Assembly: GCA_021734995.1 (NCBI GenBank) | Contig: JAIPHX010000005.1 | Location: 4,099 to 68,098 of the forward strand | Length of the DNA stretch: 64,000 nt | Source: Minisyncoccota bacterium | Lineage (GTDB): Bacteria; Patescibacteriota; Minisyncoccia; Phycocordibacterales; UBA9973 | Direction: 5' to 3' | Part shown: positions 1 to 64,000 of the stretch, piece after piece | How positions within the stretch are numbered: the stretch's first letter is position 1 | Layout of the letters: the number at the start of each line of letters is the position of its first letter | Translations under genes and position numbers: made by a program | The notes under the pieces: generated by a model | Database searches by the model: none | The model's input: the letters and a program-made list of their open reading frames with translations, nothing else | Told to the model about the DNA's origin: nothing

Positions 1-1
1 C

Positions 2-2041
2 ACAAAACTCATTACTTTGATAGAAAGTTATCGTTCTGCTCCTGTAATTCTTTCTTTAGCTGAAAATATATTAAAAAGCTCCATTGCTGAAGGCAAACTA
101 AAAAGCACTATTGATATTAAAGGAGAAATACATCTTAGTGGGTATGCATATCCTAGAGATGAGGTATTGGGTGCAGGATTATTTTTTAAACAGAAAATTG
201 ATGAAGGAGTAAAACCAGAAGAGTGCGCACTACTTGTGCCTAGGAAGTATCAGGTGCGTAATGCCATCAATTTACTAGAAAATATGGGAATTAAAACTTC
301 TTCTGGTAAAGAAATATCTTTATTTGAATTACCGGAGACAAAAAGTTTTTTGCGTATTTTAGGAATTATTATTGATCCAAATGATTTTATATTATTATCA
401 GAATCCATTCTAGATAAATTTAGCGAAGTACCATATCTGGAAGGACATAAATTTTTAAAAAGTTTAGCAAAGCTTGAAAAGATTACTTTGGAAGATATTA
501 AAAAAGGAGAGATAGAGCACAAGAATTCTTTATTTGGAGAAGGAAATGTCTCTAAATGGGGGATGAAACTTTCGGGGATTGTAGAAGAATTTAGTCATGA
601 AAGTGTGGTCAATATCGTGGCAGGAGTAGGCAAAAGACTCATGATTGATAATGTAAAAGATCATAATGAACTTTTGAGAAATGTAGAAGTGGTACGAACA
701 TTTACACATCTTGCAGAGCTTTTCCAAGAGAGAAGCAAAGCTCCGTCTTTGACAGAATTTATCACCTATATCAAAAGACTTGAATCTTATGGCAATCATA
801 TCCCACTAGCATCTTTCGGATCAAACAATGGTGTGCAAGTGATGACTTTGCATAAATCAAAAGGTTTGGAGTATCGTTTTGTCTGGGTTGCTCACATGAA
901 CGAAGAGGTTATTATGTCTGGTAAGAAAAATGCTTTCACCTTGCCTGAAAAAATAAAAGAACATTTAAAAGAAAGAGATGAGATGGATGCCAAAAGAGAA
1001 TTGTATGTGGCTGTGACTAGAGCCAAAGAACATTGTACTCTGTCATATTCTGACAATGATTATCGAGGAAGAGAATTGTCTCTTGCAAATATTATAAATG
1101 AATTAACTGAAGTGGACTTTGTAAAAAAGAATGTTGAAGATACAGAGAGTGAATTACTTGCCCTTGGTCCAGAAATATATATTCCTGAAAATCAAAAACC
1201 TTTGAGGGTGGGACTTGAAGAATTAAAAGAATTTGTGCGCGAAAATTATGCTGATGTAAAAGTAGCAGTTACTTTGCTCAATAACTTTTTTGATTGTCCT
1301 TGGAAATGGTATTTTAGAAGTTTTTTAAAGTTACCAGAATTGAAAAGTAAATCTTCAGCATTGGGATCTGCCGTACACTCTACTATTGATTTTATTTTAA
1401 AGAATAAAAAAGTATTAAAAGGAGATGAGCTTGAAGCCAAGCTAGAAGAATATATAAAAAAGGACAATATAGATTTATCAAAAAGAGAAATCCAAAAGCT
1501 TGTCAATGATGGAAAGGAGATAATGCAAGATTTTTTGAATGGATTTTATAAAAATATTTCTAAAGAATATCTCACAGAGAGACCTCTTTCTTTCCATGAT
1601 TCTAGGTTTGCACATCTTTTGATGTATGGAAGGATAGACTTATCAGAAGAATTAAATGGATCAGAAAAAAAACAATATATAGTGACTGATTTTAAGACGG
1701 GATCAGTAAAGACCAAAGGAGTGATAGAAAAGATAGATGAAGAAGGTAGACTTTCTCCACATATGCGACAGCTCACCATGTATTCATATTTGTTTGAAGG
1801 AGCCACTAGTGGAAAGGTGATGTTGTCTAGACTTCTGTATTTAGAAGCTTCTCAGAATGATAAGAATGCTACTTACGAAACCAATATTTCAAATGAACAA
1901 ATAGACTTGTTGGTCAGAGATATCACCGAATACGACAATTTATTAAAAACAGGTGAATGGGTGCATCGTCCATGCAACTTCACACCATTTGGGAAAGAGA
2001 AAGAATGTCAGTATTGCAAAATGGCTAAGATTTATGAATAA
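2..2041 (+). CDS. 5'-partial ORF entering from upstream: UvrD-family helicase C-terminal region fused to a RecB/Cas4-family PD-(D/E)XK nuclease with a putative Fe-S cluster (AddB/Cas4-like)
   Basis: The frame is open back to the window start. It carries a helicase motif V/VI-like stretch (VMTLHKSKGLEYRFVWVAHM...YVAVTRAKEHCTLSY). It also carries nuclease motifs (CPWKWYFRSF, IVTDFKTG, QLTMYSYL) and C-terminal cysteines (CNFTPFGKEKECQYC). Confidence 0.6.
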   Translation, partial: TKLITLIESYRSAPVILSLAENILKSSIAEGKLKSTIDIKGEIHLSGYAYPRDEVLGAGLFFKQKIDEGVKPEECALLVPRKYQVRNAINLLENMGIKTSSGKEISLFELPETKSFLRILGIIIDPNDFILLSESILDKFSEVPYLEGHKFLKSLAKLEKITLEDIKKGEIEHKNSLFGEGNVSKWGMKLSGIVEEFSHESVVNIVAGVGKRLMIDNVKDHNELLRNVEVVRTFTHLAELFQERSKAPSLTEFITYIKRLESYGNHIPLASFGSNNGVQVMTLHKSKGLEYRFVWVAHMNEEVIMSGKKNAFTLPEKIKEHLKERDEMDAKRELYVAVTRAKEHCTLSYSDNDYRGRELSLANIINELTEVDFVKKNVEDTESELLALGPEIYIPENQKPLRVGLEELKEFVRENYADVKVAVTLLNNFFDCPWKWYFRSFLKLPELKSKSSALGSAVHSTIDFILKNKKVLKGDELEAKLEEYIKKDNIDLSKREIQKLVNDGKEIMQDFLNGFYKNISKEYLTERPLSFHDSRFAHLLMYGRIDLSEELNGSEKKQYIVTDFKTGSVKTKGVIEKIDEEGRLSPHMRQLTMYSYLFEGATSGKVMLSRLLYLEASQNDKNATYETNISNEQIDLLVRDITEYDNLLKTGEWVHRPCNFTPFGKEKECQYCKMAKIYE

Positions 2042-2285
2042 TGGAAATATGTCTGATATAATAGTAAAGCACATTAAAATAACGTACGAGGAAGGAGATG
2101 AAAGAGTTAGATCTTTCGTGAAGTTTTTACAGAGTGACAGGTCTGATAATGTTTTAACAAAATATTATCAGCAAGCGATTTTAGAAAAAGATGGAATTTT
2201 AAATGTTTCTGATAAGGCAGGCAATGAATTCACTTTTGTGTGCAATAACGCCCATAGATGCAATTTACAATTAAGAGGAATGTAA
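2034..2285 (+). CDS. small hypothetical protein of about 83 aa; its start overlaps the stop of the upstream gene
   Basis: ORF in the compact gap before pheS with no recognisable motif. It does not resemble the PheS N-terminal helical arm. Confidence 0.3.
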   Translation: MNNGNMSDIIVKHIKITYEEGDERVRSFVKFLQSDRSDNVLTKYYQQAILEKDGILNVSDKAGNEFTFVCNNAHRCNLQLRGM

Positions 2286-2291
2286 AAAAAT

Positions 2292-3002
2292 ATGCAAAAC
2301 AAGAAAACAACAGAACATCCATTTTCAATACTTTCTAGACAGGCCTATGAAGTATTTGCTCAGCTTGGTTTTGAGATTGTGGTAGGTCCAGAGCTTGAGA
2401 CAGAATGGTATAATTTTGACGCATTAAATGTACCAAAAGATCATCCTGCCCGAGATATGCAAGATACTTTTTGGATTAAAGATTCTGTTGGAAAAGTTTT
2501 ACGAACACACACTACTTGTACTGCAGGTAGAGCAATAGAGAGGGCGTTAAAAGAAGATAGATTTCCTTCAGCATTTATCTCTGTTGGAAAGGTTTTTAGA
2601 AATGAGGCAACTGATGCGACACATGAAATGCAGTTTTTTCAAATAGATGGCATTATGGTTGGTGAAAAAAAAGACGGTATTTCTCTTGCCAACTTAAAAG
2701 GTGTATTGTCTCAGTTTTATAAAAAAATGTTAGGAGAAGAAATAGAAGTAGAATTCCGTCCTAGCTTTTTTCCATTTACAGAGCCATCTTTAGAAGTACA
2801 TACAAAATGGAAAGGCAAATGGCTTGAGATGATGGGGGCAGGAATGTTGCACCCAAAAGTTTTACAAAATCTTGGGCTTGATCCTGAAAAATATCAAGGA
2901 TTTGCTTTTGGTGGAGGTCTTGATCGTATCGCGATGATTAAATGGGGGGTGCCAGATGTCCGTATTTTTTATCAAGGAGATTTGCGTTTAAATCAATTTT
3001 AA
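2292..3002 (+). CDS. pheS: phenylalanyl-tRNA synthetase alpha subunit, minimal form (236 aa, lacks the N-terminal coiled-coil arm)
   Basis: Class II catalytic-core motifs: FNFDALNVPKDHPARDMQDTFWI and GAGMLHPKVL...FGGGLDRIAMIKWG. Confidence 0.85.
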   Translation: MQNKKTTEHPFSILSRQAYEVFAQLGFEIVVGPELETEWYNFDALNVPKDHPARDMQDTFWIKDSVGKVLRTHTTCTAGRAIERALKEDRFPSAFISVGKVFRNEATDATHEMQFFQIDGIMVGEKKDGISLANLKGVLSQFYKKMLGEEIEVEFRPSFFPFTEPSLEVHTKWKGKWLEMMGAGMLHPKVLQNLGLDPEKYQGFAFGGGLDRIAMIKWGVPDVRIFYQGDLRLNQF

Positions 3003-3004
3003 TT

Positions 3005-4846
3005 ATGAAAATATCATACAATTGGTTGAAGTGGTATATGCCAGAACTTCCTGCTCCAAGTAAATTGGCAGATGTTTTTACATATCATCTTTGTGAGGTA
3101 GAAGGGATAGAAGATTTTGGAGAAGGAGACTCTAAAGATACTATTTTTGATATAAATATTTTACCAAATAGGGCACATGATCTGCTTTCACATCAAGGAA
3201 TCGCACGAGAGCTCGCTTCTTTGTTAAATATTACTTTTGTTAGTCCTGAAGAAAAATATAAAATACCACAGACGAACCCTACTAATTTTAAAATAAATAT
3301 AGATACTCCAAATTGTAGAAGATACATGGGAAGGATTGTGCGAAACATAAAGATAGGCCCTTCTCCAGATTGGGTGAAACAACACTTAGAATCAATTGGA
3401 CAAAGATCAATCAACAACATAGTAGATGCGACAAATATTGTAATGTATGATTGTGGTCAGCCAGCACACGCTTTTGATTTGAAAAAAGTTGTGGGAGAAA
3501 ACATCAAGGTAAGACAGGCAAAAGAAAAAGAAACAATGACTACATTGGATAATAAAAATGTAGTATTTAAAGAAAGTGATATGGTCATTGCTGACGATAA
3601 AAATATTTTAGCTATTGCAGGTGTCAAAGGAGGAAAGTTGGCAGAAGTAGACAATACTACCACTGATATTATTTTAGAAATTGCTAATTTTAATCCTACT
3701 TCTGTCAGAAAGACAGCCCAATCTCTGGGGATATTTACTGACTCTCGTAAAAGATTTGAGAATGATTTACCTACAGAGCTTGCTCCTTATGCGATGCGAG
3801 AACTTTCAGCTTTGATTGCAGAGATGTGCCCAGAAGCTTCTTTTGAAGAGATTGTAGACGTGTATTTGGACAAGCAAAATATAAAGCGGGTATCTTTTTC
3901 TGTTCAAAATATTTCTAGGATTTTAGGGGTAGAAATTCAGAAAGAGGAAGTAAAAAATATTTTTGAAAGATATGGATTTGGTCTTGAAGAAGATTCTGAT
4001 AAGTTTGTTGTCCAAGCTCCATTTTGGAGATTAGATTTAGAAAACGAATCTGATATAGCAGAAGAAGTAGGAAGAATTTTGGGGTATGACAAAGTCCCAC
4101 CAGTCATCTCTAGTCTAAAATTAAATCCTAAAAAGAGTGATATTTACCAAAAAACATCGTGGGCAAAAAATAAATTAATTTCTGATGGATATAGTGAAGT
4201 AATGACTTATGTTTTTAAAAGTAGTGGTGAAGTAGAAGTGCTTGAAAGTGCTTCGGATAAAAAGTTTTTGCGGACAAATTTAACAGATGGACTAAAAGAG
4301 AGTATAAAATTGAATGCAGTCAACGCTCCATTTTTAGAATTGGAAAATGTAAAAGTGTTTGAAATAGGAAATATTTTTTTGAAAGACAAAGAAGAGACAA
4401 GAGTGGTTTATGGAGATAAAAAAAATGTTATAGAAGTATCCTTGGAGCAATTTTGCAAAGAAATGCAAAGTGATACAAACAAAAATGCTCCTGCTGATGT
4501 AGATGCAGATTCTTTAGAAAAACAATCCGCAGGACAAGATGATCTTTTGGTAAAAAAATTCAAAATGTGGTCTGTCTATCCATTTGTGTATAGAGATGTT
4601 GCAGTGTGGATACCAGATGATCAAAAAGCAGATGAACTCTATAATATTCTAAAGGAAAACGGTGGAGAATTACTTGTAAAAGATCCATATATGTTTGATT
4701 CTTTTAGCAAGGATGGACGTACCTCTTATGCTTATAGATTGATTTTTCAATCATATGAAAAGACTCTTACAGATGAGGAAGTGAATAGTATTATGGATAA
4801 AATAACAATTAAAATAAAGGGGAAAAATGGATGGGAGGTAAGGTAG
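3005..4846 (+). CDS. pheT: phenylalanyl-tRNA synthetase beta subunit, short form (about 614 aa, no N-terminal EMAP-type tRNA-binding domain)
   Basis: The conserved N-terminus MKISYNWLKWY begins at the ATG at 3005; the track ORF starts upstream at 2942. B3/B4 and C-terminal anticodon-binding regions are present. It immediately follows pheS. Confidence 0.8.
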   Translation: MKISYNWLKWYMPELPAPSKLADVFTYHLCEVEGIEDFGEGDSKDTIFDINILPNRAHDLLSHQGIARELASLLNITFVSPEEKYKIPQTNPTNFKINIDTPNCRRYMGRIVRNIKIGPSPDWVKQHLESIGQRSINNIVDATNIVMYDCGQPAHAFDLKKVVGENIKVRQAKEKETMTTLDNKNVVFKESDMVIADDKNILAIAGVKGGKLAEVDNTTTDIILEIANFNPTSVRKTAQSLGIFTDSRKRFENDLPTELAPYAMRELSALIAEMCPEASFEEIVDVYLDKQNIKRVSFSVQNISRILGVEIQKEEVKNIFERYGFGLEEDSDKFVVQAPFWRLDLENESDIAEEVGRILGYDKVPPVISSLKLNPKKSDIYQKTSWAKNKLISDGYSEVMTYVFKSSGEVEVLESASDKKFLRTNLTDGLKESIKLNAVNAPFLELENVKVFEIGNIFLKDKEETRVVYGDKKNVIEVSLEQFCKEMQSDTNKNAPADVDADSLEKQSAGQDDLLVKKFKMWSVYPFVYRDVAVWIPDDQKADELYNILKENGGELLVKDPYMFDSFSKDGRTSYAYRLIFQSYEKTLTDEEVNSIMDKITIKIKGKNGWEVR

Positions 4847-4878
4847 ACAATAATTAGTGTGTAGTTTATAATTGTGTT

Positions 4879-6507
4879 ATGAATGAAAATAACAACGAAC
4901 TAAGTGCAGCAGAAAAAATTCAATTAGCAAAAGAAAAGAAATTGAATAAAAAAACAGAAATTGAATCTCTTTATCAAGACGCTAAAAAAGAACTAGAAAA
5001 CACACTTAAAGAAATTAAGAGTGTAAAAGATTTACGAGAAAGTTTTAAACAAAAGAGGATTGATTTTACCAAACAACAAAGGGGAATAGTTGATGGTGTA
5101 AAAAAGGAAGATTTAGATATGTATAAAGATGAATTAACAGATAAATTTAGGGATACTTTTAAGCTTGAAATAGAACAATGGAAGGGGATGGGTGACGAAG
5201 TCGAAAATTTAAATAAAGAATTAAAAGAATTACAAACTTTAGCGAGTGTACAAGAAAAAAAATCTAAAGAATTATTTTACCAGACAGATGATGGTTTAAA
5301 AGTTCTAGAAAAAGAAAAAGATGAATTACTGGAGCAGGAAAAGATGAATTCATATATTGATGTTATAGATAAATTGTTTTCTCAAAATGGAGTAGATCAA
5401 CGTTATGGTAATTTTGGTCCATATAAAAAACATAACTTAGAAAATTTACTAGAAGATTTAATTCTTTGTGGTAACTTTTCTAAAGTTTTACCAGGATATT
5501 CATATGATAATTTTACTGGCCTAGATAAATCTATTTCTGAAGAAGAATATCAAAAGATATTTACAGAGTACATATTTACAAAAGTTTTGAAATCCGATTT
5601 CAAAAAACCATTTGAAGATAGGGGTTTAGAAAAAGGATTAAAAAATATTATTTCAGAACAAATTAAGTTTATGATTTATCTACATAAAAACAAAGGCAAA
5701 TTCACAGAGGTTCAAAACAAAACTTCACTTAATGATTTTATAGTAGAAAATGGTGAAAAAATTTCAACATTAAGAAATAAGATAGGAGATGTATTTGGAG
5801 AAGTTGTTAATGGATTCAGTAATATTTCCTCTGAAGATTATATAAAAGATTATATAAAAAATATTGATTATAGTTATTTAAAATTAAGTAAAAAAGAAAT
5901 TAGTAGTATTAATGATGAGATTTGGTCTGATATTAATCATTTATTACCTAAAAAAGTGGATGATATTACTTTTAATATTGATTCTGGTTACTATGCAGAT
6001 TCAAATTATTTTTCAGGTTTTTACAAAAAAGTAAGAGATATTCTTTTAAGTAAAAGAATGAACTTATTAAATACTGTTTTACCTCGTGTACAAAAACAAT
6101 TTAATGAGGAAGAAAATAAATTTATTAGCTTAAAGAAAAAGGACTTAGAAGAAACAATTAATTTATTAAGATTTAAAATTAATTATATAAACTATGTTGA
6201 AGATCAAATATTATCTTTGTTTAATAACTTTAATTCTAATAGTAGTCAAGGAATAGGAAAAGAAGTTGCTCAATATATAGGATATTTAAACAAAATTCAA
6301 AATTTTAAATTAAAACTAAATCAAAACTCTAATTATCCTACAAATTCTGTGAACTTAGAAACTCTAGATAGATATGTCCAACCAATAACCTTAGACGAAA
6401 AGGAGATTGTTATGTCTTCTGTTATTAAAGATTTTTATGAAAAAATAGAACGAATAATAAAACAATTGAATGTTGATTTGCAAGAAGATAAATCAAATAA
6501 TAACTAG
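4879..6507 (+). CDS. hypothetical K/E/N-rich coiled-coil protein
   Basis: Long ORF of low complexity with heptad-like K/E repeats and no catalytic motif. Confidence 0.5.
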   Translation: MNENNNELSAAEKIQLAKEKKLNKKTEIESLYQDAKKELENTLKEIKSVKDLRESFKQKRIDFTKQQRGIVDGVKKEDLDMYKDELTDKFRDTFKLEIEQWKGMGDEVENLNKELKELQTLASVQEKKSKELFYQTDDGLKVLEKEKDELLEQEKMNSYIDVIDKLFSQNGVDQRYGNFGPYKKHNLENLLEDLILCGNFSKVLPGYSYDNFTGLDKSISEEEYQKIFTEYIFTKVLKSDFKKPFEDRGLEKGLKNIISEQIKFMIYLHKNKGKFTEVQNKTSLNDFIVENGEKISTLRNKIGDVFGEVVNGFSNISSEDYIKDYIKNIDYSYLKLSKKEISSINDEIWSDINHLLPKKVDDITFNIDSGYYADSNYFSGFYKKVRDILLSKRMNLLNTVLPRVQKQFNEEENKFISLKKKDLEETINLLRFKINYINYVEDQILSLFNNFNSNSSQGIGKEVAQYIGYLNKIQNFKLKLNQNSNYPTNSVNLETLDRYVQPITLDEKEIVMSSVIKDFYEKIERIIKQLNVDLQEDKSNNN

Positions 6508-6541
6508 CATTTACCTATACATTTTGGTATAATAGGACTAT

Positions 6542-9500
6542 ATGGCAAAAGAAAATAGTGCAGACACAAAGAGTGGAAAAGGGCATCATTATGATGCTTC
6601 TGACATTTCGGTCCTTGAAGGGTTGGAACCTGTCCGTAAACGTCCTGGAATGTATATTGGGACTACTGGTCCTGAAGGTTTACACCATTTGATTTGGGAA
6701 ATATTTGACAACTCTCGTGATGAAGCGATGGGAGGTTTTTGTGATACCATTGAAGTAGTTATTCTTCCAGGTAATCGTATTAGAGTAACCGACAATGGTC
6801 GTGGTATTCCGATTGATGTTCACAAAAAAACAAAAGTATCTGCTTTAGAAACAGTGATGACTACTTTGCATGCCGGAGGGAAATTTGGAGGTGAAGGATA
6901 TAAAGTGTCTGGAGGGTTGCATGGAGTGGGTGCATCAGTCGTAAATGCTCTTTCTATATATTGTAGAGCAGAAGTCCATAAAGATGGAGGTATTTATGTA
7001 CAAGAATATTCAAAAGGGGTCAAAAAATCCGCAGTAAAAAAGATTGGTTCTACTAAACAAAATGGAACGATCATTACTTTTGAGCCAGATATAGAAATTT
7101 TTAAAGAAATAAAGTTTGATTGGAATGTGATAGTCAGTCATATTCGTCAGCAAGCATATCTTGTAAAAGGACTACGAGTATCTATTATAGACGCAAGAGA
7201 ATTTGACCCAACTCTTTTATTTGAATCAAAAAATTCAAAATTAGATCCAGATTCTGTATTCTATTTCAAAGAGCTTGGCTTAGAGCTTCCATCAGTTTCT
7301 TTTTATTTTGAAGGAGGACTTACATCTTTGATTAGATATTACAATAAGTTTCAAAAACCTGTTCAACAAAATATTTTTTATGTAGAAAAAGAACAAGACG
7401 GAGTGGGGGTGGAGATTGCCTTGCAATATGTAGATGACATTGTAGATCGCATTGTTCCTTTTGCCAACAATATCTACAACCCAGAAGGTGGTACACATGT
7501 TACAGGTTTTAAAACTGCTCTTACTAGAACTCTGAATACATATTGCAAAAAGAATGAAATGATCAAAGAATCTGAAGGAGGTTTTACAGGAGAAGATGTA
7601 TTAGAAGGTCTTACTGTTGTGATATCTGTAAAGCTTCGTGAAATACAATTTGAAGGTCAAACTAAAGCAAAGCTTGGTAGTGTAGAAGCTCAAGGTGCAG
7701 TAGCTACTGTCTTTGGTGAGGCTTTTTCGGGTTTTCTAGAGGAAAATCCAGATGAAGCTAAGTCAATCATAGGAAAAGCAGTACTTGCAATGAAAGCTCG
7801 TAAAGCGGCAAAAGCTGCAAAGGATTCTGTGCTACGTAAGGGAGCTCTTGAGGGGATGACTCTTCCAGGAAAGTTAGCAGATTGTCAAACAAAAGATGCG
7901 AGTGAATCTGAACTCTTTATTGTGGAAGGAGATTCTGCAGGAGGGTGTTTTTCAGGAGACACAAAAGTTGCTTTGGTTGACGGTAGAAATATATCTTTTA
8001 AAGAAATTATTGCTGAATATCAAAATAACAAAAAAAATTATTGTTACACAATACTTCATGATGGTAGTATTGGAATACAAGAAATAAAAAATCCAAGAAG
8101 AACAAAGACTAACGCAGAAGTTATAAAAATTATCTTGGATAATAATGAAGAAATAGTCTGCACTCCAGACCATTTGTTTATGTTGAGAGACGGTACTTAT
8201 AAACAAGCAAAAGATATTTTGATTACAGATTCTCTTATGCCCCTTAGAAAAAAGATTTCTGAAATTGGAGGGCGTATCACAATAAAGGGATATGAAATGG
8301 TCTATAATAACAATTCTAATAGATGGATCTTTACTCATATGTTGGCAGATGAATTTAATTTGCGTAAAGGTTTTGATACTATTGAAAATGGTGCATATAG
8401 GCATCACAAAGATTTTAATAAAACAAATAATAATCCGGACAATATAGTAAGACTCACAAAGGAAGAGCATATTTCTCTGCATTCTTTTTATTATGAAAAA
8501 AATTTAAAAAGACCAGATGTATTAGAAAAATTAAGTATTTTAAGAAAGACTCCGGAATATAGACAAAAAATAAGAGAAAAAATGCTCGCTATGAGAGAAG
8601 ATTTAAGTATTAGAGCTAAAGCACAATGGGAAAATGAAGAATATAAGAAATATATGGTAAATAAATTTTTAGATTTTTATGCTTCCAATAAAGATTATAG
8701 AGAAAAAAGTCAAAATATTTTACAAAAAGCACAGAAAGAATATTGGGCTAGTACTGAAAATAAAAAGAAGCAATCAAAAAAAGTGAAAGAGTTTTTTGCA
8801 ATGAATCCTTTAGCAAAAGTTAATTTGAGTGAAAAAGCTAAAAAACAATGGATGCAAGGTGATTTGTTGGATTGGAGAAGCAAAAAAACACAAGAACAAT
8901 GGACAGAAGAATTTAGGGAAAAGAGAAGAATTGCTTATAATAAAACTTATTACGAAAACACAATTAGAGTTCTAAAAAGAGTTTATGACCAAACCAAATC
9001 TATAGACATACAGTCTTTTGAAGATTTAAGAAAGATAGAAAATAATAAAAATGTACTATCGTTCAATACTTTTTTTAATAGGTTTTTCGATGAAGATTTT
9101 AATAGATTGAAAGATGCTGTTGAAAACTATAACCACAAAATAAAGAGTATTGTGCATCTTTCTGGGAAAATTGATGTGTATGATATTGAGGTTCCAGGTA
9201 CTCACAATTTTGCTCTTGCTTCTGGTGTTTTTGTTCACAATAGTGCAAAGCAAGGTAGAGATAGAAGGACTCAAGCGATTTTGCCTTTGCGCGGAAAAAT
9301 TTTGAATGTGGAGAGAGCTAGAATAGACAAAATGCTTGCATCCAAGGAAGTAAAAGCTCTCGTTATAGCATTAGGAACTTCTATTGGAGATACTTTTGAT
9401 ATAGAAAAGGCACGATATCACAAAATAATTATCGCTACTGATGCCGACGTGGACGGGTCTCACATTAGGACACTTTTGCTTACTTTGTTTTATAGATATT

Positions 9501-9952
9501 TCAAACAAATTATTGAGGCAGGGTATATCTATATTGCTCAACCTCCTTTGTTTAAGATAAAGAAAGGTAAAGAAGTTTTTTATGTTTATTCAGATGAAGA
9601 GAAAAATAAAATTATTGGTAAAGAAGAAAATCTTGATGATATTCAAAATGAAAATGATAGTTACAATCAAGAAGAAAATACGGAAAACACAGAAGACGCA
9701 GAAGAAAATACAGAAGAGGTAAAAAAGAAATCTGCAAAGCCTAGAGTGCAAAGATATAAGGGTCTCGGAGAAATGAATCCAGAGGAGTTGTGGGAGACTA
9801 CAATGGATCCAGAAAGAAGAGTGATCAAGCAAGTCACTATTGAAGATGCAGAGGAAGCAAATAAAATATTTGATATTTTAATGGGTTCAGATGTTGTCCC
9901 ACGTAAGTCTTTTATTCAATCCAATGCAAAGCTTGCGGAGATTGACTTGTAA
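6542..9952 (+). CDS. gyrB: DNA gyrase subunit B interrupted by a 432-aa intein
   Basis: N-terminal GHKL ATPase (RKRPGMYIGTTG, HHLIWEIFDNSRDEA). The Toprim motif EGDSAGG is split from SAKQGRDRRTQAILPLRGKILNVE by the insert. The C-terminal tail KRYKGLGEMNPEELWETTMDP is present. Confidence 0.9.
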   Translation: MAKENSADTKSGKGHHYDASDISVLEGLEPVRKRPGMYIGTTGPEGLHHLIWEIFDNSRDEAMGGFCDTIEVVILPGNRIRVTDNGRGIPIDVHKKTKVSALETVMTTLHAGGKFGGEGYKVSGGLHGVGASVVNALSIYCRAEVHKDGGIYVQEYSKGVKKSAVKKIGSTKQNGTIITFEPDIEIFKEIKFDWNVIVSHIRQQAYLVKGLRVSIIDAREFDPTLLFESKNSKLDPDSVFYFKELGLELPSVSFYFEGGLTSLIRYYNKFQKPVQQNIFYVEKEQDGVGVEIALQYVDDIVDRIVPFANNIYNPEGGTHVTGFKTALTRTLNTYCKKNEMIKESEGGFTGEDVLEGLTVVISVKLREIQFEGQTKAKLGSVEAQGAVATVFGEAFSGFLEENPDEAKSIIGKAVLAMKARKAAKAAKDSVLRKGALEGMTLPGKLADCQTKDASESELFIVEGDSAGGCFSGDTKVALVDGRNISFKEIIAEYQNNKKNYCYTILHDGSIGIQEIKNPRRTKTNAEVIKIILDNNEEIVCTPDHLFMLRDGTYKQAKDILITDSLMPLRKKISEIGGRITIKGYEMVYNNNSNRWIFTHMLADEFNLRKGFDTIENGAYRHHKDFNKTNNNPDNIVRLTKEEHISLHSFYYEKNLKRPDVLEKLSILRKTPEYRQKIREKMLAMREDLSIRAKAQWENEEYKKYMVNKFLDFYASNKDYREKSQNILQKAQKEYWASTENKKKQSKKVKEFFAMNPLAKVNLSEKAKKQWMQGDLLDWRSKKTQEQWTEEFREKRRIAYNKTYYENTIRVLKRVYDQTKSIDIQSFEDLRKIENNKNVLSFNTFFNRFFDEDFNRLKDAVENYNHKIKSIVHLSGKIDVYDIEVPGTHNFALASGVFVHNSAKQGRDRRTQAILPLRGKILNVERARIDKMLASKEVKALVIALGTSIGDTFDIEKARYHKIIIATDADVDGSHIRTLLLTLFYRYFKQIIEAGYIYIAQPPLFKIKKGKEVFYVYSDEEKNKIIGKEENLDDIQNENDSYNQEENTENTEDAEENTEEVKKKSAKPRVQRYKGLGEMNPEELWETTMDPERRVIKQVTIEDAEEANKIFDILMGSDVVPRKSFIQSNAKLAEIDL
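7946..9241 (+). mobile_element. intein with an HNH-type homing-endonuclease-like domain, inserted in gyrB between EGDSAGG and SAKQGRD
   Basis: It starts with Cys (CFSGDTKVALVDG, block A) and ends VFVHN followed by Ser as the +1 extein residue. An internal HNH-like motif (YRHHKDFNKTNNNPDNIVRLTKEEHISLH) lies around 8390-8485. Confidence 0.75.
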
Positions 9953-9970
9953 GTTTTAAGATTAGCTATA

Positions 9971-10002
9971 AAAAAACCTCAGAATGTTCTGAGGTTTTTT
10001 AG
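9971..10002. terminator. bidirectional intrinsic terminator between gyrB (+) and thrS (-)
   Basis: Hairpin aaaaaaCCTCAGAAtgtTCTGAGGtttttt flanked by A-runs and T-runs. Confidence 0.6.
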
Positions 10003-10008
10003 ATGAAA

Positions 10009-11760
10009 TTAAATAGTTTTGTTTCTAATCTCTTCTTGAAGTCTTTGTATAAAAGCATTGTTGTCCATACCTTCTAGTTTTTCTCCATTTCGTGTCTCTA
10101 TTGTAAGAGTTTCACTTTCCATTTCTTTGTCACCAATTACTATTAAGTAAGGGATTTTTTGCATTTTAGCTTCACGGATTTTCTTTCCAAGAGTTTCTGA
10201 GGATTCATCTATTTCTGCACGGATATTATTGTCCAGCATTTCTTGAAGTATTTTTTGAGCATACACAGAGTGTTTGTCTGTGGAGATAGGTAGAATTTTT
10301 ACTTGTACAGGAGACAGCCAAAGAGGGAAGTTTCCTGCGTAGTGTTCAATCATTACTCCTAAAAATCTTTCAGTTGAACCCAATATTGCTCTATGAATAA
10401 CTACCGGTCTTTCTTTTTTACTTTCATTTGAAATATATTCAAGTTCAAATTTTTCAGGCAAATTAAAATCAAGTTGGATAGTAGACAGTTGCCACTCTCT
10501 ACCAATGGCATCTTTAAACATAAAGTCTAATTTTGGTCCATAAAAAGCAGCTTCATTTTCTGCTTCTTCATATTTCCAGCCCGTACTTTTCACTATCTCT
10601 CGTAAAGCATTTTCAGCAGTATTCCAGACTTTGTCGTCTCCTAAATATTTAGATTTGTCTTGTGAATCACGAAGAGATATTCTTACATAGAAATCATTTA
10701 AGCCAAATGCTTTGTAAACATCCTTGATCATATCTAGAATCACTTCTATTTCTTTTTTGATTTGACTCTCTGCACAGAAAATATGACAATCATCTTGGGT
10801 AAGAGCTCTTACTCGAGTTAGGCCTGATAGTTCTCCTGATTTTTCATAACGATAATTAGTAGTAGTACAAGTGTATCTTAAAGGTAAATCTCTGTATGAG
10901 TGTGGAAGTGTTTTGTAAAGCATCATAAAATGAGGGCAGTTCATTGGTTTTAGATAATAGTCATTTTCATCTATCTTCATTGGGGAATACATCGCGTCAT
11001 ATTTATCTAGATGACCAGATACTTTGTATAGTTCTCCTTTAGTAATATGAGGAATCCAAATATCTTTATAACCTCTTTTTGTTTGCTCTTCGCTAATAAA
11101 ATTTTCTACCATCTTTCTTAAAATAGTTCCTTTGGGATAAAAAAGAGGTAGCCCTGGACCAATTTCATCAATAATAGTAAAGAGTCCCATTTCTTTTCCT
11201 ATCTTTCGATGGTCTCTTTTTAGAGCTTCTTCTTTTTGTATTAAATAAGCATCTAGTTCCTCTTTTGATTCAAAAGCAAGTCCATAAATACGAGTTAGCA
11301 TTTTGTTCTTCTCATCTCCACGCCAATATGCACCAGCTATCCGGTCTAGCTTGAAGATACCTGCTCGGATTTCTTTGTTTGGATTTTCCAAATGTCCACC
11401 TCTACATAAGTCAGTAAAATTTCCAGCGGTATAAAAAGTAATTTTTTCTCCCTTCTCGGCAATTTCTTCTATAAGCTCAATCTTGTATGGATTATTTTTA
11501 AAATAGTCTTTTGCTTCATTAACACTTTTTTCTTCATGTGCAAAAGTATTCCAATCTTTTAATAAAGCCAACATTTTTTTCTCAATAGTCTCTAAATCTT
11601 TATCTGATATTGGAGATTCAAAATCAAAGTCATAATAAAAGCCATTATCTATGGCTGGCCCAATACTATTTTTTGTATTTGGATAAATTTCTAAAACAGC
11701 ACTTGCTAAAAGGTGAGCAAGAGTGTGTCTTAGATTGTGTAATTTTTGTTCTTTCTCCAT
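10009..11760 (-). CDS. thrS: threonyl-tRNA synthetase lacking the N-terminal TGS domain but retaining the editing domain
   Basis: LRHTLAHLLASAVLEIYPNTKNSIGPAIDNGFYYDFDF matches the ThrRS N2 editing domain. The class II core (KPMNCPHFMMLY, RVRALTQDDCHIF) and C-terminal anticodon-binding domain are present. Confidence 0.85.
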   Translation of the reverse strand: MEKEQKLHNLRHTLAHLLASAVLEIYPNTKNSIGPAIDNGFYYDFDFESPISDKDLETIEKKMLALLKDWNTFAHEEKSVNEAKDYFKNNPYKIELIEEIAEKGEKITFYTAGNFTDLCRGGHLENPNKEIRAGIFKLDRIAGAYWRGDEKNKMLTRIYGLAFESKEELDAYLIQKEEALKRDHRKIGKEMGLFTIIDEIGPGLPLFYPKGTILRKMVENFISEEQTKRGYKDIWIPHITKGELYKVSGHLDKYDAMYSPMKIDENDYYLKPMNCPHFMMLYKTLPHSYRDLPLRYTCTTTNYRYEKSGELSGLTRVRALTQDDCHIFCAESQIKKEIEVILDMIKDVYKAFGLNDFYVRISLRDSQDKSKYLGDDKVWNTAENALREIVKSTGWKYEEAENEAAFYGPKLDFMFKDAIGREWQLSTIQLDFNLPEKFELEYISNESKKERPVVIHRAILGSTERFLGVMIEHYAGNFPLWLSPVQVKILPISTDKHSVYAQKILQEMLDNNIRAEIDESSETLGKKIREAKMQKIPYLIVIGDKEMESETLTIETRNGEKLEGMDNNAFIQRLQEEIRNKTI

Positions 11761-11995
11761 TTTGTTTTTTTTGTTTATTGATAATATAAAACATAAAATC
11801 GCCCCAACGAAAACGAATAAAATTCATTTCCATTGGGGCGATGTTAAAGTCGCGGTTCCACCCAAATTTGTTCTCTTTTTGTTTGTACGGGTTAGCCGAA
11901 TCAATCGGTCTTCTTTTTGTGTAAAAGATTATGGTTGGTAGCCACAACAATCTCCGTATGTCTTTATATAGTATCATTTTTTATAAAGGAAAACA
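11761..11995 (-). promoter_or_regulatory. T-box riboswitch leader upstream of thrS
   Basis: On the minus strand the leader reads ...AAAUUUGGGUGGAACCGCGACUUUAACAUCGCCCCAAUGGAAAUGAAUUUUAUUCGUUUUCGUUGGGGCGAUUUUAUGUUUUAU.... This contains a T-box consensus (GGGUGGNACCGCG) at plus coordinates about 11849-11869, overlapping a GC terminator hairpin (CGCCCCAA/UUGGGGCG, plus 11800-11840) plus a U-tract, immediately 5' of the thrS start. An ACC (Thr) triplet lies in the upstream region (GGCUACCAACC). Confidence 0.55.
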
Positions 11996-12048
11996 ATTAG
12001 GATACTACAAGTTGCTTTTTGTCTTATATATGCTAATATAAGCTTGTT

Positions 12049-12276
12049 ATGGTAGTACGAATGCGACATACAAAATCTCATACGAAAAACAGACGATCTC
12101 ATCATGGACTGAAGAGCGATACTTTGTTTGTTTGCGACAATTGTAAAGCCCCTAAAAAAGGCCACACTGTTTGCGCATCTTGTGGTGTTTATAGAGGTAA
12201 GAAAATATTAGACTTAGTAAAAAAGGCTGAAAAAAAACAAAAGAAACAAAAAGCCAAAAAGGCTGAAACAAAATAA
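12049..12276 (+). CDS. rpmF: 50S ribosomal protein L32 with a K-rich C-terminal tail
   Basis: RMRHTKSHTKNRRSHH...VCDNCKAPKKGHTVCASCGVYRGKKI, including the L32 zinc-ribbon cysteines. Confidence 0.8.
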   Translation: MVVRMRHTKSHTKNRRSHHGLKSDTLFVCDNCKAPKKGHTVCASCGVYRGKKILDLVKKAEKKQKKQKAKKAETK

Positions 12277-12310
12277 ACCTTCTTTGGCCTGAATAATATA
12301 GATTAGTATA

Positions 12311-13252
12311 ATGGCAAACAGGCACCTTTCTAGATCAATAGTTCTCCAAACTCTCTTTGAATGGGATTTTATGAATGAGAGTGATAATACCGAGGTACAA
12401 AACCCTCGTGAAATTCTTGTGCGCAATATTGATGAATTTGCTCCAGATCTTAAAAATGATCCTTTTGTTTTTGCCTTGATTGAAAATATATTAGTGAAGC
12501 AAAAAGTGATTGATGAGATAATAGAAAAAGCTGCACCTGAATGGCCAATCCAAAAAATCTCTGTAGTAGATAGAAATATTATTCGTATTGGTCTTACAGA
12601 ACTTTTGTTTGGTGATGATTTACAGGTGCCACCCAAAGTAGCTATCAATGAATCTATAGAATTAGCAAAAACTTTTGGAGGAGAAAATTCTAGTAAATTT
12701 GTAAACGGAGTGCTTGGAGCAGTGTACAAAGAAATGGGAGAACCTCGTAAAGAAGAAAAAAGCAAAAGCAGAGAAAAGGACAATAAAGAAGTAGACATAA
12801 CTACATTACCAGTAGAAAATTATGGAGGGGCTCTAATTTACACCAAAAATGCTCCTATTGATGAAGAATCAAATTCAAAAGAACAAATAATGTTTGCTTT
12901 GGTGCACGATGTGTTTGGTTATTGGACTCTTTCTAAAGGCTCTGTCAAAGCAGACGAAGATGTGCAGGCGGGTACTATTAGAGAGATAAAAGATGAAACT
13001 GGTCTTGATATTACTATTAAAGAAAAATTGGGAGAAAATCAATATGTTGCCAACCACCCAGAAAAAGGAAAGATTCTAAAAAAAGTTACTTATTTTTTGG
13101 CAGAGAGTGATTATAAAGAGCTTGAATTGCAAACCTCAGGAGGTCTTGATGAAGCTAGATGGTTTAGAATATCAGAAATTGCCAACTTGAGATTTTACAA
13201 TGATATTGTACCGTTGGTGACATCTGCTTTAGAAATTATTAGTAAAAAATAA
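12311..13252 (+). CDS. nusB: NusB antitermination factor fused to a C-terminal Nudix hydrolase domain
   Basis: N-terminal NusB (SRSIVLQTLFEWDF...PPKVAINESIELAKTFGGENSSKFVNGVLGAV). After a K/E linker comes a Nudix box, GSVKADEDVQAGTIREIKDETGL (Gx5Ex7REuxEExGu). Confidence 0.75.
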   Translation: MANRHLSRSIVLQTLFEWDFMNESDNTEVQNPREILVRNIDEFAPDLKNDPFVFALIENILVKQKVIDEIIEKAAPEWPIQKISVVDRNIIRIGLTELLFGDDLQVPPKVAINESIELAKTFGGENSSKFVNGVLGAVYKEMGEPRKEEKSKSREKDNKEVDITTLPVENYGGALIYTKNAPIDEESNSKEQIMFALVHDVFGYWTLSKGSVKADEDVQAGTIREIKDETGLDITIKEKLGENQYVANHPEKGKILKKVTYFLAESDYKELELQTSGGLDEARWFRISEIANLRFYNDIVPLVTSALEIISKK

Positions 13253-13258
13253 AAATAT

Positions 13259-13954
13259 ATGGTTAGTTTTACAGAATTTGAAAAAGCAACAGGAATAAAT
13301 TTTAAAGATAAAGATTTATTAAAACAATCTTTTATTCATCGTTCATACATAAATGAAAACCCTGGTTCCAAATTATCACACAATGAAAGGTTGGAGTTTT
13401 TGGGTGATGCTGTACTTGAGTTGGTGGTAACTGATTTTTTGTATAAAAAATATCCTACATATTCTGAAGGGGATTTGACTGCAGTAAGATCTGCCTTGGT
13501 AAATGCTGTGATTATTTCAAAAGTAGCCTCAGATTTGGGAATGAATGAATACTTACTTCTTTCAAAAGGAGAATCAAAAGATAAAGGGAAAGCACGCCAA
13601 TATATTTTGGCAAATACTTATGAGGCTTATGTAGGAGCAGTATATCTTGATCAAGGTTATAAAATTGCTGAGAAGTTTATCACAGAGAATCTTCTTTCAT
13701 ATACAGAAGAAATTATTTCAAAGAAACTTTGGCGTGATGCAAAGAGTTTAGCACAAGAAAAAGCCCAAGAAGAGCTAGGAGTAACTCCATCATATCGGGT
13801 ATTGCACGAATCTGGCCCAGATCATGATAAGCATTTTACTGTCGGAATATATTTTGGAAATACTTTAGCAGGGGAAGGAAAAGGAAAATCTAAACAAGAA
13901 GCAGAACAAAAATCAGCTGAATCAGCATTAAAAGCTAAAAATTGGCTTGAATAA
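13259..13954 (+). CDS. rnc: ribonuclease III
   Basis: RNase III signature ERLEFLGDAVLELVVTDFLY and a C-terminal dsRBD. Confidence 0.85.
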   Translation: MVSFTEFEKATGINFKDKDLLKQSFIHRSYINENPGSKLSHNERLEFLGDAVLELVVTDFLYKKYPTYSEGDLTAVRSALVNAVIISKVASDLGMNEYLLLSKGESKDKGKARQYILANTYEAYVGAVYLDQGYKIAEKFITENLLSYTEEIISKKLWRDAKSLAQEKAQEELGVTPSYRVLHESGPDHDKHFTVGIYFGNTLAGEGKGKSKQEAEQKSAESALKAKNWLE

Positions 13955-16187
13955 TATGCGATTACAAAGTCTAGTTATAAACGGATTTAAATCTTTTGCC
14001 AAGAAGACTAGTCTTGTGTTTGAAAGTCCCATTGTATGCGTAGTAGGCCCCAATGGTTCTGGAAAATCCAACGTGTTAGAGGCTATTCGTTTTGTGCTTG
14101 GAGAACAATCTATGAAATCTATGCGTGGACGATCTGGAAGTGATATGGTTTTTAAAGGTTCTAAAAATTTATCCAAAGGCTCAAAAGCAGAGGTTTCTAT
14201 CTATTTTGACAACAAAGACAATGTCTTCAAAATGCCAAACGAAGAGGGGGAAAGTATTTCTCTTGATTTTGATACGGTATCTATTTCCCGCGAAGTATAT
14301 ACCGACGGTATGAACAAGTATGTTTTAAATGATTCTGAAGTTAGACTTAAAGACATAAATGCACTTTTGGCTTCTGTAAATATTGGTTCTTCTGGTCATC
14401 ATATTATTTCTCAAGGTGAAGCAGACAGAATTTTGAATGCAAATTCGAGAGAGCGAAAAGAAATGATTGAAGATGCTCTTGGTCTCAAAATTTATCAATA
14501 CAAGATTAAAGATACTGAAAGAAAATTAGAAAAAACAGGTATAAACATGCAAGAAGTATCTATGCTTCGTAGAGAAAATGCTCCGCATCTAAATTTTCTA
14601 AAAAAACAAGTAGAAAAAATAGAAAAAGCAACAGAAATGTCAGAAGAGCTTTTTGGTCTGTATTTAGAATATCTAAAAAAAGAAAATATTTTGATTGGGA
14701 CTGAGTATTCAAAACTTTCAGCAGAAAAAAAAGAAATAGACACTGAGCTGAAAGATTTAGAAGGAAAAATACAAGAAGTAGAAGATATTGCAGAGGGGAA
14801 TGGAGAGGATATCCAAGCTCTTTCTGTTTTGGAAAATAAAGTGATGGATATTCGTCGCCTAAAGAGTGAAATGGAAAGAAAGCTTGGTAGGGTAGAAGGA
14901 ATGATGGAAGCTGAGATAGAAAGAAGTAAAAAAATAGATGAAAGAATAGCAGTGGATCCATTAGAAGCACAAAAAGCTTTATTTGACCTAGATAAAATAG
15001 TAGAAGAGGCGATTAGTACAGAAAGTATTGAGGATATTAAGATTATTTTGGAGAGAATAAAAAATATTTTAAAAAGTGTTTTACATAAGGAAATTTCTGT
15101 TTCGAATGATTACTCCAACCAGATTGCTACCCTAGAAGAAAGTAAAAAAAGTATTTTAGTAGAAATAGATAATCTAACTAAAGAAGAAAATAACCTATCT
15201 GCTACTGTTCTAAATATGCGTCAAGAAAATAGAGAAAAAATGGAAGCAATGCGAGAAAAAGAAAAAGAAAAGTTTGGATTAAAGGTGAGACATCAAGAGT
15301 TGGTCTCAGCTCTCGGAGTTATTAATCTAAAAGAAGAAAATTTATCTAAAAGAAAAGAAGATTTTGAAAATGAAATTAAAGAAGGAAGGCCTTTGGTAGG
15401 GGAAAGGATTCATTCTTTTGAAGACTTTGAAATAAATGTAGAAAATAATCTTTCTAATAATACACAAGAAGAGTTGAAAAGAAGAATTGAGAGAATAAAA
15501 ATAAAACTTGAAGATGCCGGATTGGCTGGGAGTGGGGATGTAATGAAGGAATACAAAGAAGCTACTGAAAGAGATGTTTTTCTTTTGAGAGAGATGGAAG
15601 ATTTGGCAAATAGTATTGAATCCTTAAAAAAATTAATGGTGGATTTAAAAGAAAAGATAGATACAGAGTTTAAAGAAGGAGTACGAAAGATTAATAAAGA
15701 ATTTCAAGAATTATTTGTCAAAATGTTTGGTGGAGGAACCGCTTCTTTGCAAGTAGTAATGCAAAGTAGAAATAAAACCATAGCTGATGTAGAAAATGAA
15801 GATAATACAGATGAAGAAGAGATTGTGTTTGAGCAAGGAGTAGATATCAATGTTTCTTTGCCACACAAAAAAGTAAAAGAACTTCATGCTTTGTCGGGGG
15901 GCGAAAGATCTCTTACTTCTATTGCACTACTTTTTGCGATGTCTCAAGTAAACCCACCACCATTTTTGGTATTAGATGAGACTGACGCCGCTTTAGATGA
16001 ATCAAATTCTCGTAAATATGGAGATATGCTTGAGATATTATCTAAGCATTCACAATTGATTGTGATTACTCACAACAGAGAGACAATGTCTCGTGCAGGA
16101 GTTCTTTATGGAGTTACTATTGGAGCTGATGGAGCTTCAAAGCTTCTTTCTGTTAGATTTGATGAAGCAGTAGCTATTGCGAAATAG
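13947..16187 (+). CDS. smc: SMC-family ATPase, unusually short (746 aa) with no obvious hinge
   Basis: N-terminal SMC head (INGFKSFAKKTSLVFESPIVCVVGPNGSGKSNVLEAIRFVLGEQS). C-terminal signature and Walker B (LSGGERSLTSIALLFAM...FLVLDETDAALDE). The middle is coiled-coil. Its start overlaps the rnc stop. Confidence 0.7.
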   Translation: MNNMRLQSLVINGFKSFAKKTSLVFESPIVCVVGPNGSGKSNVLEAIRFVLGEQSMKSMRGRSGSDMVFKGSKNLSKGSKAEVSIYFDNKDNVFKMPNEEGESISLDFDTVSISREVYTDGMNKYVLNDSEVRLKDINALLASVNIGSSGHHIISQGEADRILNANSRERKEMIEDALGLKIYQYKIKDTERKLEKTGINMQEVSMLRRENAPHLNFLKKQVEKIEKATEMSEELFGLYLEYLKKENILIGTEYSKLSAEKKEIDTELKDLEGKIQEVEDIAEGNGEDIQALSVLENKVMDIRRLKSEMERKLGRVEGMMEAEIERSKKIDERIAVDPLEAQKALFDLDKIVEEAISTESIEDIKIILERIKNILKSVLHKEISVSNDYSNQIATLEESKKSILVEIDNLTKEENNLSATVLNMRQENREKMEAMREKEKEKFGLKVRHQELVSALGVINLKEENLSKRKEDFENEIKEGRPLVGERIHSFEDFEINVENNLSNNTQEELKRRIERIKIKLEDAGLAGSGDVMKEYKEATERDVFLLREMEDLANSIESLKKLMVDLKEKIDTEFKEGVRKINKEFQELFVKMFGGGTASLQVVMQSRNKTIADVENEDNTDEEEIVFEQGVDINVSLPHKKVKELHALSGGERSLTSIALLFAMSQVNPPPFLVLDETDAALDESNSRKYGDMLEILSKHSQLIVITHNRETMSRAGVLYGVTIGADGASKLLSVRFDEAVAIAK

Positions 16188-16227
16188 TACATTTTAGGAA
16201 ATGTTTTTATAAACTATTTTTTTAGAT

Positions 16228-18138
16228 TTAATTACTTTTTTCCTTAGGAATTTCTATTTTTGTAGTCTTTAATATTTTAAATTTTATTTCTTCTTCTTTG
16301 CCGAGTATTACTTTATCTGGCTTGAAGGTCTTGTCTAACTTTACTACATTTTTTTGAGTACCAATATCACCGTTACGCCATAGTTTTATTTGAAGCAACA
16401 TTCCTTGCATTGTATTTTCTGAAAATCCTTGATCAAAAATAAAATTACCCATAGAATAAGCAATAAAACCATCTTTATATTTTTCAGTGTCCTGCATTAC
16501 ATGTGGGTGATGGCCTATTACCAACTTCGCTCCATTGTCTATTGCTTTATGAGCGAGGTATTCTTGCCTAGTATTGTGAATGATTTTATATTCATCCCCA
16601 AAATGGAAAGATACTATCAAATGATCCACTTTGGTAGAAGCATTTTTTATTATTTCACCAAATCTAGTGTCTTTCGCTAATAGTATTCCAGCATTTTCAT
16701 TTACCCCAAGCCAATCTGGTCCTACATCAGAAAAACCCAAGTAACCAATTTTCATACCATATTTTTCTATAATGACAGGTTCTTCTGCTTCTTGTCTATT
16801 TGTGCCACCACCTGTGTAATATATCTCATTTTCTTTTAGTCTCTTTAGAGTGTCCACAAAAGCATCTCTTCCCCAGTCTCCAGCATGATTGTTGGCTACG
16901 GATAAAACATCAATACCAGAACTTTTAATTGCAGGGATAGTTTCAGGATTCATTCTAAATGAATACAAATTTCTGCGGTCTATTCCTTGGTCTGAGGCTG
17001 GTCCTTCTAGGTTGGCAAATGTAATATCAGCTTCTTTTAAAATATTTAGATTTTCAAATAATTCTGCATAGTCTCCATTCATATTTTTGTTTACAGAATT
17101 TTTTACTCCTCTATCAAGCATCATATCTCCAGCAAATAAAAGAGTAACAAAATCTGGTTCTTTTATATGAGGAACACCAGCCCTTTCCATGACCCATATA
17201 GAGCTTGCATCTTTTTTACCACCATAGTAAATATTATTTTTTAAAAAGTTTAATATTCTCTCTACATCTTTATATCGGTCATTACTTTGTAGTAATGCTA
17301 TTGCGACATTTCTATTTCCATTTTCTGATAGGGGAATGGAAAACAAAGACACAACAGTCTCTTTCGCTGGATCAGTATAGCCACTTTTTCCTCCCAAATA
17401 ACCTTCTTTTGTTAAAAATTGATTATTGCTAAACCAACTATGTATTTTATTATTGAAATTTCTTTGAGTAGTTATTTTAAACAAATCAGATGCTTCGTTG
17501 TGTAAATATCCTACAAGTTTAAAAAGATCAAAAGCTGTAGATTGATTGTCTTTGGATAGTCCACTTGGATCTTTGAAATATGTGTCAGTTAGCTCTATTT
17601 TTTCGGCTACTTGATTCATTTTGCTTAAGAAATTTTCTCTATTGAAATGTTCTGCCAATATTTCTGATGCGTCGTTGCTAGATTCAAGTAATAAAGCATA
17701 CAATAAATCATTTGTTTTTATTTTCTCCCCAACTCTAAAATTTCCGTTTTTTCCATAAGTATCTAGTGCTCTTTTTGTGGCAGTAGCAACATCTTTTTCG
17801 TCTGATAGCTCTTTTGCTACATAAGCTGTCATTACTTTTGATACAGAAGCTATTGGGTGCCTATCTTTTTCATTTTTAGAGATTATTACCTCACCTGTGT
17901 CTAAATCTCCCACTAAATATGCTTTAGCCGATACTTTTAATTCATTACTAGGTTCTTTTACAAAATAGTATTTAGGAGTTTCTACTTTTGTGGCTTCTAC
18001 TACATTGGCTTCTACTGAAATATCTTTCTTATCTAAATTTTTGATGTACTCTATCCCATAAAAAGCTCCTGACATCAGACCTGCTCCAAATAAAAAGGAA
18101 AATAATATAAAAAATGTATATTTTAATTTTAATTTCAT
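16228..18138 (-). CDS. secreted fusion protein: S11 D-alanyl-D-alanine carboxypeptidase (PBP5-like) domain plus CapA-family metallophosphoesterase domain
   Basis: N-terminal signal or TM segment. S11 motifs SxxK (ASVSKVMT), SxN (SNDAS) and KTG (GKSGYT). C-terminal CapA/PGA_cap-like motifs (ANNHAGDWG, GHHPHVMQ, GNFIFDQ). Confidence 0.7.
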   Translation of the reverse strand: MKLKLKYTFFILFSFLFGAGLMSGAFYGIEYIKNLDKKDISVEANVVEATKVETPKYYFVKEPSNELKVSAKAYLVGDLDTGEVIISKNEKDRHPIASVSKVMTAYVAKELSDEKDVATATKRALDTYGKNGNFRVGEKIKTNDLLYALLLESSNDASEILAEHFNRENFLSKMNQVAEKIELTDTYFKDPSGLSKDNQSTAFDLFKLVGYLHNEASDLFKITTQRNFNNKIHSWFSNNQFLTKEGYLGGKSGYTDPAKETVVSLFSIPLSENGNRNVAIALLQSNDRYKDVERILNFLKNNIYYGGKKDASSIWVMERAGVPHIKEPDFVTLLFAGDMMLDRGVKNSVNKNMNGDYAELFENLNILKEADITFANLEGPASDQGIDRRNLYSFRMNPETIPAIKSSGIDVLSVANNHAGDWGRDAFVDTLKRLKENEIYYTGGGTNRQEAEEPVIIEKYGMKIGYLGFSDVGPDWLGVNENAGILLAKDTRFGEIIKNASTKVDHLIVSFHFGDEYKIIHNTRQEYLAHKAIDNGAKLVIGHHPHVMQDTEKYKDGFIAYSMGNFIFDQGFSENTMQGMLLQIKLWRNGDIGTQKNVVKLDKTFKPDKVILGKEEEIKFKILKTTKIEIPKEKSN

Positions 18139-18145
18139 AAAAAAT

Positions 18146-20152
18146 TTATGCCAACAAATAATCTATTGTTTTTCTTTCTAAATCCACCTTCCTTACTTTT
18201 ATCTTTATTGTATCACCAAGTCTGTAACTTTTCTTCTTTTTCTCTCCCACTAATTTCATTTTACGTTCATCAAATACATAAAAATCATCATGTAATTCTC
18301 GGACACTTATAAGTCCTTCGCATTTTGTTTCTTTTTCTTCTACATATATACCCCATTCTTTAATACCACTTATTATACCTTCAAATTTTTTACCAATTCT
18401 TTGAGACATATATTCTACTTGTTTATATTTTATAGAGGCTCTTTCTGCATCGGATGCTCTTTTTTCTTGCTCTGAAGATTTTCTAGAGATTTCTTCATAC
18501 TCTTTCATTTTTTCTGTTTTTATTTTTTCTCCAGATAAATAAGCTTCCAACATTCTGTGTACAATTATATCAGGATATCTCCTAATAGGAGATGTAAAAT
18601 GTGTATAATAGTTGAATGCCAAACCATAGTGCCCAATATTTTTTGTTGAATATACTGCTTTTGCCATAGAACGAATAACCGCTTTGTGTACAGCGTCCTT
18701 TTCATCTTTACCAGATAATTCTTCTAAAATAGTATTTATCTCTTTACTAGGAATTAATCCATTTTTTAGACTTACTTTGTATCCAATACTTGTCAAAAAA
18801 GAAAATAAATCTGCCATCTTTTCTTCGCTTGGTTTGTCGTGTATTCTATATACAAATACACCTTTTTCTCCATTTTTTTTGTTTGTAGAATTTGAGACTT
18901 TCTCAGCCACTTTTCTATTTGCTAATAGCATAAACTCTTCTATTAGTCGGTTGGAATCTCCTCGTGTTTTCTTGACTACCTTTAATGGAAAACCATTACT
19001 GTCTAGAACAAATTTTACTTCTTCTTGGTCTAGTGATATTGCTCCTTTTTCAAATCTTTCTTTGGTGAGTTTTTTTGCAATTTTATTTAAAAAAGAAAGC
19101 TCCGAATGTAAGTAAGCATTTTTGTTTTTTATAGAGACCTCTGCTTCCTCATAGGTAAATCTTTTTTGAGAATGGATGATTGTTTTTCCATACCATTCAT
19201 TTTTTACATTTCCATTTTGATTCATTACAAAGACAGCACTCATTGTAAGTCTATCTTTGTCAGGCATTAAGGAACATAAGTCATTGGATAGATTTTCTGG
19301 TAACATTGGAATTGTTCGATCCACTAAATACACTGAAGTTCCTCTGTTTCTAGCTTCAATATCAAGTTGGCTGTCTTTTTTTACATAGTGTGACACATCT
19401 GCAATATGAATACCTATTTCGTATTCATCTTCATTTATTTTTTTGAAAGATATAGCATCATCAAAATCTTTTGCATCGTTTGGGTCTATTGTGAAAGTTA
19501 GAGTTCCTCTAAAATCTTTTCTGCCAGCGAAATCGTTTTTTGTGATACCTGTGTTCTTTATTTTTTCAGCTTCTATCTCTGCTTCTTTTGAAAGATTGAA
19601 AGCAAAGCCTTTTTCTAAAGAGATTGCGTGCATTTCTGTCTCGTTTGTTCCAGGTTTTCCAATCACTTTATCTATCCTACCTTCCGGTAATTTTTTTGGA
19701 TCCTTCCAGTAAGTGATCGTCCCAAATACTTTCTCACCATTCTTTGCCCCATTTAAAGATTTTTCAGGAATGAGTATATCAATATACATTTTTGAATCAT
19801 CAGGGTGAAGATAAAAAAGATCTTTTTCTTTTTCTAATATCCCCACAAAACTATTTTTATATCTATTTAATATTTCAATAACTTCTCCTTTTGGTTTTTC
19901 GCCTTTCTTGGGAAAAATAACAAAAGACACAAGATCCCCATTTAGAGCAGTATTTAAATAAATAGACTCTATTTCAACATCATTTCCTGTTTCTGTTTTA
20001 ATAAAGCCGACACCTTTTGAATTTAGGTTTATTACACCTTCAGATTTGTTTGTAAATAAAGGCTTATCATGTAGCCCTTTTTTGTGCTTGTAAGAAGACT
20101 CTTTTTGATGCTTATTTTTTGTATTATTTTTCATGCAATTTAAATATACCAT
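18146..20152 (-). CDS. rnr: ribonuclease R (RNB family 3'-5' exoribonuclease)
   Basis: RNB-domain motifs (DPNDAKDFDDAISF, HYGLAFNYYTHFTSPIRRYPD), cold-shock/OB regions and a C-terminal S1 domain. Confidence 0.85.
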   Translation of the reverse strand: MVYLNCMKNNTKNKHQKESSYKHKKGLHDKPLFTNKSEGVINLNSKGVGFIKTETGNDVEIESIYLNTALNGDLVSFVIFPKKGEKPKGEVIEILNRYKNSFVGILEKEKDLFYLHPDDSKMYIDILIPEKSLNGAKNGEKVFGTITYWKDPKKLPEGRIDKVIGKPGTNETEMHAISLEKGFAFNLSKEAEIEAEKIKNTGITKNDFAGRKDFRGTLTFTIDPNDAKDFDDAISFKKINEDEYEIGIHIADVSHYVKKDSQLDIEARNRGTSVYLVDRTIPMLPENLSNDLCSLMPDKDRLTMSAVFVMNQNGNVKNEWYGKTIIHSQKRFTYEEAEVSIKNKNAYLHSELSFLNKIAKKLTKERFEKGAISLDQEEVKFVLDSNGFPLKVVKKTRGDSNRLIEEFMLLANRKVAEKVSNSTNKKNGEKGVFVYRIHDKPSEEKMADLFSFLTSIGYKVSLKNGLIPSKEINTILEELSGKDEKDAVHKAVIRSMAKAVYSTKNIGHYGLAFNYYTHFTSPIRRYPDIIVHRMLEAYLSGEKIKTEKMKEYEEISRKSSEQEKRASDAERASIKYKQVEYMSQRIGKKFEGIISGIKEWGIYVEEKETKCEGLISVRELHDDFYVFDERKMKLVGEKKKKSYRLGDTIKIKVRKVDLERKTIDYLLA

Positions 20153-20191
20153 AAAATTTGCCTTTTTATTGATTTATGTTAATATTGTCGT

Positions 20192-20500
20192 ATGTTGAAA
20201 ATTAGATTGCAAAGAATAGGAAGGAAGAACGACCCAGCCTTTAGAGCTGTTTTGACTGATTCTAAAAACGGCACAAAGAGCGGGAGATTTTTGGAAGTTG
20301 TAGGTTCATATAACCCAAAGAAAGGGGAGACTCTTTTCAAGACAGAAAGAATCCAATACTGGATTAGTAAGGGAGCAAAACTTTCAGATACGATGCACAA
20401 TTTCCTAGTAAGTCAAAAAGTAATTCCAGGTAAAAAAATAAATGTTTTGCCGAAGAAAAGTCCTACTAAGAAAAGAAAAGAAATTAAAACTGCAAAATAA
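20192..20500 (+). CDS. rpsP: 30S ribosomal protein S16
   Basis: MLKIRLQRIGRKNDPAFRAVLTDSKNGTKSGRFLEVVGSYNP. Confidence 0.85.
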   Translation: MLKIRLQRIGRKNDPAFRAVLTDSKNGTKSGRFLEVVGSYNPKKGETLFKTERIQYWISKGAKLSDTMHNFLVSQKVIPGKKINVLPKKSPTKKRKEIKTAK

Positions 20501-20518
20501 ATTGCAGTTTTAATTTTC
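20488..20518 (+). terminator. weak intrinsic terminator overlapping the rpsP stop
   Basis: Hairpin ACTGCAAaataaaTTGCAGT followed by tttaatttt. Confidence 0.35.
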
Positions 20519-20624
20519 TAACTTGCACATCTTTATATAAATAATATATAATACACTAACTGCAGTGATATGTAATTTTGGTCGTAACACTGCTTTTATA
20601 TTAGAAATTAAACCGCTTCACATT

Positions 20625-20951
20625 ATGCAAGAAACCGACAAGGAATTTCTAGAATATGTGGTGAAAGCTCTTGTAGACAATCCGAACGATGTAAAAATCG
20701 ATCGTAGTGTAGACGAGATGGGTGTACTTATCACTCTTTCTGTTAATCCTGCCGATATGGGTAAGATTATTGGAAGAATGGGTAACACTGCTAAAGCTAT
20801 CCGCACTCTTCTTAGAATCATTGGTATGAAGAATAATGCTCGCGTTAACTTAAAAATTAATGAACCAGAAGGGAGTTCAAGACCAGTTAGTACTACTTCT
20901 GACTCATTAAAAACAGTTGATCAAGCAATGGAAGATTTGAAGGGTATTTAA
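20625..20951 (+). CDS. KH-domain RNA-binding protein (YlqC/UPF0109-like) with a C-terminal extension
   Basis: GVLITLSVNPADMGKIIGRMGNTAKAIRTLLRIIG is a KH type II motif. Its position after rpsP is conserved. The start is probably the ATG at 20625 rather than 20565. Confidence 0.65.
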   Translation: MQETDKEFLEYVVKALVDNPNDVKIDRSVDEMGVLITLSVNPADMGKIIGRMGNTAKAIRTLLRIIGMKNNARVNLKINEPEGSSRPVSTTSDSLKTVDQAMEDLKGI

Positions 20952-20977
20952 TATCCAGAACGATCAGGCTAAACAAA

Positions 20978-21020
20978 AACAAAAGACTATGGTATAAATC
21001 CATAGTCTTTTGTTTTTTTT
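20978..21020 (+). terminator. intrinsic terminator after the KH-protein gene
   Basis: Hairpin AAAAGACTATGGtataaatcCATAGTCTTTTgtttttttt. Confidence 0.6.
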
Positions 21021-21057
21021 TGTGTAATACAGAACAAAAGAGTAGAATATTAAAAAG

Positions 21058-21717
21058 ATGAAATTTCATATAATTACAATTTTTCCGGAAACCTTTGATT
21101 CTTATTTAAAAGAATCTATCATTGGGCGGGCGATTACAAAAAAGCTGATATCTGTAAAATTTTACAATCCTAGAGATTTTGTTAAACCTTCCAGCAACAA
21201 CCTTCGTCCAATAGACGATCGTCCTTATGGAGGTGGTCCTGGAATGGTAATGAGAGCAGATCCGATGATCAAGGCAATAGAAAAAGCGAGTAAGTCTTGC
21301 AAAAAGAAACCAAAGATTATAATTTTTAGCCCATCTGGTAAAAACTTTGATACTGAATATGCAAAAAAGATGGGCAAAAAAGATTCACAAGATATTATTT
21401 TGATTTGTGGAAGGTATGAAGGGATTGATGCTCGTGTGCAGAAAATTTTTAAAGCAGAAAGTATTTCCGTAGGGGATTATGTTTTAACTGGAGGAGAACT
21501 TCCTGCAATGATTTTAATTGATAGTATTTCTAGACAGATCAAAGGAGTGCTTGGCAAATATGAATCTTTAGAAGAAGAGAGAGTATCTTCTAGTGAGGTA
21601 TATACTAGACCAGAAGTGTTGGAATACAAAGGAAAAAAGCACAGGGTCCCAAAAGTGCTTTTGTCTGGGGATCATAAAAAGATAGATGCTTGGAAAAGTA
21701 AAGGGAGGGGTTTATAA
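21058..21717 (+). CDS. trmD: tRNA (guanine37-N1)-methyltransferase
   Basis: MKFHIITIFPETF...DDRPYGGGPGMVM and the SPOUT knot motifs. No rimM or rplS flank it. Confidence 0.85.
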   Translation: MKFHIITIFPETFDSYLKESIIGRAITKKLISVKFYNPRDFVKPSSNNLRPIDDRPYGGGPGMVMRADPMIKAIEKASKSCKKKPKIIIFSPSGKNFDTEYAKKMGKKDSQDIILICGRYEGIDARVQKIFKAESISVGDYVLTGGELPAMILIDSISRQIKGVLGKYESLEEERVSSSEVYTRPEVLEYKGKKHRVPKVLLSGDHKKIDAWKSKGRGL

Positions 21718-21749
21718 TATGGGTATTGTAACTAACGTCTTATATTTAT

Positions 21750-23729
21750 ATGGTAAATAACAGAGAAAATATTCCAACAGCAAAGTCATTAGGGTATAAA
21801 GACTTAAATTCATTTAAAAAACCAAAAGGCAAGAATGGAAAAGAGAAAAAAGAACAAGAATATAGTCTTGCAGATAAGGTAGCTATTGTTGCTAAAATTT
21901 TTGTCACACTTTCTGTGTTAAATTTATTACATTTAGCCTATAAAAATGCGACAAAAGAAATTTTTGACTTAAATGGGTATAAATATACTTCTGAACAGAT
22001 GTTTAATATTGCCAAAACACAACCTAAAAGATTTTTGCAAAATATTGAATTTTTTAAAAATGTTCCTGAGCTGAATTTCATAGAAGAAATAATAGAATCT
22101 GCTCGAAAAGAACCTGATTACTTTATGTATAACAATGAATACATTAAAGAAATATTACCAGCAGATAAATGGAATAGTTTGGTAGAAAATTTATTGATTA
22201 CAAATTCATATAAAGCTGTTGAAAATCCTATATACAAAAGATTGTTGGATGAGATCAAAGAACCAAAATCAAAAGAAATTAAGGTTTTACAAAATATTGA
22301 TAATCCTAAAATTGCTCTTTTTTTAAAAAAAATAACCAAAGATGGTTGGACTAAAGAAATGGTAGAAAAAATAATAACAGATGACAAACTTTTTTTTAAA
22401 GCTTTGGTTCAGGCTAGATCAGATATTGATGTTTTAAGTGAAGAGTATTTGGAAATATATTTAAGAGATCTTTCTTTAAGAAACATATTGACGGTCAATG
22501 AATTGCACGATCAAAACGATCAGATAAGGTTTGCTTCCCTCGATGGTATATCGGCAAAAGAATTATATACTCTCCTTGTGTATGGAGAAGAAGAAATATT
22601 CACATCTTCTTTTAATGAAATATTTTCTCGCTTATTAGAAAATATGAAAAAGGAAAACATAAATGGCAAAGACTTACTTAAGCAAGTAGGGATGAACAAA
22701 TTTAGGATTTTCATTAAAGAATGCGCTAGTTTTAATAGGTTAAATGAATATTTAGCAACTCTAAACAAAAAAGATAGTGAAGAATTGATGACTAGTATTG
22801 TAAAAGATATTTCTCCAATTGCACAGAATTTAGATCAAGCCATTGCGGTAGCTGATATTTTTAGTGTAGTTACTGATACTAGAATTTTAGGAATATTACA
22901 AAAACAAATTAAGTTAGAATATGAAAAAATTAAAGTCTCAGAAGATGCAAGAATAGAAGATGAGGTAGCGTATAGAATCCTAGCTGGTATGTTTGGTAAT
23001 AAAATAGTGGTTGAGAAAGATTGGTTTGAAGATATGGTAAAAAATTTTGGGGTGGAAGATATTTCTAAAGTAGAATCTAAAGATCTTGTGAATAAAGATA
23101 ATATTAACATCCAACAATATTATTTTTATAATGATGAAGATGGTATTGCATCTTTTTATAATTTTTTGAATCAATATAAAAATAGAAAGGAGTGGGAAGT
23201 GATCTTGGAAAAGGGGTTTGTTTTGATTAAATCAAAAAAAGAAAGCAAAATAAAAATAGAAATATATGCTAACTATCCAAGTTCGGGAGAGGAGGGGTCT
23301 AGTGTCATAGAAAAATATTTTCATGAAAATAAAATAGAGCCCTTGATAGCAGTTCATCGGGGGCATAGTTACTATGTGCATAACACATTAAATAGAATAA
23401 ATGATAAGGTTAAAATTGTGCATTTAGGATCTTGTGGTGGATATAATACAATGGGAGAAATTTTAGAAAGAATACCAGATGCTCAAGTTATCTCTACCAA
23501 AGGTACAGGAAAAATGTCTATTAATGATTTTTTGTTAAAAGCCTTAAATGAAGAAATATTGACCGGAGAAAAGATTGTATGGCAAAAATTTTGGGATAAA
23601 ATCCATTCTAAATTAAAAGACGATTCTCAATTTAAAAATTATATACCACCTCATAAAAATTTAGGATTAATCTTCCTAAAAACATACAATCAAGAGTTAG
23701 ATAAAGCATATACAAATTATTGGGAGTGA
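21750..23729 (+). CDS. large hypothetical protein (659 aa), K/E/N-rich, possibly with an N-terminal membrane segment
   Basis: Long ORF with lineage-typical composition and no recognisable catalytic motif. Confidence 0.5.
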   Translation: MVNNRENIPTAKSLGYKDLNSFKKPKGKNGKEKKEQEYSLADKVAIVAKIFVTLSVLNLLHLAYKNATKEIFDLNGYKYTSEQMFNIAKTQPKRFLQNIEFFKNVPELNFIEEIIESARKEPDYFMYNNEYIKEILPADKWNSLVENLLITNSYKAVENPIYKRLLDEIKEPKSKEIKVLQNIDNPKIALFLKKITKDGWTKEMVEKIITDDKLFFKALVQARSDIDVLSEEYLEIYLRDLSLRNILTVNELHDQNDQIRFASLDGISAKELYTLLVYGEEEIFTSSFNEIFSRLLENMKKENINGKDLLKQVGMNKFRIFIKECASFNRLNEYLATLNKKDSEELMTSIVKDISPIAQNLDQAIAVADIFSVVTDTRILGILQKQIKLEYEKIKVSEDARIEDEVAYRILAGMFGNKIVVEKDWFEDMVKNFGVEDISKVESKDLVNKDNINIQQYYFYNDEDGIASFYNFLNQYKNRKEWEVILEKGFVLIKSKKESKIKIEIYANYPSSGEEGSSVIEKYFHENKIEPLIAVHRGHSYYVHNTLNRINDKVKIVHLGSCGGYNTMGEILERIPDAQVISTKGTGKMSINDFLLKALNEEILTGEKIVWQKFWDKIHSKLKDDSQFKNYIPPHKNLGLIFLKTYNQELDKAYTNYWE

Positions 23730-23789
23730 TTTGATTTACTTTCTGTATATTGTATAATTAATGCATTATAAGTTAGTCATTTTAATTAT

Positions 23790-24950
23790 ATGGGAATAGA
23801 AAATATAGAAGGGATGAGAGGGCCAGAGGGAAGTAAGGCTCCTTTGGTGAAAAAAGAAGGACCAACTGATGACCCTATAAATAAAGATTTTAGTTTAAAA
23901 GAACTACTTGACCGAAAAAGAGGGATTGAATTAATGTACCATAATTTTATGGGTCCATTTTCTCAATTTAATGAGTTGGTTAAAAAAATTAAAAATAAAG
24001 AAGATTTTAAGAATGTTGTAGTAAAAATTAAAGAACACTTAAAAAAGTATTCCACTGAAGTGCTTTTGAATAATCTTGAAAATGAAGAACAAAAAGTACA
24101 AGCTAAAGTGGATGAAAAAGATGAAGATTACAAAATAAATCCTGCAAACTACATGTCTTCTTGGATAGCTTCTTTGCAACAATTGATGGCCAAAGGGGTA
24201 AATGAATATACAGAGAGAGTATTTGTGCCCTTGCAAAATCAATTATTAAGAGATATGGAAGAGCATTATGGTGAAAGAATTTCTGAGATTGAAAAAAAAG
24301 AATCAAAAGATGCATTAAAATTAGAATCATTAGATCGTGTTTTGTCTAGTATTAATTACTTTGCTGTGCCTAAAGGAGCTTTTTTTAGTATGCAAAATGA
24401 AACATACAATGAAGATATTTTAGAGATAGTGTATAAAAATGATAGCTTTACAGTAGAAGATAAAACCTTTTCTAAAAAAATAGAAGAGTTGGAGAATTTT
24501 AATAAACTTTTAAAAGACAATTTTGATAAAAAGATGCAAAAACTTAAAGAAGAGAAAAAACCTCTTTGGAAAATTTGGCAGTCAAAAGAGTCTTTTGAAA
24601 ATAGAAAAAAAGAAAAGATAGAGTTACAAAGAGAATCTTTCGAAGAAAACGAGGGGTATACAGCTAAAGTTGATCTTCAAGAAGCAAAAGATATGAAAAA
24701 GATAATAGAAAATAAAATTTTGAATACTTTTATTGAAATTAAATCTAAATTTGCTTCACCTGATGATTTTAAAATATTCTTAGGAAGAATAAAAAATTAT
24801 AAAGATTTTATCGTACAAACCAAGAGCTTTTTAGAAAAATCTATTACAGATATTTCTTTAACAAAAGATGAAAGCGAATTACTAGGCTTGTATAGAGATA
24901 TTCAAGGTTTTAGTTCCACCCCTAATTCTATGACTACTACTTTTGAGTAA
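23790..24950 (+). CDS. hypothetical K/E-rich protein (386 aa)
   Basis: ORF of low-complexity charged sequence. Confidence 0.45.
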   Translation: MGIENIEGMRGPEGSKAPLVKKEGPTDDPINKDFSLKELLDRKRGIELMYHNFMGPFSQFNELVKKIKNKEDFKNVVVKIKEHLKKYSTEVLLNNLENEEQKVQAKVDEKDEDYKINPANYMSSWIASLQQLMAKGVNEYTERVFVPLQNQLLRDMEEHYGERISEIEKKESKDALKLESLDRVLSSINYFAVPKGAFFSMQNETYNEDILEIVYKNDSFTVEDKTFSKKIEELENFNKLLKDNFDKKMQKLKEEKKPLWKIWQSKESFENRKKEKIELQRESFEENEGYTAKVDLQEAKDMKKIIENKILNTFIEIKSKFASPDDFKIFLGRIKNYKDFIVQTKSFLEKSITDISLTKDESELLGLYRDIQGFSSTPNSMTTTFE

Positions 24951-25085
24951 GTTTTAATAAAAAAGTTTGGTAAGTATATTTATTAAAAGTTTTTTAGAAG
25001 TTTTGTGATTTTAAATATGTTGATTGTAATTTCAAAAAAAATAACTATCACCTCTCTGTCACATATATTAAATGTATACAAAAGT

Positions 25086-25113
25086 TTGACAAAACATATT
25101 TTATAAGTATACT
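25086..25113 (+). promoter_or_regulatory. candidate sigma-70-type promoter upstream of rpoB
   Basis: TTGACA, a 16-nt spacer, then TATACT. A short hairpin and T-run (AGGGTttaagACCCTtttttt, about 25168-25188) lies between it and the start codon. Confidence 0.35.
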
Positions 25114-25203
25114 TATAAATAACGATTGAGTTTTGGATGTCTCCTTTATTATTAATTTAACTTAAATAGGGTTTAAGACCCTTTTTTGTCTTTATTTCTA
25201 TAT

Positions 25204-28200
25204 ATGCAAAAAGAAACACAGCGTCCAAAAAAGTATTTCTCAAGGTATAAAAAACCCCTTGTAAAGTTTCCTAATTTAATAGAATCCCAAGTAGAATCTT
25301 TCAAATGGCTTGTGGAAAAAGGTATTGGTGAAGTTTTTAAAGAATTTTCTCCAATCTCCGATTATTCAGGCAAAAAATTTCAATTAGAATTTTTGTCTTT
25401 TTCTTTGTCTGAGCCAAAAAATGATGAGACTTATTCCAAGGTGAATAAGCTTTCTTATCAAGGTTTACTTAAAGCAAGAGTAAAATTGATAAATAAGATT
25501 CATGGTTCTGAAAAAGAACAAGAGATATTTATGTCTGAATTTCCTCTTATGACTTCTCATGGAACATTCATCATAAATGGAGTAGAAAGGACTATCGTCC
25601 CTCAGCTTGCTAGATCTTTTGGTGTATTCTTTACACAATCCGAAAACAAAGGCAAGTCTTTCTTTGGAGCAAAAATTATTCCTGCAAGAGGTGTGTGGAT
25701 TGAGATAGAGTCTGAAGCAGATGGTGGTGCATATGTAAGAATTGATAAAAAAAGAAAATTCCCAGCTTCAATGCTTTTGAAAGCAGTAGGATATACCGAT
25801 GAGGCACAGATTTTAAATGTATTCCCTAAGAATCCTATTTGGGAAGAAGGTATAAAAAATTGTTTGCAAAAAGATTCTTCTAAAACATTAGAAGACTCAT
25901 ATATTGAAATATATAAAAGATTAAGAGATGGAGATATGGCTGCCGCTGAGAATGCCAAAGAGTTTATAGATTCTTTGTTTACCCCAGAAAGATACGACCT
26001 TTCTCCTGTGGGAAGATATAGATTCAACAAAAGATTTGAAAAAGAAATGACTCCAAAAGATTTGGAGCGTCGCACTCTTTCAAAAGAAGATTTGGCTTTA
26101 GTTTTGCTCAATATTTTTACTTTGAATGCTACCCCAAATGCAAAACCAGATGATATAGATCACTTGGGGCAAAGAAGGGTGCGTTTTGTGGGTGAAATGC
26201 TTCAACAAAAAGTTCGTACTGGTATGATGCAGATTAAAAGAAATATTCAAGACAGAATGTCTATTATTGATGCAGATACTGCAGTACCTATCAATATCAT
26301 CAACCAAAGACCACTTCAAGCTCGTGTAAAAGAATTTTTTACTACAAACCAATTGTCTCAATTTATGAACCAAGAAAATATTCTTGCGGAAATGGAGCAT
26401 ATTCGTTTGCTTTCTGCTTTAGGTCCAGGTGGACTTACTCGTGAAAGAGCAGGATTGGAAGTGCGTGACGTGCACCCTTCTCACTATGGTAGAGTTTGTC
26501 CTATTCACACTCCTGAAGGTCCAAACATTGGTCTTATCCTCCACTTAGCTACCTATGCAAAAGTAAATGAATTTGGAATAATTGAGACCCCTTATATAAA
26601 AGTAAAAAATGGAAAGATTACTGATGAGATTGTGTATTTGAATGCTCTTGAAGAAGAAAAAGTAAATATTGCACATGCTGGAGTAAATTATGACGAAAGT
26701 GGAAAATTAACTGACGAATTTGTAGCATCTAGAGTAAAAACTCAACCAAGTATGATTTCTCCTGAGGAAGTAGAATATATAGATGTTGCTCCAAATCAAG
26801 CATTTTCTATTGCTACTTCTATGATTCCATTTTTGGAACATGATGATGCCAACAGAGCATTGATGGGATCAAACATGCAGAAACAAGCAGTGCCTTGTAT
26901 TTCTCCAGAAGCTCCTTTAGTTTCTACGGGAATAGAGGATCTTGCTTCTAGGGATTCTGGTAGGTTGATTTTGTCAGAAGAAGAAGGAACTGTTACTTAT
27001 GTAGATGCAAGAAAAATAACAGTACAAGGTAAGACTGAAAAAACATATACCCTTGTAAATTATCTTAGAAATAATAATTTCTCTGCTTTCCATCAACGCC
27101 CATCAGTAGATGTTGGAGATAAAGTAAAAAAAGGAAGTGTTTTGGCTGATACTACAAGTACCGTAAATGGTCAGATTTCTATTGGACAAAATATTTTTGT
27201 TGCATTTCTTTCTTGGTTTGGATCCAATTATGAGGATGCGATTATCCTTTCTGAAAAATTGGTAAAAAAGAGCAAATTTACTTCTGTATATGTAGAAGAA
27301 TTTATTTGTGTTGTACGTGATACAAAACTTGGGCCAGAAGTCACCACGAGAGATATTCCAAATGTGGGTGAATTAAAATTAAAAGATCTTGATGAAGATG
27401 GAGTGGTCAGAGTGGGAGCTGAAGTAAGAGAAAATGATATTTTGGTAGGTAAAATTACACCAAAAGGAGAAACAGAACTTACTCCAGAGGAAAGACTCTT
27501 GAGATCTATTTTTGCTGAGAAGGCTAGAGATGTAAAAGATACTTCTTTGAGAATGGAACACGGAAAGAAAGGTAGAATCATCGGAGTAAAAATCTTTTCT
27601 AGAGATTTGGGACATACACTAGAAGCAGGTATTATAAAGAAAATAGTAATTGAAGTTGCTCAAGTAAGAAATATTTCTGTTGGAGATAAACTTTCTGGAA
27701 GACATGGAAACAAAGGAGTTATTTCTATAATACTTCCAGAAGAAGATATGCCATATATGGCAGACGGTACACCTGTAGATATCATTCTTTCGCCTCTTGG
27801 TGTGCCTTCTCGTATGAACTTGGGACAAATTTTGGAAATGCATTTGGGAATGGCTGCAAATTCTTTGGGTTACCAAGCTGTAGTTCCTCCTTTCTTGGGA
27901 GTTAAACATGATGAAATTAAAAATGAATTAAAAGAAGCAGGTTTCCCTGAAAATGGAAGAGTGACTTTGTATGATGGACGTACCGGAGATGCTTTTAATC
28001 AAGATGTAGCAGTAGGATATATGTATATGCTCAAATTGCACCATATGGTAGAAGATAAAATACATATGCGTTCTATTGGACCTTACTCACTTATTACCCA
28101 ACAACCACTTGGTGGAAAAGCTCAAGGTGGAGGACAAAGATTTGGAGAAATGGAAGTATGGGCATTGGAGGGTTATGGAGCAGCTTATACTTTGCGTGAA

Positions 28201-28398
28201 ATGCTTACAATAAAATCTGATGATATATCTGGTCGTTCTCAGGCATTTGATTCCATTATCAAAAACGAAGTTATTAGACCTCCATCATCACCAGCATCTT
28301 TCAATGTGCTTTTGAATTATTTAAGAGGTTTGGCTTTGGATGTAAATTTAAAAAAATCTAACCCTTCAATTAAAAACGAAGAGAATGATAATAATTAA
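25204..28398 (+). CDS. rpoB: DNA-directed RNA polymerase beta subunit, compact (about 1064 aa)
   Basis: Conserved blocks GPGGLTRERAGLEVRDVHPSHYGRVCPI and GDKLSGRHGNKGVIS. The probable start is the ATG at 25204. Confidence 0.9.
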   Translation: MQKETQRPKKYFSRYKKPLVKFPNLIESQVESFKWLVEKGIGEVFKEFSPISDYSGKKFQLEFLSFSLSEPKNDETYSKVNKLSYQGLLKARVKLINKIHGSEKEQEIFMSEFPLMTSHGTFIINGVERTIVPQLARSFGVFFTQSENKGKSFFGAKIIPARGVWIEIESEADGGAYVRIDKKRKFPASMLLKAVGYTDEAQILNVFPKNPIWEEGIKNCLQKDSSKTLEDSYIEIYKRLRDGDMAAAENAKEFIDSLFTPERYDLSPVGRYRFNKRFEKEMTPKDLERRTLSKEDLALVLLNIFTLNATPNAKPDDIDHLGQRRVRFVGEMLQQKVRTGMMQIKRNIQDRMSIIDADTAVPINIINQRPLQARVKEFFTTNQLSQFMNQENILAEMEHIRLLSALGPGGLTRERAGLEVRDVHPSHYGRVCPIHTPEGPNIGLILHLATYAKVNEFGIIETPYIKVKNGKITDEIVYLNALEEEKVNIAHAGVNYDESGKLTDEFVASRVKTQPSMISPEEVEYIDVAPNQAFSIATSMIPFLEHDDANRALMGSNMQKQAVPCISPEAPLVSTGIEDLASRDSGRLILSEEEGTVTYVDARKITVQGKTEKTYTLVNYLRNNNFSAFHQRPSVDVGDKVKKGSVLADTTSTVNGQISIGQNIFVAFLSWFGSNYEDAIILSEKLVKKSKFTSVYVEEFICVVRDTKLGPEVTTRDIPNVGELKLKDLDEDGVVRVGAEVRENDILVGKITPKGETELTPEERLLRSIFAEKARDVKDTSLRMEHGKKGRIIGVKIFSRDLGHTLEAGIIKKIVIEVAQVRNISVGDKLSGRHGNKGVISIILPEEDMPYMADGTPVDIILSPLGVPSRMNLGQILEMHLGMAANSLGYQAVVPPFLGVKHDEIKNELKEAGFPENGRVTLYDGRTGDAFNQDVAVGYMYMLKLHHMVEDKIHMRSIGPYSLITQQPLGGKAQGGGQRFGEMEVWALEGYGAAYTLREMLTIKSDDISGRSQAFDSIIKNEVIRPPSSPASFNVLLNYLRGLALDVNLKKSNPSIKNEENDNN

Positions 28399-28403
28399 AA
28401 AAT

Positions 28404-31400
28404 ATGAAAACACTAAACATAACTGATTTTGATTCAATAATTCTAAAGTTGGCCTCTCCAGAACAAATAAAAGAATGGTCTTATGGAGAAGTGACCAAAC
28501 CAGAAACTATCAACTATAGAACTGGTAGAAGTGAACGTGGTGGGCTTTTTGATGAAAAGATATTCGGTCCAGAAAAGGATTATGAATGTTATTGTGGAAA
28601 ATATCGTCGCATAAGATATAAAGATATTATCTGTGAAAAATGTGGAGTTGAAGTTACTCGTTCTATTGTTAGAAGAGAAAGAATGGGACACATAGAGTTG
28701 GCTACACCCGTAGCACATATCTGGTTTTTAAGAGGAGTACCTTCTAGAATGAGTATTCTTTTAAATATTTCTGTTTCTGATCTTGAAAAAGTTGTTTATT
28801 TTGCTGGTTACATTGTGACCAAAGTACACGAAGAAGAAAAAGAATCAATGATTCAAAATTTAGAGAAAGAATATAAAGCTAAATTAAAAAATACTTCTGA
28901 TGAAGAAACTAAAGAAAAATTAAAAGAACTTTTCACTACTGCGAAGAAAGAGGTGGGAGAGATTTACGAAGGAAAGGTTTTATCAGAGATTTCTTTCCAT
29001 CATTTTTCTTTGAAATATGGAACTTGTTTTGAGGCAAATATCGGAGCTGAGGCTATTTATTATATCTTTAAAAATTTGGATTTAAATAAATTAAAAGTTC
29101 ATACAGAGACTATGCTTGAAAAAGCAAGTTCAGTTGATAAAGAAAAATTACAAAAAAGACTATCTCTCATCAGAGCAATGATTCATGCAAATATTCGTCC
29201 AGAATGGATGTTTTTGACTATAATACCTGTAATCCCTCCTGTCTTACGACCAATGGTCGCTCTTGATGGCGGAAGACATGCTACCTCTGATTTGAATGAC
29301 TTGTATAGAAGAGTAATCAACAGAAATAATCGTCTAAAGAAATTAAAAGAGATAAGCGCTCCTGATGTTATTTTGCGTAATGAAAAAAGAATTATTCAAG
29401 AAGCAGTAGATGCACTTATTGATAACTCTATTGCCAAACAAGGAGATAGCGCAATGAGTCAATCTCAAAAAAGACCACTAAAATCTCTTTCTGATAATTT
29501 GAAAGCTAAACAAGGATTGTTTAGACAAAATTTGCTAGGAAAGCGTGTGGACTACTCTGGTAGAAGTGTGATTGTGGTTGGTCCAAATCTAAACTTAAAT
29601 CAATGTGGATTGCCAAAACACATGGCACTAGAACTTTTCCGTCCGTTTATTATTTCTAAAATTTTACAAGCAGAATTAGCTTTCAATATTCGTGGAGCAA
29701 ACAAACTTATAGAAGAAAGAACTCCAGAAGTTTGGGCAATGCTTGAAGAAGTAATCAAAGGTAAGTATGTATTACTAAACCGTGCTCCAACTCTTCACCG
29801 TTTGGGTATTCAAGCATTTAATCCTATATTGATCGAAGGTAATGCTATACAGGTACATCCTTTAGTTTGTGCTGCTTTTAACGCAGACTTCGACGGAGAC
29901 CAAATGGCTGTGTATGTACCATTGCTTGAAGAAGCTCAAATGGAAGCAAAAGAATTAATGGCCGCAAATAAAAACCTATTGAAGCCACAAGATGGAAATC
30001 CTATAGTACACCCATCAAAAGATGTTGTGCTTGGATCTTATTGGATGACAAAATCAGTAGATGGAGAAAAAGGAGAAGGAAAAGATTTTCCAAATCCAAA
30101 TATTGCTATTACTGCATTTGAATATGGTGTAGTCTCTTTGAGAGCAAAAATAAAAGTGTTAGGTACAAATACAGATAAATACAAACAATTCAATGGTAAG
30201 CTATTTGATACATCTGTGGGACGTTTGTTGTTTAATAGTATTTTGCCAAATGACTTTCCTTATGTAAATGATGAAATGAATCAAAAAAGATTGTCTGCTT
30301 TGGTAGATGAACTGATAATGCATTATGGAGTAGACAATACACCACCATTACTTGATAAGATAAAACAGTTTGGTTTCAAATATTCTACTTATTCAGGTAC
30401 CACTTGGGGTATTGATAATATAAAATTACCAAAAGAAAAAGAAGCTATTGTAGCTGAAGGGAGAGAGCAAGAAAGAAAAATAGTAAATGAATGGCAAGAC
30501 GGTCTTTTGTCTGAAGATGAAAAACACCAAAAGATTATAGAAATTTGGACCCATGCAAAAAAGGAGTTAGAAAAAGTTTTGTCAGATACTCTTGATAAAA
30601 ATGGATCTACTTTTGATTTGTTTACTTCTGGGGCAAGAGGAACTATGACTTCTTTGATTCAGATGGTGGGAATGAAAGGTTTGATTCAAAATAACCAAGG
30701 TAAAACTTTGGAATTTCCAATTATACCTTCATTCCATGAAGGGCTTTCTCCAATTGAATATTTCGTTACTACTCACGGAGCAAGAAAAGGTGCTTCAGAT
30801 ACAGCTCTTAACACAGCAAAAGCTGGATACCTAACAAGAAGACTTGTAGATGTTGCCCAAGATATTGTGATTACAGAAGAGGATTGTGGAACAAAAGAAG
30901 GGAAAATTCTACATAAAGAAAATGTCTCTGGAATTGAAATACCATTATCAAAAAATATTAGAGGTAGAGTTTTAGCATCTGATTTGAAAGATAAAGATGG
31001 GAATGTAATACATAAAAGAGGATTCCTTATCACAAAAGAAGAAGCTGTAAATATTGAAAAAATGGGAGTTGAAGAAGTTAATGTTCGTTCACCCTTTACT
31101 TGTAAAACTGCTCACGGTCTATGCCAGCAATGTTATGGATTAGATTTGGGAAGAAATCATTTGGTAAAGTTGGGAGAAGCAATTGGAATTGTAGCAGCTC
31201 AAGCTATTGGAGAACCAGGTACTCAGCTTACATTGAGAACTTTCCATGCTGGAGGAGTGGCAGGAACAGATATCACTACAGGTCTTCCTCGTGTTGAAGA
31301 AATTTTTGAACGTAGAATTCCTAAAAACCCTGCTTTAATTTCAGAAGTAGATGGAGAAGTTATTGAAATAAGTGATAAAGGAACAAAAGAAAAATTAATT

Positions 31401-32024
31401 AAAATATTGGCTGATCAAAACGAAAAAGCAGTTGACGGTAAAAAAGAAGTAGAATACACTGTACCATTTCGTCGTGTTCCTATTGTAAAAAAGGGAGACA
31501 AAGTAAAAAAAGGACAATTGATCACAGACGGTTCTGCAGATATCTCTGAAATATTTAAATTGGCTGGTAAAGAAGTAGTAGAAGAATATATTATTCAAGA
31601 AATAAACAAAGTGTATGAGTTGCAAAGTGCTTCTATTTCTCGTAAACACACAGAGATTATCGTACGTCAAATGTTTTCTAGAAGAAAAATAAAAGATGCA
31701 GGAGAGACTAATTTTTCATCTGGAGATATTGTTGAAAACGTAGCTTTAATTGAAGAAAACGAAAGAGTAGAAAAATCAGGAGGTAAAACAGCAAAAGCGG
31801 AGATTATCGTTCTTGGTATAACAGAAGTTTCTCTACGCACAAAGAGTTGGTTGTCTGCTGCTTCTTTCCAAAATACTAATCGTGTGTTGATAGAAAATGC
31901 AATCAAAGGAGGGGTAGATAATCTTCGTGGATTAAAAGAAAATGTAATTATCGGAAGATTGATACCAGCTGGTACAGGTTTTAAACAAAAAATTCCTAGT
32001 ACACAAGAAAGTTCTGACAACTAG
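28404..32024 (+). CDS. rpoC: DNA-directed RNA polymerase beta' subunit
   Basis: Zn finger CYCGKYRRIRYKDIICEKCGVEV, catalytic NADFDGDQMAV and trigger-loop regions. Confidence 0.9.
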   Translation: MKTLNITDFDSIILKLASPEQIKEWSYGEVTKPETINYRTGRSERGGLFDEKIFGPEKDYECYCGKYRRIRYKDIICEKCGVEVTRSIVRRERMGHIELATPVAHIWFLRGVPSRMSILLNISVSDLEKVVYFAGYIVTKVHEEEKESMIQNLEKEYKAKLKNTSDEETKEKLKELFTTAKKEVGEIYEGKVLSEISFHHFSLKYGTCFEANIGAEAIYYIFKNLDLNKLKVHTETMLEKASSVDKEKLQKRLSLIRAMIHANIRPEWMFLTIIPVIPPVLRPMVALDGGRHATSDLNDLYRRVINRNNRLKKLKEISAPDVILRNEKRIIQEAVDALIDNSIAKQGDSAMSQSQKRPLKSLSDNLKAKQGLFRQNLLGKRVDYSGRSVIVVGPNLNLNQCGLPKHMALELFRPFIISKILQAELAFNIRGANKLIEERTPEVWAMLEEVIKGKYVLLNRAPTLHRLGIQAFNPILIEGNAIQVHPLVCAAFNADFDGDQMAVYVPLLEEAQMEAKELMAANKNLLKPQDGNPIVHPSKDVVLGSYWMTKSVDGEKGEGKDFPNPNIAITAFEYGVVSLRAKIKVLGTNTDKYKQFNGKLFDTSVGRLLFNSILPNDFPYVNDEMNQKRLSALVDELIMHYGVDNTPPLLDKIKQFGFKYSTYSGTTWGIDNIKLPKEKEAIVAEGREQERKIVNEWQDGLLSEDEKHQKIIEIWTHAKKELEKVLSDTLDKNGSTFDLFTSGARGTMTSLIQMVGMKGLIQNNQGKTLEFPIIPSFHEGLSPIEYFVTTHGARKGASDTALNTAKAGYLTRRLVDVAQDIVITEEDCGTKEGKILHKENVSGIEIPLSKNIRGRVLASDLKDKDGNVIHKRGFLITKEEAVNIEKMGVEEVNVRSPFTCKTAHGLCQQCYGLDLGRNHLVKLGEAIGIVAAQAIGEPGTQLTLRTFHAGGVAGTDITTGLPRVEEIFERRIPKNPALISEVDGEVIEISDKGTKEKLIKILADQNEKAVDGKKEVEYTVPFRRVPIVKKGDKVKKGQLITDGSADISEIFKLAGKEVVEEYIIQEINKVYELQSASISRKHTEIIVRQMFSRRKIKDAGETNFSSGDIVENVALIEENERVEKSGGKTAKAEIIVLGITEVSLRTKSWLSAASFQNTNRVLIENAIKGGVDNLRGLKENVIIGRLIPAGTGFKQKIPSTQESSDN

Positions 32025-32059
32025 TTCTTTTTAAAAGTTTTCTTTTTTAAATTTGCCTT

Positions 32060-33862
32060 ATGAATATTCAAAGCGGGGCAAGTACCCCTGTGCAAAAAAT
32101 TAAGGAGAGGCTTAGCATTGAAGAAGTTATTTCTTCATATATTAAGCTTGAACAGATTGGAGCAAATCTGAAAGCCAGATGTCCTTTTCATAACGAGAAG
32201 TCTCCTTCTTTTTTTGTTTCTCCTGACAGAAATAGCTATTATTGTTTTGGTTGTGGTGCAAAAGGAGATATTTTTACTTTTGTGGAAGAATTTGAAGGTT
32301 TGGATTTCAAAGGGGCTCTGAAGCTTTTGGCAGAAAAAGCTGGAGTTTCTCTATCTGAATTTAAAAAAGAGAATGTGGCTGAGATTTCTGAGAAAGAAAA
32401 ATTGTACTCTATCATGGAGAAAGCAGAAGAATATTTTGTTGCTAATTTGAAAAATGAAAATGAAGCTTTAGAATATTTAAAACAAAGGGGGGTAAGCGAA
32501 AAAACTGTTACTGATTTTAGAATTGGTTTTGCAAAATCTGAATGGAGAGGTATTGATGAAAATTTAGGAAAGTTTTTTTCTAAAATAGATTTAGAAAAAG
32601 CTGGTCTGATTAAAAAAACTGAAAAAGGATACTACGACAGATTTAGAAGTAGAATAATGTTTCCTATTAAAGATTCTAGCGGTAGAACTATAGCTTTCTC
32701 GGGTAGATTGTTTGTAAATGAAAAAGATAAAAATGAAGGAAACAAACTTGCCGAAGGAGCAAAATATATAAATAGTCCAGAAACTCCTATTTTCAAAAAA
32801 TCATCAGTTTTGTTTGGGATAGATAGAGCCAAGGATTCTATTAGAAAAAATGATTTTTCTATTATTGTGGAAGGTCAGTTTGATTTGATAATGTCTCATC
32901 AAGCTGGATTTAGAAATACAGTAGCTACTTCTGGAACAGCTCTTAGCGAAAAAGATCAATCCGAGGATTATAAAGTAAATAGTTTGGGTTTGATTAAACG
33001 CTTGTCACAAAATGTAGTTTTTGTTTTTGACCCAGACAAAGCAGGCTTCGCGGCTTCTATGCGTGCTGCCTCTATTGCTCTAGCTTTAGATATGAATGTG
33101 AAAGCATCAGATATTGGAGAAGGTATTGACCCAGCAGATTTAATCGCTCAAAAAGGAGTAGATGCATGGAAAGAAGTAATAAGAAACGCCAAGCATATTA
33201 TAGAATTTCTGTTAGATAAATTTATAAGTAATATTTCGAAAGACCAATTGAAAATGAAATTGGAGGTAGAATCCAAGATTCTTCCATACCTTGTATATAT
33301 CCAAAATCCAGTTAAAAAATCTCATTTTATTTCAGTTATTTCTCACAAGACCGGCATTCGAGAAGAAGACATAAGAGAAATATTAAAAAGTAAATTTACA
33401 GATGAAAAACAATATGAAAATAATGAAGATAAGATTTTAGACAAAAAGACAGATAGTATTTTGTTTAAAAAAGACTATATTTTGCGAAGGTTGTTGGGAA
33501 TAATTTTATGGCAAAAGAGTTTGGCGCAAAATACACTTCCTTTGGAAGATATTGTGCAAAAACTTCAAGTAATTTTAAATAAAAAAATAGAAGATGTTTT
33601 GTTAGATTTTGAAAATGATACTTCAGATTTGATTTTTGAAGCAGAAAACTTTTATAACATAGGTACAGACTTAAATCAGGATGTAAAAGAAATGTTGGCT
33701 AATCTAGAAGAAGAAAATTTAAAAATTATGTTATCACAAAAAATGTTGGATTTACAATTTGCTGAAAAAAAGAGTGATAAAGATAAAATAAATATTTTAT
33801 TAAAAGAGATTGGAGATTTGAATAATCAGGTCCAAAATATTAAAAGCGGTCGTGTGAAATAA
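32060..33862 (+). CDS. dnaG: DNA primase
   Basis: CHC2 zinc finger (CPFHNEKSPSFFVSPDRNSYYCFGCGAKGD) and a TOPRIM domain (EGQFDLIMSHQAG). Confidence 0.85.
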   Translation: MNIQSGASTPVQKIKERLSIEEVISSYIKLEQIGANLKARCPFHNEKSPSFFVSPDRNSYYCFGCGAKGDIFTFVEEFEGLDFKGALKLLAEKAGVSLSEFKKENVAEISEKEKLYSIMEKAEEYFVANLKNENEALEYLKQRGVSEKTVTDFRIGFAKSEWRGIDENLGKFFSKIDLEKAGLIKKTEKGYYDRFRSRIMFPIKDSSGRTIAFSGRLFVNEKDKNEGNKLAEGAKYINSPETPIFKKSSVLFGIDRAKDSIRKNDFSIIVEGQFDLIMSHQAGFRNTVATSGTALSEKDQSEDYKVNSLGLIKRLSQNVVFVFDPDKAGFAASMRAASIALALDMNVKASDIGEGIDPADLIAQKGVDAWKEVIRNAKHIIEFLLDKFISNISKDQLKMKLEVESKILPYLVYIQNPVKKSHFISVISHKTGIREEDIREILKSKFTDEKQYENNEDKILDKKTDSILFKKDYILRRLLGIILWQKSLAQNTLPLEDIVQKLQVILNKKIEDVLLDFENDTSDLIFEAENFYNIGTDLNQDVKEMLANLEEENLKIMLSQKMLDLQFAEKKSDKDKINILLKEIGDLNNQVQNIKSGRVK

Positions 33863-33885
33863 CATTAGAAAATAATTAAAAATTT

Positions 33886-35160
33886 ATGGCAAAAAAAACA
33901 TCTAGGAAAGTTTCCAAAAAGAATGTTAAGAAAGTAAAAAAAGTAGTGGCTTTAAAAAAGCCAGTTAAAAAAGTGACAAAAAAAATAAAAAGTAAGACAA
34001 TAGCCAAAAAAAAGGTAATCAAAAAAACTGCTAAGACGAAAAAAGTAGTATCAAAAAAGGTATCGAATTTAAAGAAAAAAACATCTGCCGAAAAAAAGAT
34101 TGAAGAGTTGAATCGCTTAGCAGATGAAATCATAGAGAAGGGTAGAAAGAGAGGATTTATTACTTATGATGAAATTTTGAAGTCATTTCCTGATATTGAA
34201 AATAATATTCTATTCTTAGATGAATTGTATGAAAGATTCTCCTCAGCTGGAATAGATGTGTTGGAGGGAGGTAATCTTCTTGACTTGGATAATGATGGAC
34301 TTGAAAAAGGCTTAGGGAAATCAGCAATGCATGACTCTATCCAAATGTATCTAAAAGAAATAGGACAATATTCACTTATCTATGCTAGTGATGAAAAAGA
34401 CTTAGCTAAAAGAATAGAGCAGGGAGATCCAGAAGCAAAAAATCTTTTAGCTAGAGCAAACTTGCGTCTTGTTGTTTCTATTGCCAAAAAATATGTCGGG
34501 AGAAGTGCAAACTTATCTTTACTTGATTTGATTCAAGAAGGTAATTTGGGTTTATTTAAAGCAGTAGAAAAATTTGATTGGACAAAAGGATATAAGTTTT
34601 CTACTTATGCTACTTGGTGGATTCGTCAATCCATTACAAGAGCACTAGCAGATCAATCAAGAACTATACGTATACCTGTGCACATGGTGGAGACTATTTC
34701 TAAATATAAACAGGTGCACCGTAGGCTTTCTCAGGATCTTGGTAGGGAACCAATGGCAGAAGAGATTGCTACTGAAATGGGTATTCCCGTAGAAAAAATT
34801 CATGTAATTGAAAATATTTCTCAAGAAACAATATCTTTGGAACAGCCAGTAGGAGATGATGAGGACAAATCTACTTTAGAAAATTTTATTCCAGATGATA
34901 AGATTTTAAGGCCAGATCAAGAGTCTTCTAGAAGAATTTTGTCTGATCAAATAAAAGAAGTATTGGAAGAATTAAATGACAAAGAACGCAAAATATTGGA
35001 AATGCGTTATGGATTGAAAGATGGAATTCAGCATACTCTAGAAAAAGTAGGTGAAGAGTTTGGTGTTACTAGAGAGCGTATTAGACAGATAGAAGCAAAA
35101 GTACATGAAAAACTTCGTCAAAATGAAAAGATTGCCCGTCTTAAAAATTATTTTGATTAA
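33886..35160 (+). CDS. rpoD: primary sigma-70 factor with an N-terminal tail of about 75 aa that is lysine-rich and histone-H1-like
   Basis: Region 2 ([39 protein letters not shown]) and region 4 ([11 protein letters not shown]). The N-terminus reads [33 protein letters not shown].... Confidence 0.85.
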
Positions 35161-35175
35161 CAATAGCAAGTAATT

Positions 35176-35213
35176 TAAAAACCTCTGATTTTTTCAATCA
35201 GAGGTTTTTAAAT
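35176..35213. terminator. bidirectional intrinsic terminator between rpoD (+) and the dsbA-like gene (-)
   Basis: Hairpin aaaAACCTCTGATTttttcAATCAGAGGTTttta. Confidence 0.6.
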
Positions 35214-35217
35214 GTGT

Positions 35218-35967
35218 TTATTTTAAGTATTTATCTAAAGTAGCAGTAACCATTTCATAGGGTTGAGCTCCCATTATAACATCTACAAGTTTCCCGTTTT
35301 TTATTATAAAACTCACAGGAGTGCCGAGACCTCTATCAAATATTTTTGTCCCAAGAGTATTTCCATCAGTGATGGATTGTTCTATTTTGTTTTTTGGTTC
35401 TTCATTTTCCAAACAACTAGTAAACTTTGCTTTATCTAATCCTAGACTTTGAGCGATATCTGGAAGAGTGCTTGTGTCTAATCCATCGTTTGAAGTAGTG
35501 TTTTCAAATGTCTTATTGATATACAGCCAAAACATTGTATTCCCACCTTGTAGCCAAGCACACTCTGTGGCTATAGCTTCTATATATGCATTTTGGTGTA
35601 ATTGAGCAACTGGGTAGTGTCTATATACCCAAGCTATATCTTCTCCTTTTTCAGAAATTATTCTATTCATTGTCTGATGAAAAACTTTACAAAAAGGACA
35701 CTCAATATCTGAGTACTCTACTACCACTAAGCTTGCATTTTGGTTTCCTAAGATATGGTCTTCATTTGTGACTACAGGAAAATCCACCTCTGAAAGAGAG
35801 CTGGCCACATCCTTTTCTGTATTTTGAGGGGGAGGGGTTCCTTTAAGTAGAATTGCTCCTGCTATAATAACAGCTCCGACTATAAGTGCTTGGGCGATAA
35901 GCTTTGAATTAAGGGCTGATTCTTTTTTTAATTCTTTTATTTCTTCTTGTTTGGTTTCTGTTTCCAT
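35218..35967 (-). CDS. membrane-anchored DsbA-family thiol:disulfide oxidoreductase
   Basis: N-terminal TM segment. The CxxC motif sits in a thioredoxin-fold context (VVVEYSDIECPFCKVFH). A cis-Pro-like region is present. Confidence 0.65.
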   Translation of the reverse strand: METETKQEEIKELKKESALNSKLIAQALIVGAVIIAGAILLKGTPPPQNTEKDVASSLSEVDFPVVTNEDHILGNQNASLVVVEYSDIECPFCKVFHQTMNRIISEKGEDIAWVYRHYPVAQLHQNAYIEAIATECAWLQGGNTMFWLYINKTFENTTSNDGLDTSTLPDIAQSLGLDKAKFTSCLENEEPKNKIEQSITDGNTLGTKIFDRGLGTPVSFIIKNGKLVDVIMGAQPYEMVTATLDKYLK

Positions 35968-36127
35968 TATTTTTTTAAATTATTATTAACATCTGTATTA
36001 TAGCATTTGTTGAAAAAATGGTATAATTGATATATAGAATAAATCCTTGTTCAAACTGGTCTTTTGATAAGGATGAATTATAAATTAATAATAAAAATAT
36101 AAAATTATGTGTTGTAAAAACAGTTCA

Positions 36128-36391
36128 ATGGGTTGGTTACATATGTTAGTAAAAATCCTAGTTGTAGTTGGAGGAATCAACTGGGGATTGGTAGGAGTAA
36201 GTATGCTTATGGGTTCTGCTACACAGTGGAATGTGGTAAACATGCTTTTGGGAGGTATGCCAGTATTAGAAGGTGTTGTGTATCTTCTAGTAGGGGTATC
36301 TGCTATTATGATGCTTTGTGGATGCAAATGTTCAAAGACTTGTGCTTCAGAATGTTCTGCAAATCCTTCAACTCCAACTCAATCAATGTAA
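36128..36391 (+). CDS. DUF378-family small membrane protein with a Cys-rich C-terminal tail
   Basis: DUF378-like core (GGINWGLVGVSMLMG...VYLLVGVSAIMML). The C-terminus reads CGCKCSKTCASECSANP. The exact start is ambiguous (36107, 36128 or 36143). Confidence 0.6.
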   Translation: MGWLHMLVKILVVVGGINWGLVGVSMLMGSATQWNVVNMLLGGMPVLEGVVYLLVGVSAIMMLCGCKCSKTCASECSANPSTPTQSM

Positions 36392-36486
36392 ATTATCGGG
36401 GTTATATAGGTACTAAAAGAAAGGGGCTAAAAAGCCCTTTTCTTTGTTTTTTAAGGGTTTTGTGGTATAATTAGAGATATTTTATA

Positions 36487-37731
36487 ATGAGCACGATTTC
36501 TGAAGTTATATTCTATGTTCTGACCTTCTTGGCAGTATATGTCCAGGTTTTTTTCTTTGTTACTTTTTTTGAAAACAATAAAAAAATTCAGAACAGAAAA
36601 GGTTCAACCAAGTTAAAAAAATATAAAGGAGTAACAATCATAGTTCCTGCTTTTAATGAAGAAGCTACTCTCTGTAAGACAGTAAGGTCTATTTTAAATT
36701 TAAATTATCAAAAAGATAAGATAAAAATTATTTTAGTAAATGATGGCTCTAAAGATAATACTTTAAAAATGATGAATCGTTTTGCAAAGTATCCAAATAT
36801 TAGAGTTTTCAACAAAGAGAATGGTGGAAAACATACTGCTTTAAATCTAGGATTGGAAAATTTAGAAACTGAATATGTGGGATGTTTGGACGCAGACTCC
36901 ATTGCTGACCCTGATTCTTTAAATCGTATTATGAATGTATTTGAGAATGATCCAACCATAATGGCAGTTACTCCATCAATCGTAGTAACAGAGCCTAAAA
37001 ACCTCTTACAGCACGCGCAGAGAGCTGAATATTTCATGATGGTTTTCATAAAGAAAATGTTTGGTTTTATGGGTGGAATTCATGTGACCCCTGGACCGCT
37101 TACTATTTTTAATAGAAAAGTTTTTGATAATCTTGGCCATTACAAAGAAGCTCACAAAACAGAAGATATGGAGATTGCATTTAGAATGCAAAAAAACAAC
37201 TACCCTATAGAGCAATGCAACGATGCTTATGTTTATACCAATACTCCTCCAACCGTAAAAAAGCTTTTTAAGCAAAGATTACGATGGACTTATGGGGGTA
37301 TAAATATAATGTTGGATTACAAAGATATGTTGTTTAAAAAGAAATATGGGAATTTTTCTTACTTTACTATCCCTACTAGCGTTATCTCTGTCTTCTCTAT
37401 TGTCTTTTTTGTGTTAAAAATTATATATGATTTTGGTAAGTTTGTAGCAGATCAGGTTTTACAAATTAAAACAGTTGGTTTTAGTATGAGCTACACTTTG
37501 CCCAAAATTGACCTATTTTTTGTGGATACAGGGACATTTCTGTTTCTTTCTATATTGATATATATATTCGTGATTGCTTCTATTATGATTGGGTACAAGA
37601 TGGTTACAGGAAGATATAGAATAACAAAAGAATTTTTTTATTATTTTATATTTTTTGTTACTATTTCCCCATTTTGGCTTAGTAAAGCACTTTATAACAC
37701 ATTAACATCTAGAGCTCCTGATTGGAGATAA
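36487..37731 (+). CDS. processive family-2 glycosyltransferase (PgaC/IcaA/NodC/cellulose-synthase-like polysaccharide synthase), integral membrane
   Basis: GT-A motifs (IIVPAFNEE, LVNDGSKDNT, DXD in CLDADS). The hallmark QRLRW motif and several C-terminal TM helices are present. Its size (414 aa) is like PgaC/IcaA. Confidence 0.75.
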   Translation: MSTISEVIFYVLTFLAVYVQVFFFVTFFENNKKIQNRKGSTKLKKYKGVTIIVPAFNEEATLCKTVRSILNLNYQKDKIKIILVNDGSKDNTLKMMNRFAKYPNIRVFNKENGGKHTALNLGLENLETEYVGCLDADSIADPDSLNRIMNVFENDPTIMAVTPSIVVTEPKNLLQHAQRAEYFMMVFIKKMFGFMGGIHVTPGPLTIFNRKVFDNLGHYKEAHKTEDMEIAFRMQKNNYPIEQCNDAYVYTNTPPTVKKLFKQRLRWTYGGINIMLDYKDMLFKKKYGNFSYFTIPTSVISVFSIVFFVLKIIYDFGKFVADQVLQIKTVGFSMSYTLPKIDLFFVDTGTFLFLSILIYIFVIASIMIGYKMVTGRYRITKEFFYYFIFFVTISPFWLSKALYNTLTSRAPDWR

Positions 37732-37735
37732 ATAT

Positions 37736-38416
37736 ATGGAAAATAATAAAATTGATTGGAAAAAATATGTGATTGTTTTTTTTATAACATCCTTGCTTTT
37801 TATTTTAGCGTGGTACCTGAGTAATTATTTTAGTGAAAAAAAGTTATCTCAAATAAAAACTATTCAAAATGATATTGCTCTAGACATTTTGTCTTCAGAG
37901 ACTCAGTTTTCTCTTTTATCTGAACTTTCTTGTAAAAATATCACAGCAGAATCTTCTCTTTCTAAAGAGTTAAATGAAATGGGGCAAAAGCTTGAATGGG
38001 GAGAAGATAATATTGATGATAGTAGTGAGCTACTGTATCTTCGCAGATATTATTCTTTGTTACAAATAAAGGACTACCTTCTTTTAAAAAATATTTCTGA
38101 GCGTTGCGGGAATAAATATGCTTTCATTTTGTATTTTTATACAGATGTAGATAATTGTACAGAATGTAAAAGGCAGGGGATAGTATTGTCCTCTCTTCGA
38201 GAGAAATTTCCTAGTTTAAGAGTATATTCTTTTGATTACAGCACCAATCTTTCAGCTATAAAATCTATGCTTCAAATATACAAAGTAGAAGATACCAAGC
38301 TACCCGCATTGGTGCTTGACGATGAGCTTTTGACTGGCTTTCGGTCTATAGAGGAGCTTGAGACTAAGATAGAGAAGTCCTTTGCGTTGAAGGACGAGAG
38401 TAAGAGTAAGGAGTAG
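37736..38416 (+). CDS. membrane-anchored thioredoxin-like protein (CTEC active site)
   Basis: N-terminal TM segment. AFILYFYTDVDNCTECKRQG resembles the thioredoxin beta1-CxxC segment, and LPALVLDDELLTGF resembles the cis-Pro region. Confidence 0.5.
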   Translation: MENNKIDWKKYVIVFFITSLLFILAWYLSNYFSEKKLSQIKTIQNDIALDILSSETQFSLLSELSCKNITAESSLSKELNEMGQKLEWGEDNIDDSSELLYLRRYYSLLQIKDYLLLKNISERCGNKYAFILYFYTDVDNCTECKRQGIVLSSLREKFPSLRVYSFDYSTNLSAIKSMLQIYKVEDTKLPALVLDDELLTGFRSIEELETKIEKSFALKDESKSKE

Positions 38417-38625
38417 ACCTAATTTGTTTGTATAAAATTGAAGAGTGCTTTGATTACTTTTTAAAGTGTTTGAATTTCGGTATACTATTGACTCACAGGT
38501 ACTAATTTGGTACCATTTTAATATGGTTAAAAAGTTATCAACAAAGGCATACACATATCATTGGTTCCACAAATTGGAGCTAGTGGTTTTTGCGTAAGTA
38601 TCTAACTTTAGATAAACACTCAAAA

Positions 38626-38660
38626 AAACAGGCTCCGAGTAATTCGGAGCCTGTTTTCAT
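38626..38660 (+). terminator. strong intrinsic terminator hairpin that ends 3 nt before the start codon of the HAD-like gene
   Basis: aaaaaaACAGGCTCCGAgtaattTCGGAGCCTGTtttcatttt. Confidence 0.55.
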
Positions 38661-38663
38661 TTT

Positions 38664-39095
38664 ATGAAAATAATTTTTGATTACAACCGAACAATTTTTA
38701 ACCCAGATACAGATAATTTGTATTTTGGTGTCTTGAATTTACTTAAAAAGTTATCCAAGAAATATGAATTATTTTTGGTTAGCAGGAATGAGCCAAATAG
38801 GAAATATATGTTAGAAAAATTAAATATAAAAAATTATTTTCAAGAGATATTTTTTTTAGAAAAAAAATCAAAAAAAAACTTTCAACTAATTGCAAAAGGC
38901 ACAAAAAATGTGGTTGTTGTTGGAGACAGTATTTCCGATGAAATACAAATAGGGAATCAGCTTGGTTTTATAACTGTTCGTTTAAAAAAAGGAAAATTTG
39001 CTACACAAATTCCAAAAAATAAAAAAGAGTTTGCAAAATTTGAAATCATGGATATTAGAGAATTAGAAAATATAATTTTAAATCATGAAAAATAA
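38664..39095 (+). CDS. HAD-superfamily hydrolase-like protein (degenerate motif I)
   Basis: IIFDYNRTIF resembles motif I with N replacing the second Asp. VVVGDSISDE matches motif IV. Confidence 0.5.
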   Translation: MKIIFDYNRTIFNPDTDNLYFGVLNLLKKLSKKYELFLVSRNEPNRKYMLEKLNIKNYFQEIFFLEKKSKKNFQLIAKGTKNVVVVGDSISDEIQIGNQLGFITVRLKKGKFATQIPKNKKEFAKFEIMDIRELENIILNHEK

Positions 39096-39251
39096 TATAC
39101 AAAAAAATAAATATTGGCACTGGTATCACTCAAATAAAATAATTTTGGGTTGTTGTATGTGCTTCTCGATTTAATCAAGGAACTCATTCAGTAGCCCAAA
39201 TGGTTTGAGGCTACAAGAAATGGTTCTTTTACAATTAAAAAGGAGTTACAA

Positions 39252-40514
39252 ATGTACAACAAACTGACTAATGTCATTTCTGAATCAGGTATTTGGAGTG
39301 GCACAAGAAAGGAATCACACGCATTCCTGCTTTCACCAAGCGTGTATCAAATTACTGAGGTACAACGTCAAGAACTTCAAACTCTTGGGGTTGCAATCTA
39401 TGACTGCCTGTTGGGTTTGTCCCATATTGCAGTAATCGCATATGACTCAAGTTTGAATTATGGTGGGGCATGGTTACTTGCTCGCCGAGTATTCTCAACA
39501 GGGGTACCGAAAGCCTACCAAGAGCTTCAAGGGATAAATATTAGACATATTCCCAAATTGCTTAAAGTAGATTTAATGGTTGACCAAGATGGTAATTTTA
39601 AGATTGCCGAAATTGACGGTCATAATAAGCATGGGCTTGGATACTCTACTCTAGGTTTAAGATTTCGTGAAGCGTTGTATCCTGAGGCGAAAGCACTTCC
39701 GGGGACTGTCCAAGTTCTTTCTGGGGAGATGAAACGCCTAGGTCATAACGAGATTAAACTTCTCTATGCTGATCAAGAAAGATTCTATGTTCCAGAATTT
39801 GAAGTCGCAAGACAGGAATTTACAAAACATGGAATAAATTGCTCTATTATTTCAGAAATGGAAATCGATGATACATTCCTTGGAAGTGGGATGTTCCTCG
39901 ATTTGCCATTTTTGTATCACAAAAAGGAGTTATATGACACAATCGTTTCTTCTTATAAAAATAGACAGGTGGATTTTATTATTCCACCCAAACCATTTTT
40001 GGGAGCAAAGGGAGTTTTGGCGTTAATTCGAAATGATGGGAGGAATGAGCATCTAGAAAGCTTACTCTCTTCTTTCATTAAGAAGTCTTCGCTTGAACTG
40101 CTGAGAAAATACATCCCGGAAACTTTTCTTGTTGGGAAACAAGCAGAAACAATTGATTCAATAAAAGAAAGATTGTCTCACAAAAGGTTTGTTCTTAAAG
40201 AGTCAATTTCGAGTGGGATGAAAGGTACTGTCTTTTCAGACGAAGAGTGCTTTGATTCTGTACTCACTCGTGCTTGTACAACAAACATGAATTGGATTCT
40301 ACAAGAGGAGGTGGTTAATCAACCGCAGACTTTCTCTTGGTTTGAAAATGAGGGTATAAATAAACCTAAAATTCAAACAACAGATGATTGGTTCATGAGG
40401 GTAACTACTCAGTATATAAATCGTCAACTTGGAGATGTAATAGTAACTGCGTGTCGTGGGAAAGCAGTACATGGTGGGAAAAAATGTCTTCAACTTGGAA
40501 CGATTGTTCTTTGA
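39252..40514 (+). CDS. circularly permuted ATP-grasp-like protein (putative amidoligase); GC-rich, probably horizontally acquired
   Basis: It is visibly more GC-rich than its neighbours, with a canonical AAAGGAG RBS. ATP-grasp-like elements appear in permuted order: a C-terminal-type Mg motif near the N-terminus (VDLMVDQDGNFKIAEIDG), then a P-loop-like KPFLGAKGV, then a hinge-like WILQEEV. It lies adjacent to tRNA-Thr. Confidence 0.45.
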   Translation: MYNKLTNVISESGIWSGTRKESHAFLLSPSVYQITEVQRQELQTLGVAIYDCLLGLSHIAVIAYDSSLNYGGAWLLARRVFSTGVPKAYQELQGINIRHIPKLLKVDLMVDQDGNFKIAEIDGHNKHGLGYSTLGLRFREALYPEAKALPGTVQVLSGEMKRLGHNEIKLLYADQERFYVPEFEVARQEFTKHGINCSIISEMEIDDTFLGSGMFLDLPFLYHKKELYDTIVSSYKNRQVDFIIPPKPFLGAKGVLALIRNDGRNEHLESLLSSFIKKSSLELLRKYIPETFLVGKQAETIDSIKERLSHKRFVLKESISSGMKGTVFSDEECFDSVLTRACTTNMNWILQEEVVNQPQTFSWFENEGINKPKIQTTDDWFMRVTTQYINRQLGDVIVTACRGKAVHGGKKCLQLGTIVL

Positions 40515-40596
40515 TTTATACAAGGAGCTAACATAAACGTTAGCTCCTTTTTTTTATAAAGTATTTTTATATTTCCGACAAAAATCGGATTAAGGG

Positions 40597-40669
40597 AGCC
40601 GGCACGAGGATTCGAACCCCGGACCTTCGCTTTACAAAAGCGTTGCTCTACCAACTGAGCTATGCCGGC
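40597..40669 (-). tRNA. trnT: tRNA-Thr (anticodon TGT)
   Basis: The reverse complement GCCGGCATAGCTCAGTTGGTAGAGCAACGCTTTTGTAAAGCGAAGGTCCGGGGTTCGAATCCTCGTGCCGGCT folds as a cloverleaf: 7-bp acceptor stem, anticodon loop TTTGTAA, T-loop TTCGAAT. CCA is not encoded. Confidence 0.85.
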
Positions 40670-40748
40670 ATATTTATTTCTATACAAAACTTCTAATATT
40701 CTAGCACAAAATTTATTTTTTGCGAGCCCATACTATTCCACCAAATTC

Positions 40749-41156
40749 TTACTCTTCTTTTGTTTTTCTACCTGCTCCTCGGATCTTTTTCTGATAATCT
40801 GAAATCATTTTTAAATATTTATTTACTTCTTGAGATTCATTTGTGTCTTTAGAAATATTTCCTTGAGATTTTAACAATTTCTCTTCTATCTTTTTAGCAA
40901 GTTCTAAACTTTTCTTTTTTAACAATTTAGAAAAATGAATATAGAAATGTAAAATTGTGAAAAGAGAAAGGTAGATGTATTTGCGGATATTTTGCTTGAT
41001 AGTTTTTTTAAAATTCTGAATATCATCAGTAAAAGGATTTTCAAAAATTTCCTCTTCTTTTAGGGAAGAATGTTTTCTTAGAAGGAATAGTTTTTGTCCC
41101 AACATTCCCATAATCCCCAATAAAGATATTATAAGTGTTGTTAAGGCGATATACAT
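40749..41156 (-). CDS. hypothetical membrane protein with a K-rich coiled-coil tail
   Basis: N-terminal hydrophobic helix. It sits downstream of tsf, where pyrH or frr would usually be. Confidence 0.45.
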   Translation of the reverse strand: MYIALTTLIISLLGIMGMLGQKLFLLRKHSSLKEEEIFENPFTDDIQNFKKTIKQNIRKYIYLSLFTILHFYIHFSKLLKKKSLELAKKIEEKLLKSQGNISKDTNESQEVNKYLKMISDYQKKIRGAGRKTKEE

Positions 41157-41158
41157 TG

Positions 41159-41929
41159 TTAGATTGTGGAACGTCTGATCTCTTTGATAGAAGCTTTATT
41201 TTTTTCTAAAAGAGATTTGATAGTTTCATCAGCGTTTTTTATAAAAGATTGGTCAAGTAATGTCTTTTCTTTAAAGTAAGTAGACATTTTACCTTGAAGC
41301 ATTTTTTGTTTGATATCTTCTGGTTTGTCTATATCTGCAACTTCTTTTTCAAAGATTTCTTTCATTTGTTTTTTGACCTCTTCGGTAATATCAGCTTCTG
41401 AAATGTATTCTGGACGCATTGCAGCTATGTGCATTGCTATATCTTTAGCTAGATCAGTATTTCCTCCATTTAAAGATACTACTACAGCGGATTTGTTGTT
41501 GTGAACATAGTTCCCAATAGTTTCGCCTGTTGTTTCAGAAATTTCGCCTAATTCTATCTTTTCGCCAGTTTTTTGGATAACAGGATCTATCATTGCTTTT
41601 GAAGATTCTTTCATTTTCTCAACACCTTCAGAAAGAGCTAAGTCTGCGAGCTTAGAAATTAAATTTGTGAAATCTTCATTTTTTGCTACGAAATCAGTTT
41701 CGCAATGTAAAGTAACTAATATTGTTTTATTCCCAGATGTTTTTACTACTACTGCTCCATCTTTTGCATCTCTATCAGCTTTTTTTGATGCTATATCAGA
41801 ACTATTCTTTTTAAGAATAGCAATAGCTTTTTCCATATCACCATCTGCCTCTTCTAATGCTTTTTTACATTGCATCACAGAGATGCCTGTCTTGTCTCTA
41901 AGTTCTTTTACTTGTTCTCCTGTAATCAT
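41159..41929 (-). CDS. tsf: elongation factor Ts
   Basis: UBA-like N-terminus ITGEQVKELRDKTGISVMQCKKALEEADGDMEKAIAILKK. It follows rpsB. Confidence 0.85.
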   Translation of the reverse strand: MITGEQVKELRDKTGISVMQCKKALEEADGDMEKAIAILKKNSSDIASKKADRDAKDGAVVVKTSGNKTILVTLHCETDFVAKNEDFTNLISKLADLALSEGVEKMKESSKAMIDPVIQKTGEKIELGEISETTGETIGNYVHNNKSAVVVSLNGGNTDLAKDIAMHIAAMRPEYISEADITEEVKKQMKEIFEKEVADIDKPEDIKQKMLQGKMSTYFKEKTLLDQSFIKNADETIKSLLEKNKASIKEIRRSTI

Positions 41930-41986
41930 AATTTTAAATATAAATTATCGATAAAAATCGATAATTAAGGTTATTTATTAAATTTG

Positions 41987-42691
41987 TTATTTGGCTGAAG
42001 GAGAGGAGACACCTCTTTTGTATGCTTCAGACAATTCTTTGGTGAAAAATTTGATTGAAGGCACAGTAGCGTCATTTGCCAATACTGGATATGTTACATC
42101 CTTTATGTTTGAATCTGAATTTAGTAGAGCTACTATAGGTAAGCTAAAGCTATTTGCTTCAGTGGTAGCAATGTGTTCTTTTTTTGAATCAATAATGAAA
42201 AGTATATCTGGAATCTTTTTTACACCTACTAGACCGCTGTAATATCTAGAAAGTCTTTCCATTTTCTTTGCCATAACTGTCCTTTCTTTTTTTGTATATT
42301 TTTCTAAGTTACCTTCAGTAATGTCCTTGCGATAGTCTTCTAACTCAGTAATCCTTTTTTTGATTTCAGGGAAATTAGAGATTGTACCACCGATCCATCT
42401 TTCTATAACATAAGGCATTTCTAGAGATTCTGCTGTATTTTTTATCATTTCTCTAGCTTCTGGCTTGGTACCTACAAACAAGATGGTTTTTCCTTCTTGT
42501 CCTGCTTTCTCCATAAAATCTATTGCTTTTTGTAATAGAGTAGCTGTCTTCTCAAGATTGATAATATCTCCACTTTGTTTTGTAGTATATATATATGTAG
42601 ATGTGGAAGGGTGTCTACGAGACTTAGAATACCCATAATGAGCTCCAACTGCGAACATTTCTTCTATTGTTTTTGTTATATCTTTTTGCAT
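41987..42691 (-). CDS. rpsB: 30S ribosomal protein S2
   Basis: EMFAVGAHYGYSKSRRHPSTSTYIYTTKQSGDIINLEKT and the conserved rpsB-tsf order. Confidence 0.85.
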   Translation of the reverse strand: MQKDITKTIEEMFAVGAHYGYSKSRRHPSTSTYIYTTKQSGDIINLEKTATLLQKAIDFMEKAGQEGKTILFVGTKPEAREMIKNTAESLEMPYVIERWIGGTISNFPEIKKRITELEDYRKDITEGNLEKYTKKERTVMAKKMERLSRYYSGLVGVKKIPDILFIIDSKKEHIATTEANSFSLPIVALLNSDSNIKDVTYPVLANDATVPSIKFFTKELSEAYKRGVSSPSAK

Positions 42692-42856
42692 ATTGTTTTA
42701 ATTTGATACCGAATTATTCTAGCAGAAAAAGCTTATATACGCAATAGTAGGGGTTTTGATTCTATTTTTGCTTTTGTGGTTTTTAAAAATTGGGAGATAT
42801 TGGTATAAATTGATACATCTTTGACCAAAGACCTTTTTTCAGTTAATATGAATGAT

Positions 42857-44104
42857 ATGAGACAATCTAAACTTTTTACTAAAACAAGGAAAGAAGCTCC
42901 TGCTGACGAAATTGCAAAAAACGCTGAGCTTCTTACTCGTGCTGGTTTTATCAACAAGCAAATGGCGGGAGTGTATGCTTTGTTACCACTTGGTTTGAGA
43001 GTTATGAAAAAAATAGAAAACATTATAAGGGAAGAAATGAATACTATTGGAAGTCAGGAAATTTCTATGACTACATTACAAGATCCAGAAGTGTGGAAAA
43101 AAACAGACAGGTGGAGTGATGAAGCAGTAGATGTGTGGTTTAAAACGAAATTAAAAAATGACACAGAGCTTGGACTTGGTTGTACTCACGAAGAGCCGAT
43201 TACAAAAATGCTTACAGAACATTTGAGTTCTTACAGAGATTTACCTTTTTCTGTTTATCAGATACAGACAAAATTTCGCAATGAGCCAAGAGCAAAAAGT
43301 GGTATATTGCGAGGTAGAGAATTTTTAATGAAAGATATGTATTCTTTTTGTTCAGATGAAGATAGTCATAATGAATTTTATGAAAAATCAAAAATTGCTT
43401 ATAAAAATGTCTTTCAAAGATTGGGAATAGGGCACCTTACTTATATTACTTTTGCTTCAGGTGGAATGTTTTCAAAATATTCTCATGAATTTCAGACTAT
43501 TTGTCCTGTGGGAGAAGATACTATTTATCTAGATGAAGAAAAAGGAATAGCGGTAAACAAAGAAGTTTTTGATGATGAGGTTTTAAGTTCTCTTGGTTTA
43601 GATAAATCAAAAATGGTAGAGCATAAAGCTATAGAAGTAGGAAATATCTTTACTTTGGGTAAAAAGTATTCTGAGCCATTGGGCTTAACATTTAAAAATG
43701 AAAGTAGCGAAGATTTGTCTGTATTTATGGGGTGTTATGGTATTGGTATTGGTCGTCTTATGGGAACCGTAGTAGAAGCTCTTTCAGATGATAAAGGTAT
43801 CATATGGCCAGAATCCATTGCTCCATTTAAGTTTCATTTACTCGCTTTAGGAGAATCAGAAAATGTAAAAAAAGAAGCCAATTCTCTGTATGATTTGTTA
43901 CTTAGCAAAGGAGTTGAAGTTTTTTTTGATGACAGAGAAGCGATGTCTGCTGGGGAAAAATTTGCAGATTCAGATTTGATCGGTATTCCTTATAGGATAG
44001 TCGTGTCAGAGAGAAGCTTGAAAGAAGGAGGTTTTGAACTTAAAAAACGAACAGAAGAAAAAGGAAAAATTGTATCACAAGAAGAGTTATTAAAAATTAT
44101 TTAA
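42857..44104 (+). CDS. proS: prolyl-tRNA synthetase, short bacterial type without the INS editing domain (about 415 aa)
   Basis: MRQSKLFTKTRKEAPADEIAKNAELLTRAGFINKQMAGVYALLPLGLRVMKKIENIIREEMN matches the ProRS N-terminus. Class II motifs and a C-terminal anticodon-binding domain are present. Confidence 0.8.
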   Translation: MRQSKLFTKTRKEAPADEIAKNAELLTRAGFINKQMAGVYALLPLGLRVMKKIENIIREEMNTIGSQEISMTTLQDPEVWKKTDRWSDEAVDVWFKTKLKNDTELGLGCTHEEPITKMLTEHLSSYRDLPFSVYQIQTKFRNEPRAKSGILRGREFLMKDMYSFCSDEDSHNEFYEKSKIAYKNVFQRLGIGHLTYITFASGGMFSKYSHEFQTICPVGEDTIYLDEEKGIAVNKEVFDDEVLSSLGLDKSKMVEHKAIEVGNIFTLGKKYSEPLGLTFKNESSEDLSVFMGCYGIGIGRLMGTVVEALSDDKGIIWPESIAPFKFHLLALGESENVKKEANSLYDLLLSKGVEVFFDDREAMSAGEKFADSDLIGIPYRIVVSERSLKEGGFELKKRTEEKGKIVSQEELLKII

Positions 44105-44105
44105 A

Positions 44106-45152
44106 ATGTTAGAAAAATTTTACAGATATATTTCAAATGATATTGGGATAGACCTAGGGACTTCAAATACTCTAGTCTATTTAAAAGGTCATGGTATCGT
44201 AATCAACGAACCTTCTGTAGTGGCGGTAAACATTAAGACCAATCAAATACTTGCAGTGGGGGAAAAAGCAAAAGAAATGCTTGGGCGCACTCCAGGACAT
44301 ATCAAAGCTGTCCGTCCACTTGTGGATGGGGTTATCTCTGATTTTGAAGTTACTGAAGAGATGCTTTCATATTTGATCAATAAAGCAGACAAGATGTATA
44401 AAAAATTAGGTAGACCAAGAGTAGTAGTAGGGGTACCTTCTGGTATTACCAATGTAGAGACGAGAGCAGTGTACGATGCTTCTCGTTCCGCCGGAGCTCG
44501 TGAAGTATATTTGGTAGAAGAACCAATGGCAGCAGCGATTGGTATTCGTCTTCCTATCAAAGATCCTGTTGGTTCTATGATTATTGATATTGGTGGGGGG
44601 ACTACTGATATTGCTGTTATTAGCTTGGGTGGAATTGTAAAATCAAAAAACTTAAAAATTGCAGGGGATAGATTGAATAACGATATTATCAGTTTTATGC
44701 GAGATGAATTTAAGATCTTAATAGGAGAGACTACAGCAGAATATGTAAAAATGTCTATTGGTTCGGTTGTGCCTGGAAATTATATGGAAACAGAAGTTAG
44801 GGGAAGAGATTTGCTTACTGGGTTACCTAGAGAAGTAGCGGTGACTGATTCTGATATTAGAGAAGCTATTTTGCCAGCTGTTAGGGAATTGATTGATGGA
44901 GTAAAAGATGTTTTAGAAAATACTCCACCAGAAGTGCTTTCAGATATTATGCGTGATGGTATTACATTGTCTGGAGGAGGAGCATTGCTCGTGGGACTCT
45001 CTGAACTTTTGGAAAGAGTATTAAGAATTCCAATCTACGTAGTAGAAGATCCTCTTTCTGCAGTAGCTCGTGGGGCAGGTATCATATTGGATGATTTAGA
45101 TACTTATAAAGAGGTTTTAATTAGTACTCAAAATGACTTACCACCTAGATAA
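44106..45152 (+). CDS. mreB: rod-shape-determining actin-like protein MreB
   Basis: IGIDLGTSNTLVYLKGHGIVINEPSVVAV, DIGGGTTDIAVISLGG. Confidence 0.85.
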   Translation: MLEKFYRYISNDIGIDLGTSNTLVYLKGHGIVINEPSVVAVNIKTNQILAVGEKAKEMLGRTPGHIKAVRPLVDGVISDFEVTEEMLSYLINKADKMYKKLGRPRVVVGVPSGITNVETRAVYDASRSAGAREVYLVEEPMAAAIGIRLPIKDPVGSMIIDIGGGTTDIAVISLGGIVKSKNLKIAGDRLNNDIISFMRDEFKILIGETTAEYVKMSIGSVVPGNYMETEVRGRDLLTGLPREVAVTDSDIREAILPAVRELIDGVKDVLENTPPEVLSDIMRDGITLSGGGALLVGLSELLERVLRIPIYVVEDPLSAVARGAGIILDDLDTYKEVLISTQNDLPPR

Positions 45153-45987
45153 AAAAAATAAAACAAAAAAAATAAAAATAATTTCTACTGTTTTGATTGG
45201 GACCGCATTTTTTGTATATTTTAGAAGCCCAATTTTTAACTTTTTTTCTTCTACCTTTGAATTTATTTTTGTACCAGTAGTGAATACTGTAAATTTTATA
45301 GGAGCAAAAGTGTATCATATGGGAACAGGTTTTCGTTTTAAGGACTCTTTGCTTAAAGAAAATACAAATTTAAAAAATACTATTTTTGAGTTTGAATCAA
45401 GAATGCAAAATTATGCTGTTTTGGAAAAAGAAAATGAAGAATTGAAAAGTATTTTCAGTAGAAAAAATGAAAAATTAAACTTGATTTTAGCTTCAGTTCT
45501 TGCTAAGCCTAGACAATCTATCTATGGCACATTGATTATTGATGTTGGAGAAGATGAGCATATAAAAGAAGGAGCAATGGTTTTTGCTAATGGAAATATC
45601 CCAATTGGTAAAATTTCAAATGTTGGACCTAAAATGTCAAAAGTTGTTTTATTTTCAAATAATGGAGAAACTAACGAAGTTGTTGTTTCTGTAAACAAAA
45701 GTCCCAAAACAATAGAAATTGAAAGTGAAGAAACAGAAAAAGATATTTCTGCTAGTATTCATTTCAATCTAGTAGGAAGAGGTGGTGGTAATTTTCAAAT
45801 AGAAGCTCCTAGGGATTTGAAATTTGAAAAAGGACAAATAGCTATTCTTCCAGGGATTTATCCTTTTGCTGTAGCAAAAGTCGAAGCTGTTATTTCTGAT
45901 CAAAAAGATATTGTTCAAAAAGTTTTATTGGTCTCTCCAATCAATATTCAAGAAATACGATTTGTGCAAGTATCTTCTAGTTTTTGA
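45133..45987 (+). CDS. mreC: rod-shape-determining protein MreC
   Basis: N-terminal TM and coiled coil, then an MreC beta-barrel region (SVLAKPRQSIYGTLIIDVGEDEHIKEGAMVF). It overlaps the mreB stop. Confidence 0.7.
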   Translation: MTYHLDKKNKTKKIKIISTVLIGTAFFVYFRSPIFNFFSSTFEFIFVPVVNTVNFIGAKVYHMGTGFRFKDSLLKENTNLKNTIFEFESRMQNYAVLEKENEELKSIFSRKNEKLNLILASVLAKPRQSIYGTLIIDVGEDEHIKEGAMVFANGNIPIGKISNVGPKMSKVVLFSNNGETNEVVVSVNKSPKTIEIESEETEKDISASIHFNLVGRGGGNFQIEAPRDLKFEKGQIAILPGIYPFAVAKVEAVISDQKDIVQKVLLVSPINIQEIRFVQVSSSF

Positions 45988-46018
45988 TTTTTAAAATAAG
46001 ATTGTGTAATCTAAAAAA

Positions 46019-47221
46019 GTGAGTTTTAAAATAGAAAAAAAAATAAAAAATAGTTTGGGAAGAGCTGGACTTTTAGAGACTGCTCATGGAGTTATTAGAA
46101 CCCCAGCTTTTTCGCCTGTGGGAACAAAGGCAACTGTAAAATCTTTAACACCAGAGGCAGTGCAGTCTCTTGGATCAAAGGTTGTGCTTGCAAATACTTA
46201 CCATTTATATCTTCAGCCGGGGTCTGATTTAATAAAAAAAGCAGGCGGACTACATAATTTTATGAATTGGCATGGACCGATTATTACTGATTCGGGAGGT
46301 TTCCAAGTATTTTCTCTGGGTGTCGCCTATGGAAAAGATTTATCAAAAGTTGTAAAAATCACCGACCCCTCTCTTATGATTCCAGAGAGATTTGATGATG
46401 ACAATGCTCCACGTTTAGCAAAAATAGGACAAGATGGGGTTTCTTTTAAATCACATCTTGATGGGTCAGTGCATTATATTACTCCAGAAAAATCAGTTGA
46501 GATACAGCATGATCTTGGAGCTGACATAATTTTTGCTTTTGATGAGTGCACTTCTCCTTCTGAAGATTTAAAATACCAAGAAGAGGCGTTGGAACGAACA
46601 CATAGTTGGGCAAAGAGATCTTTGGAAGAGCATTTAAAAAGAAGAAATACAGAACAAAAATTCCCTTTGTTATTTGGTATTGTTCAAGGAGGGAGAGATG
46701 AGAGATTACGTAAAAAATCTGCCGAATTTATCGGTGGTCTTGATTTTGATGGTTTTGGAATTGGAGGATCTTTTGCCAAAGAAGATATGTCTAGCGCTGT
46801 AAAATGGGTAAATGAAGTATTGCCAGAAGAAAAACCAAGGCATTTGCTAGGGATAGGAGAGCCAGAAGATATTTTGGAGGGAATAGAAAATGGAGTGGAT
46901 TTATTTGATTGTGTTGCTCCTACTAGAAATGCTAGAAATGGCACTTTGTATACCAAGAAAGGAAAAATAAATATTACAAATACGGGTTATCGCGAAAAGT
47001 TTAGTCCGATAGAAGAAGATTGTCTTTGCTATACTTGTCGGCATTATTCTTCTGCTTATGTGTGCCACTTGTTTAAAAGTAAAGAAATGCTTGCAGGGAC
47101 TTTGGCAACAATCCATAATCTGTATTTTATTATAAATCTAGTAGCAGGAGCTAGAGAAGCAATCTTGGCAGACAATTTTTTTGAGTTTAAAGAAGGATTT
47201 TTGGCTAAATGGGGAAAATAA
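46019..47221 (+). CDS. tgt: queuine tRNA-ribosyltransferase
   Basis: GTG start. LETAHGVIRTPAFSPVGT, ITDSGGFQVFSL, and the zinc site CLCYTCRHYSSAYVCHL. Confidence 0.85.
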   Translation: MSFKIEKKIKNSLGRAGLLETAHGVIRTPAFSPVGTKATVKSLTPEAVQSLGSKVVLANTYHLYLQPGSDLIKKAGGLHNFMNWHGPIITDSGGFQVFSLGVAYGKDLSKVVKITDPSLMIPERFDDDNAPRLAKIGQDGVSFKSHLDGSVHYITPEKSVEIQHDLGADIIFAFDECTSPSEDLKYQEEALERTHSWAKRSLEEHLKRRNTEQKFPLLFGIVQGGRDERLRKKSAEFIGGLDFDGFGIGGSFAKEDMSSAVKWVNEVLPEEKPRHLLGIGEPEDILEGIENGVDLFDCVAPTRNARNGTLYTKKGKINITNTGYREKFSPIEEDCLCYTCRHYSSAYVCHLFKSKEMLAGTLATIHNLYFIINLVAGAREAILADNFFEFKEGFLAKWGK

Positions 47222-47270
47222 TTATTTGATTTTTGAATTATATTAAATAAACTCTTTTGTATTAAAACCC

Positions 47271-47298
47271 TTTACATTTCACTTCAAGTTGCTATACT
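47271..47298 (+). promoter_or_regulatory. candidate promoter upstream of the decarboxylase gene
   Basis: TTTACA, a 16-nt spacer, then TATACT. Confidence 0.35.
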
Positions 47299-47331
47299 TT
47301 TCTTCGTTACTCTAAATTAGAAAAAATAAAA

Positions 47332-48711
47332 ATGCACAAGAACGCGAGGGTTTCCAAGAAACTTTGGAAGCTCGGAATGAAAGAATATAATACTCAATAT
47401 TTTGACTTCAATAAAGATGGCGATTTGATTGCGAAAGAGGGTAATAATGTATATAACATTCGTTACTTAGCTGAAAAATTTGGTACTTCACTTGAAATTC
47501 TTTTTCCGTATATTTTAGAAGAAAGAGTGGAGGATTTGATTGACCTAGCTTCTTCTTTGATCAAAAAACTTAAATATCAAGGGAAATTTTATTATCATTT
47601 TCCTATGAAATCCAACCAGACCAAAGAAGTGGTAATGGCAATGGTGGGAGAAGGGGCCAACATTGAGACCGCTTCTTACAATGAACTTTCTTTGGTGCGT
47701 AAAATGCTAGAGCAAGAATCTTTTAATCAAAAAATGCGTATTTTGTGTAATGGACCAAAAACTGATAAATATATAAACTTGATTGATGAACTTCAGCACA
47801 GAGGACTTAAAGTAATCCCTATTATAGAGGGGCCAAACGAACTTAAAAATTTTCAGTATTCTCGTTATGATGTTGGTATTCGTCTTGATATGCCTGTAAA
47901 GACTAATTCTAGTTGGAATAAAAAGATAGACAGGTTTGGCTTTACTAAAGAAGAAATATTAAAAATGCCTCCATTTAAGAATTTAAAAGTTTTGCATTAT
48001 CGTATGGGGGCAAAGTTTGATAAACCAGCAGATGTTCTAGCTACCACCAAATATGCTTTAAATGTATATTTTGAATTAAAAGCAAAAAACCCTTCTTTGG
48101 ACAGTATCGACATTGGCGGGGGTATGCCTATTCCATATGAAAGAGACAAAAAATATCAAGCTGATAAAATATTGGAAAGAATTTTTGAACTTTTAAAAAA
48201 AGAATCTGAGAAGAGAGGTGTTCCACACCCAAATCTTGTTTGTGAATGGGGTAGATATATAGTAGCACCTGCGCAGGTTACGATTTATAAGGTAATAGAT
48301 ACAAAAAATATTACTCATAAAAATATTCCTGCTAAAAAATGGTACGTAGTGGATGGTAGTTTTATGAATGATTTGATAGATACATGGTCTATTGACCAAA
48401 AGTGGGCAGTGGCTCCTGTAAATAATAAATATGATGAAAAAATTACAGATGTATGGTTGTCTGGCTCTAGTTGTGACTCTGATGATATTTATACAGGGGT
48501 AGAGAGCTCTGTATCACTACCTGATTATAATTTTAATGAAAATGAACCTTTTTATATTGTATTTTTTGACACAGGAGCATATCAAGACGCTCTAGCTTCT
48601 AGTCACTGTCTATTGTCTTCTCCATTAAAGATTGTAGTAGAAAATGGACACATAGTAGTAGCTCGCAAAAGAGCATCTCCTGATGATATGGGAAAAGAGT
48701 TTGGGTGGTAG
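47332..48711 (+). CDS. PLP-dependent fold-III decarboxylase (Orn/DAP/Arg decarboxylase family; arginine-decarboxylase-like)
   Basis: PLP-Lys context YHFPMKSNQTKEV, a DIGGGMPIPYE glycine loop, and EWGRYIVAPA. Confidence 0.65.
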   Translation: MHKNARVSKKLWKLGMKEYNTQYFDFNKDGDLIAKEGNNVYNIRYLAEKFGTSLEILFPYILEERVEDLIDLASSLIKKLKYQGKFYYHFPMKSNQTKEVVMAMVGEGANIETASYNELSLVRKMLEQESFNQKMRILCNGPKTDKYINLIDELQHRGLKVIPIIEGPNELKNFQYSRYDVGIRLDMPVKTNSSWNKKIDRFGFTKEEILKMPPFKNLKVLHYRMGAKFDKPADVLATTKYALNVYFELKAKNPSLDSIDIGGGMPIPYERDKKYQADKILERIFELLKKESEKRGVPHPNLVCEWGRYIVAPAQVTIYKVIDTKNITHKNIPAKKWYVVDGSFMNDLIDTWSIDQKWAVAPVNNKYDEKITDVWLSGSSCDSDDIYTGVESSVSLPDYNFNENEPFYIVFFDTGAYQDALASSHCLLSSPLKIVVENGHIVVARKRASPDDMGKEFGW

Positions 48712-48800
48712 TTTAATTAAAAACTATAAATCTAAAATAGTTTATTGAAAGCTATAAAATATTAAAAGAAATTAGGAAGGATTTTGTCTTCTAAAATGTT

Positions 48801-48828
48801 TTGGCTTCTAAAACAAAAGATGTATAAT
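48801..48828 (+). promoter_or_regulatory. candidate sigma-70 promoter upstream of the DUF192 gene
   Basis: TTGGCT, a 16-nt spacer, then TATAAT. Confidence 0.4.
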
Positions 48829-48854
48829 ATATATGTAATTTTATTTTAATTTAT

Positions 48855-49433
48855 ATGCACTATTCAAAAGGTTCAATTGGAAATATTATAGTTTTAATAA
48901 TGGGTTTTCTAGTCGTAGCAGCTATTTGGGATTCTTTTGAAGGGAAAAATTCGCCAACCAATGAAGATCCATTAAAAAATGAATATTTAGCAGAAAAAAA
49001 CAAAGAATTTCCTCAGAAAAGTGGGGATAATGTTACAGAAAAAACTACTTTTGTAAATCAAAGAGGGTTTTTTCATTCAGCTAATATTAAGCTTAAAAAC
49101 AAAGTATTAAATGTTAAAATTGCTGATACTTATGAAAAAAGAGCCCAAGGCCTTTCAGGTGTTTCTAGAATGTCTGAATCCATTGGTATGCTTTTTATAT
49201 TTGATACACTAGATAAACATGGTTTTTGGATGAAAGATATGAATATTTCGATAGATATTATATGGTTTGATGAGTACTTTAGGATTGTGCATATAAAAGA
49301 AAGAGCTTCACCACATTCTTTTCCAGAAGTTTTTTCTCCAAATACAAGTGCAAAGTATGTTTTAGAGACAGTATCTGGTTTTTCTCAAAAAAACAATTTA
49401 AAACTTGGAGATAAATTTCAATTTGTACCTTAA
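48855..49433 (+). CDS. DUF192 (COG1430) family protein with an N-terminal TM anchor
   Basis: VKIADTYEKRAQGLSGVSRMSESIGMLFIFDTLDKHGFWMKDMNISIDIIWFDE matches the DUF192 core. Confidence 0.65.
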   Translation: MHYSKGSIGNIIVLIMGFLVVAAIWDSFEGKNSPTNEDPLKNEYLAEKNKEFPQKSGDNVTEKTTFVNQRGFFHSANIKLKNKVLNVKIADTYEKRAQGLSGVSRMSESIGMLFIFDTLDKHGFWMKDMNISIDIIWFDEYFRIVHIKERASPHSFPEVFSPNTSAKYVLETVSGFSQKNNLKLGDKFQFVP

Positions 49434-49554
49434 AATGTCCTTTAAAGAAAGGATGTTAGACGGTCACTATTTACAGCTTGCTTTAATTGTTTTCTGCTTT
49501 GAAAAAAGTGTTTTCCACTAGGCGAAAATATTTTTTTTGGTGTAAAATGTATCT

Positions 49555-51930
49555 ATGAGTAAAAATAAATCAAGAGCAAAGAAGTCAGTGGTCGGAATAA
49601 AAAACATTCGTAACAGAGAAGGCAATATTATATCTTTTGACCTTAGTAAAATAGTAGATGCTATTTCTAAAGCATTCAATAATACTAAAGAAGGTACCAT
49701 CAAAGAGGCACAATCTGTCGCTGATAAGGTTTACAAAGAAGTTTTGCGTCTAATTAAAGACTCTAATGATAAAAATTATGTTCCCACAGTTGAGATGATG
49801 CAGGATTTAGTTGAAGCTGAGCTTATGGAGCTTGGTTATCATCTTACAGCTAAAGCTTATATTTTATATAGGTCAAAAAGGGCAGAATTACGTAGAGAGG
49901 TTGGGATTGTCCCAGCTGAAGATAAAAAGATTTTTGATACTTCTAGCTCTTATTTTTATAGTTCATACGAAGAATTTATTTTTTATCGTACATATTCTAA
50001 ATGGCAAGAATCTTTAGGCAGGAGAGAAACTTGGATTGAAACAACAGATCGTTTTATGGCCTATATGAAAGAAAATTTAGGCAATAAATTTTCTACGAAA
50101 GATTATGATGAGGTAAGAGAAGCTATTTTAAAACAAGATGTTTGTCCTTCTATGCGTTTACTTTGGTCTGCTGGTCCAGCTTGTGACAAGACTAATGTGT
50201 GGGCATACAATTGTTCTTATATTGCACCTACTTGTTGGCAAGATTTTGGTGAGATTATGTATATTTTGATGTGTGGAGCTGGACTTGGTTTTTCTGTAGA
50301 GTCAGAGACTGTTCAAAAATTTCCTCAAATAAAAAGACAGACAGGGAAAAAATTAGCTACGCATATTGTTGAAGATAGCAAAGAAGGATGGGCAGATGCT
50401 TTTGTGCTGGCTTGTAAAACATGGGCAGATGGTCTTGATATAAGTTTTGATTATTCCAAAGTTAGACCTTCTGGTGCTAGATTACACACCGCGGGAGGAC
50501 GTGCATCTGGGCCACAGCCACTTATTGATTTAATAAATTTTACCAAAGTAAGAATGCTTGCTAGACAAGGAAAGCGTCTAAGCAATCTAGACTTGCACGA
50601 CATTATTTGTCAGATTGGTTTGATTGTAGTTGCAGGAGGCGTTAGAAGAAGTGCCTTGATTTCTCTTTCAGATATTGATGATGAATCTATGAGAAAGTCC
50701 AAGCAAGGTCAATTTTGGCTAGAAAATGGTCAAAGATCTATGGCAAACAATTCCGCTGTGTACAATCAAAAACCTTCAGCTTCAGAATTTTTAAATGAAT
50801 GGATTGAGTTAATAAAGTCCGGCACAGGGGAAAGAGGTATTTTTAATAGAGGTGGTTTACTTACTCAATTACCAAAAAGAAGAATAGACAATTGGAAAAA
50901 AGCAGGCATTATAGATGAACAAAATACTATCGTTGAACTTCCTGGATCTAATCCTTGTGGAGAGATTACTCTTAGGTCAAAACAATTCTGCAACCTTACT
51001 TCCATTGTGGTGCGTCCAAAAGATGATTTAGTTGAGCTAAAAAGAAAAGTTAGACTTTCTACTATTTTAGGTACATATCAGGCTACCTTAACTCACTTTG
51101 GTTATCTTTCTAAAGAATGGAAACAAAATTGTGACGAGGAGGCCTTACTAGGAGTATCTATTACAGGATACTATGACAATACTCTTATCAGAAATGATGA
51201 AGTATTGAGAGATTTAAAAAATGAATCTATAAAAGTGAACAAAGAATATGCTAAAAAATTTGGTATAAATCAATCTACTTGTGTCACCACAGTGAAGCCA
51301 CATGGCAATTCTGGTCAGCTTATGTATGTTGGCTCAGGTATGCATCCTTGGTTTGCAAAGTATTTTATTAGAAGAGTTCGTATTGGTGTAAATGATCCAT
51401 TGTTTACATTAATGAAAGATCAAGGAGTCCCTTTTAAACCAGAAGTTGGGTACTCAACAGCAAACTCTACTGTAGCAGTATTAGAGTTTCCCATCAAAGC
51501 ACCAGAAGGAGCAGTGACAAAAGATAAAGTTTCAGCTATTGATTTGCTTCAAGAATGGAAGAGATTAAAAGTAAATTATATTGAACACAACCCATCTGTG
51601 ACTATTTATGTAGGAAATGATGAATGGATTAAAGTTGCCAATTTTGTCTACGAAAACTGGGATATCGTAGGAGGGCTTTCTTTTTTGCCTCGTTCAGAAC
51701 ACGTGTATCAACTTGCTCCTTATGAAGAGATAAGTAAAGAAGAGTATGAAAAAAGAATGAAAGAGATAAAACAAATAGATTTCTCAAAGCTTGTATATTA
51801 TGAGCAAGAAGACAATACCATTGGTGCTAAAGAATTTGCTTGTGTTTCAGGGGTCTGTTCTATTGATGACGTTATGGCAGAAGAAGCACAAAAAGAAAAC
51901 GCTCAAAGTTCTTCCTCTGAAGAAGCTTAG
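49555..51930 (+). CDS. nrdJ: class II (adenosylcobalamin-dependent, monomeric RTPR-like) ribonucleotide reductase with an N-terminal ATP-cone
   Basis: ATP-cone (VVGIKNIRNREGNIISFDLSKIVDAI). Class II active-site NPCGEITL and a C-terminal Cys pair (CVSGVCSIDD). Confidence 0.75.
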   Translation: MSKNKSRAKKSVVGIKNIRNREGNIISFDLSKIVDAISKAFNNTKEGTIKEAQSVADKVYKEVLRLIKDSNDKNYVPTVEMMQDLVEAELMELGYHLTAKAYILYRSKRAELRREVGIVPAEDKKIFDTSSSYFYSSYEEFIFYRTYSKWQESLGRRETWIETTDRFMAYMKENLGNKFSTKDYDEVREAILKQDVCPSMRLLWSAGPACDKTNVWAYNCSYIAPTCWQDFGEIMYILMCGAGLGFSVESETVQKFPQIKRQTGKKLATHIVEDSKEGWADAFVLACKTWADGLDISFDYSKVRPSGARLHTAGGRASGPQPLIDLINFTKVRMLARQGKRLSNLDLHDIICQIGLIVVAGGVRRSALISLSDIDDESMRKSKQGQFWLENGQRSMANNSAVYNQKPSASEFLNEWIELIKSGTGERGIFNRGGLLTQLPKRRIDNWKKAGIIDEQNTIVELPGSNPCGEITLRSKQFCNLTSIVVRPKDDLVELKRKVRLSTILGTYQATLTHFGYLSKEWKQNCDEEALLGVSITGYYDNTLIRNDEVLRDLKNESIKVNKEYAKKFGINQSTCVTTVKPHGNSGQLMYVGSGMHPWFAKYFIRRVRIGVNDPLFTLMKDQGVPFKPEVGYSTANSTVAVLEFPIKAPEGAVTKDKVSAIDLLQEWKRLKVNYIEHNPSVTIYVGNDEWIKVANFVYENWDIVGGLSFLPRSEHVYQLAPYEEISKEEYEKRMKEIKQIDFSKLVYYEQEDNTIGAKEFACVSGVCSIDDVMAEEAQKENAQSSSSEEA

Positions 51931-52049
51931 ATTCTAATCGAAGTATATTTCTATACCAAACAAGATCTGATAGTTACTTTATAATATTGATGTTTAAGTA
52001 ATAGATATTTCTACTTGTTTTTTGGATACTTTTCACATATACTGTCAAA

Positions 52050-52348
52050 GACTTATATCAGATGATTGCTCTTGTTTTTTAACAAGAGAGGAAAGTCCGA
52101 ACACGCAGTCGGCCTAGCCGATTAAACGTAGTGGGTAATACCCATCTTCCAAGGAGTTGGAAAGAGGTGCGAACAGAGACGAGTCTTTAGCTTCGGCTAA
52201 AGAGTGAAACGGCAAAATCCTTACGCGCGTGCAAGATCGTGTCCGTTTTTACGGAAGAATCGCTTGACTCTATTGGTAACAATAGAGCTAGATAAATAAT
52301 CATCGACTCTTTTAAAGAGTTACAGAATTCGGCTTATAGGTATAAGAC
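52050..52348 (+). ncRNA. rnpB: RNase P RNA, bacterial type A, compact (about 300 nt)
   Basis: P3 hairpin CTCTTGTTttttAACAAGAG followed by the P4 5' strand GAGGAAAGTCCGAAC. The 3' side carries ACAGAATTCGGCTTAT. P1 is the CTTATA/TATAAG pairing at the ends. Confidence 0.65.
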
Positions 52349-52354
52349 TCATAT

Positions 52355-52392
52355 ATGAAAAATCCCTTCGCAAGAGGGGATTTTTCTATATT
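52355..52392 (+). terminator. intrinsic terminator after rnpB
   Basis: aaaAATCCCttcgcaagagGGGATTtttc. Confidence 0.45.
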
Positions 52393-52648
52393 AAGCAAAT
52401 AATGCTCTAAAAACAGTACATATTAAGCTAGTATTTGTAAATACTATATTTACAATAAACCCTTGCTTTATAAGACTTTTTTACTTCCTTTTTCTCTGTT
52501 TTGTAAGTAAAAATACTTGACTTTTGTTTTCCTTTATGCTATCATATACCCATACCTTTATTATAGGACTTAAGTCTTATGAATAAAGGTTTTTTAAGTT
52601 AGAGCTGAAAAACAGAAACGAAGTTGACGGAGCTCATACCGTCACAAT

Positions 52649-53257
52649 ATGAAAAAAAATAATATAATACGTTTCGTTCACTCCTTGGTGCTTTTGCCTA
52701 TATTAACAGGAGGCATGCCTGCACCGTCTAGTATTGGAGATATGTTATTAGTTAAGAACGAAATTGTATTATCCCAAAAACAAAATATCGAAGCTTTAGG
52801 TTTGATTTCTTCTAACCAAGATTCAAATATTAAAGTTAAAACATTAGAAGCACAAGCACAAGCTATAGACGATTACTTCAAATCTTATGATTTACCATTT
52901 CACGGTATAGGTAAGTCAATGGTAGAATCTTCTGAAAAATATGGTCTTGATTGGCGTCTATTACCAGCTATTGCAATGCGTGAGTCTACTGGAGGTAAGT
53001 TTGCTTGTAAAAAAGCTACCTTTAATGCTTTTGGATGGGGTTCATGTAAAATAAACTTTGACTCCCACGAAGAAGCAGTAGAAACAGTGGCAAAAAATTT
53101 AGGTGGTCAAAATCCTAGGACAGCAATGCACTATGCGGGTAAAGACACTAAAGAAATATTGCTTGCTTACAATCCTCCTTCTATTATCCCAAATTACGTA
53201 CCTCAAGTTATGAAGATTATGGAAAAAATAGGAGAAAAAGATTTTGGAAATATTTAA
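52649..53257 (+). CDS. secreted lysozyme-like / lytic-transglycosylase-like protein (tentative)
   Basis: Signal peptide or TM segment. LLPAIAMRESTGGKF...NAFGWG resembles the SLT catalytic-Glu region. A candidate promoter TTGACT-17-TATCAT lies at about 52518-52546. Confidence 0.4.
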   Translation: MKKNNIIRFVHSLVLLPILTGGMPAPSSIGDMLLVKNEIVLSQKQNIEALGLISSNQDSNIKVKTLEAQAQAIDDYFKSYDLPFHGIGKSMVESSEKYGLDWRLLPAIAMRESTGGKFACKKATFNAFGWGSCKINFDSHEEAVETVAKNLGGQNPRTAMHYAGKDTKEILLAYNPPSIIPNYVPQVMKIMEKIGEKDFGNI

Positions 53258-53264
53258 TCTAAAT

Positions 53265-53303
53265 AAAAAACACCTCTTTAAAAGAGGTGTTTTTTATTGA
53301 TAG
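53265..53303. terminator. bidirectional terminator between the lysozyme-like gene (+) and rpsA (-)
   Basis: aaaaaaCACCTCTTTaaaAGAGGTGtttttt. Confidence 0.55.
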
Positions 53304-53319
53304 TATAGATTTGTGTTGT

Positions 53320-54408
53320 TTATTTAGTATCTTCTAAATAAATTAAAGTCATTTTGTGTTCTTTTGGTTCAAAGAGGGTTATTTGGAAATTATAGTTTTT
53401 TCCAAGTTCTAGTTTTTCTCTTAATTTAGATTCCAATCCAAAAGTAGAATTATGTACCAAACCAGCAACTCCTTCTTTGATGGACACTAGAGCTCCGTGT
53501 TTGTTGTATTTAATTACTACTCCCTTGATTATATCTCCCTTTTTAAGTTTTCCTTCAAATTCTTTCCAAGGGTTTTCTTTCAATGCTTTAATAGAAAGAG
53601 ATATTTTACCTTCTTTTATTTCTATTACTTTAGCTTTGATTTTATCTCCAATTTTAAACATAGTGCGAGGATCTTCTACTAACCCCCAGTCTAATTCTGA
53701 GATGTGTACCAATCCTTCTAATCCATTTTCTAATTTTAGAAATACTCCAAAGTCTACAATACCAGCTATTGTACAATCAACATCATCGCCGATATTATAT
53801 TTTGATAAGATCTCTTTCTTTTCTTCAGTGTTGTTGTCTTTTTCAGAAAAGATAAGTTTGCCTTCTTTTGGTAGAGTAGAGATAATCATAGCTGAAATAC
53901 TCTCACCAACAAGCTTTTTTAATTCTTTTAAGATTTTATCTTTATCAGAATCTAGAACTCTAGGATAGTGTTCTGCTTTAAGCTGGGAAGCAGGTAAGAA
54001 ACCTTGTATTCCTTGCCATTCTAAAATCAAACCACCTTTGTTTGCATCTTTCACTTCCAAACTAAAAATAGTCTTACTTTTGATAGCTTTCTCAGCTTCG
54101 CTCCAGATAAGGGCTTGTTTTGCTTCTTTCAAAGAAAGCTCTATATAGCCATTCTCATTTTCTGATTCGACAACCTTTGCTTTTATAGAATCTCCAATGC
54201 TAATTTTTTTGATAATGTCTTTAGCATTTATAAACTCTCTTCCATATATGATACCTGTGCCAAAAGGGGACAAATCTACATATACAGATGATTTTTTTAC
54301 TAAAATAACAGGTCCTTCTACCAACTGATCTACCTTTGGCTTTTCAAGACTTTTTTCTGCTATTGTTTTGAGCATCAAATTTTCAGATGCGTTTTCGTCT
54401 TTTTTCAT
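53320..54408 (-). CDS. rpsA: 30S ribosomal protein S1, four S1 domains (362 aa)
   Basis: Repeated S1 OB-fold motifs (e.g. GDIIKGVVIKYNKHGALVSI, VDFGVFLKLENGLEGLVHISEL). A GC-rich hairpin CCCGCttgtgcGCGGG lies in its 5' leader at about 54432-54448. Confidence 0.8.
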   Translation of the reverse strand: MKKDENASENLMLKTIAEKSLEKPKVDQLVEGPVILVKKSSVYVDLSPFGTGIIYGREFINAKDIIKKISIGDSIKAKVVESENENGYIELSLKEAKQALIWSEAEKAIKSKTIFSLEVKDANKGGLILEWQGIQGFLPASQLKAEHYPRVLDSDKDKILKELKKLVGESISAMIISTLPKEGKLIFSEKDNNTEEKKEILSKYNIGDDVDCTIAGIVDFGVFLKLENGLEGLVHISELDWGLVEDPRTMFKIGDKIKAKVIEIKEGKISLSIKALKENPWKEFEGKLKKGDIIKGVVIKYNKHGALVSIKEGVAGLVHNSTFGLESKLREKLELGKNYNFQITLFEPKEHKMTLIYLEDTK

Positions 54409-54668
54409 TTTTAAATTAAAATACCCGCTTGTGCGCGGGATAAAGGCTTAGGTTCTTTTTAATTTACACCAAAAAGGGTTATCCTAAATCCAGCTTTTAA
54501 TATATTGAACTTCATTTAATATACTACATTCTCTAGATTTTGCAAGTTACTAGGGTAATGTGCACACACATATGGCGGTTTCTGGATAAAATTTAAGAAG
54601 GGGCAGTAGATGTGTAAATTCTCTTAAAGTCTTTATTAAAATAAAATAGAATGATATAATATGATGTA

Positions 54669-55295
54669 ATGATTATTACATATTTCGGAAAGCAGTTTTT
54701 TAAGATAAACCAAGGAGAAATGGTATTGGCTTTTAATCCTGTAAGCAAGGATTCAAAATCTGGTATTAGTGCTAAGTTTGGCGCTGATATTGCGTTAGTT
54801 ACAACAAACCATCCAGATTACAATGGAGTTGATCAGCTTTCTTATGGAGAAAGAATGCCTTTTATTGTGAGTGGTCCAGGAGATTATGAAGTAAAAAGCA
54901 TTTTTATAAACGGAGGAATGTCTGAGTTTCAGTTGAATGATAAAAAATATATCAATACTGTATATTCTTTGACCATAGATGGTATAAATATTGTATTTTT
55001 AGGAGCATTGTCTAATGCCAATTTGTCAAAAGAAGCACGAGGATTGGCAGAATCTCCAGATATTCTTTTTGTACCAATAGGCGGGGAGAGTTTACTTTCT
55101 GCAAAAGATGCCGCCAAGTTTTCTGCTTCTCTTGAAGCAAAGCTTGTAATCCCAATGGACTATGACAAAAATTCTTTACAGATTTTTCTTAAAGAGATGG
55201 GAGAAGAGAATGCAGAGGTGGTAGACAAAATAACATTAAAAAGAAAAGATTTAGATGGGAGTGAGGGTAAGGTCGTTGTTTTAAAAGCAGTTTAA
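54669..55295 (+). CDS. MBL-fold (UPF0173-like) hydrolase-like protein with a degenerate HxHxDH motif
   Basis: Metallo-beta-lactamase-fold architecture (MIITYFGKQFF..., IALVTTNHPDYNG in place of THGHGDH, ...IPMDYD). Confidence 0.55.
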   Translation: MIITYFGKQFFKINQGEMVLAFNPVSKDSKSGISAKFGADIALVTTNHPDYNGVDQLSYGERMPFIVSGPGDYEVKSIFINGGMSEFQLNDKKYINTVYSLTIDGINIVFLGALSNANLSKEARGLAESPDILFVPIGGESLLSAKDAAKFSASLEAKLVIPMDYDKNSLQIFLKEMGEENAEVVDKITLKRKDLDGSEGKVVVLKAV

Positions 55296-55308
55296 TTTTT
55301 TTATAAAT

Positions 55309-55524
55309 ATGAAAAAAGTTATTCATCATTTAAGGAATCAACCAGAGGATGTTCGCAGACATGTTTTGCATCTTATCACTTTTTCGTGTGCAGTTATTTT
55401 GTTATTGTTTTGGGTGTATAGTTTGGGTACTGATTTAGCTAAACCAGAAACAAAAGAATCTATTAAGGAAGATTTAGCTCCGTTCAAATTATTAAAAGAA
55501 AATGTAATTTCAACTACAAAATAA
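55309..55524 (+). CDS. small hypothetical membrane protein (71 aa)
   Basis: Basic N-terminus followed by one hydrophobic helix. Confidence 0.35.
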   Translation: MKKVIHHLRNQPEDVRRHVLHLITFSCAVILLLFWVYSLGTDLAKPETKESIKEDLAPFKLLKENVISTTK

Positions 55525-55569
55525 TCAGTAATTAAAATAATTCTACAAAAATAGATAAAAGAAATTTTT

Positions 55570-58026
55570 ATGCCAAAAAGTAAAGAAGAAGAAAAACCAA
55601 TAGAGAGACAAGGTATTATACCTGTGGATGTCGTTGCTGAAATGAAAGAGTCTTATTTGGCTTATGCCATGTCTGTTATTACAGCAAGAGCATTACCAGA
55701 CGTAAGAGATGGGTTAAAGCCAGTTCATAGAAGAATACTTTTTGCGATGAGTGAAATGGGACTTACTTTCTCTTCTAGATTTAGAAAATCCGCTGCTATT
55801 GTCGGAGATGTTCTTGGAAAATACCATCCACATGGAGATGTGGCTGTGTATGATTCTATGGTAGGTATGGCACAAGAATTCTCTTTTCGTTATCCGTTGA
55901 TTATAGGACAAGGGAACTTTGGTTCTATTGATGGAGATTCTGCTGCTGCTATGAGGTATACCGAAGCGAAAATGGCCAAATTATCTTCTGAGCTTTTAAG
56001 GGATTTAGATAAAGAAACAGTAGATTTTCGTCCCAACTATGACCAGACAAGAAAAGAACCTATTGTCTTACCATCTGCTGTACCATCTCTTTTGTTGAAT
56101 GGAACACTAGGTATTGCTGTTGGTATGGCTACCAACATCCCACCACACAATCTTTATGAAGTTGTCTCAGCGACGAAGCATCTAATTGAAAATGAGAATG
56201 CTACCACTGAAGATTTAATGCAATTTGTAAAAGGACCGGATTTTCCTACAGGAGGTATTGCTTATGGATATAAAGACATGCTTCATGCATATTCTAGCGG
56301 AAGAGGTGGTGTAGTATGTAGGGGAGAAGCTGAGATTATAGAACAAAAAGGTGGTAATTTTCAGATAATCATCACTTCCTTACCTTTTAGAGTAAACAAA
56401 GCAAATCTTATTATGGCTATTGCTGAGTTGGTGCAAGAAAAAAAATTAGACGGCATTAAGGGTTTGAGAGATGAGTCTACCAAAGATATAAGAGTAGTGA
56501 TTGATTTAAAATCTAGCGCTCATCCAGAAAAGGTTTTGAATTATATATATAGGAATACTCAGCTTGAGTCTAATTTCAATTTCAATTTAGTTGCTTTGGT
56601 AGATGGAGTACCTCAGACTTTGTCGCTCAAATCTATCCTTGCACAATTTATATTACACAGACAAGAGGTAGTCAGAAGAAGGACTACTTATGATTTAAGA
56701 AAAGCAGAAGAGAGAGAACATATTTTACTTGGATTAAAAAAAGCACTAGATAAGATTGATAGAGTTATTACAATCATTAGAAGCTCAAAAAATGCTTCTG
56801 TTGCGAAAGAAAATTTGATTAAAGAATTTAAGTTCTCAGATTTACAAGCAACAGCTATTTTGGAAATGAAGCTTGCCAAGCTTGCTGGCCTAGAAAGAAA
56901 AGCAGTACTTGACGAGCTCGAAGAAAAACAAAAATTCATAAAAGAAATGAAAGAGATTTTGGCTAACCCAAAAAGAATGTTGAAAATTATTTCTACTGAG
57001 TTAGATGAAATAGCTGAAAGATATAAAGATGAAAGAAGAACAAAGATAATGAAGGGTGGAGTAAAAGAAATCTCAGACGAGGATTTAATTCCAGACAAAG
57101 AGACTGTCCTTGTGCTTACAGCAGGGGGATATGTAAAGCGTACTGATCCTTCAGAATATAGGTCACAAAAAAGAGGAGGGGTGGGAGTTGTTGATTTAGA
57201 AACAAAAGAAGAAGATTTTGTAACTATGCTTGTGTCTGGATCTACTCATAGTGATTTACTTTTCTTTACAAATATGGGGAAAGTGTATCAAATGAAAATG
57301 TATGATATTCCAGAAGGACGCAGAGCCACCAAAGGTAAGTCTATGATGAATTTTATTTCATTAGCAGGTGAAGAAAAAGTCACTTCTATTTTGGCAATGC
57401 CAAAAAATCTGGATAAGACTGACTCATCTCTAATGCTTTTCACAAAAGAAGGAACAGTCAAAAAAATGTCTGCAGGAAGTTTTAAAGATGTTCGTCGTAG
57501 TGGTATTATTGCTATCAAATTAGACAAAAATGATAGCTTGATAAGTGCATTCCTTACAGACAAAGGAGATGATGTAATGGTGGCGACTAATCTTGGTCAA
57601 TCAATTCGTTTTAAAGAATCTGACATTCGTCAAATGGGTAGGACTGCAGGAGGAGTACGAGGAATGAAACTTGGGAAAGGAGATGAAGTAATCGCAGTTG
57701 ACGTTGTAAAAAAAGAAAATAAAGATGGGTTTTTCTTGGTAATGAGTGAAAATGGTCTAGGTAAAAAGACTCCTTTAAAAGAATATAAAGTACAAAAAAG
57801 AGGTGGAAGTGGAATCAAGACAGCAAAAGTAACTCCTAAAACAGGAAAACTAATTGTAGGTAAGGTATTGAACGGTGAAGAAGAAAAGTTGATTGCAATG
57901 TCTAAGAAAGGGCAAGTGATCCGCACAGATTTAAAGGATATTTCTAGTTTGGGGAGACAAACACAAGGAGTGACAATAATGAGGTTACGAGCAGGGGATT
58001 ATATTGCTTCTTTGGTGTGTGCTTAA
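55570..58026 (+). CDS. gyrA: DNA gyrase subunit A
   Basis: [19 protein letters not shown], the active-site Tyr region and C-terminal beta-pinwheel repeats. No intein. Confidence 0.9.
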
Positions 58027-58129
58027 AAATTACAATTATTTTCTGATAAAGGTTTTCCCACTGCTTTTGTTTTCAGGAATTATAAAATTAATGTATAATA
58101 TAGAAAGGAATAAATTGATTTCTTAAATT

Positions 58130-58648
58130 ATGTTCAACGATCCTGAAAAAAATTTACAAACATTCTCAATAGATGAAAATATGGTCATAGCTGATTTCGG
58201 AGCGGGAACAGGTTTTTATACCATTGCTTCAGCTAGAATGGTTCCAAAAGGAAAAGTGTATGCTTTAGAAGTACAAAAAGACTTAATTGAGACTATAAAA
58301 TTGAAAGCAAGATATGAACATCTTTCCAACATAGAATGTATTTGGTCTAATGTAGAGAAAATTGGAGGGACCAAACTCGCAGATAGTATAATAGACAGAG
58401 CTATTGTTTCCAATGTGTTGTTTCAGATAGAAGATAAGAAAAATTTCGTAGAAGAAATTAAAAGAGTATTGAAGCCAGGAGGAAAGCTTTTATTGATAGA
58501 TCACTGTCCAGACAAATCACATTTAAAAATAGAAATGGTATCAAAAGAAAAAGCCAGAGAGATGTTTGAAGCCAGGGGTTTTGTTTTTGAAAAAAATATT
58601 GATGCAGGAACACACAATTATGGTATAATTTTCTCTATAAAGAAGTGA
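58130..58648 (+). CDS. class I SAM-dependent methyltransferase
   Basis: Motif I VIADFGAGTGFYT and the post-I acidic residue (YALEV). Its stop overlaps the next start (ATGA). Confidence 0.7.
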   Translation: MFNDPEKNLQTFSIDENMVIADFGAGTGFYTIASARMVPKGKVYALEVQKDLIETIKLKARYEHLSNIECIWSNVEKIGGTKLADSIIDRAIVSNVLFQIEDKKNFVEEIKRVLKPGGKLLLIDHCPDKSHLKIEMVSKEKAREMFEARGFVFEKNIDAGTHNYGIIFSIKK

Positions 58649-59943
58649 AAAATTTTCAAATCATTCTAATTACTGTTTTCATTGTCCTAGCGGTGGTAGG
58701 AGTTTTGGTTTTTTCTGGGATGATTCCTCTTGGTGAAAAAAAGAATGAAGAAGGGTCTGGTGGAACTGTTGTATTGTGGGGAACAGTTAGTTCTAGTAGT
58801 TTGTCAAAAGCTATTGAAAATTTCAATCATGACAATAATGTATATGTTTTACAGTATGTTCAAAAAAGAGAGGATTCTTTTGATAAAGACCTGTTGGAAG
58901 CTTTGGCTAGTGGAAAAGGACCTGATATATTTATTGTGCCTGAAAACTTAATTTATAAATACAGTAATAAGATTTTACCTATCCCTTATGAAAGTTTTCC
59001 TTTAGCATCTTTTCAACAGATTTTTATTTCACCAAGTGAAGTATTTCTTACATCTAAAGGAGCTCTCGCCTTTCCTCTATCTGTAGATCCTTTAATGATG
59101 TATTATAATAGAGCATTTTTGAATTCTAGTAATATAATAAACCCGCCATCTACTTGGAAAGAACTTTCGGAGATGGTTCCAGTATTAAATTTTAAAGATG
59201 AAAGTGGGAAATTAATTAAGACTACAGTAGCACTTGGGCATTTTTCAAACATAGAAAATGCTAAATATATACTAACAGGAATGTTTATGCAGGTCGGTAC
59301 CCCTATTGTTGTAGAAAATAATGGAGTATTTTTACCCAATCTAGTGAGCTCACTAAATTCTTCTAATAATGAAAATGTTTTGAATACATATACAAGCTTT
59401 GCCGACCCATTTAAAGAAAATTATTCTTGGAACAAATCAATGCCTAATTCCAAAGATGCTTTTACTTCTGGGAGTACGGCATTTTATTTTGGTTTTGCGA
59501 GTGAGTTGAAGTCTTTGATTGAACGTAACCCAAATTTGAATTTAATGGTAGCGCCGATGCCACAGATGGATAATTTACAAAATAAAATTACATCTGGAGA
59601 GATTAATGGTCTTGCAGTATCTGTTTTTTCCCAAAATAGAGATAGTGCTTTTTTGGTAGCTAATCTTTTGTCTAAGAGTGATTTTGCTAAAGAATTTGCA
59701 TCCGCCACAGGAACTATCCCGATTAGAAAAGATTTACTTATAAGCGACAAGAGTAATCAGTTTGAAACAGCATTCTATACTTCTGCTCTTTTCACTAGAG
59801 GTTGGATAGATCCTTCTCCAAAAGAATCTTATGCAATTTTCAAAGACGTAATAGAAGGTATTTTGTCAAATACTTTAAATCTATCAAGTGTAATAAGAGA
59901 GATAGATTCCAAATTAAATTTATTGTTTGATAAAAATATATGA
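58645..59943 (+). CDS. membrane-anchored extracellular solute-binding protein (ABC sugar-binding, SBP_bac_1-like), orphan
   Basis: N-terminal TM anchor, then KGPDIFIVPENLI...DPLMMYYNRAFL...PPSTWKELSEM, typical of family-1 SBPs. No permease or ATPase gene is adjacent. Confidence 0.6.
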   Translation: MKNFQIILITVFIVLAVVGVLVFSGMIPLGEKKNEEGSGGTVVLWGTVSSSSLSKAIENFNHDNNVYVLQYVQKREDSFDKDLLEALASGKGPDIFIVPENLIYKYSNKILPIPYESFPLASFQQIFISPSEVFLTSKGALAFPLSVDPLMMYYNRAFLNSSNIINPPSTWKELSEMVPVLNFKDESGKLIKTTVALGHFSNIENAKYILTGMFMQVGTPIVVENNGVFLPNLVSSLNSSNNENVLNTYTSFADPFKENYSWNKSMPNSKDAFTSGSTAFYFGFASELKSLIERNPNLNLMVAPMPQMDNLQNKITSGEINGLAVSVFSQNRDSAFLVANLLSKSDFAKEFASATGTIPIRKDLLISDKSNQFETAFYTSALFTRGWIDPSPKESYAIFKDVIEGILSNTLNLSSVIREIDSKLNLLFDKNI

Positions 59944-60371
59944 ATAAATTAAATAAATTTTTAGGTTTTGTGGTAGTGGGATACATACTTTTTTCCCCTA
60001 TGTTTTCTATGTTTTTATTTGCACAAAGTCCGCCACCTGCAGATACTGGATTGGTTGTATGTGGTACGAGAGATGATAGTGGTAATATTACCAAAAAATG
60101 TGGTTTTGATAGTTTTATTGAAACAATCAATAAAATTATGTTTTTTGCGATATACAATATAATGCTCCCAATTTCAGCTCTTTCTTTTGCATATGCTGGC
60201 GGTTTAATTTTATTTTCTGGGGGCGAAACAGCTAAAATACAAAAAGCAAAAGGTATCTTTACAAGTGTTTTGTGGGGTGTTGGTTGGATGATAGGTGCGT
60301 GGTTGGCAATATATTCAGTTGTTAATATTTTAGGTTATGAAGGGGACATCTTTAAATTTAATTCATTTTAA
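59940..60371 (+). CDS. small secreted two-helix membrane protein, pilin-like (TrbC/VirB2-like candidate), paralog 1
   Basis: Signal peptide, two Cys (CGTRDDSGNITKKCG), then helix-loop-helix (LPISALSFAYAGGLILFSGGETAKIQKAKGIFTSVLWGVGWMIGAWLAI). Its start overlaps the SBP stop. Confidence 0.5.
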   Translation: MNKLNKFLGFVVVGYILFSPMFSMFLFAQSPPPADTGLVVCGTRDDSGNITKKCGFDSFIETINKIMFFAIYNIMLPISALSFAYAGGLILFSGGETAKIQKAKGIFTSVLWGVGWMIGAWLAIYSVVNILGYEGDIFKFNSF

Positions 60372-60386
60372 TGTTATAATATTCTT

Positions 60387-60749
60387 ATGAAATTTAATTT
60401 TAATTCTTTGTTTAGTTTTGTATTAGTTGTATTAATGTTTGTAGTATTTCCATTAGTAGGAATAGCTCAAGATAATTGTGACGGGACCAAAGAAATATGT
60501 AATCCAATCCAGTCCAATAACATTACAGAGTTAATTAAAAACGTTTTAGAGCAAGCTTTAAGATTGGGTATGCCGTTGCTTGTGGTTGCTATTATCTACT
60601 CAGGTTTTCTTTTTGTAGCTGCACAAGGGAATGCTACAAAATTAGAAACCGCTCGAAAATCTTTTATGTATACAATGATCGGTGCCGCTATTTTGCTTGG
60701 ATCGTGGGCATTAGCACAATTATTAGCTGAAACAATACGGGCTTTATAA
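60387..60749 (+). CDS. pilin-like small membrane protein, paralog 2
   Basis: Signal peptide, CDGTKEIC, hydrophobic helix 1 (MPLLVVAIIYSGFLFVAAQG), basic loop (NATKLETARKS), helix 2 (FMYTMIGAAILLGSWALAQLL). Confidence 0.5.
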   Translation: MKFNFNSLFSFVLVVLMFVVFPLVGIAQDNCDGTKEICNPIQSNNITELIKNVLEQALRLGMPLLVVAIIYSGFLFVAAQGNATKLETARKSFMYTMIGAAILLGSWALAQLLAETIRAL

Positions 60750-60764
60750 ATTTAAAATTTAAAA

Positions 60765-61775
60765 ATGCAAAATTTAAAAAAAATATTTTCGTTGGTATTA
60801 ACAATAGGAATGTTATTTATTCCTATTGTTTCTTTTGCTCAGACTCCTCGTTCATGTAGTGATGGCGGAATGATTGGGTTGATTTGTAAAATAGGGGAAT
60901 TGCTTAATTATGCAATGCCTGTACTTATAAGTCTTGGAGTTGTCTTGTTCATTTGGGGAGTTGTATTATATGTAATAGGTGGTGGAGATGAAGCCAAAAC
61001 AAAAGGGCGTGATAGGATTTTATGGGGTCTTGGAGGTCTTACTATAATGTCTGCACTTTGGGGATTGGTAAATATGATGCTTAAGACTTTTGGTCTTAAT
61101 GGAAATCAAAACAGTATTCCAGATGGGTTGAATAGTTTAATTCCTACAGGCACAATTGAGGCTTGCAGTAGTAATGGAGGAATTACTTTAATTATTTGTA
61201 ATGTTAGTACAATTTTAAGTAAGTTAATTCCACTATTAATAAGTGTTGGTGTAATAATATTTATCTGGGGAGTTGTATTGTATGTGATAGGTGGTGGAGA
61301 TGAAGCCAAGACAAAAGGAAGAGATAGAATGCTTTGGGGGCTTGTGGGGTTGGCTGTAATCGCAGGAATGTGGGGACTAGTTGCGATGATTAATACTACT
61401 TTTGGGATTACTGATGGTTCTGATGTGGCTAATACATTTATACAAAGCAATAAAGGGTTCGGAGGGCAGACAGCTGGTGGAGGTTGTGAAATAGGGAATG
61501 ATAAAAAACTGCAAGGTCTTTTAAATTTTGCTACTTGCGTTCTTACGAAATCTATGGTGCCTTTGCTTGTTGCTATGGCTACTGTTGCATTTGTATGGGG
61601 AATTATTATGTATGTTATTTCTGGGGGTGATGAAAACAAAAAAGACAAAGGGAGGGAGTATATTATGTGGGGGCTTATTGGTCTGACTGTGATGGTTTCT
61701 GTTTGGGGATTGGTAAAAATATTGGGGACTACTTTTGGTATTGATCATGCTATACCTCAAGTACAAAAAAGTTAA
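60765..61775 (+). CDS. triple tandem fusion of the same pilin-like module (three repeats of about 110 aa)
   Basis: Three copies of a Cys-x-Cys module with the pattern ...P.L..GVV.FIWGVVLYVIGGGDEAKTKGRDR.LWGL.GL....WGLV.... Copies 1 and 2 are near-identical even at nucleotide level. Confidence 0.5.
   Translation: MQNLKKIFSLVLTIGMLFIPIVSFAQTPRSCSDGGMIGLICKIGELLNYAMPVLISLGVVLFIWGVVLYVIGGGDEAKTKGRDRILWGLGGLTIMSALWGLVNMMLKTFGLNGNQNSIPDGLNSLIPTGTIEACSSNGGITLIICNVSTILSKLIPLLISVGVIIFIWGVVLYVIGGGDEAKTKGRDRMLWGLVGLAVIAGMWGLVAMINTTFGITDGSDVANTFIQSNKGFGGQTAGGGCEIGNDKKLQGLLNFATCVLTKSMVPLLVAMATVAFVWGIIMYVISGGDENKKDKGREYIMWGLIGLTVMVSVWGLVKILGTTFGIDHAIPQVQKS
60951..61033 (+). repeat. intragenic nucleotide repeat, copy A (about 85% identical to copy B)
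   Basis: atttggggagttgtattatatgtaataggtggtggagatgaagccaaaacaaaagggcgtgataggatt... aligns with 61263-61345. Confidence 0.7.
61263..61345 (+). repeat. intragenic nucleotide repeat, copy B
   Basis: atctggggagttgtattgtatgtgataggtggtggagatgaagccaagacaaaaggaagagatagaatg.... Confidence 0.7.
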
Positions 61776-61931
61776 TAATTAAGAGTTACATGGAATATAA
61801 TTAGAGTTGAATATGTGAGTAACCATTATTTTGTATCCACAGTTCTTTATAAATAGTATACTTGCACTTATATAATTATGGTATAATAGAATTAACCTAT
61901 TTTTAGGAAAAAATTATTATTTTAAGGTCGC

Positions 61932-61957
61932 TTTCACAAATTTATTATTTTGTGAAA
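61932..61957. promoter_or_regulatory. 9-bp perfect inverted repeat (candidate operator) upstream of pilin-like paralog 4
   Basis: TTTCACAAA, an 8-nt spacer, then TTTGTGAAA, about 30 nt before the ATG. A TATAAT lies at about 61882. Confidence 0.3.
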
Positions 61958-61988
61958 ATATTATTATTAAACCCTAAAAGGGAAAAAT

Positions 61989-62369
61989 ATGAAACAAAAA
62001 TTAATTTTATTATCAATGTCGTTGTTTAGCTTTAGTTTGCCGATGTTGTCTTTTGCTGCTCAAAATAGTCCTATATGTGATAGGGTAGACAATAATACTC
62101 TACAAGCTATTATTTGTAAAGTTGGTGAGTTGTTGAATTTTGTTGTACCAGTTTTGGTTGGGCTTGGAGTTGTTATTTTTGTATGGGGAGTCATTATGTA
62201 TGTGATGTCAAGTGAAGAAGACGCAAAGACTAAAGGTAGAGACAGAATGATTTTTGGTATTGTTGGTTTGGCTGTGATTGTAGCAATGTGGGGGTTAGTA
62301 AGGATATTAATCAATACTTTTGATGTAGGAACTGGAGGAGTAATGAGTACCCCAGCTCTTCCTATTTAG
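61989..62369 (+). CDS. pilin-like small membrane protein, paralog 4
   Basis: Signal peptide, CDRVDNNTLQAIICKVGELLNF, then PVLVGLGVVIFVWGVIMYVMSSEEDAKTKGRDRMIFGIVGLAVIVAMWGLV. Confidence 0.5.
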   Translation: MKQKLILLSMSLFSFSLPMLSFAAQNSPICDRVDNNTLQAIICKVGELLNFVVPVLVGLGVVIFVWGVIMYVMSSEEDAKTKGRDRMIFGIVGLAVIVAMWGLVRILINTFDVGTGGVMSTPALPI

Positions 62370-62377
62370 TCTAAAAA

Positions 62378-62677
62378 ATGCCTAGCACCACTTATGAAGG
62401 TTTTTTAAATAATTTAATTACGCAAATTATAAATCCAGCTATTGTACTTATGTTTGCTTTAGCTACGGTTATATTTCTTTTTGGAGTATTTAAATTTATT
62501 TCAAAAGCAGATCAAGAGGAGGGTAGGACAGATGGGAAAAATAGTATGCTTTGGGGTGTGCTTGGTATGACAATAATGATTGGCGTCTGGTTTTTATTAG
62601 GTGTTATTATTGAGACTTTTGGAATAGAAGATATAAAACCTGAGACAAACACTGTTCATTTAAAACCATTTCAATAA
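62378..62677 (+). CDS. divergent pilin-like small membrane protein, paralog 5 (no signal peptide or Cys pair)
   Basis: AIVLMFALATVIFLFGVFKFISKADQEEGRTDGKNSMLWGVLGMTIMIGVWFLLGVI has the same helix-loop-helix pattern. It starts 8 nt after the preceding gene. Confidence 0.4.
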   Translation: MPSTTYEGFLNNLITQIINPAIVLMFALATVIFLFGVFKFISKADQEEGRTDGKNSMLWGVLGMTIMIGVWFLLGVIIETFGIEDIKPETNTVHLKPFQ

Positions 62678-62689
62678 TTGAATTATTAA

Positions 62690-62732
62690 AGTTAAAAAAC
62701 AAAAAGCCCGTTATGGGCTTTTTGTTTTTTAA
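62690..62732. terminator. bidirectional intrinsic terminator
   Basis: aaaaaacaaaaAGCCCgttatGGGCTttttgtttttt. Confidence 0.6.
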
Positions 62733-62743
62733 CTGAAGAAAGT

Positions 62744-63571
62744 TTAAGCGTGTTTTAATGGAATGGAGCGATAATACTTTTCAGCACCGAAGAATTTTCT
62801 CCATATAAAGATTATAGCAATAACTAATACTATAAAGATAAACCATTGTAATATTCCTGAAGGTAAAAAACTATTTGATCCAAACACAGCGTTAGATGTC
62901 AAACCTTTATAACTTGAGTTGTCTGTGTTTCTACTGTTGTAAAAAGATGATAAGGCATTAGCTGATAGATTGGAGTCGTTTCTGCTTGTGGTAGAATCAT
63001 AGCTTGTTGAGTTAAAATTACTATTACTATTTTGGCTTGTACTAGTATTAGTGTTGCTTGTATTGTTATTTGAATTTGGATTTATAGAACCAGAAAAGTT
63101 TTGATTTGCATTTGTTGCTGGGGTTATATACAAGATAGCACTATTGGATATCCCTCCTCCTGGAGTTCCATTCAATACACTAATGGTATGATTTTTTACA
63201 TTCTTGATATCTTTTTCTTCTAATTGAATTATCATTCTAGTAGAATTTACATAAGAAGCTGTACGAGGTGCGTTATTGATTCTTACTACAGAAGTTGAAG
63301 TGAATCCATTTCCAGTGATAGTCACATTGTACACATCTGCTCCTTTTGGAATGTTGTTTGGAGTAATAAAGGAAATGTAAGGAGTAGGATTAAGAGGTAT
63401 GTTGTATTCGTCTTCGTAATTATTATCACTCTCAAAAATTGGTGGTTGGTAGAAAGTTACATAACCAGCAGATACATTTTGAGCTTTAAAAAACAAGACT
63501 GAAAAGATAATTATCAATCCAAAAGCAAAGTATTTTGCACTTATTTGATTGTTTTTAATTGTTTTAAACAT
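62744..63571 (-). CDS. cell-surface protein: signal peptide, Ig-like (IPT/TIG-like) domain, S/N/T-rich low-complexity stalk, C-terminal TM anchor
   Basis: N-terminal hydrophobic signal, VTITGNGFTSTSVVRINN beta-rich domain, then a long N/S/T repeat tract, then FIFIVLVIAIIFIW... Confidence 0.5.
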   Translation of the reverse strand: MFKTIKNNQISAKYFAFGLIIIFSVLFFKAQNVSAGYVTFYQPPIFESDNNYEDEYNIPLNPTPYISFITPNNIPKGADVYNVTITGNGFTSTSVVRINNAPRTASYVNSTRMIIQLEEKDIKNVKNHTISVLNGTPGGGISNSAILYITPATNANQNFSGSINPNSNNNTSNTNTSTSQNSNSNFNSTSYDSTTSRNDSNLSANALSSFYNSRNTDNSSYKGLTSNAVFGSNSFLPSGILQWFIFIVLVIAIIFIWRKFFGAEKYYRSIPLKHA

Positions 63572-63627
63572 GCATATAGTATAGCACCTTTTAGCAGAAA
63601 AGTCAAGGGGGTAGGGGATACAAACAG

Positions 63628-63672
63628 AAAAAGCATAAAAGACTTATAAATAAAGCTTTTATGTGGTTTTTG
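63628..63672 (-). terminator. intrinsic terminator downstream of tRNA-Leu (minus strand)
   Basis: On the minus strand: CATAAAAGctttatttataagtCTTTTATG then cttttt. Confidence 0.4.
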
Positions 63673-63677
63673 TAAGG

Positions 63678-63759
63678 TGCCGGAGGGGAGACTTGAACTC
63701 CCATGAGTCACCTCGCTTGCTCCTAAGGCAAGTGCGTCTACCAATTTCGCCACCCCGGC
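63678..63759 (-). tRNA. trnL: tRNA-Leu (anticodon TAG), class II with a long variable arm
   Basis: The reverse complement GCCGGGGTGGCGAAATTGGTAGACGCACTTGCCTTAGGAGCAAGCGAGGTGACTCATGGGAGTTCAAGTCTCCCCTCCGGCA folds with a 3-bp D stem, anticodon loop CTTAGGA and a long variable arm. Confidence 0.85.
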
Positions 63760-63791
63760 ATGTAATATAGCGCTCATAAGTATTAAATATA

Positions 63792-64000
63792 GGCGCTGTG
63801 CGCCCAGAGGGAATCTCGCTTTACAAGCGCTGGTGCTTTTCCACTCGCTTCGCTCGTAAGGAAAAGCCTTTCGATTCCCCCACGCAAGCAAATAAATTTG
63901 CCTGCTTGGGCGCTGTGCGCCCAGAGGGAATCTCGCTTTACAAGCGCTGGTGCTTTTCCACTCGCTTCGCTCGTAAGGAAAAGCCTTTCGATTCCCCCAC
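63792..64000. repeat. GC-rich 117-bp tandem direct repeat, at least 1.8 copies, truncated by the window end
   Basis: ggcgctgtgcgcccagagggaatctcgctttacaagcgctggtgcttttccactcgcttcgctcgtaaggaaaagcctttcgattcccccacgcaagcaaataaatttgcctgcttg restarts at 63909 with identical sequence. It contains several internal hairpins (GGCGCtgtGCGCC, CGCTTtacaAGCG, CTTTTCC...GGAAAAG). Confidence 0.7.

What the first reader, a model, noticed from the sequence alone, without database searches (positions are those of the whole stretch)
7946..9241. HNH-endonuclease-containing intein in the GyrB Toprim motif
GyrB reads ...ELFIVEGDSAGG | CFSGDTKVALVDG ... VFVHN | [24 protein letters not shown].... A 432-aa element with a canonical intein block A (Cys1, GDT) and a terminal HN plus Ser+1 splits the catalytic Toprim region. 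The insert carries an HNH-like motif (YRHHKDFNKTNNNPDNIVRLTKEEHISLH) rather than the LAGLIDADG homing endonuclease more common in inteins. Gyrase function depends on faithful splicing.
Basis: partly seen in the sequence, partly recalled or inferred. Interest (0 to 1): 0.55.

Follow-up and report, generated by a model that had tools for sequence, protein, structure and literature searches.

The report
HNH-type homing intein in GyrB
The DNA gyrase B gene of this candidate-phylum bacterium is interrupted by a self-splicing protein element (an intein) that carries its own HNH-type DNA-cutting domain; it is real and intact, but it is an ordinary member of a widespread GyrB intein family whose type example was described in the 1990s, and this gene is already labelled as such in NCBI.

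Summary
Positions 7946-9241 encode a 432-aa in-frame insert in GyrB (ORF 6542-9952). It starts with Cys1, ends with His-Asn and is followed by Ser+1. It sits directly after the Toprim motif EGDSAGG.

- **Intein:** Intein profiles score above their curated cut-offs, and the AlphaFold model matches 39 solved Hint/intein structures. Removing the insert in silico gives a 704-aa protein that passes the gyrB equivalog cut-off.
- **HNH domain:** The centre is an HNH (beta-beta-alpha-metal) nuclease. It matches phage HNH families (E 4e-11), has invariant His and Asn residues, and its model resembles phage HNH endonucleases.
- **Helical region:** A ~210-aa basic helical region follows. It matches no family and is probably the DNA-binding part.

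The element is not new. More than 1,400 relatives occupy the same GyrB site in at least 582 species genomes of Bacteria and Archaea, including cyanobacteria. Its last six residues plus Ser match the published Synechocystis GyrB C-intein. NCBI already holds this protein as [quoted passage not shown].

Mobility is supported. The other 119 of the 120 closest GyrB proteins lack the intein, intein and extein similarities are uncorrelated, and some relatives show endonuclease-only decay.

Interest is low.

The parts
6542..9952 (+). gyrB precursor ORF: 1136 aa including the intein, plus the stop codon
   Evidence: ORF list. The Pfam domains HATPase_c, DNA_gyraseB, Toprim and DNA_gyraseB_C are all found. 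It is identical to NCBI protein P0121, 'intein-containing DNA gyrase subunit B'.
6542..7945 (+). N-extein: 468 aa comprising the ATPase and transducer domains and the first Toprim strand
   Evidence: The NCBIfam gyrB model aligns residues 12-469 to profile positions 5-436.
7925..7945 (+). Toprim motif E-G-D-S-A-G-G (residues 462-468). It holds the catalytic Glu and forms the N-side of the splice and homing site.
   Evidence: Read directly from the sequence. The motif is invariant at the junction in homologs. The role of the Glu comes from established knowledge of GyrB Toprim (E424 in E. coli).
7946..9241 (+). Intein, 432 aa, from Cys1 to Asn432
   Evidence: Removing it restores a contiguous GyrB.
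7946..8266 (+). Hint N-terminal lobe (intein residues 1-107). Block A is C-F-S-G-D-T and block B is T73-P-D-H76.
   Evidence: TIGR01445 matches residues 1-79. T73 and H76 are invariant in 57 sequences. The model is beta-rich with pLDDT 94-97.
8267..8500 (+). HNH (beta-beta-alpha-metal) nuclease domain, intein residues 108-185. The core motif H153 H154 ... N162 ... N166 ... H175 ... H179 lies at 8402-8482.
   Evidence: phrog_7545 'HNH endonuclease' E 3.9e-11, phrog_21964 E 3e-6 and phrog_15471 E 1.3e-5. Pfam HNH_3 scores 20-24.4 bits, just under the 24.8 cut-off, but 12 of 19 family members match it. The listed residues are invariant. The model shows strand-strand-helix topology. The model matches phage HNH endonucleases in BFVD.
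8501..9130 (+). Basic all-helical region, intein residues 186-395. It is the probable DNA-recognition part of the endonuclease and contains an internal duplication (about residues 202-240 versus 269-314).
   Evidence: No Pfam, NCBIfam or PHROG family matches it. Net charge is +15. The model is helical with pLDDT 94-98. Trp, Tyr and Arg residues are invariant. hhalign self-match E 3e-9. The DNA-binding role is inferred.
9131..9241 (+). Hint C-terminal lobe (intein residues 396-432). Blocks F and G end in G-V-F-V-H431-N432.
   Evidence: TIGR01443 matches residues 410-432. GVFVHN or GIFVHN is found in 92 of 92 readable homolog junctions. GVFVHN plus Ser is identical to the published Ssp GyrB S11 C-intein.
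9242..9952 (+). C-extein. It starts with Ser+1 (9242-9244) and holds the rest of Toprim, including the DxDxD cluster, and the GyrB C-terminal domain.
   Evidence: Pfam Toprim covers residues 901-1000 at profile positions 13-95, and DNA_gyraseB_C covers residues 1066-1126.

Best explanation
This is a bifunctional, mobile, class-1 intein of the Synechocystis-GyrB type.

**Splicing.** The gyrB mRNA is translated into a 1136-aa precursor. In the precursor the Toprim catalytic Glu (EGDSAGG) is separated from the Toprim acidic cluster by 432 residues. The two Hint lobes (residues 1-107 and 396-432) fold together and carry out standard protein splicing in four steps:
1. An N-S acyl shift at Cys1.
2. 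Trans-esterification to Ser+1.
3. Cyclisation of Asn432, assisted by His431.
4. An O-N shift that joins Gly468 to Ser, giving a normal 704-aa GyrB.

**Homing.** The excised intein is a homing endonuclease. Its HNH (beta-beta-alpha-metal) active site is built from H153/H154, N162, N166, H175 and H179. The ~210-aa basic helical region positions that site on the intein-less gyrB sequence that encodes [13 protein letters not shown]. The enzyme nicks or cuts there, and repair from the intein-bearing allele copies the element in.

**Why the host range is so wide.** The target encodes one of the most conserved motifs of type IIA topoisomerases, so the element can spread across very distant hosts.

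**Shown here:** anatomy, fold, conservation, restoration of the host protein in silico, and patchy, discordant distribution.
**Inferred:** the chemistry, the DNA target, and cleavage activity.
For: - **Boundaries and catalytic residues:** Exact boundaries are. Residues C1, T73, H76, H431, N432 and S+1 are all present and conserved.
- **Hint domain:** Profiles score above their cut-offs. The full model has pLDDT 88.9 and matches 39 solved intein or Hedgehog Hint structures at E<=1e-3.
- **Restored host protein:** Excision restores a single-stretch gyrB match that passes the TIGR01059 cut-off, 885.9 bits against 882.4. The precursor scores 864.4.
- **HNH domain:** Significant PHROG matches, invariant His and Asn residues, beta-beta-alpha topology in a pLDDT-94.5 model, and top-50 BFVD hits that are almost all HNH or homing endonucleases.
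- **Mobility:**
  - The other 119 of the 120 closest GyrB proteins (79-86% identical) lack the intein and keep an intact target site; the one intein-bearing entry is this gene itself.
  - Intein and extein identities are uncorrelated over 64 loci (Spearman rho -0.07).
  - Archaeal-labelled genomes hold closer inteins but more distant exteins (P 3e-5 and 2e-6).
  - Eight of 39 relatives have deletions confined to the endonuclease region, with all splicing residues kept.
- **Family size:** More than 1,400 relatives, with the same junction in every homolog where it could be read. At least 582 species genomes carry it.
- **Experimental precedent:** The Synechocystis GyrB intein splices efficiently.
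Against: - No experiment exists on this protein, so neither splicing nor DNA cleavage has been shown for it.
- I found no paper in the held library reporting endonuclease activity for any GyrB intein of this type.
- Pfam HNH_3 is just below its gathering score for this sequence: 20-24.4 bits against 24.8.
- Foldseek against solved structures found no significant match for the central domain; the best E-value was 2.8.
- The profile search of the PDB found nothing either.
- The intein's GC3 equals that of the host genes, so it is not a recent arrival. It could have been resident long enough for the nuclease to be inactive in ways that sequence does not show.
Confidence: 0.88

Rival explanations
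1. The intein is competent for splicing but its endonuclease is inactive. It would be a resident 'fixed' element that is now only inherited vertically in this lineage and persists because precise loss is rare.
For: GC3 of the intein (0.20) has fully converged on that of the host genes. Decay of the endonuclease region does occur in this family, in 8 of 39 relatives. No nuclease activity has been reported for this allele in the papers I could search.
Against: In this copy the endonuclease region is full length at 432 aa, which is the modal size. Every invariant HNH residue and every conserved Trp, Tyr and Arg of the helical region is intact. Conservation across 57 sequences from distant hosts implies purifying selection on the nuclease. 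The intein is absent from the other 119 of the 120 closest GyrB proteins, which fits recent gain better than ancient fixation.
Confidence: 0.15
2. The intein has been co-opted as a conditional switch. Splicing, and therefore gyrase activity, would be gated by redox state through a disulfide involving Cys1 and one of the conserved internal cysteines, Cys33 or Cys72 (the latter next to block B).
For: C33 and C72 are at least 90% conserved alongside C1. Regulatory roles for inteins in replication proteins have been proposed in the literature (introduction, citing Novikova 2016 and Lennon 2018).
Against: Conserved cysteines can be purely structural. The patchy distribution, with the intein absent from nearly all close relatives, argues against an essential regulatory role.
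Confidence: 0.07
3. It is not an intein. It would be a lineage-specific insertion domain that stays in the mature GyrB, or an assembly or frameshift artefact.
For: None beyond the absence of protein-level data.
Against: The Hint profiles and fold are confirmed, and the nucleophile, His-Asn and Ser+1 sit exactly at the boundaries. The same precursor is found on an independent public assembly of run SRR12088351 and in the NCBI record. Homologs occur at the identical site in hundreds of genomes. The insert separates the Toprim Glu from the DxD cluster, which is incompatible with an active unspliced enzyme (inference from established Toprim knowledge).
Confidence: 0.01

Closest known systems
Ssp GyrB intein (Synechocystis sp. 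PCC 6803 GyrB intein; source of the engineered S1 and S11 split inteins)
   Same: Both sit in GyrB. The published C-intein GVFVHN followed by Ser is identical to residues 427-432 plus Ser+1 here. Cyanobacterial GyrB inteins (Pleurocapsa L062 and L080, Pannus L070) align over all 432 residues at 50-51% identity and about 435 aa, at the same junction. The natural intein has a putative endonuclease domain that can be deleted without loss of splicing.
   Different: The host here is a Patescibacteria (Pacebacteria) MAG with 33% GC. Sequence identity to the cyanobacterial copies is about 50%. I could not obtain the PCC 6803 sequence itself for a direct alignment. My recollection that this is the intein named in the 1997 HNH report rests on memory, because that paper was not held.
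Phage and giant-virus HNH homing endonucleases of the HNH_3 / NUMOD4 type (PF13392; the I-HmuI-like group, from my own knowledge)
   Same: It matches phrog_7545, phrog_21964 and phrog_15471, all 'HNH endonuclease' families. The model superposes on many viral HNH endonucleases at rmsd 2-5 A over 70-120 residues, including one named NUMOD4. The motif HH-x7-N-x3-N-x8-H-x3-H is shared.
   Different: Here the nuclease is embedded in frame inside a Hint domain. It is followed by a ~210-aa helical region with no family match, not by the known NUMOD or helix-turn-helix modules. The Pfam score is just under the gathering threshold.
Other HNH-bearing inteins: the Hint-domain protein of Bacillus phage SP-15, an intein-bearing phage terminase, and the RtcB intein family (NF052663)
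   Same: The central-domain model aligns over 293 columns with the SP-15 protein and 271 columns with the terminase (E 1.3e-6 and 7.6e-4). The NCBIfam RtcB-intein model matches the whole intein at 132.8 bits, including the HNH part.
   Different: The host proteins and insertion sites differ. The relationship is at the level of the intein and endonuclease module, not the allele.
LAGLIDADG-type inteins (such as PI-SceI, PI-PfuI and the Mxe GyrA relatives)
   Same: They share the Hint splicing fold; PI-PfuI and Mxe GyrA appear among the structural hits. The overall logic is the same: an endonuclease inserted between blocks B and F.
   Different: No LAGLIDADG profile match was found. The nuclease here is beta-beta-alpha-metal.

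Membership tests
Class 1 intein (Hint domain) | Nucleophile (Cys, Ser or Thr) as the first residue | tested here: met
   Cys1 is the TGT codon at 7946-7948. The first residue is Cys at all 61 homolog N-junctions that could be read.
Class 1 intein (Hint domain) | Block B TxxH motif | tested here: met
   T73-P-D-H76 is present. T73 and H76 are invariant in 57 sequences.
Class 1 intein (Hint domain) | C-terminal His-Asn followed by a +1 nucleophile | tested here: met
   H431-N432 is followed by Ser+1. GVFVHN or GIFVHN followed by Ser is found at all 92 readable homolog junctions.
Class 1 intein (Hint domain) | Hint profile and fold | tested here: met
   PF14890 scores 80.3 bits against 35.8. TIGR01445 and TIGR01443 score above their cut-offs. 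Foldseek finds 39 solved intein or Hedgehog structures at E<=1e-3.
Class 1 intein (Hint domain) | In-frame insertion whose removal restores a contiguous, conserved host protein | tested here: met
   The spliced 704-aa product matches TIGR01059 in one stretch at 885.9 bits, above the 882.4 cut-off. Intein-less relatives read EGDSAGGS(A/C)K across the junction.
Class 1 intein (Hint domain) | Protein splicing actually occurs | not testable with these tools
   This needs expression plus a Western blot or mass spectrometry. The Synechocystis homolog splices.
HNH (beta-beta-alpha-metal) endonuclease | Significant match to curated HNH profiles | tested here: inconclusive
   PHROG HNH families match at E 3.9e-11, 3e-6 and 1.3e-5. 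Pfam HNH_3 scores 20-24.4 bits, below the 24.8 gathering score, for this sequence. Twelve of 19 family members match it at E<0.01. The match is significant overall, but the Pfam threshold is not reached.
HNH (beta-beta-alpha-metal) endonuclease | Catalytic His plus Asn and His metal-site residues, conserved | tested here: met
   H153, H154, N162, N166, H175 and H179 are invariant in 57 sequences.
HNH (beta-beta-alpha-metal) endonuclease | Two strands followed by a helix around the motif; fold similarity to known HNH nucleases | tested here: met
HNH (beta-beta-alpha-metal) endonuclease | Metal-dependent DNA nicking or cleavage at a specific site | not testable with these tools
   This needs an in-vitro cleavage assay on the intein-less gyrB junction.
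Ssp GyrB-type intein allele (same insertion site in GyrB Toprim) | Insertion between EGDSAGG and S(A)K of GyrB | tested here: met
   The junction is the same in this window and in all homologs where it could be read, including the cyanobacterial loci L062 and L070 (all three cyanobacterial loci, with L080, are listed).
Ssp GyrB-type intein allele (same insertion site in GyrB Toprim) | Full-length homology to the Synechocystis PCC 6803 intein | tested here: inconclusive
   The published six C-terminal residues plus Ser are identical. Other cyanobacterial GyrB inteins are 50-51% identical over 432 aa. The PCC 6803 sequence itself was not available for alignment.
LAGLIDADG intein endonuclease | LAGLIDADG motifs or a LAGLIDADG profile match | tested here: not met
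   No LAGLIDADG family was found in Pfam scans at E up to 10.

The most novel reading that the evidence does not exclude
The ~210-aa basic, internally duplicated helical region (intein residues 186-395) matches no Pfam, NCBIfam, PHROG or solved structure. It may be an undescribed type of DNA-recognition module. Such a module would let this HNH intein target the near-universal Toprim-coding sequence and move between very distant hosts. That could include exchange between co-occurring ultra-small Patescibacteria and DPANN archaea, whose inteins are on average closer to this one than those of bacteria, while their exteins are more distant.
Probability: 0.25. Interest if true: 0.4.

Novelty: already known. 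Interest (0 to 1): 0.15.

Why it matters
The finding matters little beyond correct annotation. Gene callers and family models under-score intein-interrupted essential genes: the precursor falls below the gyrB equivalog cut-off and the spliced form passes, so recognising the intein avoids mis-annotation.

There are three modest points of wider value:
- This copy is an intact, AT-rich, full-length representative of a very widespread HNH intein whose nuclease and DNA-binding region have apparently never been characterised.
- Its patchy presence makes it a possible marker of gene flow among Patescibacteria and DPANN archaea. Only this gene, out of the 120 closest GyrB proteins, carries it.
- Relatives of this intein are already useful protein-engineering tools, as the Ssp GyrB split inteins show.

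Tried and rejected
- **PDB sequence search:** A profile search of the PDB with the HNH sub-domain alignment found only chance hits.
- **PDB fold search:** Foldseek of the central-domain model against the PDB found nothing significant. The best hits were Cas8-HNH at E 2.8 and I-PpoI at rank 27.
- **Helical region:** Pfam, NCBIfam and PHROGs found no family for it.
- **Literature:** Searches for 'GyrB intein' with 'HNH', and for the peptide CFSGDT, returned nothing. The 1997 Dalgaard paper is not held. That the first HNH intein was the Synechocystis GyrB one therefore rests on my memory plus the title quoted.
- **Antisense ORF:** I considered that the 176-aa antisense ORF at 7952-8482 might be an antisense homing-endonuclease gene and rejected it. 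It has no family match, it is not conserved in 68 homologous inteins, and it is only mildly longer than codon-shuffled expectation.
- **Other inteins:** The ten other large ORFs I scanned have no intein. A six-frame scan found no second copy of this Hint or HNH domain.
- **Recent acquisition:** I looked for a compositional signal and rejected it, because GC3 matches the host.
Full report
**1. The observation**

The window holds an ORF at 6542..9952 (+) of 1136 aa. Reading the DNA directly, the TGT Cys codon is at 7946-7948, CAC-AAT (His-Asn) is at 9236-9241, and AGT (Ser) is at 9242-9244. The insert is 1296 nt, or 432 codons, in frame and without stops.

**2. It is an intein**

- Pfam Intein_splicing scores 80.3 bits against a cut-off of 35.8 and spans residues 10-432 of the insert. 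NCBIfam intein_Nterm (44.5 against 24.5) and intein_Cterm (32.1 against 15.6) match the two ends.
- In the whole ORF, the Pfam Toprim match restarts at profile position 13 immediately after the insert. The gyrB models align on both sides of it.
- An AlphaFold model built on a 57-sequence alignment has mean pLDDT 88.9. It matches 39 solved intein or Hedgehog Hint structures at E<=1e-3, including NrdJ-1, Npu and Ssp DnaE, Mtu RecA, Ssp DnaB, PI-PfuI and Mxe GyrA.
- All class-1 catalytic positions are present and conserved: C1, T73/H76 (block B, TPDH), H431-N432 and Ser+1.
- Removing the 432 residues gives a 704-aa protein reading ...[15 protein letters not shown].... It matches TIGR01059 gyrB in a single stretch at 885.9 bits, above the 882.4 cut-off, whereas the precursor scores 864.4.
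- The insert separates the Toprim catalytic-Glu motif (EGDSAGG, residues 462-468) from the DxDxD cluster in the C-extein. From established knowledge of Toprim, the unspliced protein should therefore be inactive. This last step is inference.

**3. The endonuclease is HNH-type**

- Pfam HNH_3 matches residues 153-175 at only 20-24.4 bits, under the 24.8 gathering score, so I tested the claim independently.
- Three PHROG 'HNH endonuclease' families match significantly: phrog_7545 at E 3.9e-11, phrog_21964 at 3e-6 and phrog_15471 at 1.3e-5. The match covers the beta-hairpin and helix upstream of the His-His as well as the core.
- Twelve of 19 family members match HNH_3 at E<0.01, with a best E of 3e-6.
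- H153, H154, N162, N166, H175 and H179 are invariant in 57 sequences.
- A separate model of residues 100-395 has pLDDT 94.5 and places these residues on a strand-strand-helix unit.
- Against predicted viral structures, nearly all of the top 50 hits are HNH or homing endonucleases at probability 1.00 and rmsd 2-5 A over 70-120 residues. The two longest alignments are to other intein-bearing proteins: a Bacillus phage SP-15 Hint-domain protein (293 columns) and an 1117-aa terminase (271 columns).
- No LAGLIDADG family was hit.

**4. The remaining 210 residues**

Intein residues 186-395 are all-helical with pLDDT 94-98. Net charge is +15, and the region is rich in invariant Trp, Tyr and Arg. It matches no Pfam, NCBIfam or PHROG family. 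Profile self-comparison shows an internal duplication: about residues 216-240 against 290-314 at E 3e-9, and 202-232 against 269-306. I infer that this is the DNA-recognition part of the homing enzyme. That was not tested.

**5. How common it is, and what is already known**

- The intein has more than 1,400 relatives in the protein collection. Nearly all of the 120 listed carry GyrB domains, and many are named 'intein-containing DNA gyrase subunit B'.
- The junction is the same in every homolog where it could be read: an E-G/S-x-S-A/G-G-G motif (mostly EGDSAGG), then Cys, on the N side (61 junctions), and GVFVHN or GIFVHN, then an S-x-K motif (mostly SAK), on the C side (92 junctions). The modal size is 429-435 aa.
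The bacterial hosts are Patescibacteria, Cyanobacteria, Chloroflexota, Acidobacteria, Desulfobulbales, Geobacter, Cytophagales, Planctomycetes, Omnitrophota and Margulisbacteria. The archaeal hosts are Woese-, Pace-, Nano- and Micrarchaeota, Thermoplasmatota and Methanosarcinales.
- The published Synechocystis GyrB S11 C-intein is GVFVHN followed by Ser (PMC2794532), identical to the end of this element. That intein and its endonuclease-deleted mini form splice efficiently (PMC3620165).
- GyrB is a listed intein host, with 33 bacterial cases in a 2015 survey (PMC4760082).
- In-frame HNH inteins have been known since Dalgaard et al. 1997 (title quoted; discussed).
- That the 1997 example was the Synechocystis GyrB intein is my recollection. 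The paper itself was not held.
- This window's GyrB is P0121, 100% identical over 1100 aa. NCBI holds it as 'MAG: intein-containing DNA gyrase subunit B [Candidatus Pacebacteria bacterium]'. It is also on an independent assembly of run SRR12088351.

**6. Host and mobility**

- The window carries a bacterial class-A RNase P RNA. It also carries ordinary bacterial housekeeping genes, including rpoB, rpoC, gyrA, pheT, thrS, smc and RNase R.
- The 120 closest extein relatives are Nomurabacteria, Paceibacterota and Minisyncoccia at 79-86% identity. The one intein-bearing entry is this gene itself (P0121), and the other 119 lack the intein. The five whose junction I read (P0122, P0123, P0124, P0126, P0136) have an uninterrupted EGDSAGGS(A/C)K site.
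- Across 64 intein-bearing loci, intein identity and extein identity to this window are uncorrelated (Spearman rho -0.07, P 0.56).
- Archaeal-labelled genomes hold inteins that are closer on average (55.8% against 52.6%, P 3e-5) but exteins that are more distant (50.1% against 55.5%, P 2e-6).
- The very closest inteins (69-71% identical: P0001, P0003, P0038) sit in related exteins (72-86% identical), so transmission within the lineage also occurs.
- Eight of 39 complete relatives carry deletions confined to the endonuclease region while keeping all splicing residues. This is the classic decay phase of the homing cycle.
- The intein's GC3 (0.20) equals that of the host genes (0.19-0.25), so this copy is not a recent arrival.
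- MAG binning errors could inflate the apparent cross-domain pattern. I could not check this.

**7. Mechanism, with confidence**

The most likely mechanism (about 0.88) is standard class-1 protein splicing, which yields a 704-aa GyrB and a free 432-aa HNH homing endonuclease. The endonuclease targets the intein-less Toprim-coding sequence.

| Rival | Confidence | Main point |
|---|---|---|
| Splicing-only element with a dead nuclease | about 0.15 | Argued against by intact invariant residues and full length |
| Redox-gated regulatory switch using the conserved Cys33 or Cys72 | about 0.07 | Untested |
| Not an intein, or an artefact | about 0.01 | Effectively refuted |

**8. Verdict**

The observation and the interpretation are both correct, but the element is an already annotated member of a long-known and very widespread intein allele. 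The only parts with some residual novelty are the uncharacterised helical DNA-binding region and the possible use of this intein as a marker of gene flow between Patescibacteria and DPANN archaea.

Interest is 0.15. Novelty: already known.

Noticed in passing
window 4879-6507 (+): A 542-aa ORF lies directly upstream of gyrB. Its GC is the lowest of the 12 ORFs measured (GC 24%, GC3 14.7%). No Pfam family scores above its cut-off; there is only a sub-threshold CtsR HTH hit. The ORF is Asn-, Lys- and Glu-rich and is present on the independent SRR12088351 contig. Its function is unknown.
   Followed up: partly
window 21750-23729 (+): A 659-aa ORF with no Pfam family. The only hit is a sub-threshold one to DUF1699.
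   Followed up: partly
window 7952-8482 (-): A 176-aa antisense ORF lies inside the intein. It has no family match and is not conserved in 68 homologous inteins, where stop-free runs are 49-125 codons at similar GC. It is only mildly longer than codon-shuffled expectation (P about 0.012). It is most likely chance in AT-rich, Lys-rich coding DNA.
   Followed up: yes
window 52050-52352 (+): A bacterial class-A RNase P RNA scores 118.7 bits. It is only 303 nt long for a 367-position model, so it is a shortened form. It marks the host as a bacterium.
   Followed up: no
window 55570-58026 (+) and 49555-51930 (+): gyrA and a class II (B12-dependent) ribonucleotide reductase are both frequent intein hosts elsewhere. 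Both are intein-free here.
   Followed up: yes
intein residues 33 and 72 (window 8042-8044 and 8159-8161): Two internal cysteines are at least 90% conserved across the family in addition to Cys1. One of them is adjacent to block B (C-T-P-D-H). A possible disulfide or redox control of splicing was not tested.
   Followed up: no
homologs (for example P0041 and P0020): Many homologous GyrB-intein gene calls begin inside GyrB or inside the intein, even on very long contigs. P0041 starts at about intein residue 24 on a 231-kb contig. P0020 starts in the transducer domain on a 1.8-Mb contig. This suggests that gene callers, or chunking in the database, truncate intein-bearing gyrB. In addition, the window's own protein (P0121) was not returned by the intein query.
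   Followed up: no
NCBIfam NF052663: The whole intein, including the HNH part, matches the 'intein-containing RtcB family protein' model at 132.8 bits. A closely related HNH intein therefore lives in RtcB.
   Followed up: no

Follow-up and report, generated by a model that had tools for sequence, protein, structure and literature searches.

The locus encodes one continuous protein that is built up from a complete NusB, a flexible linker and a complete Nudix fold. It lies in a window of 64 kb, the whole stretch of DNA that was analyzed. The fusion gene, its domains and the neighboring genes are listed in Table 1.

Table 1. Genes, domains and sequence motifs at the nusB::nudix locus (positions in the window).
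Feature	Positions	Strand	Evidence and remarks
rpmF (ribosomal protein L32), first operon gene	12049..12276	+	Pfam Ribosomal_L32p, E = 8.7e-15
nusB::nudix fusion gene	12311..13252	+	Single ATG-initiated ORF, 313 aa plus stop, no internal stops
NusB domain, aa 1–143	12311..12739	+	TIGR01951, 1tzt, 3r2c_A, predicted helices
K/E-rich disordered linker, aa 144–166	12740..12808	+	Low pLDDT, variable length among orthologues
Nudix domain, aa 167–313, Ap4A-hydrolase-like subgroup	12809..13249	+	Pfam, Foldseek, family profile
Nudix box G210–L232 (GSVKADEDVQAGTIREIKDETGL) with E216, R224, E225, D228, E229	12938..13006	+	Read from sequence
rnc (RNase III)	13259..13954	+	6 nt downstream; Pfam Ribonucleas_3_3, Ribonuclease_3, dsrm
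smc-like ATPase gene	13947..16187	+	Pfam SMC_N; 8-nt overlap with rnc

The first-pass annotation had described the ORF as a complete NusB joined through a K/E-rich linker to a Nudix domain, and profile searches confirmed this architecture. The N-terminal half matches the Pfam family NusB (PF01029) with residues 7–140 (E = 1.7e-32, 113 bits, cutoff 23.1) and the NCBIfam nusB equivalog model TIGR01951 with residues 4–141 (112.2 bits, cutoff 88.35), covering positions 2–130 of the 131 in the model. NusB from T. maritima (1tzt) matches the same half with E = 5e-20. The Pfam family NUDIX (PF00293) was detected in residues 203–295 (E = 1.5e-11, 44.9 bits, cutoff 21.1). The linker (EPRKEEKSKSREKDNKEVDITTLP, ~23 residues, approximately residues 144–167) is indeed rich in lysine and glutamate. 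It is the sole low-confidence stretch in two AlphaFold models, with pLDDT values below 50 for residues 146–158 in one model and 149–154 in the other. Among the orthologues its length ranges from 7 to 36 residues, with a net charge of about zero.

The NusB half is predicted to form six or seven helices (pLDDT >90). A Foldseek superposition with Aquifex NusB from the NusB-NusE-BoxA complex (3r2c_A) resulted in a TMt of 0.85, and the r.m.s.d. to 3r2c_A and 3r2d_B was 2.2–2.3 Å. In the model of the Nudix half, β-strands comprise residues 168–178, 194–200, 208–212, 234–249, 253–266 and 279–286, together with the box helix (residues 218–230). Foldseek returned 521 PDB matches with E ≤ 0.001; the top matches listed were nearly all Nudix proteins, the best with a TMt of 0.85. 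The GC content is even across both halves of the gene. For 81 orthologues the mean pairwise identity is 71% in the NusB domain, 60% in the Nudix domain and 45% in the linker. The Nudix domain of the fused proteins carries a negative net charge, with a family mean of -4.7 and a value of -7 for the window protein.

Within the 64-kb window we found no second NusB-like ORF, no rRNA operon and no boxA element. A search for terminator-like sites on the + strand between rpmF, the fusion gene and rnc found none, and a promoter scan yielded no more sites than shuffled sequence. The gene order is conserved in the orthologous loci: rpmF is located directly upstream of the fusion in 76–77 out of 80 and rnc downstream in all 80. 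The smc-like gene follows in 67 of the 80 loci and is probably an operon neighbor outside the functional unit.

Nudix subgroup and state of the Nudix box

Within the superfamily the Nudix domain is a member of the Ap4A-hydrolase/NUDT2-like subgroup, with Dcp2 as the next closest relative. The best Foldseek match was the Aquifex Ap4A hydrolase (PDB-entry 3i7u, TMt 0.85), followed by Rv2985, CT771, Ndx1, NUDT2, Dcp2 and NrtR. A profile of the fused family searched against the PDB gave E-values of 8e-13 for 3i7u, 1e-11 for CT771, 6e-10 for Ndx1, 4e-8 for Dcp2 and 1e-7 for NUDT2. In the combined top ranks of phmmer, profile and Foldseek searches we find the entries 3i7u, 4ilq/4mpo, 1vc8, 9cxx, 3u53 and 1kt9. 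ApnA hydrolases carry a base-stacking Tyr or Phe approximately 17 residues past the box (PMC2425470, PMC5389931). In the window protein Tyr245, which is 91–100% conserved, is located 13 residues past the box and aligns with the +13 Tyr of the Aquifex enzyme; it presumably corresponds to the Tyr that the animal enzymes carry at +17.

The earlier suggestion of an activity on RNA 5' ends is reasonable, given that Ap4A/ApnA hydrolases and Dcp2 are the closest relatives of known structure. In humans the Ap4A hydrolase NUDT2 acts as a pyrophosphatase on PPP-RNA and converts it into P-RNA (PMC8616924), and Np4 caps are also removed by Np4A hydrolases and RppH (PMC8833179, PMC13010140). The RppH equivalog models, in turn, did not recognize the window protein (NF001938, 15.1 bits, cutoff 116; NF001936, 14 bits, cutoff 118), and we therefore use "RppH-like" as an analogy only.

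The box of the window protein agrees with the consensus GX5EX7REUXEEXGU in residues G210, E216, R224, E225, I226, D228, E229, G231 and L232. The only departure is the conservative replacement of the first Glu of the "EE" pair by Asp228. The first-pass annotation was therefore essentially right in calling this box intact. It had further suggested that a hydrolase would thereby be placed on the transcription complex; across the family this inference does not hold, since catalytic residues are frequently replaced.

Across the fused orthologous family the box is not conserved, being canonical in 15–83% of the members over four samples. All five catalytic residues are canonical in 36/81 species loci, 85/119 close matches, 99/120 distant relatives and 5/33 representatives at 50% identity. 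Conversely, a catalytic Glu or Arg is replaced, often by Lys, in 17–85% of the fused orthologues depending on the sample. Among the 81 species the conservation is 79% for E216, 75% for R224, 57% for E225, 75% for Glu at position 228 and 96% for E229, with ranges across samples of 57–84% for E225 and, in four samples, 85–100% for E229. The catalytic set has undergone at least 20 state changes among these 81 species. The degeneration of the box is lineage-specific rather than family-wide.

The remainder of the domain is equally well conserved in both groups, with a pairwise Nudix identity of 59.8% in box-degenerate and 60.9% in box-intact lineages. One sample of 120 relatives shows a conservation of 99% or more for the residues G173, D200, F202, W205, T206, K209, G210, E229, Y245, G253, K257, Y261, G278, W284, F285, Y296 and D298. 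Most of these, not including K257, are at least 82% conserved in the representatives at 50% identity. Since the repeated loss of catalytic residues leaves the conservation of the remaining domain unchanged, catalysis is not what retains the domain on NusB. The conserved core function would then appear to be binding: the nucleotide-pocket residues are kept, E225 is variable and degenerate domains are conserved to the same extent. In the genome of the window itself the Nudix domain is probably active, as judged by its box.

Distribution of the fusion and its split form

The fusion is fixed throughout the Parcubacteria/Paceibacteria, a class-level lineage of the CPR. More than 8000 homologues are present in the databases, where they are annotated solely as "NusB"; 119 of the best 120 carry both Pfam domains. 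A relative is encoded in 323 species genomes. The same fusion was sought in related genomes, and all 80 species-level orthologous loci examined (54–68% identity) contain it as one uninterrupted ORF. More distant members (35–45% identity) are likewise fused. The domain architecture spans thousands of genomes of these ultrasmall, uncultured CPR bacteria, hidden beneath the "NusB" annotation. In the literature searched we found no description of a NusB-Nudix fusion. NusB is an essential factor of rRNA transcription, universal and well studied, yet to our knowledge no enzymatic appendage to it has been reported before.

The first-pass annotation had named a frameshift as one threat to its reading. 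A frameshift or an assembly error that joined two genes is virtually excluded by the continuous ORFs in 80 out of 80 independent species genomes and in thousands of metagenome proteins, with linkers of variable length, even though nusB and nudix do exist as separate genes in another lineage. A single locus (L026) appeared to encode a NusB-Nudix-RNase III triple fusion of 517 residues. We rejected it, because at its junction a stretch of masked N had been read as X; no other apparent fusion to rnc was seen. One divergent fusion representative is labeled "Alphaproteobacteria" and probably stems from a mis-binned MAG.

In Saccharibacteria (TM7) the two domains are encoded by separate genes. Here nusB and a Nudix gene are only 1 nt apart (stop to start) and are followed by rnc, an order that was observed in 16 metagenome loci and in a 1.29-Mb contig (GCA_016789455.1). 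In all Saccharibacteria loci found, rnc follows the separate Nudix gene. An rpmF gene likewise lies directly upstream at one of these split loci (L161). After rnc, at the position of the smc-like gene, Saccharibacteria carry rpsP-KH-trmD. The five catalytic positions are canonical in 140/140 of the separate Nudix proteins. In Saccharibacteria NusB ends in an acidic tail, and the N-terminus of the Nudix protein is extended by a basic stretch. Many of the fused loci (54–68% identity) are also titled "uncultured Candidatus Saccharibacteria"; we treated these titles as placeholder names, because proteins named Saccharimonadales and the GCA_016789455.1 contig show the split arrangement.

With the profile of the fused family the Saccharibacteria Nudix proteins score 54–71 bits, whereas several unrelated stand-alone Nudix proteins reach 65–143 bits. 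The orthology of the Saccharibacteria genes therefore rests on gene position. The split operon was exposed incidentally by a search for stand-alone relatives in metagenome contigs (P0161, P0179, P0206, P0241), which mostly returned generic Nudix genes of ~30% identity; the contig of P0161 resembles a phage, and those of P0179 and P0206 are too short for any conclusion.

Since the Saccharibacteria operon keeps nusB and the Nudix gene separate but side by side, the fusion arose from adjacent genes. The order nusB-nudix-rnc, split in one lineage and fused in the other, is a Rosetta-stone signal which suggests that the Nudix domain works together with NusB and RNase III. The operon rpmF-nusB-nudix-rnc together with its split form, neither of which was part of the first-pass annotation, provides the strongest functional clue.

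Proposed mechanism and alternative explanations

Based on the domain architecture, the operon and the structural relatives we tentatively propose that the Nudix domain is a module tethered to NusB that handles nucleoside-oligophosphate or RNA 5' ends and works with RNase III on rRNA leaders. We consider this model quite possible, if somewhat short of probable. In this model the organism's own NusB would have permanently captured the product of the neighboring gene. The NusB domain and S10 would bind to boxA in the nascent rRNA leader, and the tethered Nudix domain would thereby be kept beside the 5' end of the transcript, where it could bind a 5'-triphosphate or an Np4-type cap. With the complete metal-binding set of the window protein (E216, R224, E225, D228, E229) the terminus would probably be hydrolyzed to a 5'-monophosphate, as by RppH and NUDT2. 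The leader, freed by the co-encoded RNase III, would then be ready for 5'-P-dependent trimming or decay. In relatives with replaced catalytic glutamates the domain would bind the 5' end or a nucleotide without cleavage. The selected core function would thus be binding or positioning, with hydrolysis as an optional extra.

Several observations argue against a role at 5' ends, among them the lack of a match to the RppH models. The acidic Nudix domain does not suggest a general RNA-binding surface, and the recurrent loss of catalytic residues would be surprising if much depended on the conversion of 5' ends. A more general version of the model holds that Patescibacteria build a 5'-end Nudix module into the antitermination machinery, fused to NusB in Parcubacteria and translationally coupled in Saccharibacteria, so that the 5' end of nascent pre-rRNA is captured co-transcriptionally, is deprotected in members with an intact box, and is passed on to RNase III and 5'-P-dependent nucleases. 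We regard this version as rather doubtful.

Alternatively, the Nudix domain could bind free ApnA or a related nucleotide as an alarmone hydrolase or sensor, the occupancy or clearance of which would tune NusB-dependent antitermination to stress or growth state, much as NrtR senses ADP-ribose or CFIm25 binds Ap4A. All of the nearest relatives with solved structures are ApnA hydrolases, the ADP-ribose-binding Nudix domain of NrtR is among the fold matches, and the retention of pocket residues during the decay of catalytic residues is what one would expect of a pseudoenzyme that senses a ligand. CFIm25 is a Nudix protein without catalytic activity that forms part of an RNA-processing complex; it binds Ap4A (Kd 2.4 µM) but does not hydrolyze it (PMC2425470). 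However, a full catalytic set is found in the separate genes of Saccharibacteria and in most of the Parcubacteria fusions, which indicates that hydrolysis is ancestral and usually retained, and a sensor role leaves the invariant adjacency to rnc unexplained. We therefore consider a sensor unlikely, although it deserves serious attention. A purely structural subunit, in which the Nudix fold serves as a contact for RNA polymerase, S10, NusA/NusG or RNase III in a CPR-specific complex and ligand binding is irrelevant, seems to us decidedly unlikely. An enzyme fold would here have been recruited for its architecture, as in the case of SuhB in E. coli. This explanation would account for the dispensable catalytic residues, and the acidic NusB tail and basic Nudix N-terminus of Saccharibacteria are compatible with a non-covalent complex. 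An increase of the AlphaFold pTM from 0.51 to 0.68 with a deeper alignment also speaks for it. Among the top 50 pairs of an MI-APC covariation analysis, obtained without control for phylogeny and at a Neff of ~126, the inter-domain pairs K82–Y268, D50/E69–S311 and V66–R294/F295 hint at a preferred docking of NusB and Nudix. The invariant residues K209, Y245, K257, Y261 and Y296, however, make up the Ap4A-hydrolase pocket and no obviously new surface, and a pure scaffold would not need a residue as conserved as E229 (85–100% over four samples).

Nucleotide sanitation is the least convincing of the functional explanations. Here a MutT/MutT1-type cleaner of damaged NTPs would have lain next to nusB by chance and have been fused, without functional coupling, during genome streamlining. 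CPR genomes are compact and gene fusions do occur, the Saccharibacteria Nudix genes carry the JGI label "8-oxo-dGTP pyrophosphatase MutT", and mycobacterial MutT1 is matched weakly (NF052459 and PDB-entries 9cxx and 5gg5). The match to the MutT1 equivalog NF052459 nevertheless stays far below the cutoff (28.3 versus 475 bits) and the C-terminal histidine-phosphatase domain is absent; the PDB title of Rv2985 reads diadenosine polyphosphatase. Moreover, the order nusB-nudix-rnc is preserved in two deeply diverged classes of the CPR, and for a sanitizing enzyme one would not expect the catalytic glutamates to be lost again and again in a domain that remains under purifying selection. Taken together this makes sanitation very improbable.

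Our observations point to a connection, not described so far, of rRNA transcription with RNA 5'-end chemistry and the processing of rRNA. If the proposed 5'-end model is correct, the protein would be the first Nus factor with an RNA-end-modifying activity and part of a lineage-specific complex for rRNA transcription and processing. Antitermination, deprotection of triphosphates or Np4 caps and rRNA processing would then be combined in one machine, and the RppH-like activity so far missing in these minimal organisms would be identified. The repeated decay of the catalytic glutamates in a preserved pocket amounts to a natural series in which enzymes turn into binders. Since Saccharibacteria can now be cultured and manipulated genetically, the split-gene version is open to direct tests.

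Comparison with known systems

Stand-alone NusB proteins (E. coli, T. maritima 1TZT, Aquifex 3R2C) share the six-helix fold with the first 143 residues of the window protein, which match them at equivalog level. The window protein differs by the additional linker and a Nudix domain of 147 residues as well as by its rpmF/rnc context; the neighbors of nusB are ribH/thiL in E. coli and folD in Bacillus. The ApnA hydrolases (aq_158 3I7U, CT771, Ndx1, NUDT2, Rv2985) have the W-T-x-[SP]-K-G lead-in, the post-box Tyr, the K-x-V-x-Y-F-L strand and the C-terminal L..Y.D motif in common with the window Nudix domain. The identity to them is just 22–25%, though, and in the fused family the domain is bound to NusB and has often lost catalytic glutamates. 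RppH (NudH) and NUDT2 would share the proposed chemistry, i.e. removal of a 5' oligophosphate or Np4 cap that licenses decay. RppH-family enzymes were originally described as ApnA hydrolases. Unlike the fused Nudix domain, RppH is a free enzyme that is not tethered to a transcription factor.

A precedent for the delivery of a catalytic domain to rRNA is RsmB/Sun, where a NusB-like N-terminal domain is combined with an rRNA m5C methyltransferase. RsmB models match the NusB half weakly. The NusB-like domain of RsmB is a paralogue and not an antitermination factor, whereas the window NusB passes the true equivalog model and has a Nudix partner. In Dcp2, too, the N-terminal domain is entirely helical and precedes a Nudix domain that acts on RNA 5' ends. 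Its helical domain is unrelated, however, full-length superpositions are poor (r.m.s.d. 14–16 Å), and Dcp2 is a eukaryotic enzyme with specificity for the m7G cap. In CFIm25/NUDT21, NrtR and AraR a Nudix domain with a degenerate box serves as a ligand- or RNA-binding module in nucleic-acid or transcription machinery, from which the window protein differs by its full catalytic set. Finally, the NusB-containing rrn antitermination complex of E. coli includes SuhB, a metabolic-enzyme fold the catalysis of which is not needed there. SuhB has an inositol monophosphatase fold and is a separate, unfused subunit, in contrast to the fused Nudix domain.

Architecture and genomic setting of the fusion protein

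The fusion gene is a single ORF of 313 aa with an ATG start, no internal stops and an even GC content along its length. The protein comprises a NusB domain (residues 7–140, Pfam E = 1.7e-32) and a NUDIX domain (residues 203–295, E = 1.5e-11; 44.9 bits, gathering score 21.1). It also passes the NCBI NusB equivalog model TIGR01951 with 112.2 bits (cutoff 88.35), so that both domains named in the first-pass annotation are borne out by Pfam, and NusB by a further model as well. A sequence search of the PDB matched the N-terminal half to NusB from T. maritima, Aquifex, E. coli and M. tuberculosis (5e-20 to 1e-10) and the C-terminal half to Nudix proteins. The Nudix box quoted in the same annotation was located at residues 210–232 and fits the consensus GX5EX7REUXEEXGU with a single conservative change, D228 at the first E of "EE". 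Two AlphaFold models were calculated from 73 sequences (pLDDT 85, pTM 0.51) and 101 sequences (pLDDT 91, pTM 0.68), with low confidence only at residues 146–158 and 149–154, respectively. Both predict that the two domains fold well and that the K/E-rich linker between them, already described in the first-pass annotation, is disordered. A loop insertion of about 9–10 residues (PI.EESNSK) between the first two Nudix strands is missing from nearly all orthologues, and pLDDT dips there in both models.

The gene order is strongly conserved. Among 80 orthologous loci, rnc lies downstream in all 80, rpmF upstream in 77 (directly adjacent in 76) and smc comes next in 67. Our scan found no terminator-like site on the plus strand between rpmF, the fusion gene, rnc and the smc-like gene. 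A promoter-like sequence overlaps the fusion-gene ATG; promoter-like sites in the region were not more numerous than in shuffled sequence. The smc-like gene may encode an SMC/RecN-like ATPase in a shortened form that is typical of these genomes, and the hairpin upstream of thrS may be a thrS leader or attenuator. No rRNA gene or operon was found within the 64-kb window.

Features of the window and of loci from other genomes or metagenomes
Feature	Position (strand)	Remarks
gyrB with intein	6542–9952 (+)	1136-aa ORF; Intein_splicing at aa 478–900 between GyrB and Toprim (Pfam)
Hairpin	11798–11842 (-)	about 20 pairs, then T-run; flagged terminator-like; just upstream of thrS start at 11760
rpmF (L32)		34 nt upstream of fusion gene
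Promoter-like sequence	12284–12312 (+)	TTGGCC-17-TATAAT; 10/12 matches
Fusion gene	12311–13252 (+)	
Loop insertion	12851–12880	aa 181–190
rnc (RNase III)		start 6 nt downstream of fusion gene
smc-like gene	13947–16187 (+)	overlaps rnc by 8 nt; 746 aa only, TTG start; SMC_N and AAA models matched, hinge model not
Peptidase_S11 + PGA_cap/CapA	16228–18138 (-)	635 aa; D-Ala-D-Ala carboxypeptidase part; unusual cell-envelope fusion
tRNA	40597–40669 (-)	
RNase P RNA	52050–52352 (+)	bacterial class A
tRNA	63678–63759 (-)	
L026, apparent triple fusion	1400–1500	junction is a masked run of N
L161, split locus	4478–5498	acidic NusB tail
L163, P0161	4001–4453	150 aa; canonical box

Distribution of the fusion and its split-gene form

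A search of 5.8 billion proteins returned at least 8000 candidates. Both Pfam domains occur in 119 of the best 120, which are 299–325 aa long and 65–72% identical. The named ones belong to Pacebacteria, Paceibacterota, Nomurabacteria or the Patescibacteria group, and all 120 are labelled solely "transcription antitermination factor NusB". A relative is encoded by 323 genomes of a collection with one genome per species; every one of the 80 loci fetched carries a single unbroken fused ORF (294–335 aa, 54–68% identity). For P0214, a divergent member with 35% identity to the query, 2484 relatives were recovered; the 120 matches listed span 273–323 aa, with both domains in 118, and were assigned, where named, to Parcubacteria, Paceibacter, Terrybacteria or the Patescibacteria group. 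Since the fusion is present in the database, species-level and divergent samples, we conclude that it is fixed across the Parcubacteria/Paceibacteria radiation. The search in related genomes that the first-pass annotation had proposed thus recovered the same fusion, and its own caveat, a frameshift merging two genes, is contradicted by the 80 unbroken ORFs; we regard an artefact as practically inconceivable.

Several unusual loci were met. The apparent NusB-Nudix-RNase III fusion in L026 was rejected, as its junction is masked in the genome record. L164 is a palindromic contig with rnc twice in opposite orientation, on which a truncated nusB ORF overlaps a Nudix-like ORF with a degenerate box; it probably reflects a misassembly or a fusion disrupted by a frameshift. 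Nudix domains of the fusion's subtype also occur in P0259 (1219 aa, with a STAND NTPase, TPR repeats and NusB), P0243 (with an HTH matching DnaA_C and sigma70_r4) and P0156 (with an endonuclease V fragment), which may be gene-calling fusions.

Stand-alone relatives of the Nudix domain were used to query metagenomes, which yielded 16 loci with three ORFs in a row, nusB, a separate Nudix ORF and rnc, and four more with Nudix and then rnc at a contig edge. The nusB genes (N-terminus MASNRHLGRI, 40–52% identity to the query NusB domain) end in a true TAA, TAG or TGA stop, and the Nudix ORF lies in the +1 frame. The separate Nudix protein has 5592 matches of 162–168 aa, named "NUDIX domain-containing protein" and assigned to Candidatus Saccharibacteria or Saccharimonadales. 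The Saccharibacteria assembly GCA_016789455.1 includes a 1.29-Mb contig on which rpmF (57 aa) is followed by nusB (173 aa), nudix (165 aa), rnc, rpsP, a gene for a KH-domain protein and trmD; 1 nt separates the nusB stop from the nudix ATG. Many of the species-level fused loci are titled "uncultured Candidatus Saccharibacteria"; given the different arrangement of this contig and of the Saccharimonadales-named proteins, we treated these titles as placeholders.

Separate genes in the same order, a Rosetta-stone relationship, indicate that the nusB-nudix-rnc triad is older than the fusion. At its C-terminus Saccharibacteria NusB has an acidic tail of low complexity (L161 and L083–L153), and the Nudix protein starts with a basic extension that contains a conserved F-[RK]-[RK]-K-P-x-I-Q-E-I-V-R-E motif. 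Its net charge is about +6 in the first 30 residues and +7 overall, compared with -4.7 for the fused Nudix domain. The opposite charges of tail and extension suggest a non-covalent NusB-Nudix complex. Orthology of the two Nudix forms is based mainly on gene position, because the Saccharibacteria proteins score only 54–71 bits against the fused-domain profile, whereas some other stand-alone Nudix proteins reach 65–143 bits. The two closest stand-alone relatives by this score are P0179 (143 bits, on a 993-bp contig) and P0161 (138 bits). The contig of the latter carries a phage integrase, a DNA methylase and a Rep_O-like gene, and P0161 may be a phage-borne copy.

Nudix subgroup and decay of the catalytic box

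Single-sequence search, family-profile search and Foldseek ranked the same proteins first. The best match is the Aquifex Ap4A hydrolase aq_158 (profile E = 8e-13, TMt 0.85), accompanied by Chlamydia CT771, the T. thermophilus Ap6A hydrolase Ndx1, M. tuberculosis Rv2985 (titled diadenosine polyphosphatase) and the human and C. elegans Ap4A hydrolases, and followed by Dcp2. With the Ap4A hydrolases the fused domain has in common W-T-x-[SP]-K-G ahead of the box, a post-box tyrosine (Y245), K257-x-V-x-Y261-F-L, W284-F285 and L293..Y296.D298. The Aquifex enzyme likewise has a tyrosine at +13 from the box, and Y245 aligns with it. In ApnA hydrolases, a Tyr or Phe that follows the box typically provides the stacking surface for the base (PMC2425470); in NUDT2 this residue is Tyr87 (PMC5389931). 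The RppH equivalog models were not matched by the fusion protein (14–15 bits against cutoffs of 116–118). By similarity, the domain is placed in the Ap4A-hydrolase subgroup.

We scored the box as canonical at five positions (E216, R224, E225, E/D228 and E229). All five are canonical in 36 of 81 species-level orthologues, 85 of 119 closest database matches, 99 of the 120 listed relatives of P0214, 5 of 33 complete fusions among 50%-identity cluster representatives, and all 140 separate Saccharibacteria nudix genes (65–94% identical). In the fused family E225 is replaced by K, A, V, G, S or R, E228 by K, D, Q or S, R224 by K, Q or G, and E229 occasionally by K. With the box columns removed before neighbour joining, parsimony on the resulting tree puts an intact box at the root and requires at least 20 changes. 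The box partners E216 and R224 covary at rank 2 (MI-APC, run with no control for kinship). Seventeen residues are 99–100% conserved in the 120-sequence P0214 sample: G173, D200, F202, W205, T206, K209, G210, E229, Y245, G253, K257, Y261, G278, W284, F285, Y296 and D298. Most are at least 82% conserved in the divergent 50%-identity representatives (K257 73%). Mean pairwise identity of the Nudix domain is 59.8% in box-degenerate and 60.9% in box-intact members, and 45% in the linker. These patterns indicate relaxed constraint on the catalytic box within a domain that is under purifying selection in all lineages, with canonical hydrolysis not selected in many. As judged by its residues, the window's protein belongs to the catalytically complete class. 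The earlier idea of a hydrolase carried on the transcription complex may suit this protein but does not extend to the whole family, as canonical hydrolysis is not what many related lineages select.

Possible role at the rRNA leader

NusB and S10 bind boxA in rRNA leaders and spacers and nucleate the antitermination complex, and RNase III cleaves the stems flanking 16S and 23S rRNA co-transcriptionally. RppH/NudH and relatives, first described as ApnA hydrolases, are RNA 5' pyrophosphohydrolases. NUDT2 converts PPP-RNA to P-RNA (PMC8616924). Np4A alarmones give rise to Np4 caps; RppH, ApaH or YqeK removes these (PMC8833179, PMC13010140). We tentatively propose the following mechanism, which we consider possible by analogy and the likeliest of the readings weighed here: a NusB-tethered Nudix domain binds or hydrolyzes the 5' end of the rRNA leader, its putative substrate, and works together with RNase III. 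The linker would let the Nudix pocket reach the 5' end of the transcript that carries boxA, and the pocket would bind the nucleoside-oligophosphate terminus there. Box-intact members, including the window's protein, would hydrolyze this terminus to a monophosphate, so that 5'-P-dependent nucleases could attack the leader once RNase III has released it. Members with replaced glutamates would bind without cleavage.

Alternatively, the domain could sense Ap4A or another nucleotide, or act as a local hydrolase, and thereby modulate NusB. Retention of the pocket while catalysis is lost fits such a sensor, as do the non-catalytic Nudix domains of CFIm25 and NrtR; the linkage to rnc and the mostly intact boxes do not, and we consider it unlikely. 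Another reading gives the domain a structural role only, within a CPR-specific complex; the increase of pTM to 0.68 in the second model and inter-domain covariation pairs (again from statistics that ignore kinship) hint at it. The conserved residues, however, are those of the pocket, and we consider this role improbable. The MutT1 model was not matched by the fusion protein (28 bits against a cutoff of 475), and an uncoupled, MutT-like housekeeping enzyme seems very improbable.

NusB and Nudix are each known families; in the literature searched, neither their combination nor the logic of the operon was found. A full-text search for NusB and Nudix gave no relevant paper among the matches listed, neither term appeared among the best-ranked matches when CPR names were added, and a Nudix-clan review mentions neither NusB nor antitermination. 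The architecture is visible in precomputed Pfam annotations, yet the proteins are named only "NusB". Besides CFIm25 and NrtR, which place Nudix domains in RNA or transcription machinery, the closest conceptual precedents are RsmB (a NusB-like domain with an rRNA methyltransferase), Dcp2 (a helical domain with Nudix) and SuhB, an enzyme fold within the rrn antitermination complex.

Follow-up and report, generated by a model that had tools for sequence, protein, structure and literature searches.

A putative permuted ATP-grasp ligase of Patescibacteria with a phosphatase-like partner and a switch-like leader RNA

The ORF at 39252-40514 in the window (i.e. the whole 64-kb stretch of DNA analysed) encodes a 420-aa member of a small, unannotated ATP-grasp family whose labelled members are all Patescibacteria. 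Its gene belongs to a conserved three-part module made up of a capless HAD-fold protein, a leader RNA of ∼100 nt and the ATP-grasp enzyme. As a whole, the data are best explained by a glutathione synthetase (GS)-like ATP-grasp ligase, a phosphatase-like partner and a switch-like leader RNA acting as one module, a reading to which we assign a probability of roughly 0.6. By analogy with its relatives, the enzyme is most likely an ATP-dependent carboxylate-amine ligase that would work with a dephosphorylation step under RNA-switch control.

Organization of the module and its HAD partner

The following features delimit the locus, with the evidence for each in parentheses.

38625-38657, + strand: perfect hairpin of 15 bp, then a T-rich tract (terminator scan; inverted repeat I14, 14/14 complementary)
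38664-39095, + strand: gene for the capless HAD-fold partner, 143 aa (Pfam HAD_2, E = 2.7e-5, just past the cutoff)
39252-40514, + strand: predicted GS/GspS-type (circularly permuted) ATP-grasp gene (ORF, AF2, Foldseek against PDB, hhalign against YgiC/GspS, conservation)
40522-40557, + strand: intrinsic terminator of the ligase gene, 11-bp stem then T8 (terminator scan and direct sequence reading)
40595-40669, − strand: tRNA-Thr(UGU), a convergent neighbour outside the module (ARAGORN and Rfam)

The ligase ORF is present on the + strand where the first-pass annotation had placed it, preceded by the strong Shine-Dalgarno sequence also claimed there (AAGGAG, 6 nt 5' of the ATG). This is the sole 6-mer Shine-Dalgarno among the 41 long ORFs of the window, just six of which have a 4-mer core or better. 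The reported convergent tRNA-Thr was likewise found, 80 nt past the ligase stop codon, and the hairpin said to abut the HAD-like gene ends 6 nt 5' of its start codon (38664); this hairpin probably terminates transcription of the preceding unit, which contains GT2 and thioredoxin-like genes. The description of the ligase gene as GC-rich stands in rank, with the highest GC in the 64-kb window (above all 1263-nt windows, top 0.08%), but not in value, which is 38.6% rather than the claimed 40–45%. GC3 reaches 31.2% (mean 22.5%, z = 2.8) and, of 39 genes, this one departs furthest from the norm in synonymous codon usage (z = -3.6); within the window, the gene is a compositional outlier, as had been supposed. 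Expression-linked codon bias was rejected as the source of the high GC3, given that EF-Ts, S2 and RpoB/C show ordinary values. In 28 of 35 other genomes, too, the ligase gene has a higher GC3 than the flanking DNA, and in GC-rich genomes its GC falls below background. Raised GC/GC3 is a recurrent trait of the ligase family in most genomes rather than a mark of insertion here.

Homologues of the ligase comprise 286 clusters at 90% identity, 253 representatives (50% identity) from a set of 1.84 billion proteins, and 41 genome loci. A HAD gene lies directly 5' of the ligase gene, on the same strand, in 42 of the 43 loci with upstream DNA, and pairwise identities of ligases and HAD proteins correlate (rho = 0.67–0.68); at one locus, L022, leader and ligase occur without a HAD gene upstream. 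The HAD gene is the only conserved neighbour except in a distant subfamily (4 loci), where the ligase gene is followed by genes for His_Phos_1 (RHG motif intact), HisRS and EamA, in that order. In this subfamily, a non-homologous His_Phos_1 phosphatase displaces the HAD protein. The neighbour 3' of the ligase gene varies among relatives (HisRS, pterin-4a dehydratase, TsaD, other tRNAs). A HAD-ligase fusion in long family members was considered and rejected, since neither P0229 nor P0231 carries a HAD in its N-terminal extension.

The AF2 model of the HAD partner (pLDDT 94) has a Rossmannoid HAD core, and Foldseek matched it to just the core domain of capped HADs (YfnB, NANP, L-2-haloacid dehalogenase). 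Motif I is D6-Y-N8-R-T10, motif II S40, motif III K68 and motif IV G87-D88-x4-E93. The D-x-N-R-T form of motif I occurs in all aligned full-length partners, with D6, N8, R9 and T10 invariant, and S40, K68, G87-D88 and E93 are also invariant among partners. Compared with subfamily I HAD phosphatases (YfnB, NANP/HDHD4) and L-2-haloacid dehalogenases, the partner shares the Rossmannoid core (TM to query 0.65–0.79) and retains the nucleophilic Asp, the Ser of motif II, the Lys of motif III and an acidic motif IV; however, the whole cap is missing (143 aa versus about 200–250 aa) and the Asp+2 residue is Asn. The Asp+2 general acid (D-x-D-x-T/V) is absent from motif I of all aligned full-length members, which have Asn there. 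Since this general acid is missing, the partner may not be a conventional phosphatase.

Fold and catalytic residues of the putative ligase

The ligase is predicted to adopt a circularly permuted (GS/GspS-type) ATP-grasp fold. This call, made in the first pass from the order of sequence motifs, was upheld by structure prediction, Foldseek and a collinear profile-profile alignment with YgiC/GspS. The AF2 model (pLDDT 90.3, pTM 0.90) gave 46 Foldseek matches in the PDB at E ≤ 1e-3 with probability 1.00, almost all of them permuted-group enzymes: eukaryotic glutathione and homoglutathione synthetases, GspS, trypanothione synthetase, YgiC/YjfC and Mfla_0391. The exception is the weakest of the 46, 3k1t, a putative gamma-glutamylcysteine synthetase (TM 0.34). 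The best matches reached E of about 1e-13 with TM 0.6–0.67, whereas classical ATP-grasp enzymes did no better than E of about 4e-3.

Sequence-based searches were far less informative. No Pfam family matched the protein at E ≤ 1 (CP_ATPgrasp_1/2, GSP_synth and GSH_synth_ATP included), and the Pfam comparison suggested in the first pass (CP_ATPgrasp_1/2, GSP_synth) brought no model above its gathering threshold. The best Pfam score in the family was 23 bits for PF14403 (CP_ATPgrasp_2), against a cutoff of 32; eight of 56 members match, all sub-threshold. Nothing significant was found in NCBIfam, PADLOC or PHROGs, nor among PDB sequences using the single sequence and two profiles; profile matches to LacI-type/ABC-binding proteins in the PDB (E ≥ 0.01) were judged to be chance likeness in a Rossmann-like region. 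Single-sequence hhalign was weak (39% probability against YgiC, 4% against GspS) and became usable once a YgiC/GspS profile was employed: the family profile then aligned over 309 collinear columns (probability 75%, E = 2.4e-5). A profile-profile probability of just 75% is a point against the overall explanation.

The alignment places the following segments of the ligase opposite YgiC.

39558-39617, + strand: residues 103-122, LKVDLMVDQDGNFKIAEID, two strands with K105, D107, E120 and D122 (aligned with YgiC R100-L-D102 ... E115-N-N117)
39990-40016, + strand: residues 247-255, KPFLGAKGV, with invariant K253 (hhalign; counterpart of the YgiC N266-K267 motif)
40191-40226, + strand: residues 314-325, VLKESISSGMKG, invariant K316 and a Ser/Gly-rich flexible loop (aligned with YgiC V-V-K302-P-x-F-S-R-E-G)
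40293-40313, + strand: residues 348-354, WILQEEV, hinge strand with invariant Q351 (aligned with YgiC M-I-V-Q336-Q-F)

Ligase residues D107, E120, K253, K316 and Q351 pair with YgiC D102, E115, K267, K302 and Q336. All five are invariant in 56 of 56 diverse family members, and the residues with which they align are invariant in YgiC/GspS too. The permuted order holds, with D107 and E120-x-D122 first, followed by K253, K316 and Q351, collinear with D102, E115-x-N117, K267, K302 and Q336 of YgiC. In classical ATP-grasp enzymes, the metal-binding R-x-D ... E-x-N strands are C-terminal. The strands at residues 103-122 align as the counterpart of these Mg/phosphate-binding strands, of which YgiC R100, D102, E115 and N117 are all invariant in the YgiC/GspS alignment. 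At position 122, the third metal site, the family has only Asp or Glu, and GS/GspS have Asn. K/R105, the acidic residue 122, R383, T399 and H407-G408 are nearly invariant, with H407 situated in a loop that is modelled with the lowest confidence and is probably mobile. The three peptide motifs noted in the first pass (residues 106-123, 247-255 and 348-354) do occur in the order described there, but KPFLGAKGV is not the glycine-rich loop it was taken for; its counterpart in YgiC/GspS is the xNK lysine motif, and hhalign assigns the Ser/Gly-rich loop to SISSGMKG (residues 318-325).

Comparison with known systems indicates the likely chemistry as well as the distance of this family. YgiC/YjfC and the synthetase domain of GspS (GSP_synth, PF03738) share the permuted topology (Foldseek E of about 1e-10, TM 0.55–0.60), and their profiles are collinear with that of the ligase, the invariant Asp, Glu, two Lys and Gln coinciding. 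They carry out ATP-dependent carboxylate-amine ligation, the chemistry that would be expected of the ligase too by analogy; E. coli YgiC/YjfC are peptide-spermidine ligases (activity as cited in PMC12568646). However, sequence identity to these enzymes is only 11–15%, and the ligase has no PF03738 match. It further differs from this group in its Asp/Glu rather than Asn at the third metal position, in having no amidase domain, in its context of phosphatase partner and structured leader and in its labelled members all being Patescibacteria. Eukaryotic-type glutathione/homoglutathione synthetases (2HGS, 1M0W, 3KAL) are the best structural matches (E of about 1e-13, TM up to 0.67), yet the ligase is about 12% identical to them, about 50–60 residues shorter and without a GSH_synth_ATP match, and no gamma-glutamylcysteine ligase gene was found in ligase neighbourhoods. 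CP_ATPgrasp_1/2 systems (PF04174, PF14403) share the permuted fold, with 3N6X among the Foldseek matches (E = 4e-9), but not their alpha-E, transglutaminase and peptidase partners, which are absent here, and scores to these families are all sub-threshold. Those partners reportedly define CP_ATPgrasp_1/2 operons, according to a published comparative analysis. A precedent for identification by fold is the fungal E-64 enzyme Cp1B, a ‘hypothetical protein’ that was recognisable as a GS-like ATP-grasp by fold alone (PMC12568646); the GS-like identity of the present ligase is likewise visible from its fold only.

Structured leader RNA of the ligase gene

The spacer between the HAD and ligase genes contains a conserved and previously undescribed RNA that, judging from its covariation, appears switch-like. 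Its elements are as follows.

39114-39143, + strand: promoter-like TTGGCA-N18-AATAAT (promoter scan, 10/12 matches)
39143-39244, + strand: structured 5' leader, type A (covariance model, covariation, MFE)
39144-39155, + strand: leader segment S1
39157-39187, + strand: S2 hairpin
39189-39200, + strand: segment S3a
39191-39214, + strand: S3 hairpin
39223-39234, + strand: S4 box, GUUCUUUUACAA
39240-39245, + strand: Shine-Dalgarno sequence, AAGGAG

A covariance model built without the window sequence recovered the leader at 92.8 bits (E = 3e-22), the sole site in the 64 kb. Segment S3a can pair with S1, giving a long hairpin, or with S3b, giving a local one, and the leader is thus predicted to form two mutually exclusive helices, each backed by covariation. 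For S1:S3a+S2 in type A, 91.6% of cells are paired and 12 pairs changed on both sides, with 0 of 500 shuffles as high; about 86% of cells are paired in the S3 hairpin. Across types A and B, the leader helices have 88–92% of cells paired, compared with ≤58% in slid controls, and 10–14 pairs changed on both sides. The MFE z-score is -2.4, and the MFE fold pairs the Shine-Dalgarno with S2a. Leaders of types A, B and C are divergent in sequence and common in architecture. Type-C leaders have a terminator adjoining the start codon, and a U-run follows S3 in this type and at loci L050, L019, L013 and L027. The S4 box keeps its sequence in types A and B, with no pairing partner shared between them. 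The TTGGCA box is kept at the 5' edge of the leaders (alignment A3; type-C leaders too), and the role of TTGGCA-N18-AATAAT is uncertain, as it could be a promoter, an operator or part of the RNA; a sigma-54 promoter was rejected on the misfit of the -12 element.

The leader has so far been seen just 5' of this ligase gene family. The HAD-ligase intergenic length is constant at about 150–165 nt or about 100 nt, and all 17 genuine pattern matches in metagenomes lay between HAD and ligase homologues. A search of 4227 Rfam families to E ≤ 10 gave no match in 39096-39251 save a chance-level hit to DUF2815 (E = 8.3), and the leaders of eight related loci gave none. A literature search for the ligase family or for Patescibacteria riboswitches returned nothing specific. 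Two other explanations of the spacer were discarded: a leader peptide (the 5-codon ORF MCFSI inside S2 is lost in L011, L003 and others) and a T-box or His attenuator, suggested by the HisRS linkage (Rfam gave no T-box match, and the leader lacks both sufficient length and a run of His codons). The arrangement does resemble riboswitches and transcription or translation attenuators with competing helices, in that S3a pairs with either an upstream or a downstream partner and the competing folds lead either to a terminator (type C, some type A) or to Shine-Dalgarno sequestration. It differs from these in having no Rfam match and no known ligand, and in being confined so far to one gene family.

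Proposed function, alternative readings and significance

In the proposed scheme, the ligase would bind Mg-ATP and phosphorylate a carboxylate to give an acyl-phosphate, which an amine would then attack to yield an amide, as in glutathione, glutathionylspermidine and peptide-spermidine synthetases. That this is ligase rather than kinase chemistry we infer from the relatives only. The partner phosphatase would remove a phosphate on the substrate or product, or a high-energy phospho-intermediate. The leader would set expression of the ligase: an early-formed long hairpin (S1:S3a + S2) would leave the Shine-Dalgarno free, while the alternative fold (S3 hairpin, S2b:S4, S2a:SD) would hide it and, in some species, would form an intrinsic terminator. 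The trigger could be a ligand, a protein or plain kinetics. A more specific version, which we offer tentatively and regard as rather unlikely, is that the leader represents a new riboswitch class sensing the substrate or product of a pathway seen so far just in Patescibacteria, in which the GS-like ligase and a dedicated phosphatase (HAD D-x-N or His_Phos_1) make a small amide. Because the linkage with HisRS and EamA recurs, the amide compound may be histidine-related.

Other readings of the enzyme and its leader were weighed against this scheme. An improbable one is a phosphotransfer or kinase-type module that places an acyl-phosphate or phospho-histidine on a small molecule or protein, to be reset by the partner phosphatase. 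The phosphatase partner is indeed kept despite its change of fold (HAD or SixA-sized His_Phos_1), the absence of a cap is typical for HADs with large substrates, and Asn at Asp+2 fits substrates with good leaving groups in general HAD enzymology; in addition, ATP-grasp modules of succinyl-CoA synthetase and PPDK phosphorylate a histidine, and the nearly invariant H407 lies in a probably mobile loop. However, the close structural relatives are all carboxylate-amine ligases, and no conserved target-protein gene is found nearby. The peptide-tag amidoligase first proposed for this gene, i.e. a CP_ATPgrasp_1/2-like enzyme adding amino acids to a protein or ribosomal peptide, could draw on the permuted fold, the sub-threshold CP_ATPgrasp_2 likeness of eight of 56 members, the Mfla_0391 structure among the Foldseek matches, the aaRS and tRNA genes that often adjoin the module, and a conceivable protein phosphatase role for the capless HAD. 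We consider it very improbable, given that small-molecule ligases are the best structural matches, that the gene context contains no conserved alpha-E, transglutaminase, peptidase or precursor-peptide gene, and that the lone small spacer ORF is not conserved. A possible, though doubtful, alternative concerns the spacer, which might not sense a ligand and could instead combine a promoter or operator with a constitutive mRNA-stabilising hairpin, or serve as an autoregulatory leader bound by the enzyme. Conservation and promoter-like spacing of the TTGGCA box, conservation of the S4 box in types A and B with no shared pairing partner, and the lack of a known ligand are consistent with it; compensatory changes in two mutually exclusive helices would be needless for an operator, and the single architecture of three divergent leader types and the existence of terminator or Shine-Dalgarno-sequestering alternatives also argue against it.

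The compositional profile of the ligase gene (highest GC and GC3 in the window, most atypical codon usage), the window's only strong Shine-Dalgarno and the convergent tRNA 80 nt away could reflect horizontal acquisition of this one gene and its integration at the tRNA-Thr hotspot in a reduced genome, as the first-pass annotation held. Broader comparison adds about 11 of 39 loci in which tRNA genes lie no more than about 1 kb from the module, a repeat of the convergent-tRNA layout in L022, flanking genes that vary between genomes, and discordant ligase and HAD identities in L001 and L028. Moreover, the window and locus L016 are 79% identical in the ligase and 38% in the S2 protein. Nevertheless, we judge such an insertion to be quite improbable. 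No usable homologue label (286 clusters, 41 genome loci) falls outside Patescibacteria; the gene is not foreign to that lineage, and the ligase is not a single insert: it belongs to the HAD-leader-ligase module and never moves alone, the HAD here being AT-rich (23.5% GC). The supposed integration hotspot has neither att-like repeats nor an integrase-like ORF nearby; no direct repeats derived from the tRNA-Thr 3' end occur in 38400-41200, and within 3 kb there is no integrase or mobility gene among GT2, the thioredoxin-like membrane protein, HAD, a 135-aa membrane protein, EF-Ts and S2. PHROGs and PADLOC gave no matches, the rpsB-tsf-tRNA-Thr adjacency is common to L016 (in inverted orientation), and 28 of 35 other genomes show the GC3 excess too, GC being under background in GC-rich ones. 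Exchange of the module within the phylum is possible, and so, given the codon outlier (z = -3.6) and the contrast between ligase and S2 identities, is a within-phylum transfer of the present copy.

With the carboxylate-amine ligase as the preferred reading, a hypothetical protein with no match in Pfam, NCBIfam or PDB sequences can be assigned to a defined enzyme class, and it gains both an obligate phosphatase-like partner and a structured regulatory RNA of its own. The genomes of Patescibacteria are tiny, encoding few biosynthetic enzymes but numerous proteins annotated without a function. To the best of our knowledge, almost no regulatory RNAs are known from this phylum. Dedicated RNA control of one enzyme in a genome that otherwise barely uses Shine-Dalgarno sites suggests tight management of the ligase product. 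The leader, a candidate orphan riboswitch or attenuator, could provide a native expression switch for the Patescibacteria genetic tools now under development, and the module is testable, consisting of two small soluble proteins and a 100-nt RNA. If the leader is indeed a new riboswitch for a pathway to a small amide, it would be relevant to the episymbiotic lifestyle of these ultrasmall bacteria.

The ligase and its fold

The open reading frame singled out by the first-pass annotation was confirmed, as was the convergent tRNA-Thr gene 80 nt past its stop codon and the hairpin said to abut the start codon of the preceding HAD-fold gene. The features of the locus are as follows.

38625-38657: hairpin abutting the HAD start codon
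38664-39095 (+): capless HAD-fold partner gene (hereafter HAD)
39252-40514 (+): ligase, 420 aa
40522-40549, then T8: intrinsic terminator between the ligase stop and the tRNA gene (terminator scan)
40595-40669, convergent: tRNA-Thr(UGU)

An AAGGAG sequence was placed 6 nt 5' of the ligase ATG. The statement that neighboring genes lack such a signal was borne out: a GGAG-like core (GGAG, GAGG or AGGA) lies upstream of just 6 of the 41 long ORFs in the window, and the 6-mer upstream of the ligase alone. By this sample, Shine-Dalgarno (SD) use is scarce genome-wide. Elsewhere in the window, a class A RNase P RNA (52050-52352, +; 118.7 bits) is of a shortened form, with 303 nt against a 367-position model.

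Pfam, NCBIfam and PDB sequence searches with the window ligase returned no match. The AlphaFold2 model, built with 30 homologues, was confident (pLDDT 90.3, pTM 0.90), and a Foldseek comparison to the PDB gave 46 matches at E ≤ 1e-3, nearly all of them permuted ATP-grasp ligases. Glutathione/homoglutathione synthetases from human, yeast, plant and nematode sources matched best (E ∼1e-13, TM up to 0.67), and E. coli GspS, YgiC, YjfC, Mfla_0391 and trypanothione synthetase were also among the hits. At the bottom of the 46 stands 3k1t (E = 2e-6, TM 0.34), a putative gamma-glutamylcysteine synthetase by its annotation. RimK, ArgX and Ddl, of the classical ATP-grasp type, reached E ∼4e-3 at best.

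Five residues (D107, E120, K253, K316 and Q351) are invariant in a 56-sequence alignment of the ligase family that extends down to 22% identity. In a collinear profile-profile alignment to YgiC/GspS (309 columns, 75% probability, E = 2.4e-5), these fall on D102, E115, K267, K302 and Q336 (YgiC numbering), which are invariant in the YgiC/GspS alignment, and the permuted motif order originally proposed is therefore correct. The motif KPFLGAKGV had been misassigned as the glycine-rich loop; it bears the conserved xNK-motif lysine, and the Ser/Gly loop is SISSGMKG, directly after K316. Unlike its relatives, which have Asn at the third metal position, the family has Asp or Glu. Two further marks of the family are R383, nearly invariant, and a T399...V406-H407-G408 loop, which lies in the ten-residue block where model confidence is lowest. 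Two distant family proteins, P0229 and P0231 (L081 350-2209 and L082 1155-2960), have N-terminal extensions of 170-190 aa that match no Pfam family and do not resemble HAD.

Composition and origin

The compositional observation stands, with weaker numbers than first given. Ligase GC was computed as 38.6% rather than 40-45%, but no other 1263-nt stretch of the 64 kb exceeds it (top 0.08%). The gene ranks first of 39 long ORFs for both GC and GC3 (GC3 31.2%, mean 22.5%, z = 2.8), and its synonymous codon choice is the most atypical of the 39 (z = -3.6). This excess is not peculiar to the source genome: in 28 of 35 other genomes, GC3 was higher in the ligase than in the genes flanking it (mean +7 points, up to +30), and HAD showed such an excess in just 8 of 33. 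At ten more loci from closer relatives, ligase GC was 35-49% (44-49% in eight) on backgrounds of 35% to 58%, with HAD mostly AT-richer than background. Expression-linked bias was ruled out as the cause, since highly expressed window genes have ordinary GC3.

The partner genes deviate in opposite directions (HAD 23.5% GC, ligase ∼38.6-38.7%, window 32.6%), and the gap between the same pair reaches 15-21 points in relatives (L061, L056, L075 and others), in most of which ligase GC is near 44-49% independent of genome background. The low-GC outlier of the window is a 542-aa ORF (4879-6507, +; 24.2% GC, 14.6% GC3). Directly 5' of HAD, genes for a GT2 glycosyltransferase and a thioredoxin-like membrane protein (36487-38416, +) have raised GC3 (0.27 and 0.30), and codon usage of the latter is the next most atypical after the ligase.

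The first-pass annotation had read this composition, together with the adjacent tRNA gene, as foreign insertion. Among 5.8 billion protein clusters searched, there were 286 ligase homologues, most of ∼420 aa, without a Pfam domain and 59-83% identical over full length; wherever the source names an organism, it is from Patescibacteria (Paceibacteria, Parcubacteria, Nomurabacteria), and a Candidatus Pacebacteria MAG has a protein identical to the window ligase on record, labeled hypothetical. When 1.84 billion representatives were searched exhaustively with a profile, 253 relatives and no more were found. Scanning one genome per species gave 41 loci, whose informative titles are likewise patescibacterial throughout (including Moranbacteria, Magasanikbacteria, Kerfeldbacteria and Doudnabacteria), a few reading just "bacterium" and third-party Gammaproteobacteria, Bdellovibrionales and Pseudomonadales titles, which look like mislabels, being excluded. 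The tRNA 3' end is not repeated on the ligase flanks, there is no integrase-like ORF within 3 kb of the ligase, and PHROGs and PADLOC gave no matches. An origin outside the phylum is very unlikely.

Exchange inside the phylum is a separate matter. Ligase and HAD identities are discordant at two related loci (L001 and L028), and between the window and locus L016 the ligase is 79% identical, HAD 66% and ribosomal protein S2 only 38%; these sequence comparisons are signs of such exchange. Yet within one cluster of genomes that share synteny, ligase identity is 55-64%, below that of most adjoining TrpRS, DnaB and AspRS genes (mostly 71-87%). The L016 module, too, adjoins rpsB-tsf-tRNA-Thr(UGU), with its orientation the reverse of that in the window: L016 700-5420 holds rpsB, tsf, tRNA-Thr(UGU), tRNA-Tyr, HAD and ligase, the last four of them sharing a strand, and in window 38664-42691 the HAD-ligase module is flipped with respect to the same neighbors. 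An old neighborhood with an inversion accounts for this layout no less well than two separate insertions would, and transfer of the window copy within the phylum, while possible, stands at long odds.

About 11 of 39 related loci have tRNA genes, of differing kinds, within ∼1 kb of the module, and roughly one in three of 43 loci has aminoacyl-tRNA synthetase genes (TrpRS, AspRS, HisRS, MetRS, GlyRS) no more than 4 kb away; that of the window is ProRS (42821-44104). This proximity may be enrichment, or simply small-genome gene content.

Phosphatase partners

A ∼143-aa relative of the window HAD lies directly 5' of the ligase, on the same strand, in 42 of 43 loci with upstream DNA, and no other conserved neighbor was found across the 43. 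The sole exception, L022, retains the leader. In that locus (3362-5081) a divergent flavoprotein gene occupies HAD's place, Arg replaces the conserved Gly325 of the ligase, and a convergent tRNA-Arg lies 74 nt past it. Pairwise identities of ligase and HAD correlate (rho = 0.67-0.68).

The HAD family comprises 160 clusters, nearly all of ∼143 aa, with the nucleophile Asp present. Motif I reads D-x-N-R-T in every aligned full-length member, so that Asn stands in for the general acid at Asp+2; motifs II-IV are retained. Foldseek matches to the HAD model (pLDDT 94) were limited to the core domain of capped HADs of ∼200-250 aa (YfnB, NANP, L-2-haloacid dehalogenases), in comparison with which the partner lacks a cap. 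Going by general HAD enzymology, Asn at Asp+2 and the missing cap would suit substrates with good leaving groups or a large partner.

Four distant-branch ligases (L081-L084) are without HAD and share the order ligase, His_Phos_1, HisRS, EamA transporter. Their His_Phos_1 proteins (175-178 aa, RHG motif intact) are SixA-sized and encoded 3' of the ligase, whereas HAD precedes it elsewhere. One phosphatase fold has thus been swapped for another, and this is good evidence for dephosphorylation as part of the function. HisRS also directly follows the ligase in two closer loci (L001 6220-7620, with a 44-nt overlap; L025, about 5364-6640), a linkage that we regard as a lead, not a result.

A leader RNA with competing helices

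The HAD-to-ligase spacer is strikingly constant in length (∼150-165 nt in closer genomes, ∼100 nt in others) and conserved in sequence. It contains a structured RNA with two mutually exclusive, covariation-supported helices.

39096-39251: spacer
39143-39244: leader
39144-39155: segment S1
39157-39187: segment S2
39189-39200: segment S3a
39191-39214: S3 hairpin
39223-39234: S4 box, GTTCnTTnACAAC, ∼15 nt 5' of the SD

In 22 type-A leaders, S3a either pairs with upstream S1, forming a long imperfect hairpin that encloses S2, or with a downstream segment, forming the local S3 hairpin. The leader models were built on 9-27 phylogenetically related sequences (Leader helix support).

Leader helix support (cells paired; pairs changed on both sides; shuffles as high)
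Type A, S1:S3a + S2: 91.6%, against ≤53% with a slid partner; 12; 0/500
Type A, S2 + S3: 87.8%; 14; 0/500
Type A, main S3 helix alone: 86%; 5 of 8 pairs
Type B: 91.3%; 10

Type-B leaders have the type-A architecture in differing sequence, and type-C leaders, before the distant subfamily, carry an unmistakable terminator, CCAGCCAACCGGCTGG then T7, adjoining the start codon, with a complementary GGTTGG upstream; the three types share the leader architecture across the ligase family. Several type-A species have a U-run 3' of S3. The S4 box is conserved in types A and B, its pairing partner AAGGAAC in type A only, and in some species it reads GCACATT, which complements that helix's opposite strand.

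A covariance model built with the window sequence left out recovered the window leader (92.8 bits, E = 3e-22) as its single site in the 64 kb and detected type-B leaders weakly. A metagenome pattern scan gave 31 matches, and all 17 with the full motif sit between HAD and ligase homologues, the pattern being so narrow that divergent copies before other genes would escape it. There was no Rfam match, and no description of the RNA was found in the searchable literature.

All close structural relatives activate a carboxylate as an acyl-phosphate with Mg-ATP, followed by amine attack, and the ligase would by analogy do the same. Among such enzymes, YgiC and YjfC are peptide-spermidine ligases and Cp1B a GS-like ligase, according to descriptions or citations in PMC12568646. 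The phosphatase partner implies a phosphorylated substrate, product or intermediate, on which it would act. In the minimum-energy fold of the window leader, the conserved GUGCUUCUC of S2 pairs with the SD, which would explain why the ligase alone keeps a strong one. Most likely, the leader chooses between its two folds and thereby sets translation of the ligase and, in some lineages, transcription termination as well.
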